Positions 1 through 32,345 of a stretch of DNA of 32,345 bases are shown here, piece after piece. Origin of the DNA: Octopus bimaculoides (taxonomy: Eukaryota). The stretch spans positions 2,095,642 through 2,127,986 of the forward strand of contig NC_069009.1 of assembly GCF_001194135.2 (NCBI RefSeq), in the 5' to 3' direction. Numbering within the stretch: position 1 is the stretch's first letter; each line of letters opens with the position of its first letter. Made by a program: the position numbers and the translations under genes. Under the pieces are notes generated by a model that saw nothing but the letters and a program-made list of their open reading frames with translations, was not told where the DNA came from and made no database searches.

Positions 1-61
1 TATATATAAACCGTTCAAAGAATACTCGACTAATTGTATACAAAATTCTCTTACATTACAT

Positions 62-63
62 AC

Positions 64-129
<66 letters not shown>

Positions 130-265
130 CTATAGATAGATAGATAGATAGCTATAGATAGATAGATAGATAGCTATAGATAGATAGCTATAGATAGAGA
201 TAGATAGATAGACAGAGATAGATAGATAAATAGACAGACAGAGAGAGAGATAGATAGATAGATAA
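62..265. repeat. (GATA)n microsatellite
   Basis: Direct reading of the sequence. Confidence 0.97.
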
Positions 266-1472
266 ATACTTTGTTAAACATCCTTTCGGAAATCTAATGT
301 TAGAAAGGGAGATAATTTTGGTGGTAATTAACTTTTACGAGGGGAGGTAACTCTCCGACAAATCAATGTTTTCCCTTGTTTTTTTTCTCTTGTCATTTCA
401 TTCACCTTGACATGTTCACACCCACAGACTGTGAGTATATTATATAATTAATTACACACACACACATATCTGTGGTAATTTGCATATGTAAATAGGATTA
501 GGATTGTGCGTATTGTGTTGTATATGCGCGTATAAATTGTAATTTAGAGCCAGTTCCATTCTCTCATCTTTTCAATCCGTGATAAATTTTTCGCTTATTC
601 AGACATATTGCATAACGAGCACATCTACACTTTAATGCCCCACCACAATTTGTTTGTTTTATTTAAATTACATTTCAAAAGGTAAAGATGAAAATTATGC
701 TGATAAAATTTAGGAGAAAGAGAGTCATTTTGGTTTTTCAGTTTTCTCTTTCTAAAAGTCATACTTATGCAATCTTTCGGTATTAGTAGACGGCGTATTC
801 ACCCACACAACGTTGCCTTGCAGCATAGATAAAGAGGCTGGGCTGAAATGATGTCGTCTACTTATACTGAAAAAAGAAATGCCCATCCTTTTTTTTTTCT
901 TTTCAATTTATTGGGTTTTTTTTTTTCCAATCTGTTTATGATCGTTGCATAAACAAAGAAAAGAGGGGAAAAAATCATTTATAACTGTTGTGGTCAAGCT
1001 GCGGGACTTTTTGAATAAACGAAACGTTACCTTGAAATATTTAGTTGTGTGGCTTGCTTCTCAGAAAATATTACCCATGCCTGACCAGTAACATTAGCTT
1101 GATTGTCTATCGTGAACATGAATGAAATCAGGAAGCTCTTAGGAAACTCTCTATTCTGCTGTTTGCTCAGGAAATTACAAATCAAATGTATTAGGGCAAG
1201 ACTTCCGCCCGTCCCCCACCAAAAAAACCACCCTGGTGTAGAGCTTTGGCTGCTCTTTCTAGCGAGTCAGATGTCCTTTTATGGGCATCTCTAATGTGTA
1301 TTAAATGTACACTGTATTTTATATATATATATATATATTTATGTGTGTATAAATATATATTTATTCGTTTTCTTTCTCTTTCTCTCCTTACAGTTTCTGT
1401 ATAAAGGATAACTTGACCAGGTAGAGTCCCCAATTTCTTGGACAGACTCTCTTCTTCAACAGCCTGTCCACA

Positions 1473-1550
1473 ATGGCGGAAAAGGCTACACTCGCTTACC
1501 TACAAGGGGCCACTCTCAAGACCTTAGGCGATGACCCTAAGGAGTTTGGG
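1473..1550 (+). CDS. PRXL2A: PRXL2A/SelU coding exon 1 (exon begins at the 1463 acceptor)
   Basis: Acceptor tcttcttcaacag ends at 1462; ATG at 1473; donor gtgagt at 1551; 26 codons. Confidence 0.88.
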
Positions 1551-1647
1551 GTGAGTATGTGTGTGTATATATATATATACACACGTGCACATTTATATGA
1601 AATGATCATGGTTGGCGTTTGTGTATGTTATGTCTGTCTCTCTCTTC

Positions 1648-1690
<43 letters not shown>

Positions 1691-2309
1691 TATATGTCTG
1701 TGTGTGTGTATGTATATGTATGTATATATGTATGTGTATATGTATATATGTGTATATATGTATGTGTATGTATGTATGTATATATGTGTATATATGTATA
1801 TATATATGTATGTGTATATATGTATATATATATGTATGTGTATATGTATATATGTGTATATATGTATGTATATATGTGTATATATGTATGTATATATATG
1901 TATGTATGTATATATATGTATGTATGTCGTCCCGTCTGAGCAAGGATATGTATGTGTGTGTTTGTTTGTTTGTGGCTTGTATATCTGGAGTGTTTCTCAA
2001 ATTTGTTTTTTGTTTTCACAGGCTGGTGAACTCTGGAAGAATAACGGAGCTATCATCATGGTGGTCCGTCGTCCAGGATGATCCATGTGCAGAGAGGTAA
2101 ACACTTCTATCATTTATATATATATATATATATATATCCCATCGTCCTCATCACCACTACTGGAGTGGCTGGCATTAGGAAGGGCATCCAGCCATAGAAA
2201 CCATACCAGAACAGAAAGCGGAACCTGGTACAGTCCATAGCCTTACCAGTTCTGGTCAAACCGTCCAACCCATGCCAGCATGGAAAACGGACATTAAATG
2301 ATGATGACG

Positions 2310-2378
<69 letters not shown>

Positions 2379-5300
2379 TGGGTGGCTGTGTGCTAAATAG
2401 CTTGCTTACCAACCACATAGTTCTGGGTTCAGTCCCACTGCATGGCACCTTGGGCAAGTGTCTTCTACTATAGGCTCAGGCCGACCAAAGCCTTGTGAGT
2501 GGATTTGGTAGACGGAAACTGAAAGAAGCCCGTCGTATATGTGTGTATATATATAGATGTGTGTGTTTGTGTTTGTCCCCATAGCATTGTTTGACAACCG
2601 ATGCTGGTGTGTTTACGTCCCCGTAACTTGACGGTTTGGCAAAAAGAGACCGATAAAATAAGTACTAGGCTTATAAAGAATAAGTCCTGGGGTCGATTAT
2701 GATGATGATGCTGATGATGATGTTATTGATGTTAATACACATGCTGGTCTTCTCTTTTGTTTTTCAGGAAGCGCAAGCGCTGTCCTCTCTGGTGCCTTAC
2801 TTTGATGAACATGGCTTTAACCTTTATGCCGTTGTACACGAATTGTTGGGCACCGAAGAATTCAAATCTTTTTTTTCCGGGGAATTATTTTTGGACGTTG
2901 AAGTAAGTATATATATACCCGCCTCTTCTACCTGTCCTAATTGCTGTTTCTTGTAAACTTGTATGTTGGTTCAGACAAACATGGTCACAAAGACACAGGT
3001 ACACGTAGGCATATATATGTAGAAGACTGGAGAGAAATGAAGGCAGTTCGACAACTGGCACCCATGCCAACGTCGTCTCCTTCATTGGACACGAAACTCG
3101 GCTTGCGAAGACCTGTTGGAGCAAGCGAAAGCGAAACCATGATGGCACCTGTGCCCAGCGTCGCCTTCCTGGCTCTTGCAAAGACGTTCGAGTGAGATCG
3201 TTGCCAGTGCCACTGGACTGGCTCCTGTGCAAGTGGCACCATTTTGTACATACACCAGACATCCACCATTTTGTACATATCGTTGTTGTTGGCACTCCGT
3301 CGCTTACGACGTTGAGGGTTCCAGTTGATCCAATCAACGGAACAGCCTGCTCTTGAAATTAACGTGCAAGTGGCTGAGCACTCCACAGACACGTGTACCT
3401 TTAACGTAGTTTTGATGGGATATTCAGCGTGACACAGAGTGTGACAAGNNNNNNNNNNTGGTGGAAGAGTACAGCAGGGTTCGCCACCATCCCCTGCCGG
3501 AGCCTCATGGAGCTTTAGGTGTTTTCGCTCAATAAACACTCACAACGCCCGGTCTGGGAATCAAAACCGCGATCCTATGACCGCGAGTCCCCTGCCCTAA
3601 CCACTGGGCCATTGCGCCTCCACTGTACATACATCACACATCCCCATTTTGCATGTATGCTACACATCCCCTATTTTGTAAGTATGCCATGCATCCACCA
3701 TTTTGTACATGTATGTATATGGATAAGCATAAATGTATATATAACATTTAATCCCTTTTTTCTTTGTAGAAAACATTTTATGGTCCTAAGAAACGATGGG
3801 CATCTTTTGCAGCACTTCTAAACCCTTTAGTATGGATGAATTTATGTAGAGCGAAAAAGAAAGGCGTAAGTGGTAACACATCTGGTGAAGGGAGACTTTT
3901 AGGGGGTAAGTCATCATCTGTCCTGTTTTTTTTTTTTTGTCACTGGTGTGTGGCCATTCTGGGGACACTGCCTTGAAGGGTTCAACTTAAGTGGTTCTCA
4001 AATGATTTTTCACGTCCCACCAGCACAAGTGCCAGTAAGGTGACGCTGGTTATGTATATATATATATAATAATATATATATACTATGATGGGCTCTGTCA
4101 GATTTCCTCTACCAAATCCACTCACAAGGCTTTGGTTGTTCCAAGGTTATAGGTTATATTAGAAGACACTTCCCCAAGGTACCATGATGAGGGACTGAAC
4201 TCAGAACTATGTGGTTGGGAAGCAAACTTGTACCACACAGCCACGCCAAGTTTATTAAACATATTTTGATATATTGTCTTTCATATCCAGTTTCTGTTTT
4301 ATTTATCCTCCTCAGTTACTTTTTTTTTAATTTACAAAGTTGCATTTTTTAATATACAAAGTTGCAGTCCAGCAGTTTTCAGACTTGTTCAGGTAAAACA
4401 TTAGTTTCAAGAGGCATGTTTTGATGGTAAGGGGATTAATTGTGGGACCAGAGGGGGCCCATACTGAGGATGGTTTGTCATGGATTGTGTCCAGTGGGAT
4501 TGGGTATAGCCATTTCCTTCAATCTGGAATGACAAAAATTGGCAGGTCAGCTTATTAGATTTGTAGCGAGACTAATTTCATAATTGCATGTTCAGACTTG
4601 AGTACTCCCAGAAGGGCTCCATACGCATGTCTCTAATGATTGGTTATGTGACCAGTCATGTGACACTGAAATATTTTGTTGAATCAGGCATTTTGATTGA
4701 TCTAGTTTTACATAGAATACTTAGCTTGTTTCCAATCATGTTGCACAATAGACCACCAGATGCAACAAATTAAAAATGCTCGTCTGAGCCCCTTTTTGTT
4801 AATAAATAGCATGAGGTTTTTCATTTTAATTCAGAGAGGAGAGTTTGTTTTCAGGAAGCTATGTCGCATTTTTCTTTGTTCCTGTTGAACAACTGAGTTG
4901 AAAAACCAACTGTGTATGATTTGAATAATGAACTTCCAAAATAGTTTTCACATCCTGACTGCATTCTGCAAACTAGTCATCTATGACAATCAGTATTTAA
5001 CAGGAAGTATTCAAAGTGCTATTATAGCCATCTCCTTCAATCTGAAATAGCAAAAATTGGTAGGACAGCTTATTAGATGTTGTTGTTGTTGTTGGCACTC
5101 CGTCGCTTACGACGTCGAGGGTTCCAGTTGATCCGATCAACGGAACAGCCTGCTCATGAAATCAACGTGCAAGTGGCTGAGCACTCCACAGACACGTGTA
5201 CCCTTAACGTAGTTCTCGGGGATATTCAGCGTGACACAGTGTGACAAGGCTGACCCTTTGAAATACAGGCACAACAGAAACAGGAAGTAAGAGTGAGAGA

Positions 5301-7999
5301 AAGTTGTGGTGAAAGAGTACAGCAGGGTTCACCACCATCCACTGCCGGAGCCTCGTGGAGCTTTAGGTGTTTTCGCTCAATAAACACTCACAACGCCCGG
5401 TCTGGGAATCGAAACTGCGATCCTATGACCGCGAGTCCGCTGCCCTAACCACTGGGCCATTGCACCTCCACTCAGAGAGCTACTACCTCTGTTAGTAACG
5501 AAGGGACTTCCTTTGGAATGAAAGGCAGATTATATGATGCTCCTGCATGGAAAATAGACAATAAATGATAATGATGATATACTGAAATTACTATAACCTA
5601 TATAGCAATATTTATACAGCAATTTATATAGCAATATAGCAAGGGATTACTATAATTATATAAGATCCATTACTTAGGTGACCAAGTCTGTAGTGGGGAG
5701 GGGTTCAGTCCAAAAGCATAGCTGGTAGTATAAGGATAGGCTGGGTGAAGTTCAGAGAGCTACTACCTCTGATAGTAATGAAGGGACTTCCTTTGGAATA
5801 AGAGGCAGATTATACGATGCCCCTGCATGGAAAATAGACAATAAATGATGATGATGACGATGACGATGATAATATACTAAAATTACTATAATTTAAGACA
5901 GGTAGAAGTTCCTTTCCTAAAAGAGTCTCAAAACTTCTGGAATGCACCTTGTATGCTTAATTTTACCTGCAACTTCTGTTTTGCACATTTGTCTTCAACC
6001 TTTTCCTTTTTCTTGTTTTACAGGAGTTTTCGTAATTGGTCCAGGAGAAGCGGGGATTTTGCTGGATCATCGAGAAAACAAGTTTGGAGACCACGTCAAG
6101 GCGGAGCTGATCAAGTCGGTCGTGGCACAGTTCAGGGGAACGGACAAAGACAAAGGCGGAGAAGGTACGGCAGTTGTGGAGAGCGCCGTTGATGAACCGA
6201 AGAGTGCATTTGGGGGCTTCACTGACATCACCCGTGGCGTGACCGACTCGCTGCAAGATACGGCATCTGGTGCAACGAGTCTGGCCAGCCAAGTGCAACA
6301 GAACGTCACGAGCGGACTGGATGACGCAAAGCAGAGTGCTACTGACGAGCTTGACCGTGCCAAGTCAGGTGTGACAGAAACTGGAAGTCAAATGCAGCAG
6401 GACATAGAGAGCAAGGTGGCTGATGGGAAAAAGAGCATAGCAAGCGGAATTGCCGATGCACGGAAATCAGCAACAGATAGCTACAGCGGCGTGACTAGTT
6501 CAATTGGTGATGCACAGAAAAGTGCAGTGTCGGGATTCAATGAAGCGAAACAGTCTGCAGTAAAAGGATTTGGAGATGTTCGTGGCGGAGTCACAAGTAC
6601 CATCAGTGGCGCACAAGAAAGTGCAGTGTCCGGATTCAATGAAGCGAAACAGTCTGCGACTCAAGGAATTGGCGATATTCGCAGTGGCGTAACCAGCACC
6701 ATTTCTGATACACAGAAAAGTGCAGTCACAGGATTCAATGAAGCGAGGCAATCTGCTGTCAAGGGAGTCGGAGATATCCGCAGCGGCGTGACCAGCACCA
6801 TCTCTGATACACAGAAAAGTGCAGTCACTGGATTCAATGAAGCAAAACAATCTGCTGTCAAAGGAATTGGCGATATCCGCAGCGGCGTGACCAGCACTGT
6901 CTCTGATGCACAGAAAAGCGCAGTCACAGGATTCGATGAAGCGAAACAGTCTGCTGTCAAAGGAGTCGGAGACATTCGCAGTGGCGTGACCAGCACTGTC
7001 TCTGATGCACAGAAAAGCGCAGTCACGGGATTCAACGAAGCAAAGCAATCTGCGGTGCAAGGAGCCAGTGATATTCGCCGAGGCGTGAGCAGCACTGTGA
7101 GTGATGCACAAAAGAGTGCAACATCTGCGTTCAATGAAGCGAAACAGTCGGCTGTCCAAGGAGCCGGAGATATTCGCAACAGCGTGACAGGTGCGATTAG
7201 CGATACACAAAAAAGTGCAGTGTCTGGATTCGATGAAGCGAAGCAGTCGGCCGTGCAAGGGTACAGTGACATTCGTAGCGGAATAAGCAGCACCGCCAGT
7301 GATGCACAGAAAAGTGCAGTCACAGGATTCAATGAGGCGCGAAAATCTGCAACTGACAGCTTTGGTGAAATTCGCGGTGGCGTGACTAGCTCGGTAAGCA
7401 GCGCGCAGAAGAATGTAGTATCTGGAATCAATGATGCCAAACAAACTGCATCCCAGGGCCTTGGTGACATGCAGCAAAAGGTGACAGCCTCTGTTGCTGA
7501 TGTGCAACGGAGCGGAGCATCGAGTTTTTCGTCAGCCAAGCAAGGCCTCGCCTCAGGTGTCGCCGGTGCAAAGGGCAGCTTGAACACTGCCAAGGACGAT
7601 GCGTCGAACACTTTCTACGACGCCAAGCAGAGTCTCGACGACAGCATGTCGTCAACCAAACAGGCCGTCTGCGAGAGTGCAAATGCCGTTCGTTCGGACG
7701 CAGACGCTGCAAAGAACCAAGTCGCAGGCAGCATCCAGTCGGCGAAGGACCTCAGTTCAGAAACTGCAGACAAGGTGAAACAGAGCACGACCACAGAGGC
7801 AGCCGGTTTCAAGGGCACCCTAGACAAGTTCACCAAGGACCTGCCTGGCAAGGAAGATTTCCAAGAGGCCCTAGACATGGCTAAAGAGGTCGGCAAAGAG
7901 GAAATAAAAGATGTCATTGAACAAGTGAAAACCACAGCTGGGACCGCGGTATCGGATTATACGACGCAGTTCACCGATAAGCTTGGTTCCTGGAGTTAA
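1473..7999 (+). CDS. PRXL2A: Peroxiredoxin-like 2A / selenoprotein U (FAM213A family), spliced CDS join(1473-1550,2022-2096,2768-2902,3770-3905,6024-7999) = 2400 nt, 799 aa with Sec at residue 46 and a long C-terminal repeat tail
   Basis: All four introns are GT-AG with polypyrimidine tracts and compatible phases (0,0,0,1). The joined peptide [26 protein letters not shown]|[25 protein letters not shown]|EAQALSSL...GELFLDVE|KTFYGPKKR...GEGRLLG|[25 protein letters not shown] matches recalled PRXL2A motifs (KAALEYL..LKTL, ELW..NGAVIMAVRRPGCxxCREEA, FYGP, GEG..LGGVFVVG, GILLEHREKEFGDKV) colinearly. Confidence 0.93.
1556..1965. repeat. Compound (TA)/(CA)/(TATG) microsatellite in intron 1
   Basis: Direct reading; it explains the YI/HT/CV-rich ORFs here. 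Confidence 0.97.
2022..2096 (+). CDS. PRXL2A: PRXL2A/SelU coding exon 2 with in-frame TGA (Sec) at 2079-2081
   Basis: Acceptor ttttcacag; [27 protein letters not shown]; donor gtaaac at 2097. Confidence 0.92.
2145..2310 (+). mobile_element. Family B retroposon 3' end (..catggaaaacggacattaaatgatgatg tail)
   Basis: Shared with 17330-17450, 18045-18372, 18962-19170 and 31118-31262. Confidence 0.75.
2380..2698 (+). mobile_element. tRNA-derived SINE family C (ggagtggctgtgtggtaag..ccttgggcaagtgtctt..)
   Basis: Copies or fragments also at 4086-4245(-), 11330-11523, 19516-19995, 20606-20825, 23010-23620, 26245-26920 and 32137-32296. Confidence 0.8.
2768..2902 (+). CDS. PRXL2A: PRXL2A/SelU coding exon 3
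   Basis: Acceptor tttttcag; [45 protein letters not shown]; donor gtaagt at 2903. Confidence 0.93.
3282..3622 (-). mobile_element. tRNA-derived SINE family A (Arg-like head), interrupting a ~26-bp minisatellite
   Basis: Minus-strand head GGAGGCGCAATGGCCCAGTGGTTAGGG..ACTCGCGG with A/B-box-like motifs and a (CAA)n tail; multiple copies in this window. Confidence 0.85.
3770..3905 (+). CDS. PRXL2A: PRXL2A/SelU coding exon 4 (missed by the ORF track)
   Basis: Acceptor tttctttgtag; [45 protein letters not shown]+G; donor gtaagt at 3906; phase 1. Confidence 0.92.
5079..5471 (-). mobile_element. SINE family A, near full length
   Basis: Same head, body and tail as the other family A copies. Confidence 0.88.
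5472..5892 (+). repeat. ~130-bp imperfect direct duplication in intron 4 (~5472-5600 and ~5752-5892)
   Basis: cagagagctactacctctg..gaagggacttcctttggaat..catggaaaatagacaataaatgat occurs twice. Confidence 0.85.
6024..7999 (+). CDS. PRXL2A: PRXL2A/SelU terminal exon: end of the Trx-fold domain plus ~615-aa repeat-rich extension
   Basis: Acceptor cttgttttacag ends at 6023; phase 1 completes Gly; open frame continues to TAA at 7997-7999. Confidence 0.88.
6509..7498 (+). repeat. Ten in-frame 99-bp (33-aa) coding tandem repeats, consensus [33 protein letters not shown]
   Basis: Units counted in the translation; exact 99-nt period without frameshifts; degenerate units on both flanks. Confidence 0.95.
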
Positions 8000-8047
8000 A
8001 TAGACCGTGACGATGGCAATAACGACATTGCCAGCGGAAGCTGTTGA
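7997..8047 (+). promoter_or_regulatory. Candidate compact GUGA-type SECIS element
   Basis: GUGA at 8007-8010; helix 8011-8020/8027-8036 (9 of 10 pairs); apical loop begins with AA (8021-8022); GA at 8037-8038; weak lower helix 7997-8003/8041-8047. Helix and loop are shorter than canonical. Confidence 0.4.
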
Positions 8048-8293
8048 TTGGATTATATCACCATCGTCACCATCAGCAGCAAACACACTAACACACACAT
8101 GCAGATGAATATACAAGCACATACACACATGCATACATACACATAAATATAAACGTGTATATATNNNNNNNNNNNNNNNNNNNNNNNNNNNNNNNNNNNN
8201 NNNNNNNNNNNNNNNNNNNNNNNNNNNNNNNNNNNNNNNNNNNNNNNNNNNNNNNNNNNNNNNNNNNNNNNNNNNNNNNNNNNNNNNNNNNNN

Positions 8294-8331
<38 letters not shown>

Positions 8332-9103
8332 GTTTGTATTTATGTATACGTGTATAAACACGCACACACACATATATATACACTTGCATATACACACGTC
8401 TAAATACACACATAGGTACATTGACCCAAAGATATACGTGTAAACACAAAACAAACACATATACTTATAAATGAATACATAAATACATACATATACACAC
8501 ACACGTTTCCAGGAATCAAAAATTATTTATAAAAAATAATGTTGAACAAAATCCATAAAAAAAGAATGGAGAGAAAAAGTATCTAACAACCACCAGAAAT
8601 GTGTAAAATTTAAATGAATGAAGACCACGACGAAGAAGAAGAAGAAGAAGAAAGAGGGGGGAACTCCCCACTCTCCCCTCGTTAGCTCCCCGCTAAAGAA
8701 AAAGAAATTGAACAGTGAAAAAAAAAAGAGAGAAAGAGAGAAAGCAAGACCAGATGCTATAATCTTAACTAATTGGATTCGTTCAAGTTAAGTTACCTCC
8801 CTTTGCCGTCGTCCTCCCTACCTCCCCCTCGCCTTGCCAACCACCACCACCACCACCACCATTNNNNNNNNNNNNNNNNNNNNNNNNNNNNNNNNNNNNN
8901 NNNNNNNNNNNNNNNNNNNNNNNNNNNNNNNNNNNNNNNNNNNNNNNNNNNNNNNNNNNNNNNNNNNNNNNNNNNNNNNNNNNNNNNNNNNNNNNNNNNN
9001 NNNNNNNNNNNNNNNNNNNNNNNATGTTGTTAACGGCGTTGGCTGGACTGTAACTATGACAACAGCAACAACTAGTTGTGTAAGTTTGCTGGGTTAGGCC
9101 GTG

Positions 9104-9142
<39 letters not shown>

Positions 9143-9202
9143 CATGAGTAACGTGTATATGCGTGTGTAGTGTGTTTATGTATGCCTGTGTTTATATGCG
9201 TG

Positions 9203-9250
<48 letters not shown>

Positions 9251-9336
9251 TATATAAGCAAATGTGAAGATATATACTTGTATGCATGCATCTACAAGTG
9301 CGTGTGTATATATCAAAGCATATATATCTGTGTACG

Positions 9337-9380
<44 letters not shown>

Positions 9381-9435
9381 CATGCACATACATACACAGC
9401 CCATATATAATACACATACTACATATATATATGTA

Positions 9436-9473
<38 letters not shown>

Positions 9474-12468
9474 GCAAACATGTACGTGCACTCATAAATA
9501 CACACACACACACACACAGGGATCACACGTCCCAGTTGGTGCCCCAGGCATTTTTCATTATTTCAACTACTTTCCTTAAATACTGGAAACAGAAAGGAAT
9601 CGGCGAGACGAGGAGGAGGAGGAGGAAGAGGAAGACCAAGAAGAAGAAGAGCAAGAGGGATTATCTGTCTGTGCCTCTGTGTATATCCATCTCTCTCTCT
9701 CTCTCTTTATGTGTCCCATGTCTCCGTTAATCTCTGTCCTGTTTATTACGAACGTTTCGTGTCTGTCCGCAATAATCTGCTGTAACGCCGTATACGTGTC
9801 GTTGAGGTGCATTCGAGGCCCCCCACCCGGTTTTTTTTTTCTCGCTCTCTCTCTGGACCAATGTTACCAGTGTGACATCAACCCAACTTTTCCCCACTGG
9901 GTCCACACGCGCGTACGTTCGGTCGGAGTACATTCTGGCCTCACCTGCTTTACATTACCTACCTGCCTAAACTGCCTTCCTGCATGCCTTTTCGTCTGTC
10001 TCTCCGTCTCATAGTGTCCGTCCATCTACGTTTTGTAAGTATGTGAGCGAACGCGTGGCATGCTTGCCAATGTGCCCATCCTTTGGAGCATGCAATTTTC
10101 CAAGAACAAACAGTAAGAAAGTTTAAAGAAAACAAAAATTACAAAAAAAAATTAAAAAATAATAATAATTTCCATGCATTGGTGTTGTAGTTTGGTGCAG
10201 TTTTGTGGTTATTGAGTAGTGGTAGTGATAATGATTATTATTATTGTTATTATTATTATTATCAATGGTTATTGTTATTCCATGCGAGGTCTCACTGTCG
10301 AATGACGGCGCCAGACTAAAAAGTCACTGNNNNNNNNNNNNNNNNNNNNNNNNNNNNNNNNNNNNNNNNNNNNNNNNNNNNNNNNNNNNNNNNNNNNNNN
10401 NNNNNNNNNNNNNNNNNNNNNNNNNNNNNNNNNNNNNNNNNNNNNNNNNNNNNNNNNNNNNNNNNNNNNNNNNNNNNNNNNNNNNNNNNNNNNNNNNNNN
10501 NNNNNNNNNNNNNNNNNNNNNNNNNNNNNNNNNNNNNNNNNNNNNNNNNNNNNNNNNNNNNNNNNNNNNNNNNNNNNNNNNNNNNNNNNNNNNNNNNNNN
10601 NNNNNNNNNNNNNNNNNNNNNNNNNNNNNNNNNNNNNNNNNNNNNNNNNNNNNNNNNNNNNNNNNNNNNNNNNNNNNNNNNNNNNNNNNNNNNNNNNNNN
10701 NNNNNNNNNNNNNNNNNNNNNNNNNNNNNNNNNNNNNNNNNNNNNNNNNNNNNNNNNNNNNNNNNNNNNNNNNNNNNNNNNNNNNNNNNNNNNNNNNNNN
10801 NNNNNNNNNNNNNNNNNNNNNNNNNNNNNNNNNNNNNNNNNNNNNNNNNNNNNNNNNNNNNNNNNNNNNNNNNNNNNNNNNNNNNNNNNNNNNNNNNNNN
10901 NNNNNNNNNNNNNNNNNNNNNNNNNNNNNNNNNNNNNNNNNNNNNNNNNNNNNNNNNNNNNNNNNNNNNNNNNNNNNNNNNNNNNNNNNNNNNNNNNNNN
11001 NNNNNNNNNNNNNNNNNNNNNNNNNNNNNNNNNNNNNNNNNNNNNNNNNNNNNNNNNNNNNNNNNNNNNNNNNNNNNNNNNNNNNNNNNNNNNNNNNNNN
11101 NNNNNNNNNNNNNNNNNNNNNNNNNNNNNNNNNNNNNNNNNNNNNNNNNNNNNNNNNNNNNNNNNNNNNNNNNNNNNNNNNNNNNNNNNNNNNNNNNNNN
11201 NNNNNNNNNNNNNNNNNNNNNNNNNNNNNNNNNNNNNNNNNNNNNNNNNNNNNNNNNNNNNNNNNNNNNNNNNNNNNNNNNNNNNNNNNNNNNNNNNNNN
11301 NNNNNNNTATATATATATATATATATGTTTGTGTCTCTGTCCCCGCCACCATCGCTTGACAACCGATGTTGGTGTGTTTATGTCCCCTTAACTTAGCGGT
11401 TTCGGCAAAACAGACCGATAGAATAAGTACTGGGCTTACAAAGAACAAGTCCTGGGGTCGATTTGCTCGACTAAAAGCGGTGCTCCAGCATGGCCACAGT
11501 AAAATAACTGAAACAAGTAAAAANNNNNNNNNNNNNNNNNNNNNNNNNNNNNNNNNNNNNNNNNNNNNNNNNNNNNNNNNNNNNNNNNNNNNNNNNNNNN
11601 NNNNNNNNNNNNNNNNNNNNNNNNNNNNNNNNNNNNNNNNNNNNNNNNNNNNNNNNNNNNNNNNNNNNNNNNNNNNNNNNNNNNNNNNNNNNNNNNNNNN
11701 NNNNNNNNNNNNNNNNNNNNNNNNNNNNNNNNNNNNNNNNNNNNNNNNNNNNNNNNNNNNNNNNNNNNNNNNNNNNNNNNNNNNNNNNNNNNNNNNNNNN
11801 NNNNNNNNNNNNNNNNNNNNNNNNNNNNNNNNNNNNNNNNNNNNNNNNNNNNNNNNNNNNNNNNNNNNNNNNNNNNNNNNNNNNNNNNNNNNNNNNNNNN
11901 NNNNNNNNNNNNNNNNNNNNNNNNNNNNNNNNNNNNNNNNNNNNNNNNNNNNNNNNNNNNNNNNNNNNNNNNNNNNNNNNNNNNNNNNNNNNNNNNNNNN
12001 NNNNNNNNNNNNNNNNNNNNNNNNNNNNNNNNNNNNNNNNNNNNNNNNNNNNNNNNNNNNNNNNNNNNNNNNNNNNNNNNNNNNNNNNNNNNNNNNNNNN
12101 NNNNNNNNNNNNNNNNNNNNNNNNNNNNNNNNNNNNNNNNNNNNNNNNNNNNNNNNNNNNNNNNNNNNNNNNNNNNNNNNNNNNNNNNNNNNNNNNNNNN
12201 NNNNNNNNNNNNNNNNNNNNNNNNNNNNNNNNNNNNNNNNNNNNNNNNNNNNNNNNNNNNNNNNNNNNNNNNNNNNNNNNNNNNNNNNNNNNNNNNNNNN
12301 NNNNNNNNNNNNNNNNNNNNNNNNNNNNNNNNNNNNNNNNNNNNNNNNNNNNNNNNNNNNNNNNNNNNNNNNNNNNNNNNNNNNNNNNNNNNNNNNNNNN
12401 NNNNNNNNNNNNNNNNNNNNNNNNNNNNNNNNNNNNNNNNNNNNNNNNNNNNNNNNNNNNNNNNNNNN

Positions 12469-12699
12469 GGGATATTCAGCGTGACACAGAGTGTGACAAG
12501 GCTGACTCTTTGAATTACAGACACAACAGAAACAGGAAGTAAGAGTGAGAGAAAGTTGTGGTGAAAGAGTACAGCAGGGTTCGCCACCATCCCCTGCCGG
12601 AGCCTCGTGGAGCTTTAGGTATTTTCGCTCAAGAAACACTCACAACGCCCGGTCTGGGAATCGAAACCGCGAGTCCGCTGCCCTAACCACTGGGCCTCC
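12469..12699 (-). mobile_element. SINE family A, partial (runs into a gap)
   Basis: Near-identical to the corresponding part of the 5079-5471 copy. Confidence 0.82.
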
Positions 12700-13756
12700 A
12701 CCATTATAGAGTAACTAGCAGCTAAACCCGGTCGGTTTAGCATTCGCCTTGTTTGGGCACGCTTACGTTAAAAAACAATTTTAGAATGACTTTTTTCTGT
12801 CAAAACGCTAAAAATAACTGACCGACAAAAGAAAAACCAACCAAATCAAAAAATAAACCCACATAGTAAGTGAAAAAAGATGCAAAACAACAGAAATATA
12901 AAAAAAATAAAACAAAAATTAAAAGAAATAAAAAAATAAGTCAGATATCCTTTAAATTTTCAAAGGTCAAAAAACAACAAAAAAATGAATAACCGGAAAA
13001 CATGAAATACCTCAACCTCAATGCGAAATATTACACAAAATTTAAAAACCAAAAAGAAAAAAAAAAAACCCATCTGAAACTGGAAAAAAAATAACTGAGA
13101 TACTACAAAGAATGACTTCACAAAAAATCCCACTTCCACTGCACGCACACACGAACACATTCACATACCCCCTTTTACATACATACACATATTCACAGAG
13201 TTGAAATGCTGTTTGATTTATTTTTTCAGCGTACAATTTTCATCATCCCACTACCAAGTCTGACATCACCCCTTCCTTCCTTATTCATAAACACAAGAGT
13301 ATTATTATAGTAGATTATCTCGGTAACCATGGGAGCCATGAAAAAAATACAAAGCCTTGCATCAGCTCCAGATCATTCTACACATCTGTGTAATTTTTCG
13401 CGCAATTCCACCCAGCCGTTTGACCATGAATCCCAAGACACGAAAGAATCGCCCATAGATAAAGAAACTGGAATTGATCTAATCAAAGTATAGTAATTAA
13501 GACGATTAGTATTAATGAGATTAAAAGATATAATGGATCCTTTTGGTTTGACGGGCAATTATCTGTTCTATAATACAAAATATACAAGTATACGAAGTTT
13601 GAAAGTGTTTCGGTACCAAAAACACTACATAAAACATTAATGAAAAATGTTTCCCGTCAAACCAAAAGGATCCTAAATATTTACTTACAATATATTTACA
13701 CGAGTTCAACTGCCTTACAGACGAAGCTGAATATAGGTTCCACAATATGAACATTG

Positions 13757-14368
13757 TGTGTTGTTTGTTGGCACTCCGTCGCTTATGACGACGAGGGTTC
13801 CAGTTGATCCGATCAACGGAACAGCCTACTCGTGAAATTAACGTGCAAGTGGCTGAGCACTCCACACACACGTGTACCCTTAATGTAGTTCTCGGGAATA
13901 TTCAGCGTGACACAGAGTGTGACAAGGCTGACCCTTTGAAATACAGGCACAACGGAAACAGGAAGTAAGAGTGAGAGAAAGTTGTGGTGAAAGAGTACAG
14001 CAGGGTTCGCCACCATCCCCTGCCGGAGCCTCGTGGAGCATTAGGTGTTTTCGCTCAATAAACACAACACCCGGTCTGGGAATCGAAACCGCGAGTCCGC
14101 TGCCCTAACCACTGGGCCATTGCGCCTCCACAGAGTGTGACAAGGCTGACCCTTTCAATTACAGGTACAACAGAAACGGGAAGTAAGAGTGGGAGGAAGT
14201 TGTGGTGAAAGAGTACAGCAGGGTTCGCTACCATCCCCTGCCGAAGCCTCGTGGAGCATTAGGTGTTTTCGCTCAATAAACACTCACAACGCCCGGTCTG
14301 GGAATCGAAACCGCGATCCTATGACCGCGAGTCCGCTGCCCTAAGCACTAGGCCGTTGCGACTCCACA
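13757..14368 (-). mobile_element. SINE family A full copy plus adjacent tandem partial copy
   Basis: Copy at ~13757-14130 is followed directly by a second head-containing ~240-bp segment joined at ccacagag. Confidence 0.85.
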
Positions 14369-14734
14369 CTATGAACTGAAAAGACCAAATTTCTCAAGCC
14401 AGATAAATTGACATAAATAAACTCTTTCGAATGTCAAGTGAAGAATTTGTTACGAATAGTTAGATTTGCTCAGGATTACTTGACAATTCTGTGACCATTA
14501 TAACAAGGAAAGCGAATATGTTACATTCCATGTTTTAGATGAAGCTGATAGACTGAGGAGCTTCGAACGACATAGTTGATAGGAGAAACTGAATTAACTT
14601 TCGATTTGAAGACGTGTTCTAACCTTGGGTAGATGTTGTTACTCGAACACCAACACTACCTGGGTCTGTCCATGCACAACTAACTTGCGCTCCAGTGAAA
14701 AAAAAATGTTTTTATCGAGTCTTGGTGTTACAAG

Positions 14735-15065
14735 GTGTTTTTGTTGGTCCCACACATAATAATCCCGGGGGTTGCAGTCTGGGGAGTTAGGCGGTTAGAT
14801 GTTAAGGGGTGATGTGGTCGCAGAAATTGTCTGACTGCCATGACATGGTTTTCCTGCTTCTATGTCCTGTTGCCAGACATAGGGGTCTTCCAGCAGCCCC
14901 ACTCTTGAGCCAGGGCAGCTCTACCTCCTCCAGACACTTGATATAGGCTTCTATGTTGTGTGTGAGGCCGTGTGGGAAGATGAATGGAGGCATAACGTCA
15001 CCATCACTAGTGATCACTCCAAACACCATGATGTTGACTGGATGTTTGATTTTTATCACTCTCGG
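14735..15065 (-). mobile_element. Tc1/mariner superfamily (maT/DD37D-like) transposase remnant
   Basis: KHPVNIMVFGVITSDGDVMPPFIFPHG...CLEEVELPW...DNFCDHITPNI*PPNSPDCNPRDYYVW; has a stop and deletions. Confidence 0.8.
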
Positions 15066-15568
15066 TACATGTCATCAGATTGACACCCAAACACTCTGCA
15101 ATGTTCGTATTGGAACTTCCAGAGTGAATGATTTTATTATTATCCATGAAGGACGAACACAGAGAGGACAGTACAATATGATCTGGGGGNNNNNNNNNNN
15201 NNNNNNNNNNNNNNNNNNNNNNNNNNNNNNNNNNNNNNNNNNNNNNNNNNNNNNNNNNNNGGGGGGGGGGTCATATAACACGAAATGAGAACTTCCAGAG
15301 CGAATGCCAAGCAATACAGCATGTTGTTTCCAATTTTATGGCAGAGTGAATTGCGTCACGGTGCTGTGTTTCTCACAGATGGTGCCCAACCGACCCAACT
15401 ATATTGTGTAGTCGACAAAATCGAAAACAAAATTTGCGCATGCATGAAATTAAAAATATGAAATGGCAACAATAAGCAGAGTATAATATCATAAACATCA
15501 AAATAATATTAACAGCAATAACATAATAACATAAACAACGACGTAAGATACGAAGCAGAAACGAGGAT

Positions 15569-15700
15569 TCAGTCGTATATGGTGAAGAACATAGCATGGT
15601 CATGTTCTGGAAGATTCCTTCGTTTAGACCAGTGTGTTAGGGCTTTTAGGAACTGGTCAGTTTTAATCTCAGGTTTGTGTGTGTGTGTATATATCACCCG
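15569..15700 (-). pseudogene. Possible isolated fragment of a reprolysin (M12B/ADAMTS-like) metalloprotease exon
   Basis: PEIKTDQFLKALTHWSKRRNLPEHDHAMFFTIYD* resembles the recalled invertebrate M12B motif F..W.....LP.HDHAMLFT.YDL; ends in a stop and lacks clean splice sites. Confidence 0.35.
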
Positions 15701-16384
15701 GTCCGGGCATGGAAAAGGACAAAAATATAAAAAGGAAATCAACCGGCGGGTTAGTGGGAACCCAAACTAAAAAAGAACTTTCTAATCTTTAACTAATAAT
15801 TTCTATCTGGTCATATCATATTATATTATATATTATCATCTTCATTTATAAAAATCCATTCGTTAAAAGCAGAAGACCCATAGATATGTTCTCGTCTGTC
15901 CTTGTTTGTCCCCTCTATGTATCCTTATATACGAATAAAAGAAATTCTGTGTGTATATATAAACATGCTAGTGTTTGTGTGAAACAAGACAAAGTGTATT
16001 AAAAAATATCTTTTACATACCTACAAAAATGACTGGATATATATAGATCCCAGGATGTATAAAGACCTAAGCTGCAGAACAGTTTTGTAATGACAACAAG
16101 AGCTTACACTTTTCCTCTAGCAATTTTGCGCGCCCAAATTTTAGGCGGGTATTTCGTATGGAGAGAGAGGAGGAGAGAGTGAATGAGTGTGTAAAGGGGT
16201 GTTTTGTCATTTATGTTATTTTGTTTTGTTTTTGTTTTTTGGCCTGTACAATATAAATTTTGAAATGCAGATTTTTTTTACAGATTCGGTATAGTGTGTT
16301 CATGTAAAAATAAAATTAAAAAATATCTCAAAGGGGATGTGATCCATGATCTTTACCTCCGCCGATTTTTACATGTCCCGGTGA

Positions 16385-16790
16385 CCGTTCTATGAAATTT
16401 TGGGAATGATTTACCGTATGGTGAATATAACCGAGTATGTGGGGATTGCAATAGTTTGCCGAATTGTCAGTCATAACAGTAGTTCCTGGAAGAGCGTTTT
16501 GTCTGATAAGATTCTCCAACGTTTCTGTACTCCTATCGGCTACACGTTGAAGAAATCATTTTCTGATTGTGGTGTCATAACATCCGACAACCCAAATTTT
16601 GCGACACATTCTTCCTACATTGTTCTTGCTATTGAAGAACAAGCTTTCATCGATCTCCACTCTATGATCAGGACCACCAAATGGGAGTTTTATCCTGCAG
16701 TAGTTTTGCCGAACAAACATCTCTACAGAACTGGTAACACTGAACGGCAGTTTTTATATCAATGCAATTCATACTTGCAGATATCGTCAC
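16385..16790 (-). mobile_element. Merlin (IS1595/ISXO2-like DDE) transposase remnant
   Basis: GGPDHRVEIDESLFFNSKNNVGR..IWVVG...*FLQRVADRSTETLENLIRQNALPGTTVMTD...GYIHHTVNHSQNF; contains an internal stop and frameshifts. Confidence 0.82.
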
Positions 16791-17469
16791 AGGCAATTCG
16801 AATATAAAATCAAACACTAAATGAAAAATTAGATATAATGGTAGCTTAGAGTTTTCTGTAACTGTACCTTTCCTGATGGAAAGAGGTTTTGTTTTACATT
16901 TAGCACACTTTCTATTGACAAGCCCGTCTCAATAAATCCTCTGTTCACTGTTCCAACGTTTACATTGGCATCTAGGGTGGGTATCACTGGCATTACTTAT
17001 GATGTCAGCCAAATTTCTTCCTGGCCCATTGTATACTCAAACCCTTTCTTTCTGATCATATCCAGAAAACTGCACGCAGTCCTGTGCATGTCCCGTTGTT
17101 TCATTGGGTTCGCATAGGTGGGGGAGGACTCAATGTTCATTACTCCATCTGAGTCTGTCATTAGTAAGTTAATCTTCAAGTTTGTGCAACATGCCTGAGT
17201 TCTTGTAAATATTTGGAAGCTACAGGTTTTGTGGAACAGGAGTGGAGGAGCTGCACTTTGTGGTTTATGGTCCAACCAGGTTTCAGTATCAAGCACAGGT
17301 CATCTATGGTTACCTTCATACTTTGGTTGATCATCATCGTTTAACGTCCGCTTTCCATGCTAGTGGGTGCACAAGGGCCAGTCTGGCGGTACTGTCAACG
17401 GAGTTAGTTATATGCTGGATGCCCTCCATCATGCACTTCTCAGTTTCCCCAATACAGTCACATGGGGTT

Positions 17470-17830
17470 GTCCTAATCAGAATATTAATATAATCTACAT
17501 ACCTATACATAGTATAGCAATGCTGCTACAGATTGTCTGAGTCTTCCGTCCCACCAGATTATGATGAGGATGGCCACATCCCCAGTCACACTGACATGGA
17601 TAGCTGATCCTTATGACCTGAACATACAATTTCTTGTTAAAATTCTGTGTGGTTCTTCAAAGTGGTTTTCATGCCAGCACCTATAGCATGTGCAATCGTC
17701 TTTTTCACCTGATTGCTGTTCTCTGGGTCAATATGGCCCAGCAAATCCAGTGTTCCTGTGGTGGTTTTCACTTCATCATTCAGACCTGGTGGGCAGAATC
17801 TTTGCCTAGGTAATCACAGACATAGGTTAG
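17470..17830 (-). mobile_element. Second decayed PLE-type reverse transcriptase remnant
   Basis: Frameshifted KTTLKNH / NFNKKLYVQ / GSAIHVSVTGDVAILIIWWD / YRYVDYINI resemble the PLE RT motif series KNH.Y.FN.K.Y.Q..GGAIG..LTG..A.I.M..WD...YxRYVDDINI. Confidence 0.65.
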
Positions 17831-18044
17831 TTTTGGGAGGAGGCCCAGTTCCCTCATGTTGACCTCACAGAACTCAGCTTTCATTGATTATCTCAATGCA
17901 TTTCTTCCTAGCAAAATCTGTGTCACTAGACAGCTAGAGTGATACCACATCCATACTTCCTTTATGAACAATAAATTCTTCCCTGCTAACTTTGTATTCC
18001 TTATTATAATAGTTACAGGTACAATTATATCTTTATCATCCTCA

Positions 18045-18372
18045 TCATCATCATTGTTTAACGTCCACTTTCCATGCTAGCATGGGTTGGACGATTTGAC
18101 TGGGGACTGGTGAAACCAGATGGCTACACCAGGCTCCAATCTGATCTGGCAGAGTTTCTACAGCTGGATGCCCTTCCTAATGCCAACCACTCCAAGAGTG
18201 TAGTTTATATATATATATATATCATCATCATCGTTTAACGTCCGCTTTGCATGTTAGCATGGGTTGGACAATTTGACTGAGGACTGGTGAACCGGATGGC
18301 TACACCAGGCTCCAATCTGATCTGGCAGAATTTCTACAGCTGGATGCCCTTCCTAACGCCAACCACTCCAAG
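18045..18372 (-). mobile_element. Two tandem family B 3' fragments
   Basis: catcatcgtttaacgtcc..ttccatgctagcatgggttggac..ggatgcccttcctaa occurs twice. Confidence 0.78.
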
Positions 18373-19539
18373 AATGGGAGACAAACAGAACGTCTGTAAT
18401 TCTTCAGTTATTGAACTGGTCAATAACTGATGAAGAATTGCAGACCTTCCATTTGTCTCCTGTTCGTTTTTACATTCAGTATATGTTATGCTGCTTGTTT
18501 ATACATTTTTCATTTATATATATACATATATATATTAGCTTAAAAGCTGCACTTTGAGCAGATTTTTAAGCTAGCTCCTGTGTAGGGCTAATTGGGGCTG
18601 TGGCNNNNNNNNNNNNNNNNNNNNNNNNNNNNNNNNNNNNNNNNNNNNNNNNNNNNNNNNNNNNNNNNNNNNNNNNNNNNNNNNNNNNNNNNNNNNNNNN
18701 NNNNNNNNNNNNNNNNNNNNNNNNNNNNNNNNNNNNNNNNNNNNNNNNNNNNNNNNNNNNNNNNNNNNNNNNNNNNNNNNNNNNNNNNNNNNNNNNNNNN
18801 NNNNNNNNNNNNNNNNNNNNNNNNNNNNNNNNNNNNNNNNNNNNNNNNNNNNNNNNNNNNNNNNNNNNNNNNNNNNNNNNNNNNNNNNNNNNNNNNNNNN
18901 NNNNNNNNNNNNNNNNNNNNNNNNNNNNNNNNNNNNNNNNNNNNNNNNNNNNNNNNNNNNNTACAGCTGGATGCCCTTCCTAACGCCAACCACTCCAAGA
19001 GTGTAGCTTATATATATATCATCATCATCGTTTAACGTCCGCTTTCCATGCTAGCATGGGTTGGACGATCTGACTGAGGACTGGTGAACCAGATGGCTAC
19101 ACCAGGCTCCAATCTGATCTAGCAGAGTTTCTACAGCTGGATGCCCTTCCTAACGCCAACCACTCCAAGAATGGGAGACAAACAGAACGTCTGTAATTCT
19201 TCAGTTATTGAACTGGTCAATAACTGATGAAGAATTGCAGACCTTCCATTTGTCTCCTGTTCGTTTTTACATTCAGTATATGTTATGCTGCTTGTTTATA
19301 CATTTTTCATTTATATATATACATATATATATTAGCTTAAAAGCTGCACTTTGAGCAGATTTTTAAGCTAGCTCCTGTGTAGGGCTAATTGGGGCTGTGG
19401 CCCAAAACTAACGAGAGCTAAATAGCATGACTATAATACATCTATAATGACTATATACCCTTTTGGTGTTTGATCAGAGGTTGAGGATGTATGAGAATTA
19501 ATTCTGCAATGTGTAGGAGTGGCTGTGTGGTAAGTAGCT

Positions 19540-19849
19540 TGTCGAAATAGGCCCCGAGTTGTCACAGCAGGCTTGCCTGTGGACAGCAAAAAAGTTGCTC
19601 CGGGAGGTGTAGGAGGCTTAAGTGCCTATCCATTGATTGTTAAATTGTGTTATTTTAATTTTGATTTAATATTGATTTGATTGTATGTAAATTGAATTGT
19701 TAGAGAACAGTGATTTCGAGGTGTTGTCACTCGGCGGGCGTCAAATACCCCTCTCATTTATAACATTCACATTCCATTAATGTAAATGTCCAACCCACAT
19801 TGCTTCTTTGCTTCTATGTAAGGCCTTCATGGCCAATTTGAATGAAATA
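19540..19849 (+). mobile_element. 5'-truncated non-LTR retrotransposon 3' end inserted in a SINE head
   Basis: Flanked by an 8-bp duplication aagtagct (19532-19539 / 19850-19857); short ORF end followed by a UTR ending in aataa(a); the SINE sequence resumes after it. Confidence 0.6.
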
Positions 19850-21619
19850 AAGTAGCTGGCTTACCAACCACATAGTTCTGGGTTCAATCCCACTGTGTGG
19901 CACCTTGGGCAAGTGTCTTCTACTATAGCCTTGGGCTGATCAAAGCCTTGTAAGTGGATTTGGTAGACGGAAACTGAAACAAGCCTGTCGTACATGTGTG
20001 TGTCATCATCATCATCATCATCATCGTTTAATGTCCGCTTTCCNNNNNNNNNNNNNNNNNNNNNNNNNNNNNNNNNNNNNNNNNNNNNNNNNNNNNNNNN
20101 NNNNNNNNNNNNNNNNNNNNNNNNNNNNNNNNNNNNNNNNNNNNNNNNNNNNNNNNNNNNNNNNNNNNNNNNNNNNNNNNNNNNNNNNNNNNNNNNNNNN
20201 NNNNNNNNNNNNNNNNNNNNNNNNNNNNNNNNNNNNNNNNNNNNNNNNNNNNNNNNNNNNNNNNNNNNNNNNNNNNNNNNNNNNNNNNNNNNNNNNNNNN
20301 NNNNNNNNNNNNNNNNNNNNNNNNNNNNNNNNNNNNNNNNNNNNNNNNNNNNNNNNNNNNNNNNNNNNNNNNNNNNNNNNNNNNNNNNNNNNNNNNNNNN
20401 NNNNNNNNNNNNNNNNNNNNNNNNNNNNNNNNNNNNNNNNNNNNNNNNNNNNNNNNNNNNNNNNNNNNNNNNNNNNNNNNNNNNNNNNNNNNNNNNNNNN
20501 NNNNNNNNNNNNNNNNNNNNNNNNNNNNNNNNNNNNNNNNNNNNNNNNNNNNNNNNNNNNNNNNNNNNNNNNNNNNNNNNNNNNNNNNNNNNNNNNNNNN
20601 NNNNNTATATATATATATATATGTGTGTGTCTGTGTTTGTCCCCCCAACATCACTTGACAACCGATGCTAGTGTGTTTACGTCCCCCGTAACTTAGTGGT
20701 TCGGCAAAAAAGAGACCGATACAATAAGTACTAGGCTTACAAAGAATAAACCCTGGGGTCGATTTGCTCGACTAAAGGCGGTGCTCCAGCATGGCCGCAG
20801 TCAAAAGACTGAAACAAGTAAAAGAGAGAGAGTAAGAGTAATGCAATCATTCTATGATTCCAGTCCCAAGTTGAATTCCAATTTGTCTGATCTCAATCTG
20901 AAATTAATGAATGTCATTTATCTCCCCCTCCATCTCTGACATCATCTGACAAATTGCCAAACCAAGATTGGGGGAATCAGCCAAACTTTTTTACCTGCTA
21001 GAAATAGCAGCCCAAATGCTTTAAAATCAGATCCCAGTACTGGATGTACAAGAACCAAATGAAGGGCAGATCTTCAATCCCAGGATCATCCTAATTCCAA
21101 AAAGATATATGTCTATGCAGAATAGGCTGAGATATAGGAGGTCCTGGACAGACAGAATTTTGCTTTAATTACTATAGATATAAGAGGTTAAGAAGTTGGT
21201 TGTTAAAAATGTATGTATTGTCCTTCTGTTTTCCATGATAAATTTCTTCAAAAATTTTCTTATTTTTCTAATATATATATATATATACCGAAGTTCAGAA
21301 ATAGCAGCTATTTCTGAACTTCGGTATGTGGTGAAGCAACTGTTGCTGATCCCTTAATTATGTTTATAAATTTATAAGAACTTTTAAATAAGTTCTTCAC
21401 CGATAATGGTGTTTACATACCGAAGGGCTTGGTAAAAATTATTAATTCTTAATTTATTAATAAATTAATAATCCTTTACCCTTTTATTTATAATAATATA
21501 TATATATATATATATTGATAGGAAGGACAACAAAAGAAAGAAAGAGACCTCGATATTATGTATATATATATATATATATATATATCTGTAAAAATATGTG
21601 ACACTTATTCAGTAGCCAT

Positions 21620-21680
21620 GATAAAACTCCGAGTTTCGGATGCTGGGGTGGGAGCCCATGCCAACATCTCTTCAGTTATC
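21620..21680 (-). ncRNA. Slightly degenerate type I hammerhead motif in the PLE terminal region
   Basis: Minus strand GAUAA-CUGAAGA-GAUGUUGG...CCAGCAUC-C-GAAA-CUCGGAG-U-U-UUAUC: 5-bp stem I, 8-bp stem II, near-palindromic stem III, GUU triplet. Confidence 0.65.
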
Positions 21681-21719
21681 CGGCCAATTGAAAATTCCAG
21701 TGAAAAATGACCCCACTCT

Positions 21720-22780
21720 GCGTTCTCGCTTGAAGAGTAAAGTCTTTCTAGCATGGAAGATTGTCTTTATCCTGTGTGCTGATTTCTATGAATGCGCTTG
21801 CGAAGGTAAGGGCTTTATCTAGCAGTTCTTTGGAGATAGAAGCATAAAAATCGACAATATCGAACTGTGTGAATCTCGTTTTATTCTTATTCTTAATAGC
21901 TTTAACCCTTTAGCATTTAAACCGGCCATATCCGGCCAAAAGTATTCTGCCTGTTTTTTGTTCAAACTGGCCAGACCTGGTCTCTCACACCAACCTTATA
22001 ATATTGTTTTAAAAATTAACAGCTACCTCATCGAAATCTCATAACTACAAGATAATGCATGATTAGTTCAAAACAATGTGGATGAAAAAGCATTAATTTT
22101 GGCAGAATAATGCAAACACTAAAGGGTTAAACCAGTCAAAGACTTCTATACTATTAGACCATTGTACTAACCTAGTGACATTCCTGACTTCCGCATTGAT
22201 TTTCCCTAAAATTTCTTTACTAATAATGCCAAGCTCTGATTTAGCTGGGTTAATAAGCCTACACTTAGGATTGGATAGGAAGTTCTTTTTATGGTCTTTG
22301 ATAGTTATAAAGGCCTCTTTTTGAGGAGGACCTCTATTTAAAAAAATTTTTTTTATCTAATTTGAGTCTGGTGGCAATATTGCTAGCTTCTTTATTAATA
22401 TCGTTATAGGTTTGTGGTGTAGCTTTGGTGTAATTGTTGATGATGCTGTTATGTAGGAGTCGTGAATATGTGCTGTTCTCTACTAAGTATAAGTTCTTGG
22501 TTTTGTCGGAAAAAAGTGCCTTTTGTTTGGAATTTTTTATGTGTTTAATGTCTTTTTTCAGTTTCTGTTGGAAAGTNNNNNNNNNNCTGTAGTGTCCTCT
22601 TCCATATTATAAAAGAAAGCTTTCCACCTCATGCGCTTAATGAGGTCTGTAATTTTCTCCAAAAGTTTCTTAGAGTATAGTTCCCTTGATGGTATCGGTA
22701 TGTTTTTTTATAGAATAATCAATGTAGCAGGCGTCCATATTTAATTCTTCTGTGGGGCAGAGTCCTCAACCGATTTCTGG
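21720..22780 (-). mobile_element. Decayed Penelope-like element (PLE) ORF: N-terminus and first part of the RT
   Basis: Frameshifted peptides NIPIPSRELYSKKLLEKITDLIKRMRWKAFFY, FQQKLKKDIKHIKNSK..DKTKNLY, KEAFITIKDHKKNFLSNPKCRLINPAKSELG and QWSNSIEVFDWFKAIKNKNKTRFTQFDIVDFY resemble recalled PLE RT motifs. Confidence 0.85.
21906..22126. mobile_element. piggyBac-type MITE (221 bp) with TTAA target-site duplication, inserted in the PLE ORF
   Basis: TTAA-CCCTTTAG...CTAAAGGG-TTAA; removing the MITE plus one TTAA restores ...VFDWFKAIKNK... in the PLE RT. Confidence 0.88.
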
Positions 22781-23104
22781 CGATTTTCCAAAAATAAGCT
22801 GTATTAGCCCTTACGGAAAAAAGCGGTGTACAGGAGGTATATTCGTTCAGGTGTCTTGAGTGGTGTTGTAATCTCGTTATATCCTGTGATTAGTAGTGCT
22901 GTGTGGTCCATTGCTATTTGTCTGTCCTATTATAGGTTCTCATGTTCTTACTTCTGTTTGTCCTAGTCTTATGGTTGGGGTCACTCTTATGCAGGTTTTG
23001 ATCATTGGCACCTTTGGGCACATGTCTTCTACCATAGCCTTGGGCCGACCAAAGCCTTGAGTCGTTTTGATAGATGGAAACTGAAAGAAGTTCGTCGCAT
23101 ATAT

Positions 23105-23332
23105 GTGTTATTTCTTTACTACCCACAAGGGGCTACACATAGAGGGGACAAACAAAGACAGACAAACGAATTAAGTCGATTATATCGACCCCAGTGCGTA
23201 ACTGGTACTTATTTAATCGACCCCGAAAGGATGAAAGGCAAAGTAGACCTTGGCGGAATTTGATCTCAGAACGTAGCGGCAGACAAAAGACCGCTAAGCA
23301 TTTCACCTGGCGTGCTAACGTTTCTGCCATCT
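23105..23332 (-). mobile_element. SINE family E nested in a family C copy
   Basis: Flanked by duplicated tcgtcgcatatat; family C sequence lies on both sides. Confidence 0.82.
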
Positions 23333-23962
23333 CGTCGCATATATATGTGTGTCTGTCTCACACCACCACTTGACAACCAGTGATGGGGTGTTTACGTCCC
23401 TGTAACTTTAGCAGTTCAGGTTTAAAAAGCAGTACTGGGGTTGATTAGTTCAAATAAAATCCCCCCAAGGCAGTACCCTGGCATGGCCAGTGTCATGACT
23501 GAATCAAGTAAAAGATAAAAGAAATAGGGACAGGTGTGGCTGTGTGGCAAGTAGTTTATTTCTCAACTGCACGGTTCTGGTTTCAGTCCCATTATGTGGC
23601 ATCTTGGGTAAATGTCTTCTATTAAATTCCAGTTCTGAAACTCTCAGCAAATGCAATCATATGAACAAAAATTTCTTTTAGCGAAGTGGAAGGTATCACC
23701 CTCTCTGGTGGATTATTCTACAATGAGAAAATAAAAAGGGCGTCAGAGGGGCCATGCATACCCTGCGTGCACAAAAGGATAAAATGAAATTCAATTTGAT
23801 AAATATATTCTCAGACGAATTCAGATTTCAACAAAATGACATCAAGAGTTATTTCCCCTGCTTATCAGTTATGCACATATATATCTATAATTAGAAATAT
23901 AATATTTCTAAATCTCCCAGAGAGATTTAAGCAGTAGTGGAGCGATAAAGTTGTAGTATATT

Positions 23963-24263
23963 GTCAACTTAATGTGACAATCCCAATAAGGGAACACAGT
24001 GAATAAACTTCACTATGATTATATAAGTTTGCGAGAGCTAAACAGGCTTCTTTAACCAGCTGGCAAGCTACTTCAGGCTGATGACGAGCAAAGACTCAGA
24101 AACATGTCCCTGAATGCTGGCTAGGCTGGGTGGAAGAGCTTGTCTTCTCCTCGCAAACTTAAGGACACAGTAATTGTGTCAAGGCCGACAGGAAGCGGTC
24201 CAGCTTCCTAGGACTAAACGGCAGTAGTGTGTTCCCTTCTTGGGATTGTCACATTAAGTTGAC
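23963..24263. mobile_element. ~300-bp fold-back element with 35-bp terminal inverted repeats carrying a hammerhead motif
   Basis: 23963-23997 versus 24229-24263 match as reverse complements at 34/35 positions; inner 12-bp inverted repeat 24024-24035/24150-24161; right end abuts a gap. Confidence 0.75.
24072..24114 (+). ncRNA. Minimal type I hammerhead ribozyme motif
   Basis: Stem I UUCAGG/CCUGAA; core CUGAUGA (24078-24084); stem II GAG/CUC; GAAA (24099-24102); palindromic ACAUGU stem III; GUC cleavage triplet (cut after 24108). The C/A closing pair of stem II is imperfect. Confidence 0.75.
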
Positions 24264-24819
24264 NNNNNNNNNNNNNNNNNNNNNNNNNNNNNNNNNNNNN
24301 NNNNNNNNNNNNNNNNNNNNNNNNNNNNNNNNNNNNNNNNNNNNNNNNNNNNNNNNNNNNNNNNNNNNNNNNNNNNNNNNNNNNNNNNNNNNNNNNNNNN
24401 NNNNNNNNNNNNNNNNNNNNNNNNNNNNNNNNNNNNNNNNNNNNNNNNNNNNNNNNNNNNNNNNNNNNNNNNNNNNNNNNNNNNNNNNNNNNNNNNNNNN
24501 NNNNNNNNNNNNNNNNNNNNNNNNNNNNNNNNNNNNNNNNNNNNNNNNNNNNNNNNNNNNNNNNNNNNNNNNNNNNNNNNNNNNNNNNNNNNNNNNNNNN
24601 NNNNNNNNNNNNNNNNNNNNNNNNNNNNNNNNNNNNNNNNNNNNNNNNNNNNNNNNNNNNNNNNNNNNNNNNNNNNNNNNNNNATGCAGCACAGAATTTT
24701 GTCTGTGAACACGTCGCGGTCACAAAGCGACGAAAATATTTTGACAGATTAAATTTAAATGTTGAAGTTTTTGTGTGTTATTGTAAATGGCTTATAAACA
24801 CCTTCCACGCTGCAATTGT

Positions 24820-24983
24820 TTATATATACATATATATATATATATACATATATATATTTATACATATATAGATATACATATATACATATACATATATACA
24901 TATACATATATATATATATACATATACATATATACATATACATATATATATATACATATACATATATACATATACATATACAT

Positions 24984-25070
<87 letters not shown>

Positions 25071-25077
25071 TATATAC

Positions 25078-25108
<31 letters not shown>
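24820..25108. repeat. (TA)/(TACA) microsatellite
   Basis: Direct reading of the sequence. Confidence 0.97.
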
Positions 25109-25912
25109 ACAAAAAGAAAGAAAAAACATTTTGATTCACCTGTCTGCCATTTTTGAAGATAATCAAACCAAAATAATGAGTTTGAGCCCCTCGCCCAATG
25201 TGTATTTCTGCCAAATTTGGTGAAAATCTGTTCAGCCGTTTTCCAGTAATTTTGCAAACACACAGACAAAGACGACCTATTGTATAATACCCTGCTTTTG
25301 CTTACGCGTGCAAGGTAACTAGCTTAATGATGGCTTTATCGTCAAAGGGGGCATAACTCTAATTTTCTTGCCTTTTTATTCACCCTTCCACTTTTTCCAT
25401 CAACCTTTTTCTCATTTCGTGGTCCTAATTTGCAAATTGAATAGGCCATGTATTCAGAGCCCGAGATTGCTTGGAGACAGGTTATAAAAACCTGTCTAAA
25501 CCTGTGTCTCCAATGTCTTTATATTGTGTACATTAAATGAGGTACATATCGCTGCTATTACGTTAAACTGTATGTCCAAATGCGGTTTTTTTTTCCAATA
25601 TTTATTTTTGCTTGCAATAGCCGGGTCTTTTGGTCAAACTATCGTATCTCCAGCTGCTTCAGATGCCAAGATATCAAAAATTATCGAAGAGGTAGTACAA
25701 CGATTTTGCTGAGGGATGGTGAAACTAATTTTTGGTTTTCTGGAAAAAAAAAGCAACGTTTTGGACATTTTTGCATAATAGCAGCAATATATATAATCAT
25801 TAATTGCTTACTTGTTTCAGCAATTAGACTGTGGCCATGCTGGGGCACTACCTTGAAGAATTTTAGTTGAATGAATACACAACATTTTTTTTTAAAGCCT
25901 GCTACTTATTCT

Positions 25913-26139
25913 TATGTTTTTATTGCTCACAAGGGGCTAAACATAGAGGGGACAAACAAAGGGATTAAGTCGATTATATCGACTCTAGTGCGTAACTGGT
26001 ACTTAATTTATTGACCCCGAAAGGATGAAAGGCAAAGTCGACCTCGGCGGAATTTGAACTCAGAACGTAACGGCAGATGAAATACCGCTAAGCATTTCGC
26101 CCGGCGTGCTAACGTTTCTGCCAGCTCGCCGCCTTTAGT
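25913..26139 (-). mobile_element. tRNA-derived SINE family E with 17-bp TSD
   Basis: agcctgctacttattct is duplicated at 25896-25912 and 26140-26156; head ggcggcgagctggcagaaacg..gagttcaaattcc. Confidence 0.88.
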
Positions 26140-26410
26140 AGCCTGCTACTTATTCTATCGATCTATTTTGTTGAACCGTTAAGTTACGGAGACATACATA
26201 CACCAACACCAGTTGTCGAGTGGTAGTGAAGGATAAACACACACACATATATATATATATTTGATGAGCTTCTTTCAGTTTTCATCTACCAAATCCATTC
26301 ACAAGGCTTTTATATTTATATATATTGTGTATGTGGGTTTGTCCACCCACCACCACTGCTTGACAACTTAGTGGCTCAACAAAACAAACTGATAAAATAA
26401 GGGTCCAGAT

Positions 26411-26787
26411 GGTCTATACGTAATCTGAACCTTTCCCCCCTTATTTTTTTTTGTTTTTTTTTTACGGAATCCCACGTTTTAGGCTATGGAGATTCCGATT
26501 CTGAAAAAAAATTTTCAAACATCTCAATTTCAAAATTTCGATCCCCCCACCCCGGTTTTTATATAGATCCACAGGGTAAACCTAACCCTAACCCTGACCG
26601 TAACCCTAGTTTTGTGAGATTTGGCTGTTATTTCTAGCATGTAAATAGCCTGCTTGGTGGAGGGGGGGGGGATTGAAATTTTTCAAACAATTTTTTTTCA
26701 GAATCGGAATCTCCATAGCCTAAAACGTGGGATTCCGTAAAAAAATTAATAAATAAGGGGGGAAAAGGTTCAGATTACATATAGTCC
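26411..26787. mobile_element. Fold-back/MITE with ~100-bp imperfect TIRs and an internal (TAACCC)n-like tract
   Basis: ctatacgtaatctgaacc...ggaatcccacgttttaggctatggagattccgattctgaaaaaaa is mirrored at 26690-26784; cctaaccctaaccctgaccgtaacccta at ~26581-26608. Confidence 0.8.
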
Positions 26788-27415
26788 GTCTCCGCCAAAA
26801 TAAGAACCAGGCATTAAAATGAATAAATACAGGAGTTGATTTGTTCGGCTAAACACTTCAAAGCAGTACTCCAGCATGGCCGCAGTCTAATGACTGAAAC
26901 AACCAAAAGAAATAAAAGAAAACCTATCTCACCTCGAATGGGACATCGACTTCAAACTTCTTTTCCAGTTTCCAGTTTGAATTGAACCCTTGTCAAACAC
27001 AAGCTTCAATTTCTCGTTCTCTCTGTTGCCACCATCACCAAGGGACATCAACTTGCAGTTTCGTCCCATGTTCTTCTTCGCTGTTTCCATTCTGGATCGA
27101 ACCCGTGTTACAAGCTTAAACTTGTCCTCTGTCGTCACCACCACCACCACCAAGAAGGTTCACGACCAATATCATAACAGAAGGGGTTAGCCCCTAGTCT
27201 CTTTATTTGTCACAGCAAGACCATCATATCTATTAGTTCTCCGTGTCCACATAAAGGTGCCAAATTTCTACGGCTATTACCTTTAAAAATCTCATCCCTC
27301 TGAGGTCCGCAGGGGAATAAATCCCAGAATCCAAGCCGGTCCTTAAAAAATTCCTGGACAGACACAGCCGTCTTCTCTTCTGCCTGTGGTCGTGTCCTGC
27401 ATAAACTTCTAAACC

Positions 27416-28339
27416 TTACAAGAACATGTCTTCGAAGTAGGACTCGAATTCTTCGTTCCTACTCTTCGCAACTTCCACTTTAGCCGGGCCCTGCCACACA
27501 GAAGAGGAACCACAACCGGAATNNNNNNNNNNNNNNNNNNNNNNNNNNNNNNNNNNNNNNNNNNNNNNNNNNNNNNNNNNNNNNNNNNNNNNNNNNNNNN
27601 NNNNNNNNNNNNNNNNNNNNNNNNNNNNNNNNNNNNNNNNNNNNNNNNNNNNNNNNNNNNNNNNNNNNNNNNNNNNNNNNNNNNNNNNNNNNNNNNNNNN
27701 NNNNNNNNNNNNNNNNNNNNNNNNNNNNNNNNNNNNNNNNNNNNNNNNNNNNNNNNNNNNNNNNNNNNNNNNNNNNNNNNNNNNNNNNNNNNNNNNNNNN
27801 NNNNNNNNNNNNNNNNNNNNNNNNNNNNNNNNNNNNNNNNNNNNNNNNNNNNNNNNNNNNNNNNNNNNNNNNNNNNNNNNNNNNNNNNNNNNNNNNNNNN
27901 NNNNNNNNNNNNNNNNNNNNNNNNNNNNNNNNNNNNNNNNNNNNNNNNNNNNNNNNNNNNNNNNNNNNNAGTAGGTCAAGTAATCGTTGATGAACTTCTT
28001 GTGCCTCGAATAGGCGTCCATGCTGACGATCTTGAAGCGGTGGAGACGAGATAACTCGGCAGAGCGCTCATTGTACAAATGCTGTTTCTTCTGGCCGAAA
28101 CCGTCTTCGCGCCTCTGCAGTTTCCCTTCCAAGTGGCGGCTGGACTTCGGGCGTTTCCGCCGTCGTTTCTTCGCCTTCGTAGACGGACGCGAAAGCGAAG
28201 CGCCCGCTTCGTCCGAGTCGCGCCTATCGTCGTCCGCTGCTGACCGTCGTGTGTTTCCGCTAATCTCCGGATCACTGTCGAAATCGGAATCGTAATAGCT
28301 CCCGCGATGAACTTTCACAAAGTTTGTCTTTTCCGACAT
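27416..28339 (-). CDS. FRA10AC1: FRA10AC1 homolog; middle hidden by gap 27523-27969
   Basis: The N-terminal part has YDSDFDSD and RFKIVSMDAYSRHKKFINDYLTY (recalled human: GYDSDFSD, RFHLIAMDAYQRHTKFVNDYILY). The C-terminus VWQGPAKVEVAKSRNEEFESYFEDMFL* matches recalled human LWKGP...KSQEEEFDEYFQDLFL*. Confidence 0.92.
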   Translation of the reverse strand: MSEKTNFVKVHRGSYYDSDFDSDPEISGNTRRSAADDDRRDSDEAGASLSRPSTKAKKRRRKRPKSSRHLEGKLQRREDGFGQKKQHLYNERSAELSRLHRFKIVSMDAYSRHKKFINDYLTYXXXXXXXXXXXXXXXXXXXXXXXXXXXXXXXXXXXXXXXXXXXXXXXXXXXXXXXXXXXXXXXXXXXXXXXXXXXXXXXXXXXXXXXXXXXXXXXXXXXXXXXXXXXXXXXXXXXXXXXXXXXXXXXXXXXXXXXXXXXXXXXXXXXXXXSGCGSSSVWQGPAKVEVAKSRNEEFESYFEDMFL

Positions 28340-29364
28340 TTTTTTTTTCCTTCTTTCAGTTCAAAATAAATCAAATAAAAACAGATTCTTCCGGATAATT
28401 CTCCAATTTATGGTTAAACAGAATTTATATCTAGATGTAGAGTGAGGGCAAAATCTCTGTTAGTACATCAGGATAACAATATTATTTAAATTAGTAAAAA
28501 AAAACTCAGCCTATTCATATGGCAGGGTCCGAGGTCACAGTTCATTATATTGTAAATCCATGGTAACCCTCCAATTATACTGGGTTTTCAATAGATTGAT
28601 ACACTAGGCAATGCCTTGTTTTGTATATGTCTATATATATTTAGATGCTGTTCATTAATTGTGTTGTTAAATCGCAGTTTCCAGAAGTATGTTGTATATG
28701 TTGTATGTATATATATAATTATAAAGTATGTTGCATGGTTATAGAGTATGTAAAGTGTGTGTGTGTGTGTGTGTGATGTATTTTGAAATATGTATGTCTT
28801 AATAAAATTATACAGTACGTTGTACGTGTATAAGGTATGTAATGTGTGTGCGTGTGTATGTATGTATATAAATTAATGTAATAAGTTATAAGGTATGTAA
28901 TGTGTGTATATATGTATGTATATAAATTAATGTAATAAGGTATTTAGCGTGTGTATATATATATAGATATATATATAGTATGTTGTATGTGCATATATGT
29001 AATGTGTGTGCGTGTGTGTATATATATATAAATATATATAGATATATAAACTAATGTAATGTGTGTATAAGTTGCTCTCAAAACAAAATGTCCTGCTGTA
29101 GAAGCTATTATGTTTGTGTTTGGCCTGTCTATATATTCTAAGAATGTATATAAAGGCGCCGAACGAGCAACGTTGGAAATATTTTTCCCTCGGAAACAAA
29201 GGAAGTCAGATGCAGTTATTCCTCGTTGGTTAGTGTCACCGGTGTCGACTAAACAACAGTACCCGTTTACGTGATGGACCGGACTGGCTTCGTATGTCGC
29301 TTTCCATAAATATAGCTGTGTACAATTACCACCAATTAGGCTTCCAATGTTATTATAGGATCGG

Positions 29365-29687
29365 TGGAGGCGCAATCCAGTGGTTAGGGCAGCAGACTCG
29401 CGGTCATAGGATCGCGCCACGAGGCTCGGGCAGGGGATGGTGGCGAACCCTGCTGTACTCTTTCACCACCACTTTCTCTCACTCTTACTTCCTGTTTCTG
29501 TTGTGCCTGTAATTCAAAGGGTCAGCCTTGTCACACTCTGTGTCACGCTGAATATCCCCGAGAACTTCGTTAAGGGTACACGTGTCTGTGGAGTGCTCAG
29601 CCACTTGCACGTTAATTTCACGAGCAGGCTGTTCTGTTGATCGGATCAACTGGAACCCTCGACGTCGTAAGCGACGGAGTACCAACA
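29365..29687 (+). mobile_element. SINE family A with internal deletion of the B-box region
   Basis: The head jumps from gatcgcg to ccacgaggctc; the remainder matches family A. Confidence 0.82.
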
Positions 29688-30265
29688 GGACTCCCTGAGA
29701 GAATCTATCGTTTAATCAGGGCAGATAAAGTCTGCTNNNNNNNNNNNNNNNNNNNNNNNNNNNNNNNNNNNNNNNNNNNNNNNNNNNNNNNNNNNNNNNN
29801 NNNNNNNNNNNNNNNNNNNNNNNNNNNNNNNNNNNNNNNNNNNNNNNNNNNNNNNNNNNNNNNNNNNNNNNNNNNNNNNNNNNNNNNNNNNNNNNNNNNN
29901 NNNNNNNNNNNNNNNNNNNNNNNNNNNNNNNNNNNNNNNNNNNNNNNNNNNNNNNNNNNNNNNNNNNNNNNNNNNNNNNNNNNNNNNNNNNNNNNNNNNN
30001 NNNNNNNNNNNNNNNNNNNNNNNNNNNNNNNNNNNNNNNNNNNNNNNNNNNNNNNNNNNNNNNNNNNNNNNNNNNNNNNNNNNNNNNNNNNNNNNNNNNN
30101 NNNNNCCACCACCACCACCATTTTCTCCCGAATTTGTTTATTAAAAATTTTTTTTCTTTTTTGCCAAAAATCCCAGTTTTCGGACACGGAAGTTCCGGAA
30201 AATTGCCCAAAATCAACATTGTGAAATTTCCGCCCCAACTTCTTCAATTTTGACTTTTTTCTCCA

Positions 30266-30330
30266 ACACTAACCCTAACTCTAAAATCCTAACCTTAACC
30301 CTAACCCTAATTCTAAAACTCTAACCCTTA
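30266..30330. repeat. Degenerate interstitial (TAACCC)n telomere-like tract
   Basis: ctaaccctaactctaaaatcctaaccttaaccctaaccctaattctaaaactctaaccct. Confidence 0.8.
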
Positions 30331-30879
30331 AATTAAGTACCAGTTACACACTGGGGATCAATGTAATCGATTTAATCCCTTTGTCTGTCCTTGTTTGTCC
30401 CCTCTATGTTTAGCCCTTTGTGAGCAATAAAGAAATAAGTACAGCATGTTGCCAAAGGTCTCAGTTATTTGTCATTGCCTCTGTGAGACCCAGCACTCGA
30501 AAGGTGCTTTTTACGTGCCACCAGCATGGGTGCTAGTTATTATTATTAGCCAAGTGGTGAGCTAGCACAATCATCAGTCAAATGCTGGGGTCAATGTAAT
30601 CGACTAGCCCCCTTCCCCCAAATTCCAGGCCTTGTGCCTATTGTAGAAAGGATTATTGTTATTATAAGCATCATTATTAATGTGGTGAAATGGCAGAATC
30701 ATTAGCACACTAGATAAAATCCTCAGCAGTATTTTGTCTGCATCTACATTCTGAGTTCAAATTCTGTCAAGGTCAACTTTGCTTTTTATCATTTTTAACT
30801 CGATAAAATAAGTACCAGTTGAGCGCTGGGGTCTAATGCAATCAACTTACCCCTCCCTTGAAATTAATGGCCTTGTACC

Positions 30880-31262
30880 AACATTTGAAACCAAGCTTGC
30901 GAAGACTTATTGGGGTAAGCGAAAGCAAAATCGGGACAGCACCTGTGCCCAGTGTCGCCTTTCTGGCACTTGTACCCATGACATGTGTAAGGATTTTCGA
31001 GCGAGATCGTTGCCAGTGCCCCTGGACTGGCTCTTGTGCGGGTGGAACATAAAATATACCATTTAGAGCGTGGCCGTTGCCAGTACCACCTGACTGGCCT
31101 TCGTACGGGTGACACGTAAAAGCACCCACTACACTCTCTGAGTGGTTGGCGTTAGGAAGGGCATCCAGCTGTAGAAACTCTGCCAAATCAGATTGGAGCC
31201 TGGTGTAGCCATCTGGTTTCCCCAGTCCTCAGTCAAATCGTCCAACCCATGCTAGCATGGGT
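30880..31262 (+). mobile_element. Family B retroposon, longer copy (5' part also at 3046-3237)
   Basis: ttgcgaagac..cacctgtgcccagtgtcgcc..gagatcgttgccagtgcc is shared with 3046-3237; the 3' part is shared with the other B copies. Confidence 0.75.
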
Positions 31263-31657
31263 GTATATATACATTCACACACGTATAGGAAGAGAATGAG
31301 AGAGAAAAAGATTGAAGAAGAGAAGTAGGCAAAGAGAGTGGGGTGGGGGCGCAAGAAAGGGAAACATAGAATGAAATTCTGCTGTTACATTGCGATTATT
31401 TACAGTTGTTCAAAAGCGACCTGTCATAGCAGATAGATGTGTTATGAAGTGTCAAAATGAACATAGGGACATGTCCTTGGCAGGGATGCGAAAATAAAAC
31501 ATGGGGAGGGATAAGGGTGTTTTGACATGCAATGTGTGTGAGTATGCGGAGGAAGGTGAAAATGATAATGTGTGTGTGTGTGTGTGAGAGTGTGCATGTT
31601 TGTGTGTGTGTGTGTGTTTGTGAATGGGTGCAGTCTAATGACAGAAACAAATACTAG

Positions 31658-31699
<42 letters not shown>

Positions 31700-32136
31700 G
31701 AGAGGAAGAGAGATAGAAAGATAGATAGACAGAGATTATAAAGATATATACAGATATGTATATGTAGATAGATTGATACATAAGGATAAATATATATACG
31801 TGTGTGTGTATGTGTGATATTTATTTCTCTCTATGCATGGAGCCCTTTTGGGAGTACTCAAGTCTAAACATGCAATTATGAAATTAGTTTCACTACAAAT
31901 CTAATAAGCTGACCTGCCAATTTTTGTTATTCCAGATTGAAGGAAATGGCTGTACCAGTACTTTGAACATGTTCTACTAAATAGTGATTGTCACAGTTGA
32001 CTAGTTTACAGAATTCAAATGGAATGCGAAGACAATTTGGAAACTTACTATGCGATAAAGTTTTGTGTTAAACCAAGCAAAAACGTTACGGATATTTTAA
32101 AGAATGCTCCACGCTTTAAAATATGCTCCAGGCGCA

Positions 32137-32296
32137 GGAGTGGCTGTGTGGTAAGTAGCTTGCTTACCAACCACATGGTTCTGGGTTCAGTCTCACTGCG
32201 TGGTACCTTGGGCAAGTGTCTTCTTCTATAACCTCGGGCTGACCAAAGCTTTGTGAGTGGATTTGGTAGACGGAAACTGAAAGAAGCCCGTCGTAT
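32137..32296 (+). mobile_element. SINE family C head and core
   Basis: Near-identical to the 2380 and 19516 copies. Confidence 0.8.
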
Positions 32297-32345
32297 ATAT
32301 ATATATATATATATGAAACCAGATGGCTACACCAGGCTCCACTCT

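Follow-up and report, generated by a model that had tools for sequence, protein, structure and literature searches.

A probable selenoprotein U1 gene of Octopus bimaculoides with a hairpin next to its UGA codon and a long amphipathic repeat tail

The window analyzed here, a stretch of 32,345 nucleotides from contig NC_069009.1 of Octopus bimaculoides, very probably carries a functional selenoprotein U1 (SELENOU1/PRXL2A) gene in which UGA46, to judge from sequence comparison, is decoded as selenocysteine (Sec) to give the redox motif U46-x-x-C49. The Sec codon itself is expected for an invertebrate SelU1 and is of a known kind. The gene is modeled as five exons, whose splice sites were fixed by reading the sequence before the model was assembled, and its N-terminus and transcript 3′ end are predicted. 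Its coding features are the following.

1473 to 1550, forward strand: coding part of exon 1 (M1 to G26), beginning with the first in-frame ATG at 1473
2022 to 2096, forward strand: exon 2 (A27 to E51), with the redox motif
2079 to 2081, forward strand: in-frame TGA, codon 46, the putative Sec codon as judged from ortholog alignment and conservation
2079 to 2090, forward strand: U-S-M-C redox motif (TGA TCC ATG TGC; U46-S47-M48-C49), aligned with the CxxC of Cys homologs
2768 to 2902, forward strand: exon 3 (E52 to E96)
3770 to 3905, forward strand: exon 4 (K97 to G141 and the first base of G142), ending in phase 1
6024 to 7999, forward strand: exon 5, running from the end of the AhpC-TSA_2 domain into the repeat tail, with the stop codon TAA at 7997 to 7999

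The coding sequence comprises 2400 nt, or 799 codons, and every intron is bounded by GT and AG, is equipped with a polypyrimidine tract, and leaves the phases intact. Five collinear coding blocks were located by tblastn with an approximate human PRXL2A query, which served as a lead only and was later replaced by database proteins. The boundaries of exon 3 are identical in two related genomic contigs (P0038 and P0039), and an in-frame TAG at 1422 to 1424 lies upstream of the predicted start codon. Exon 2 begins with GCT GGT GAA CTC TGG AAG AAT AAC GGA GCT ATC ATC ATG and, after GTG, ends with GTC CGT CGT CCA GGA TGA TCC ATG TGC AGA GAG, followed by gtaaac; the codons after the TGA are TCC (2082–2084), ATG (2085–2087), and TGC (2088–2090). 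This TGA is the only in-frame stop ahead of the terminal TAA. An earlier note on this DNA had numbered the motif U46-S-M-C49, placed an ATG at codon 48, and predicted a peptide of 45 residues if translation stops at the TGA, all of which is correct for a start at ATG 1473. The same note had described homology over four more exons with intact splice phases; the phases are indeed intact, but the exons downstream number three (3, 4, and 5). The window holds no Cys-encoding alternative copy of exon 2. Searches of 5.8 billion proteins returned no protein from this locus, and an exact look-up of the exon 5 open reading frame was likewise negative. Across the window, 12 gaps account for 4458 N; TA/TG microsatellites are abundant, and interspersed repeats of several families occur.

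Several lines of evidence place the predicted protein in the SelU family, probably in its U1 branch. Residues 56 to 160 match the Pfam family AhpC-TSA_2 (PF13911) with 53.7 bits, relative to a cut-off of 27, and residues 1 to 195, with U replaced by C, produced 39 matches in a search of 5.8 billion proteins. The named matches are PRXL2A/FAM213A proteins of gastropods, frogs, fish, a scorpion, amphioxus, and a priapulid, with identities of 46 to 57%, or carry the name PRXL2 with no subfamily letter (P0035); going by names only, none is PRXL2B or PRXL2C. When unnamed relatives are counted together with the named PRXL2A proteins, identities span 46 to 59%. The gene has in common with known SelU1/PRXL2A genes (also called C10orf58, FAM213A, or PAMM, with Sec forms in fish, birds, and invertebrates) the thioredoxin-like AhpC-TSA_2 domain, and with their Sec forms the motif RRPG-U-x-x-C-R-E-E, in which UGA occupies the first redox position. 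In the alignment, the RRPG-[U/C]-x-x-C-R-E-E motif is in register with both Sec and Cys members of the family. The closest solved structure is that of prostamide/prostaglandin F synthase (PRXL2B, or SelU3; PDB 9us9, E 6e-20, residues 29–174), which belongs to a paralogous subfamily, is a Cys form with CxxC at the same position, and lacks the tail described below. Sec forms of SelU1 (C10orf58, now PRXL2A) occur in invertebrates, fish, birds, and reptiles, and conversions from Sec to Cys have taken place independently in therian mammals, frogs, and other groups (PMC3473315; PMC13134290). These reports agree with the statement in the earlier note that SelU is a Sec-containing UxxC protein in fish and a Cys homolog in mammals.

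Mis-modeling of the same gene is evident among database entries from other species. Many transcript-derived open reading frames start exactly at 'MCREEA' or 'LCREEA', indicating that they were called just past an upstream stop. Four entries (P0004, P0005, P0024, and P0031) contain 'RRPGW..C', wherein the TGA has been translated as Trp, and the 'VRRPGUxxCRE' segment is partly or wholly skipped in gene models of Bulinus, Branchiostoma, Amia, and Atractosteus. As seen in these records, a skipped segment, a Trp reading, and late starts are classic marks of mishandled Sec genes. Reading the codon as Sec is of practical value as an annotation fix for a gene that, in other species, has had the exon skipped or the TGA taken as Trp.

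The ortholog comparison proposed in the earlier note, which asked whether TGA or TGC/TGT stands at this codon, speaks for Sec. In the protein alignment, the TGA shares a column with the first Cys of the RRPGCxxCREEA motif of Cys-form PRXL2A proteins. Among transcript contigs, RRPG-TGA-x-x-TGC/TGT is present in frame in eight of eight Sec-type orthologs (L001–L006, L010, and L011), and TGC or TGT is found at the same codon in the four Cys forms (L007, L008, L009, and L012). Thus, the placement of the TGA at the first Cys of RRPGCxxC, as noted originally, is not due to chance, since it coincides with the Cys of the Cys forms and with the TGA of the ortholog transcripts.

For Sec insertion at UGA46, Sec-tRNA would be delivered by way of a SECIS element in the 3′ UTR, which would sit in unassembled sequence. 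The gene differs from known SelU1/PRXL2A genes in that a SECIS was not located in the window. The sequence past the stop codon is interrupted by several gaps, one of which adjoins a possible SECIS fragment.

8165 to 12468, no strand: assembly gaps at 8165–8293, 8864–9023, 10330–11307, and 11524–12468, which make up 2212 N in the 4469 nt past the stop codon
10301 to 10329, forward strand: possible 5′ half of a SECIS (A-TGA-C-GGCGCCAGACT-AAAAA-GTCACTG), abutting the N gap at 10330–11307; a lead only

The Rfam model SECIS_1 has no match in the whole window, either at the gathering score or at E ≤ 10, and none at E ≤ 10 when the regions 7990 to 10330 and 12469 to 15189 are searched; the output for the window at E ≤ 10 consists only of miRNA false positives driven by microsatellites. 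As positive controls, the same model finds elements in the 3′ UTRs of three orthologs (L004, 28.6 bits; L006, 26.4 bits; L010, 28.5 bits), all of which score lower than the gathering score of 35. It misses the SECIS of L005, which is two bases from that of L006, and has no match in L002 or L003. This finding indicates that the sensitivity of the Rfam model is limited. Our own scan for the pattern ATGA...AA...GA, which recovers the SECIS elements of L004, L005, and L006, yields only weak candidates in the window, and a covariance model (R1) built from SelU1 SECIS cores and run with filters off, up to the gap edge, yields nothing credible there.

Three individual candidates were rejected. An R1 match at 13779 to 13809 lies inside an interspersed repeat. 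A weak SECIS-like hairpin on the forward strand at 8007 to 8038, 8 nt past the stop codon (GUGA ... AA ... GGAA), has a helix II of 9 bp, a 6-nt loop, and no SECIS_1 match, and it is also outcompeted in the minimum-energy fold, which favors a long-range helix formed by GTGACGATGG and CCATCGTCAC. The region from 12786 to 12873 has an A/U-rich stem and an unstructured apical region of ~60 nt.

Past the stop codon, no AATAAA poly(A) signal occurs before 12852, and the sole ATTAAA is at 10151. The lack of an earlier AATAAA suggests that the 3′ UTR probably extends through the gaps, and, because half of the sequence past the stop is N, the negative result of the SECIS search is weak evidence. The half candidate at 10301 to 10329 has an ATGA core followed 12 nt later by a run of A nucleotides, in the same register as the elements of L004 and L006, and its sequence is unique in the window. 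Such half patterns occur 0.5 times per kb, and the chance that one would adjoin one of the four gaps is ~0.1, and for this reason we regard it as a lead rather than a finding.

When the mRNAs are aligned from the UGA, a consensus stem-loop is apparent 8 nt past this codon, which in the window has the sequence CAGAGAGGAAGCG [CAAG] CGCU-G-UCCUCUCUG and forms a 13-bp stem with one bulge. Its genomic parts are as follows.

2090 to 2096, forward strand: first part of the 5′ arm of the SRE-like hairpin (CAGAGAG), continued at 2768–2773 once spliced
2768 to 2791, forward strand: remainder of the hairpin, comprising GAAGCG of the 5′ arm (2768–2773), the loop CAAG (2774–2777), and the 3′ arm CGCT-G-TCCTCTCTG (2778–2791)

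Because its 5′ arm is split by intron 2, the hairpin can exist only in the spliced mRNA. The free energy of the window hairpin is −20.8 kcal/mol, compared with −8.3 ± 3.0 kcal/mol for 500 synonymous recodings, none of which is as low. Recodings as stable as the native hairpin are also missing (0 of 500) for L002, L004, and L010, are rare (1 to 2 of 500) for L001 and L003, and amount to ~5% for L005 and L006. Two Ser codons, TCC and TCT, do not vary among the hairpin-bearing Sec forms; the same or similar residues are encoded by AGT and ACT in L008 and L009, both Cys forms. Over the eight Sec forms, paired cells amount to 90.4%, versus 85.7% in shuffles and 36 to 57% when the 3′ partner is slid. 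Both sides have changed at three base pairs, including a C-G to U-A change at the base of the stem between the window and L001. Covariation is limited, as most stem positions are invariant across the eight Sec forms.

The hairpin is present in seven of the eight Sec forms, including the fish-like L010, and is absent from L011. Of the four Cys forms, L007 retains it, L009 retains part of it, and L008 and L012 have lost it. As far as these sequences go, the association between the hairpin and Sec is suggestive and not strict. Hairpins adjacent to a UGA codon are known in SEPN1, SELT, and SPS2 (PMC1440920; PMC4561486; PMC12936836). Like the SREs of SEPN1/SELENON, SELT, and SPS2, the structure described here is a stable stem-loop in coding sequence that lies less than 10 nt past a Sec UGA and is conserved beyond the needs of the protein. 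Unlike those examples, it occurs in SelU1, is split by an intron, is missing from one Sec form (L011), and is kept in one Cys form (L007). By its position and its conservation beyond coding constraint, the hairpin resembles a Sec redefinition element, and we consider it a candidate for one. If so, it would represent a recoding element for a poorly known family, conserved via synonymous sites and assembled here by splicing. In our model, the hairpin, present once intron 2 has been removed, would act in an SRE-like manner and aid recoding.

The hairpin also bears on the rival explanation that survives best, in which UGA46 is read through by a near-cognate tRNA, with the aid of the hairpin and with neither Sec nor a SECIS being involved. 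SECIS-independent readthrough of this type has been proposed for hymenopteran SPS1-UGA. The strong hairpin adjoining the UGA and the lack of a detected SECIS in the assembled sequence are both compatible with such a process, and SRE-type hairpins do promote some Sec-independent readthrough even without a SECIS (PMC4561486). We nevertheless consider this explanation unlikely. Half of the sequence past the stop is N, the hairpin-bearing orthologs L004, L006, and L010 do possess SECIS elements, and the codon specifies the catalytic UxxC/CxxC position, so that a Trp or Arg there would destroy redox activity.

Decoding as Sec is further favored by the pattern of divergence between the window and its ortholog L001. 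This transcript contig of 1225 nt comes from a related species (run SRR7369733), begins with a SMART template-switch oligo, and has a PRXL2A domain ~80% identical to that of the window's protein. By the Nei-Gojobori method, the sequence ahead of the TGA has a pS of 0.64 and a pN of 0.10 (omega 0.07), and the 90 codons past the TGA have a pS of 0.75 and a pN of 0.12 (omega ~0.03); the pS values quoted for this pair range from 0.64 to 0.93 at the highest. Such purifying selection past the TGA indicates that the downstream sequence is translated in this frame. Both species have the same TGA, in the context CGT CGT CCA GGA TGA TCC ATG TGC in the window and CGC AGA CCC GGA TGA TCC ATG TGT in L001. 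The preservation of this codon where synonymous sites are saturated makes it very unlikely that the TGA reflects misassembly or a nonsense mutation of recent origin.

As assembled, L001 is short of 2 nt at GEGRLLGG, where two G runs each lack a single G, and its tail is thereby out of frame. No other related contig covers the junction between domain and tail. Over the 24 codons past the break, 15 synonymous and 5 nonsynonymous differences separate it from the window, and, given this protein-level conservation in the window's frame, we take the break to be a probable read or assembly artifact.

These findings make it highly improbable that the TGA is a true stop, whether in a pseudogene, as a nonsense allele, or through an assembly error. 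Such a reading might be entertained because of the many gaps in this draft assembly and because the frame of L001 is broken further downstream. However, L001 retains the TGA despite saturated synonymous divergence, omega is 0.03 beyond this codon, all splice sites and phases are intact, a 1976-nt exon is open, and the same TGA recurs in seven other ortholog contigs. The claim in the earlier note that the TGA encodes Sec and is not a pseudogene lesion is upheld by the conservation in L001, the low omega downstream, the seven further contigs, and the literature, with the SECIS not found in the window.

The idea that ribosomes stop at UGA46 and restart at Met48, so that the main product is Sec-less and retains Cys49 and the tail, draws on the ATG two codons past the TGA and on the 'MCREEA...' proteins that database ORF callers gave from such transcripts, but it has very little chance of being correct, because the window, L001, and L003 have Met at residue +2 but L002, L004, L005/L006, L010, and L011 have Leu, because the 'M' of P0013 is a TTG called as a start, and because purifying selection acts in the same frame on the 45 codons ahead of the TGA (omega 0.07), which fits one continuous protein. 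The Sec-less reinitiated form from Met48 that was envisaged in the earlier note is disfavored on the same grounds, and the catalytic Sec would be missing from it.

If UGA46 is decoded as Sec, a failure of recoding would leave a 45-residue peptide. The link between NMD and a stop codon upstream of the last exon junction is well established. Since the last exon junction lies 286 nt past the UGA, an mRNA on which recoding fails would probably undergo degradation. With translation stopping at the UGA unless it is recoded, the remaining 753 residues, which include the thioredoxin fold from this point on and a ~620-residue tail, would depend on selenium supply.

This tail extends beyond the enzyme domain and is encoded in the same exon 5 with no interruption. 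Its most regular part is the following.

6476 to 7474, forward strand: ~10 tandem 99-nt repeats, each encoding 33 residues (3 x 11-mer), residues ~296 to 625 (TRF; repeat family D7)

With Tandem Repeats Finder, 8.4 copies of a 99-nt period are detected from 6508 to 7339, and a repeat finder reveals the period of repeat family D7 from 6476 to 7468. Ten or so of the 33-residue units are in perfect register, and degenerate 11-mer-based sequence is located on both flanks. Residues of the tail match themselves with a frequency of 0.42 at lag 33 and 0.19 at lag 11, and the hydrophobic moment reaches its maximum at 98.2 degrees, which is the angle of a 3-11 helix. The composition is mainly S, A, G, T, V, D, K, and Q, with few bulky hydrophobic residues. 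AlphaFold run without an alignment predicts mostly long helices at a mean pLDDT of 50.9, a low confidence that restricts its use to helix content.

No well-matched homolog of the tail emerged from database searches. With 88.5 bits, the Pfam family Apolipoprotein A1/A4/E (PF01442) falls just short of its cut-off of 90 on the tail, which has no Pfam perilipin match either. A word-index search with the full tail returned one tape-measure protein only, and the same type of search with the C-terminal 158 residues returned no match. The best result of an exhaustive phmmer search of 1.84 billion representatives was 29% identity, to phage tape-measure proteins and other helical-repeat proteins.

The tail is absent from all other retrieved SelU1/PRXL2A homologs except L001. 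This contig carries the same fusion, with homologous 11-mer-based repeats that are 39% identical and with gaps of 11 and 22 residues between the species. The existence of the fusion in L001 despite saturated synonymous divergence indicates that the enzyme-tail architecture is conserved.

Like the 11-mer amphipathic repeats of perilipin-4, apolipoproteins A-I, A-IV, and E, and group-3 LEA proteins, the tail has 33-residue units based on 11-mers and a 3-11 helix signature. It differs from these proteins in lacking sequence homology to them and in that its repeats are fused to a redox enzyme. By analogy, and as argued from periodicity and composition, the tail would most likely bind lipid surfaces reversibly, in the manner of perilipin-4, apolipoproteins, and LEA proteins. 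The combination of a thiol/selenol oxidoreductase with a very long, weak amphipathic helix suggests that the SelU1 family may act at lipid surfaces. We tentatively put forward a broader proposal, which we view as possible and not as probable, that SelU1 in this lineage is a lipid-tethered selenoenzyme that has lost its N-terminal anchor and gained a perilipin-4-like giant helix, whose synthesis is gated by Sec and whose mRNA carries an SRE-type hairpin that extends from this lineage to fish and has gone unrecognized in SelU1.

Other PRXL2A proteins begin with a hydrophobic segment, whereas the model of this gene lacks such an N-terminal anchor. In both the window and L001, the first in-frame ATG is located just ahead of the domain. 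We infer from these sequences that the anchor is absent in this lineage, the alternative being an upstream exon beyond the window. The tail may replace the N-terminal hydrophobic anchor of the other PRXL2A proteins. L001, which is apparently 5′-complete, has no in-frame ATG upstream of this start. Its upstream frame is open and faintly anchor-like, and a short out-of-frame uORF (MRLLLVVSKT) is also present.

Mis-annotation of the SelU1 family is systematic. In public ortholog models, the VRRPGUxxCRE segment is partly or wholly skipped, or the Sec TGA codon is translated as Trp, as seen in the database entries P0020 (Bulinus), P0028 (Branchiostoma), P0026 (Amia), P0029 (Atractosteus), P0004, P0005, P0024, and P0031. 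Moreover, many SelU1 transcript ORFs begin with “MCREEA”.

SelU1 mRNAs carry a hairpin that lies 8 nt 3′ of the Sec UGA codon and that is conserved among the window's gene and ortholog transcript contigs L001–L006 and L010. This structure, which is divided by an intron in the window's gene, is maintained via synonymous sites from the octopus lineage as far as a fish-like sequence. It resembles a Sec redefinition element.

Features of the SelU1 gene and its 3′ region
2090–2096 joined by splicing to 2768–2791, plus strand: hairpin adjacent to the UGA, also present in contigs L001–L006 and L010
6149–7996, plus strand: amphipathic repeat tail of ~620 residues, composed of 33-residue (3 × 11) repeats
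10301–10329: candidate 5′ half of a SECIS element, ATGAC-(11 nt)-AAAAA, in register with the 5′ half of SelU1 SECIS elements

The SECIS candidate immediately adjoins a gap of 978 N. It may represent a SECIS element cut by this gap, but the probability of such a match by chance is ~0.1. Separately, a perfect 10-nt inverted repeat (8007–8016, GTGACGATGG; 8060–8069, CCATCGTCAC) is located shortly 3′ of the SelU1 stop codon and governs how the proximal 3′ UTR is predicted to fold.

The enzyme domain and the repeat tail are joined within one exon, and the same fusion is present in a related species. A search of 1.84 billion representative proteins yielded no real homologs of the tail. In L001, the transcript contig from the related species, the assembled tail reads out of frame because one G is missing from each of two G runs (565–590) within the invariant GEGRLLGG segment. 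Given that the protein sequence downstream is conserved, these losses are probably read or assembly errors. No in-frame ATG precedes the MAEKAT start in the window (1425–1472) or in L001 (27–164), and L001 includes a short out-of-frame uORF (MRLLLVVSKT). The L001 frame upstream of MAEKAT is open and bears a faint likeness to the hydrophobic anchor found in other PRXL2A proteins; it may be what is left of an N-terminal anchor that was lost.

At least two SINE-like interspersed repeat families occupy SelU1 introns and the region downstream of the gene.

Other features of the window
2372–2555, 19827–20010, 23526–23620, 32130–32313: SINE-like interspersed repeats
3286–3623, 5089–5471, 12486–12723, 13765–14367, 29414–29687: further SINE-like interspersed repeats
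1550–2000, 8090–8420, 9100–9510, 24750–25140: TA/TG/CA microsatellites
27416–28339, minus strand: single ORF running across an N gap

A SECIS-core match at 13779–13809 is spurious, arising from one interspersed repeat family. Dozens of Rfam miRNA matches below threshold (mir-297, mir-3149, mir-466) are artefacts of the microsatellites, which also keep one reading frame free of stop codons between 1425 and 2078, a stretch that covers all of intron 1. The first 123 residues of the minus-strand ORF have no Pfam match. This ORF, which presumably resembles FRA10AC1, seems to be intronless; it starts with MSEKTNFVKVHRGSYYDSDFDSD...MDAYSRHKKFINDYLTY and ends with ...EEFESYFEDMFL.

Follow-up and report, generated by a model that had tools for sequence, protein, structure and literature searches.

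The spliced selenoprotein U (SelU) mRNA of Octopus bimaculoides carries a stable hairpin 8 nt after its in-frame UGA, and comparison with orthologues suggests that this hairpin is probably an SRE-type element (selenocysteine/stop-codon redefinition element) of Sec-encoding SelU mRNAs. The hairpin is conserved and covaries in SelU mRNAs with a selenocysteine (Sec) codon and is degraded in 6 of a small set of 7 homologues with Cys at the same position, the pattern that an SRE should leave in such a comparison, in agreement with the original prediction of an SRE-like element. SREs are accessory signals that set the efficiency with which UGA is read as selenocysteine. To our knowledge few have been tested so far (SELENON and SELENOP), and human mutations in one tested SRE cause myopathy.

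The gene lies within the window, by which we mean the whole 32,345-nucleotide stretch of DNA analysed, and its protein has the features of a SelU family member: an AhpC-TSA_2 thioredoxin-fold domain (PF13911, E=3e-15), an RRPG-U-x-x-C motif and an in-frame TGA aligned to Sec or Cys in homologues, which are annotated as peroxiredoxin-like 2A. At the position of the TGA (2079-2081), 20 other orthologous mRNAs also have TGA and 7 have TGY (Cys), and the reading frame is open and conserved both upstream and downstream of this codon. A genome search matched this single SelU locus exon by exon at the protein level and returned no paralogues elsewhere in the source genome. The features of the gene and of the hairpin are as follows.

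1473-1550, + strand: exon 1 of SelU (PRXL2A-like), from the ATG (splice model and translation)
2022-2096, + strand: exon 2, encoding ...VVRRPG-U-SMCRE (splice model; PF13911 AhpC-TSA_2 domain)
2079-2081, + strand: in-frame TGA, predicted selenocysteine codon of the U-x-x-C redox motif (orthologue alignment)
2082-2089, + strand: 8-nt spacer UCCAUGUG between the UGA and the hairpin, of the same length in 21/21 Sec forms
2090-2096, + strand: first 7 nt of the 5′ arm, CAGAGAG, at the end of exon 2
2097-2767, + strand: intron 2 (GT...AG, phase 0), which splits the 5′ arm of the hairpin (splice model)
2768-2902, + strand: exon 3 (splice model)
2768-2773, + strand: remainder of the 5′ arm at the start of exon 3, GA (outer stem) and AGCG (inner stem)
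2774-2777, + strand: tetraloop CAAG, variable in sequence among orthologues
2778-2782, + strand: inner 3′ arm CGCU and bulged G (2782); pair 13-18 covaries
2783-2791, + strand: outer 3′ arm UCCUCUCUG, codons Ser-Ser-Leu, with constrained codon use in Sec forms
3770-3905, + strand: exon 4 (splice model)
6024-7999, + strand: exon 5, with the end of the SelU domain followed by a ∼610-aa repeat extension (splice model; stop TAA at 7997-7999)

The exon 2/3 junction (donor AGAGAG|gtaaac, acceptor ttttcag|GAAGCG in the splice model) was confirmed by a cephalopod transcript, L006, that is contiguous across it. The same transcript likewise reads through from the SelU domain into the repeats.

With exon 2 joined to exon 3, the RNA reads UGA-UCCAUGUG-CAGAGAG|GAAGCG-CAAG-CGCU-G-UCCUCUCUG, an exact match to the 31-nt hairpin with 13 Watson-Crick pairs that had been predicted 8 nt past the UGA. 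It is formed by 2090-2096 and 2768-2791 and consists of a 9-bp outer stem, a 4-bp inner stem, the CAAG loop and the single bulged G, all 13 pairs being Watson-Crick; counting the UGA as +1 to +3, its base is at +12. A longer stem, using the GUG before the hairpin and bases after it, was seen in some species but was not conserved and was excluded from the element.

Like known SREs, the structure is a stable coding-region stem-loop that starts a few nt 3′ of the Sec UGA. Folding of the spliced RNA gave −19.4 kcal/mol for the isolated hairpin and −21.1 kcal/mol in a 47-nt context (z = −3.2 relative to dinucleotide shuffles, with 1 of 200 shuffles as stable), and the six most stable of the 784 48-nt windows in the 2.4-kb CDS (mean −9.1, sd 3.3) all contain it. 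When codons were redrawn with the peptide fixed, 0.08-0.24% of 5000 recodings reached −21.1, and all 13 pairs formed in register in 4 of 20,000 synonymous recodings. Given these low shuffle and recoding frequencies, we conclude that the hairpin exceeds both chance and peptide-imposed pairing.

Conservation was examined in 21 distinct UGA-containing SelU mRNAs, among them one from the fish clade, one from a second cephalopod and many from invertebrates. Loss of the pairing from Sec-containing orthologues would have told against the original prediction; instead, the hairpin is present in the same register in 21 of 21, with the common layout UGA-8nt-YGY AGR GAG GAR GCN nnn nnN CUN UCC UCY YUN. 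In the alignment of Sec forms (alignment A2), pairing was found in 93.8% of 273 cells, compared with 37-58% when partners were slid, and double compensatory changes, a form of the covariation that the original prediction had named as a check, occurred in 12 cells at 3 pairs. The observed covariation score and paired fraction were reached by none of 500 shuffles, and RNAalifold independently recovered the outer stem. Pair 4-28 changes from A-U to G-C in L014, L016 and L050; pair 1-31 changes from C-G to U-A in L006 and L038s; and pair 13-18 is C-G, U-A or G-C among Sec forms, and differs as C-G versus U-A even between L012 and L013, which are near-identical sisters. The compensatory events are scattered across the tree, their independence being judged from a tree built here that has many weak nodes. 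Synonymous variation is also suppressed: in Sec forms, hairpin codons +3 to +13 had a normalised synonymous entropy of 0.41, compared with 0.87 for the other codons (p=2.7e-5), and conserved Arg, Leu and Gly columns outside the hairpin employ 4-6 codons, so that synonymous sites there are saturated. By comparison, the Ser codons of the outer 3′ arm are TCC in 18 of 18 Sec forms at one site; at the next, 16 of 19 have TCT and 3 have TCC.

The Cys-containing homologues, which occupy five or more separate positions in the tree, provide a contrast. Pairing among them was 63.7%, with no excess covariation, and their hairpin codons lack synonymous suppression (0.78 vs 0.72 elsewhere). The mean MFE was −20.0 for Sec forms and −11.1 for Cys forms (p=0.004), and the outer 3′ arm Ser sites carry AGT, ACT, GGC, ACA and others in Cys forms. 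Thus, as judged from these 7 Cys forms, the hairpin tracks UGA-Sec rather than protein sequence as such. The comparative data indicate that, in animals ranging from fish to cephalopods, purifying and compensatory selection maintains the structure, and that this selection is tied to the presence of UGA rather than of a Cys codon.

One explanation for these results that does not invoke selection on RNA structure is that the pairing is a by-product of peptide complementarity and of splice-site or enhancer constraint. The peptide C-R-E-E-A...L-S-S-L is itself encoded by complementary codons, GAR (Glu) against UCN (Ser) and AGR (Arg) against CUN (Leu), and both Sec and Cys forms conserve the residues that the two arms encode. 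The 5′ splice site or an exonic splicing enhancer could also constrain the purine-rich end of the exon, AGAGAG|GU, and three lineages share the position of this AG|GT exon end. In addition, the 5′ arm (UGC AGA GAG GAR) is largely retained in Cys forms, including AGR for Arg in 7 of 7, and Cys forms pair in register more than their slid-partner controls (35-46%); slow decay, a purine-rich enhancer in the exon or the neighbouring 5′ splice site may account for part of this arm's conservation. However, the peptide alone yields the observed stability in <0.3% of recodings, pairs are preserved by double compensatory changes, and the 3′ arm, 15-23 nt inside exon 3, has synonymous sites that are frozen in Sec forms only, whereas a splice-site constraint would be indifferent to UGA versus UGY. 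We therefore regard a by-product of this kind as very unlikely.

Intron 2 interrupts the 5′ arm, and the stem is therefore present in spliced RNA only; the exon junction lies 15 nt past the UGA, and the unspliced exon 2/intron and intron/exon 3 contexts fold unremarkably (∼−9.5 kcal/mol each). Two other genomic lineages, L022 and L038, share the position of this intron. The original prediction of an SRE assembled by splicing thus holds insofar as the stem needs splicing, but nothing in this analysis points to its further proposal, that recoding is coupled to correct splicing. Because translation uses spliced mRNA anyway, an ancient phase-0 intron inside the stem suffices to explain the layout, and the intron is probably an old, incidental feature of the gene. 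It seems highly improbable that the SRE depends on the exon junction and that the conserved intron has been retained as a splicing-gated recoding signal; if that were true, a junction-dependent SRE would coordinate recoding competence, EJC removal and NMD surveillance in the first round of translation.

Because the base of the hairpin is at +12, the helix would stand at the mouth of the mRNA entry channel when the UGA is in the ribosomal A site. There it may slow the ribosome or disfavour eRF1-mediated termination, and so allow the SECIS/SBP2/eEFSec-Sec-tRNA complex enough time to read the UGA as Sec; Sec decoding favoured in this way would also limit NMD of the SelU mRNA. The comparative data link selection to the UGA and are silent on mechanism, and we considered the possibility that a selected, Sec-linked structure serves a role other than direct stimulation of UGA decoding, such as protein binding of the SBP2 or eIF4A3 type, EJC deposition or NMD modulation, or mRNA stability or localisation. 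In favour of such a role, the stem crosses an exon junction, NMD acts on selenoprotein mRNAs, and the splice model has two further introns downstream of the UGA beyond intron 2. Nevertheless, the invariant 8-nt spacing that would place the helix at the entry channel matches that of known readthrough and redefinition stimulators (PMC13517186) and of tested SREs (PMC8704476, PMC5727441), and the variable loop offers no sequence-specific protein site; we consider such a role unlikely.

No SECIS was found by Rfam in the whole window at gathering scores or in 7900-13500 at E<=10, nor in the window by a pattern-and-pairing scan, an IUPAC pattern or a covariance model built from four orthologous SelU SECIS elements; the last recovered little beyond its own seeds and was thus too specific. 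Rfam ‘miRNA’ matches in the window were driven by microsatellites and were rejected, and no other credible family was present. A GUGA...AA...GA mini-hairpin after the stop codon (8007-8038), with tandem G.A/A.G pairs on paper, was rejected as a SECIS: it is shorter than known SECIS elements, has no Rfam match and competes with another helix in the fold of 7990-8095. Because no SECIS was found in the window and N gaps fill the 3′ region, the Sec status of the O. bimaculoides gene is assigned by homology.

The same result would be expected if, at least in this genome, the hairpin drove readthrough by a near-cognate tRNA independently of a SECIS, like the HRE of hymenopteran SPS1-UGA, and the SELENON SRE alone is able to promote readthrough (PMC4561486, PMC6844570). 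Such readthrough appears extremely improbable here. At least four N gaps (8165-8293, 8864-9023, 10330-11307 and 11524-12468) could hide a SECIS, SECIS-like elements occur in orthologous transcripts that share the hairpin (L054 by Rfam; L007, L009, L018, L050 and L051 by pattern), and the U-x-x-C redox motif needs Sec or Cys.

The SRE of SELENON (SEPN1), reportedly the subject of Howard et al. 2005 and 2007, is said to have a spacer of 6 nt in the 2005 study, compared with 8 nt in SelU. Like it, the SelU hairpin is a phylogenetically conserved coding-region stem-loop a few nt 3′ of a Sec UGA that overlaps conserved codons, and the role proposed for both is to disfavour termination and promote Sec insertion (PMC8704476). 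The two belong to different gene families, and no sequence homology is expected; the SelU loop is not conserved, whereas the loop and spacer sequence of the SELENON SRE matter (PMC8704476). Unlike the SELENON SRE, the SelU element has an intron-split 5′ arm and is a candidate from sequence comparison; the SELENON and SELENOP SREs stimulate Sec insertion in reporter assays (PMC8704476, PMC5727441). Structures predicted in SPS2, SelH, SelO, SelT and SELENOP (SRE1) are likewise coding-region helices beside Sec UGAs that were found comparatively, and SELENOP SRE1 stimulates Sec incorporation, as judged by disrupting and compensating mutations (PMC5727441, PMC4561486). To this set SelU adds a natural control, the decay of the structure in Sec-to-Cys lineages. 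We did not find SelU on literature lists of UGA-adjacent structures or a published SRE for SelU/SELENOU, in line, within the limits of the search, with the prediction that none had been described; a mention in Howard 2005 or 2007, Maiti 2009 or Howard & Copeland 2019 is possible.

The ∼8-nt spacer, with the structure at the entry channel and the stop codon in the A site, is shared with the MoMLV pseudoknot and with alphavirus and coltivirus stem-loops (PMC13517186). Viral and cellular readthrough stimulators promote decoding by near-cognate tRNAs, whereas the expected decoder in SelU is Sec-tRNA, via a 3′UTR SECIS.

Bacterial SECIS elements (bSECIS) are obligatory SelB-binding hairpins with a conserved apical loop in bacterial mRNA, and eukaryotes use a kink-turn SECIS in the 3′UTR. 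Like a bSECIS, the SelU hairpin sits inside the ORF, directly after a Sec UGA; bacterial-type identity was ruled out by the eukaryotic, intron-containing gene and by the loop sequence, which is not conserved. Since eukaryotes use a 3′UTR SECIS, the SelU hairpin would be at most accessory. Mariotti et al. raised the speculation that bSECIS gave rise to SRE/HRE elements (PMC4561486). The PSL and SPUR of SELENOS are also accessory cis elements close to a Sec UGA, and a splice site reportedly falls within the PSL; unlike the SelU hairpin, they lie in the 3′UTR, and the PSL inhibits recoding (PMC6844570).

If the SelU hairpin is an SRE, it would be an old, short and sharply defined example, with a fixed 8-nt spacer, a 9+4 bp stem and no loop requirement, and with a built-in evolutionary control in that the stem erodes in lineages replacing Sec by Cys. 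This defined geometry and erosion control would make it a candidate model for how a simple entry-channel helix biases termination versus Sec insertion. The hairpin would also be a practical marker for annotating Sec and Cys SelU genes and for dating Sec-to-Cys conversions: the sole Cys form that retains it, L061, is the sister of the Sec forms L012 and L013, consistent with a recent conversion.

Within the surrounding genome (2.34 Gb, 145,327 contigs), a six-frame search found one SelU locus, that of the window. The splice model places five exons on the forward strand, with all introns GT-AG. The N-terminal 189 residues of the product matched Pfam AhpC-TSA_2 (PF13911, E=3e-15) and proteins annotated as peroxiredoxin-like 2A/FAM213A, which is the selenoprotein U family.

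Features of the SelU gene
1473-1550, + strand, SelU exon 1 (splice model)
2022-2096, + strand, SelU exon 2 (splice model)
2768-2902, + strand, SelU exon 3 (splice model)
3770-3905, + strand, SelU exon 4 (splice model)
6024-7999, + strand, SelU exon 5 (splice model)
2079-2081, + strand, in-frame TGA within the motif RRPG-U-SM-C
2090-2096 plus 2768-2791, + strand, hairpin in the spliced RNA

Joining exons 2 and 3 gives UGA UCCAUGUG CAGAGAG|GAAGCG CAAG CGCU G UCCUCUCUG, a hairpin with an outer stem of 9 and an inner stem of 4 Watson-Crick pairs, a 4-nt loop and a single bulged G, 8 nt after the UGA. This is exactly the layout of the original prediction, which had 13 Watson-Crick pairs and an 8-nt spacer after splicing. 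The junction was confirmed by a Logan transcript from a second cephalopod-like species (L006), which runs contiguously across it and has the same unusual C-terminal extension as the window gene, with which it clusters in a maximum-likelihood (ML) tree that included named reference sequences. RNAfold of the spliced mRNA gave this helix whether judged by MFE or by centroid (−21.1 kcal/mol in 47-nt context, z = −3.2, with 1 of 200 shuffles equally good; −19.4 kcal/mol for the isolated hairpin). When 784 windows of 48 nt were slid along the whole CDS (mean −9.1, sd 3.3), the six holding the hairpin ranked first to sixth in stability. Since the residues encoded by the two arms (CREEA and LSSL) are themselves conserved, we redrew synonymous codons with the peptide fixed; the stability of the native hairpin was reached in only 0.08% of recodings under the codon usage of the gene and 0.24% under uniform usage, and all 13 pairs were in register in 4 of 20,000.

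Orthologous mRNAs were drawn from contig look-ups and a metagenome scan, yielding 21 distinct SelU mRNAs that carry TGA as the Sec codon (the window's own included; two are genomic loci spliced in silico) and seven with TGT or TGC; the comparison covers metazoan Sec-SelU genes and, for the Cys forms, mRNAs. A protein search also returned many products of 133-143 residues starting M/LCREEA, and further ones in which W replaces Sec; both are what gene-calling software leaves behind when it ends at a Sec UGA or translates across it. One Sec form (L054) had a SECIS element by Rfam at 34 bits, slightly below the gathering score of 35, and a pattern-and-pairing scan found CUUAUGA...AAA...UGAUG SECIS-like elements in four (L007, L009, L018, L051) and another in L050.

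Every Sec form shared the layout UGA-8nt-YGY AGR GAG GAR GCN nnn nnN CUN UCC UCY YUN. In a 60-column nucleotide alignment around the UGA and hairpin, the structure was paired in 93.8% of 273 cells, compared with 37-58% when the 3′ partners were slid by 1-3 columns. Pairing was kept through 12 doubly changed cells at three pairs: 1-31 (C-G in 15, U-A in 2), 4-28 (A-U in 17, G-C in 3, G.U in 1) and 13-18 (C-G in 9, U-A in 5, G-C in 2), the last including a C-G to U-A switch between the near-identical sisters L012 and L013. Across 500 column shuffles, neither the covariation score nor the paired fraction was ever as high as in the real alignment, and RNAalifold independently predicted the outer stem.

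Codon choice was likewise restricted. Among 19 Sec-form transcripts used as a within-gene control, invariant Arg, Leu, Gly and Val columns outside the hairpin each used 4-6 different codons, and synonymous sites there are therefore saturated. Inside it, Ser+11 was TCC in 18 of 18, Glu+5 was GAG in all 19, Arg+4 was AGA in 14 of 19 and Ser+12 was TCT in 16 and TCC in 3, the covarying TCC being carried by three of the four sequences with AGG/CGG. Normalised synonymous entropy was 0.41 over codons +3 to +13 versus 0.87 elsewhere (Mann-Whitney p=2.7e-5). In the immediate surroundings of the UGA (window 2076-2082; alignment columns 4-10), the preceding codon was GGA in 16 of 19 Sec forms, GGG in three and never GGC or GGT, with all four Gly codons used at the remaining invariant Gly columns; in 20 of 21, U or C followed the UGA. 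Cys forms had GGA, GGC or GGG before the Cys codon. This pattern suggests that the immediate UGA context is selected, besides the hairpin.

The seven Cys forms showed no such suppression (entropy 0.78 in hairpin codons versus 0.72 elsewhere), with 63.7% in-register pairing, covariation not in excess, 3′ arms such as TCC AGT ATT, GCT GGC ATC and ACG AGT CTG, and a mean local MFE of −11.1 kcal/mol versus −20.0 for Sec forms (p=0.004). In the ML tree, they neighbour caenogastropods (L058, L062), a scorpion (L059) and a nematode (L020), and L015 is sister to the Sec form L017; the Sec form L049 falls within a fish/amphibian clade. These placements give at least five separate Cys lineages, in a tree with many weak deep nodes. 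The sole Cys form with a perfect hairpin (L061, JGI Ga0509103_002630; −26 kcal/mol, in the codons following TGC) is sister to the Sec forms L012 and L013, as a recent Sec-to-Cys change would leave it, and may represent a very recent conversion; a search of 500 nt of its 3′UTR returned no SECIS.

The original prediction further proposed that assembly of the stem by splicing would couple recoding to correct splicing. The stem does exist only after splicing, and in other lineages too: a phase-0 intron follows AGAGAG at the identical position in two genomic loci (L022, L038), and exon 3 starts at the same base in six others (L035-L037, L039, L047, L026). Nothing in the analysis indicated a functional role for the split: ribosomes see spliced mRNA regardless, unspliced exon/intron contexts gave unremarkable folds, and an old intron that happens to fall within the stem is a sufficient explanation for the layout. 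The 5′ arm was mostly kept in Cys forms as well (Arg as AGR in 7 of 7), and thus a splice donor or purine-rich enhancer may add an independent constraint on this arm.

Numbered with the UGA at +1 to +3, the first base of the helix is +12, and readthrough stimulators with spacers of at least 8 nt are positioned to delay termination (PMC13517186). SREs are RNA structures immediately downstream of Sec UGAs, and in SELENON and SELENOP (SRE1) their stimulation of Sec incorporation depends on the stem (PMC8704476; PMC5727441; PMC4561486). From its position and this known action, we infer that the SelU hairpin works likewise and would stimulate Sec incorporation, although its loop, unlike that of the SELENON SRE, is without conservation. 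SRE-type structures are recorded for SELENON, SELENOT, SPS2, SELENOP and "some other" selenoproteins (PMC8704476; PMC4561486; PMC5727441). In agreement with the original prediction, a literature search that included the main surveys of vertebrate and metazoan selenoproteomes found no mention of a SelU SRE; the original SRE papers, where an earlier mention is possible, lay outside its scope. The abstract of Howard 2005 reportedly names SPS2, SelH, SelO and SelT. Within the scope of that search, we classify the SelU hairpin as a not previously described, putative addition to the SRE-type structures.

In the window itself, no SECIS was detected by Rfam, pattern scans or a covariance model built from the orthologous elements, with four N gaps after the stop. 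Immediately 3′ of the stop codon, a short GUGA-10nt-AA...-GA hairpin can on paper be drawn with the tandem G.A/A.G arrangement of a SECIS; it is atypically small. The window holds many microsatellites and interspersed repeats, and sub-threshold Rfam miRNA matches (e.g. mir-297, mir-466) were spurious products of the microsatellites.

Other features of the window
8007-8038, + strand, short hairpin after the stop
8165-8293, 8864-9023, 10330-11307 and 11524-12468, N gaps within 8000-13500 (+)
3580-3610, 5428-5458, 12666-12696, 14088-14118 and 14324-14354, all − strand, five interspersed repeat copies (∼350-400 nt each)
60-290, 1560-1920, 2100-2135, 2310-2380 and 9100-9520, long microsatellites
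2380-2700 (intron 2) and 11330-11460 (downstream of the gene), second repeat family

The five-copy repeat has a tRNA-like head with A-box and B-box-like GGCCCAGTGGTTAGGG...GGTTTCGATTCCC and is probably a tRNA-derived SINE by its sequence; ARAGORN called no tRNA in it, and SelU introns 3 and 4 hold two of the copies. The second family reads ...GTTTGACAACCGATGCTGGTGTGTTTACGTCCCCGTAACTT.GCGGTT.GGCAAAA.AGACCGATA.AATAAGTACT.GGCTTA.AAAGAA.AAGTCCTGGGGTCGAT... The microsatellite 5′ of the gene is (GATA)n; introns 1 and 2 and the 3′ region carry (TA)n/(TG)n/(TATG)n. Exon 5 stays open past the SelU domain for ∼610 further residues (6165-7996, +) of ∼33-aa repeats (tandem repeat 6508-7339, 99-nt period, 8.4 copies), whose match to the Pfam Apolipoprotein A1/A4/E amphipathic-helix repeats was borderline (90.2 bits, cut-off 90). 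This long amphipathic tail was absent from the remaining homologues retrieved, L006 excepted, in which the fusion is also transcribed.

Follow-up and report, generated by a model that had tools for sequence, protein, structure and literature searches.

An Octopus bimaculoides gene encodes a selenoprotein U/PRXL2A (SelU/PRXL2A) thioredoxin-fold (Trx) domain whose last exon runs on, in the same frame, into a 619-residue tail made of 11-mers with the periodicity of an 11/3 amphipathic helix. The gene lies on the forward strand of a 32,345-nucleotide stretch of contig NC_069009.1 (assembly GCF_001194135.2), referred to here as the window, in whose coordinates all positions are given. The product is read, tentatively and with somewhat less than even confidence, as a 799-residue chimeric selenoprotein in which the tail helix would tether a selenocysteine (Sec) redox domain at a lipid surface.

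The gene comprises five exons between 1473 and 7999 (+), all bounded by canonical AG/GT splice sites, which join into a 2400-nt coding sequence in a single frame. Exon 1 (1473–1550; 26 residues) opens with the ATG at 1473, aligns with homologue N-termini and closes on the donor GGG/gtgagt; exon 2 (2022–2096; 25 residues) carries an in-frame TGA at 2079–2081, the selenocysteine codon of the UxxC redox motif; exon 3 (2768–2902; 45 residues) is 77% identical in DNA to a Logan genomic contig (L001; ERR3431203); and exon 4 (3770–3905) is followed by a phase-1 donor. Exon 5 begins after the canonical acceptor ttttacag/GA at 6023/6024, within an open reading frame that is uninterrupted from 5942 to 7999 (+; 685 aa), and its first segment (6024–6139) encodes the last 38 residues of the Trx-fold domain, ending VVAQFRG, which form the strands and helix at the C-terminal end of the PRXL2A/SelU fold. 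The gene model starts without a hydrophobic leader, and the N-terminal hydrophobic anchor of vertebrate and gastropod SelU/PRXL2A is absent from exon 1; an acceptor-like site is present at 1462/1463, no upstream anchor exon was found within the window, and a further exon, possibly encoding a membrane anchor, may lie outside it. The assembly is gap-rich here, with 12 N runs in the window, the first gaps downstream of the gene falling at 8165, 166 nt past the stop codon; exon 5 itself has neither an N run nor a frame break.

Sequence comparison supports assignment of the gene to the Sec-type SelU/PRXL2A proteins, a redox family of wide distribution about whose substrates little is known. The Trx part spans about 180 residues, and spliced residues 1–189 score 56.9 bits on Pfam PF13911 (AhpC/TSA_2), whose cutoff is 27; identity to family members over the N-terminal 180 residues is 45–57%, the best homologues reaching 55–59% with E-values down to 3e-59. 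The TGA aligns with the first cysteine of the family CxxC, in the context RRPG-TGA-SMCREEA compared with RRPGCxxCREEA in homologues, and the octopus protein has the same (U/C)xxC motif at the conserved place as SelU/PRXL2A (also FAM213A, PAMM). An in-frame TGA at the same place in relatives' cDNAs, together with the position of the octopus TGA, bears out the original prediction of selenoprotein U/PRXL2A identity; Sec-type relatives share the U-x-M-C context, and the protein is collinear in a single block with the cDNAs of three of them over residues 3–179. The only related genomic DNA found, contig L001, covers exon 3 alone and encodes P0039 (80% protein identity), with exon 3 aligning and the flanking introns not.

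No convincing SECIS element was found. The Rfam SECIS search returned nothing at gathering score or at E≤10, and pattern and energy scans gave a single SECIS-like candidate downstream, a hairpin at 8007–8040 (+) that begins 8 nt past the stop codon and consists of GUGA-C, a 9-bp stem, the loop AACGAC and then G-GA-A. This hairpin is a weak candidate: its loop is minimal, it is unrecognised by Rfam, and a rival perfect 10-bp stem (8008–8017 with 8059–8068) forms in the MFE fold; its crude energy is −12.8, against −13.1 for the Rfam-supported SelU SECIS of one relative (L002). Rfam proved insensitive for SelU SECIS elements: in a control on the relatives' cDNAs it called a SECIS in one of three, and that one under the gathering score.

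The end of the Trx domain and the tail are encoded by a single exon in a single frame, that set by exon 4, with no stop between them; inside exon 5 a consensus scan found neither a donor-like site matching 8/9 or more positions nor any acceptor-like site. The original prediction had the Trx fold ending at about residue 180 without a stop, the exon continuing for some 615 residues, and vertebrate PRXL2A measuring only about 220; the tail as measured is 619 codons (residues 181–799), and vertebrate PRXL2A matches are 213–228 aa (P0007, P0011, P0012, P0016), in agreement on each point. A 23-residue linker (6140–6208) sits where other family members have their stop codon, and holds the last proline (residue 200) before the helix. 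SelU/PRXL2A is usually a single domain of ~190–230 aa, and named homologues with a complete C-terminus measure 189–243 aa, ending ~6–15 residues past the Trx fold, whereas the octopus protein of 799 aa carries 619 extra residues from the homologues' stop position. The longest extension observed in a relative is ~50 aa (Priapulus, P0033); the longer P0017 (Ranitomeya, ‘unnamed protein product’, 323 aa) and P0031 (unnamed, 263 aa) have their extra length at the N-terminus only and a normal short C-terminus. The fusion has so far been seen in one genome only, and a literature search found neither a paper describing SelU/PRXL2A with such a tail nor a cephalopod selenoproteome paper.

Within the tail, the 11-mer repeat region extends over 6209–7792 (+; residues 204–731), and residues 201–748 (548 residues) are free of proline. 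Ten clean 33-residue (99-nt) units occupy 6506–7495 (+) in perfect register at residues 303–632, rising to ~14–16 units if degenerate ones are counted; Tandem Repeats Finder (TRF) reports a 99-nt period over 6508–7339 (8.4 copies, 78% matches), and a direct-repeat family (D5) has the same 99-nt spacing. The 11-mer consensus is x-D/E-A/I-K/R/Q-x-S/G-A/V-V/T-x-G-F/V/I, with apolar residues at positions 3, 7 and 11, an acidic residue at 2 and basic residues at 4/5. S+A+G+V+T make up 59.7% of the ten units, in which proline, cysteine, tryptophan and histidine are all absent; Ser accounts for 16.7%, Thr for 8.2% and Phe for 3.3% (one per unit), at a net charge of ~+0.3 per unit. Across the tail, S+T+G+Q+N reach ~46%, with Gly at 10–12%, Ser at ~17% and a charged fraction of 0.21. 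The repeat anatomy originally described, ten 33-residue units of three 11-mers rich in S/T/A/G/V and devoid of Pro, Cys and Trp, is what was found, the pattern given then (hydrophobic 2/6/10, acidic 1, basic 3/4) being correct and shifted by one residue. A charged, non-repeat C-terminus follows (7793–7999, +), ending GSWS before the stop TAA at 7997–7999; the C-terminal 70 residues are helical in a low-confidence AlphaFold2 model, with no sequence match to a 4-helix bundle.

Comparison of the unit copies with one another indicates constraint at the protein level. Synonymous divergence between units (pS 0.62) far exceeds non-synonymous divergence (pN 0.19; dN/dS 0.17), pS is greater than pN in all nine adjacent unit pairs, and pN/pS is lower in the sense frame than in any of the other five; the copies thus differ mostly at synonymous sites, from which it follows that the tail is translated and constrained, and purifying selection in the sense frame is supported by these substitution patterns. 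Antisense open reading frames of 316–335 aa across the repeats were rejected as coding, the lowest pN/pS being that of the sense frame. GC and GC3 of the tail resemble those of the Trx exons and lie well above the flanking sequence.

At 98.18° the ten units have a hydrophobic moment of 0.316 and the 528-residue repeat region one of 0.274, compared with 0.038±0.019 and 0.030±0.016, respectively, in shuffled sequences, none of 1000 of which came close; the moment lies more than 14 standard deviations over the shuffles, has its maximum at 98 degrees and falls to nothing at 100 and 160 degrees. The apolar stripe holds a single phase between about residues 214 and 665, beyond which it turns by ~90 degrees. 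On the 11/3 helical wheel, a check proposed with the original prediction, the apolar stripe is bordered by basic residues, with acidic residues on the far side, a class-A-like layout, and this periodicity and segregation of faces support a predicted 11/3 amphipathic helix built from 33-mers. Mean hydrophobicity (H) is low, at 0.127 for the units and about 0.11–0.13 for the tail. Single-sequence AlphaFold2 gives a low-confidence model (mean pLDDT 51) with pLDDT 30–40 in the central repeats and helices in the flanks, which fits a segment that is disordered until bound; the glycine- and serine-rich composition likewise makes disorder in solution probable.

Searches with the tail returned no homologue. 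An exhaustive phmmer search of 1.84 billion representative proteins yielded no tail orthologue; its 314 matches were all at ≤36% identity, mostly 14–30%, and the ~20 inspected owed their scores to the repeats (phage tape-measure proteins, bacterial 11-mer proteins and junk frames). A word-indexed protein search gave one phage-like match at 23% identity; NCBIfam and PDB held nothing significant, the best PDB match being ApoA-IV (E=0.5); and searches with the exon-5 start, a metagenome scan for the tail and an exact look-up of the 685-aa ORF each found nothing on record. Among Pfam models run on the exon-5 product, Perilipin (PF03036), LEA_4 (PF02987) and Synuclein (PF01387) gave no match at E≤1, SF-assemblin fell near its cutoff (29 bits compared with 30.6), and Apolipoprotein (PF01442) scored 90.2 bits against a cutoff of 90; the last is probably a generic 11/22-mer signal, the model being non-specific for 11-mer repeats and giving phage tape-measure proteins 70–127 bits. 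One tape-measure match to the tail also scores on LEA_4, and these repeat classes therefore overlap. Homology of the tail to any known family was accordingly rejected, the inspected matches being repeat-driven and the NCBIfam and PDB results insignificant.

To our knowledge, perilipin-4 (Plin4) is the only giant repetitive 33-mer amphipathic helix known, and the tail had been predicted to be perilipin-4-like. The 33-mer/11-mer, 11/3 amphipathic architecture with its moment peak at 98 degrees upholds that description, which fails on composition and on family membership; the likeness is treated as analogy because no Perilipin match was obtained. The giant helix of Plin4 consists of 29 33-mers (Čopič et al. 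2018, PMC5889406), by far the longest among the amphipathic helices compared in Table 1 of that study, with H 0.293, a moment of 0.257, a net charge of +1 per unit and 0.3% Phe; its 4T→S mutant (H 0.256, moment 0.248) was cytosolic and lost droplet binding, charge mattered, and by that study one Phe per unit would lower droplet selectivity (PMC5889406). Both proteins use a 33-residue (3 × 11) unit encoded by a 99-nt repeat, in tandem without indels and with zero proline, and both are rich in Gly, Ala, Val and hydroxylated residues with about ±3 charges in each unit; the hydrophobic fraction is 0.32 in the tail and 0.35 in Plin4, and the tail moment of 0.29–0.35 per 33-mer compares with the lower Plin4 value, 0.30 for alpha-synuclein and 0.35 for Plin3. 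Unlike Plin4, the octopus units have an H below even that of the 4T→S mutant, although their moment of 0.316 is higher than the mutant's; Ser stands in place of Thr, Gln and acidic residues are commoner, each unit has one Phe, net charge per unit is about 0 to +1, and 10 clean units (about 14–16 with degenerate ones) rather than 29 are attached to an enzyme domain, in a protein that lacks a PAT domain (no PF03036 match).

Other amphipathic repeat proteins offer partial parallels. The tail shares with the exchangeable apolipoproteins A-I, A-IV and E and with apolipophorin-III an 11/22-mer periodicity and a class-A layout, in which basic residues line the border between the polar and apolar faces and acidic ones occupy the middle of the polar face; it differs in having no proline-punctuated 22-mers and, in the gene model, no signal peptide, and is much less hydrophobic and less charged. 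Tandem 11-mers, a hallmark of group 3 LEA proteins, also occur in alpha-synuclein, and both lack order in solution and turn into amphipathic helices when required, as is predicted for the tail; the charged fraction of the tail is lower, roughly half that typical of group 3 LEA proteins, the KTKEGV motif of alpha-synuclein is absent, and the tail is ~five times longer than the synuclein helix.

The mechanism that we favour, by inference, is that the tail tethers the redox domain to a lipid surface. Residues 1–180 would form a SelU/PRXL2A thioredoxin-fold oxidoreductase with a Sec-x-x-Cys centre, and residues 181–799 a lineage-specific extension, born at the ancestral stop-codon position and grown through amplification of the 99-nt unit, the two being joined in one mature mRNA. 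The proline-free run of 11-mers, ~550 residues long and probably disordered in solution, would fold at a lipid–water interface as one continuous 11/3 amphipathic helix of about 70–80 nm; candidate interfaces include the lipid-droplet monolayer, a lipoprotein or yolk particle, or a loosely packed membrane. With a stripe of Ala/Val/Ile/Phe, flanks of Lys/Arg and Asp/Glu opposite, many weak contacts would sum, as in Plin4, to hold the Sec redox domain at the surface, where it may act on oxidised lipids or surface proteins. A more specific form, in which an invertebrate Plin4-type giant 33-mer helix evolved independently, became fused to a Sec oxidoreductase, coats lipid droplets, yolk or lipoproteins and repairs oxidised lipids or surface proteins in place, is unlikely.

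Production of the tail apart from the selenoprotein is improbable; the SelU mRNA would then end or be spliced off near residue 185, and the repeat protein would arise from an intron-4 transcript as a secreted, exchangeable-apolipoprotein-like product. A weak donor (AAG/GTACGG near 6165) could serve as the splice-off point, but fits 7/9 consensus positions and has no acceptor-like site after it; from an in-frame ATG at 5942, a 26-residue hydrophobic leader could act as a signal peptide, but this ‘leader’ is what results from translating the polypyrimidine tract of a strong acceptor, and 27 stop-free codons there are not unusual. The Apolipoprotein match at cutoff, the lack of a canonical SECIS after the long ORF and the short form of all relatives also accord with separate production, against which stands the tail's adherence to the exon-4-set frame, though selection alone cannot separate isoforms.

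Just as doubtful is a reading of the tail as a protective segment or spacer, hydrophilic and LEA-like or otherwise disordered (a shield, water-holding or condensate-forming), with a periodicity that would come into play only in stress (drying, freezing or osmotic shock, for example) and not in everyday lipid anchoring. The very low mean hydrophobicity, the abundance of S, T, G, Q and N, the predicted disorder of the central repeats and the 11-mers shared with group 3 LEA proteins, together with the tape-measure match that scores on LEA_4, are consistent with such a role; the LEA_4 model itself does not match at E≤1, the charged fraction is low for group 3 LEA, and a phase-locked Phe/Ile/Val stripe kept under selection for ~450 residues is more than a shield needs. 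Self-association of the tail as a hendecad (11/3) coiled coil or bundle, giving a long, stiff stalk or scaffold by which the redox domain is multimerised or positioned, has little probability: the apolar positions fit hendecad a/e/h, phage tape-measure and other fibrous repeat proteins rank highest among the database matches, with SF-assemblin near cutoff, and lateral packing has been proposed for Plin4 (PMC8064757), but the Gly and Ser contents disfavour a stable helix in solution, a core would consist mainly of Ala, Val and Thr, the AlphaFold2 model shows no confident bundle and no solved coiled coil matches. A functionless read-through or assembly artefact, through loss of the stop into a coding-looking satellite or as a decaying pseudogene, would suit the single gap-rich assembly, the unconfirmed SECIS and the lack of a tail orthologue, but is disfavoured and very improbable given an exon 5 free of N runs and frame breaks, units that are old (pS ~0.6) yet conserved in protein, five exons with all splice sites intact, and the exon-like GC and GC3.

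Fusion of SelU/PRXL2A to a giant 33-mer helix would be an unusual natural fusion and, if the tethered chimeric selenoprotein is the true reading, would provide a concrete and testable hint as to where the family acts. The gene also holds a lesson for annotation, where selenoprotein genes can be missed or truncated: a caller that treats the TGA as a stop would annotate nothing but an orphan repeat protein of 752 residues. If a second 33-mer (99-nt) array did evolve independently in another residue alphabet, with Ser, Gln and Phe for Thr and Gly, it would constitute a natural experiment showing which features the coating of lipid surfaces truly requires, and, if true, this ‘Rosetta-stone’ fusion would suggest that the orphan SelU/PRXL2A family in general works at lipid surfaces.

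A single open frame at 6024-7999 (+), entered through a canonical acceptor (ttttacag/GA) and closed by TAA at 7997-7999, forms the fifth exon of the SelU/PRXL2A gene and is conspicuous in its GC content (51-53%) against the AT-rich eukaryotic DNA of the window, with its many TA/CA microsatellites and 12 assembly gaps (N runs, mostly flanked by such microsatellites). Four further exons on the plus strand, with canonical AG...GT boundaries, were found upstream (1473-1550, 2022-2096, 2768-2902 and 3770-3905), giving a spliced CDS of 2400 nt (799 codons) whose sole internal TGA lies in exon 2 at 2079-2081. The spliced protein aligns in one block (residues 3-175 to 3-179) with each of three relatives' SelU cDNAs, providing independent support for the exon model, and the only related genomic contig found (Logan ERR3431203) covers exon 3 at 77% DNA identity, with unalignable introns. 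Inside exon 5, no donor-like site with at least 8 of 9 consensus positions and no acceptor-like site was found, the best donor being AAG/GTACGG near 6165 (7 of 9). Judged from the gene model, the in-frame fusion of a long tail (residues 181-799) to the Trx-fold domain (residues 1-180) is well supported. It is unlikely that the tail belongs instead to a separate isoform: an in-frame ATG at 5942, 27 codons 5′ of the exon 5 acceptor, opens a hydrophobic leader (5942-6023) that could mark a start within intron 4 and a repeat-only protein, or this leader could be chance translation of the polypyrimidine tract.

Assignment of the N-terminal part to Sec-type SelU/PRXL2A is well supported by homology, with residues 1-189 matching Pfam PF13911 (AhpC/TSA_2) at 56.9 bits (cutoff 27) and database homologues named peroxiredoxin-like 2A or FAM213A at 45-59% identity. 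The TGA at 2079-2081 falls in exact register with the first Cys of RRPG-C-x-x-C-REEA in the homologue alignment. Several close database relatives are ORFs of 133-143 aa starting MCREE, the expected product of a gene caller restarting past an in-frame TGA; three such relatives' contigs were examined, and all proved to be cDNAs of spliced transcripts, each with an in-frame TGA and a U-x-M-C motif (L002, 1418-1474; L003; L004, 1967-2014). Exon 1 lacks the N-terminal hydrophobic anchor of vertebrate and gastropod PRXL2A, and no such anchor was detected anywhere in the window; an upstream exon may lie outside it, possibly carrying the membrane anchor of other PRXL2A proteins. An acceptor-like site at 1452-1472 (tcttcttcaacag/CC) directly precedes the exon 1 ATG, with the frame open to that ATG.

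No convincing SECIS element was found downstream. The sole candidate 3′ of the gene, a GUGA...AA...GA hairpin at 8007-8040, begins 8 nt past the stop codon and has a crude energy close to that of the SelU SECIS that Rfam supports in relative L002, but is unconvincing, with a minimal apical loop, a rival 10-bp stem and assembly gaps from 8165. The rival is a perfect inverted repeat directly 3′ of the stop codon (8008-8017/8059-8068; GTGACGATGG/CCATCGTCAC), which overlaps the hairpin and is preferred in the MFE fold (z = -2.5). Rfam SECIS_1 matched just one of the three relatives' SelU cDNAs, scoring 28.6 bits where the gathering threshold is 35, so the model is insensitive for SelU and its silence here carries little weight. 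A further SECIS-pattern match (GTGA...AA...GA) at 2026-2082, probably due to chance (its 9-bp stem has 2 mismatches), would place a hairpin immediately upstream of the recoded UGA, its 3′ 'GA' falling within the Sec codon itself.

Introns and flanks of the gene hold interspersed, SINE/transposon-like repeat families of 70-98% identity (3286-3623, 5089-5471, 12486-12723, 13765-14367 and, inverted, 29414-29687; 2382-2555, 19837-20010 and 32140-32313; 18114-18511 and 19009-19308). None of the Rfam matches to mir-297, mir-466 and mir-3149 (8100-9550 and 24800-25100) reaches the gathering score; they are TA/CA microsatellites and not microRNA genes. At 27416-28339 (-), an N run splits an ORF for a charged product rich in Ser, Arg and Lys (MSEKTNFVKVHRGSYYDSDFDSDPE...DAYSRHKKFINDYLTY); it has no match in Pfam or PDB and probably represents an exon of an adjacent gene.

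In ten aligned homologues, chains stop 6-15 residues past the fold's final helix, and the longest exception, in Priapulus, is a low-complexity extension of ~50 residues; the octopus frame runs for 619 further codons from residue 181. Tandem Repeats Finder (TRF) gives a 99-nt period across 6508-7339 (8.4 copies, 78% matches), and ten 33-residue units stand in perfect register at residues 303-632 (6506-7495), each composed of three 11-mers and the array flanked on both sides by degenerate 11-mers. Proline is absent from residues 201-748, and the ten units lack P, C, W and H, with S+A+G+V+T making up 59.7%. The original prediction of 33-mers built from 11-mers is borne out, its 11-mer positions shifted by one residue to give the profile x-(D/E)-(A/I)-(Q/R/K)-(Q/K/S)-(S/G)-(A/V)-(V/T)-(S/Q/K)-(G)-(F/V/I); the observation is real, and far beyond chance.

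Protein, Pfam, PDB and NCBIfam searches, in databases without this species' proteins, revealed no sequence relationship of the tail to known families, PDB and NCBIfam giving nothing significant. When 5.8 billion proteins were searched by word index, a single match emerged, at 23% identity; from its sequence we take it to resemble a phage tail tape-measure protein, an identity that its recorded Pfam domains do not indicate. An exhaustive phmmer search of 1.84 billion cluster representatives yielded 314 matches (best E=2.7e-30), all at ≤36% identity and mostly at 14-30%; each of the ~20 inspected was a phage tape-measure protein, a bacterial 11-mer repeat protein or a translated junk repeat. The Pfam Apolipoprotein A1/A4/E model reaches 90.2 bits on the tail (cutoff 90), but also 70-127 bits on phage tape-measure proteins, and the match thus reflects periodicity, not ancestry. 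Among the phmmer matches, the unrelated P0041 (1461 aa) combines an Mbeg1-like domain with a run of over ten clean 33-residue repeats (AVGSFVNGVKNVVTDAAKSAIEGAVTAIKSTAK), a further example of an enzyme-like domain joined to a long 33-mer amphipathic array.

For the ten-unit block taken as a whole, the coherent hydrophobic moment (Fauchère-Pliska scale, as in HeliQuest) is greatest at 98 degrees, which corresponds to an 11/3 helix, with muH at 98.18° of 0.316 for the 330 residues (shuffles 0.038±0.019) and 0.274 for the 528 residues 204-731 (shuffles 0.030±0.016), falling off-peak to 0.05 at 100 degrees and 0.01 at 160 degrees. The apolar stripe keeps a steady phase from about residue 214 to 665 and then rotates by ~90 degrees. 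On the helical wheel it comprises 11-mer positions 3, 7 and 11, adjoined by position 8 and flanked by basic position 4, with acidic position 2 at the centre of the polar face, a class-A-like layout. At 0.15 nm per residue, the rise applied to perilipin-4 (Plin4; PMC5889406), a fully helical stretch of 470-550 residues would span ~70-80 nm. AlphaFold2 without an alignment gave low confidence (mean pLDDT 51); it models the degenerate flanks as helices and gives the clean repeats a pLDDT of 30-40, as expected of a segment disordered on its own. An LEA-like or otherwise disordered protective segment is a conceivable but improbable identity for the tail, to which the Pfam LEA_4, Synuclein and Perilipin models gave no match at E≤1; self-association of the 11-residue periodicity into a hendecad fibre is marginally less probable still.

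Synonymous differences between the ten units approach saturation (mean pS 0.62), against a far lower pN of 0.19 (dN/dS ~0.17); pS exceeds pN in 9 of 9 adjacent pairs, and the sense-frame pN/pS of 0.27 is the lowest of six frames, long antisense ORFs over the repeats being by-products of them. GC3 is similar in the tail (0.50) and the Trx exons (0.45). The repeats are therefore old, translated in the sense frame and selected as protein, which argues strongly against both a satellite and a dead read-through; a functionless read-through or artefact is very improbable.

Human Plin4 carries 29 tandem, indel-free 33-mers forming a weak 11/3 amphipathic helix, unfolded in solution, whose droplet binding is stronger in longer arrays and depends on net positive charge as well as on subtle hydrophobicity (Čopič et al., PMC5889406). 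Architecture and physics are strikingly parallel in the octopus tail, with a 99-nt unit and no proline in either, whereas the residue alphabet differs (Plin4: Thr 20.9, Gly 15.4, Val 14.9, Ala 10.7%; octopus: Ser 17, Ala 13, Gly 10, Val 9, Thr 8%). 'Perilipin-4-like', as first proposed, is a sound analogy for the 33-mer, 11/3 helix and 99-nt unit, but does not extend to family membership, given the silence of the Perilipin model. Per 33-mer, muH is 0.257 in Plin4 and 0.29-0.35 in the octopus tail, while mean hydrophobicity is 0.293 against 0.127 (ten units), hydrophobic fraction 0.35 against 0.32, aromatic fraction 0.002 against 0.034, charged fraction 0.15 against 0.21, and net charge per unit +1 against ~+0.3. 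At 4-mer length, droplet binding is lost in the Plin4 4T->S mutant (H 0.256) and in a net -1 mutant (PMC5889406), and by analogy these two rules, hydrophobicity and net charge, urge caution on droplet binding by the octopus tail; its higher moment, its Phe and Ile (one of each per unit) and its length of at least ten units may compensate, or may shift binding toward bilayers. A SelU/PRXL2A with a giant 33-mer amphipathic tail is unprecedented, and its best-supported reading, held tentatively as to function, is that of a Sec oxidoreductase that would be anchored at a lipid-water interface through a long, reversible amphipathic helix of its own.
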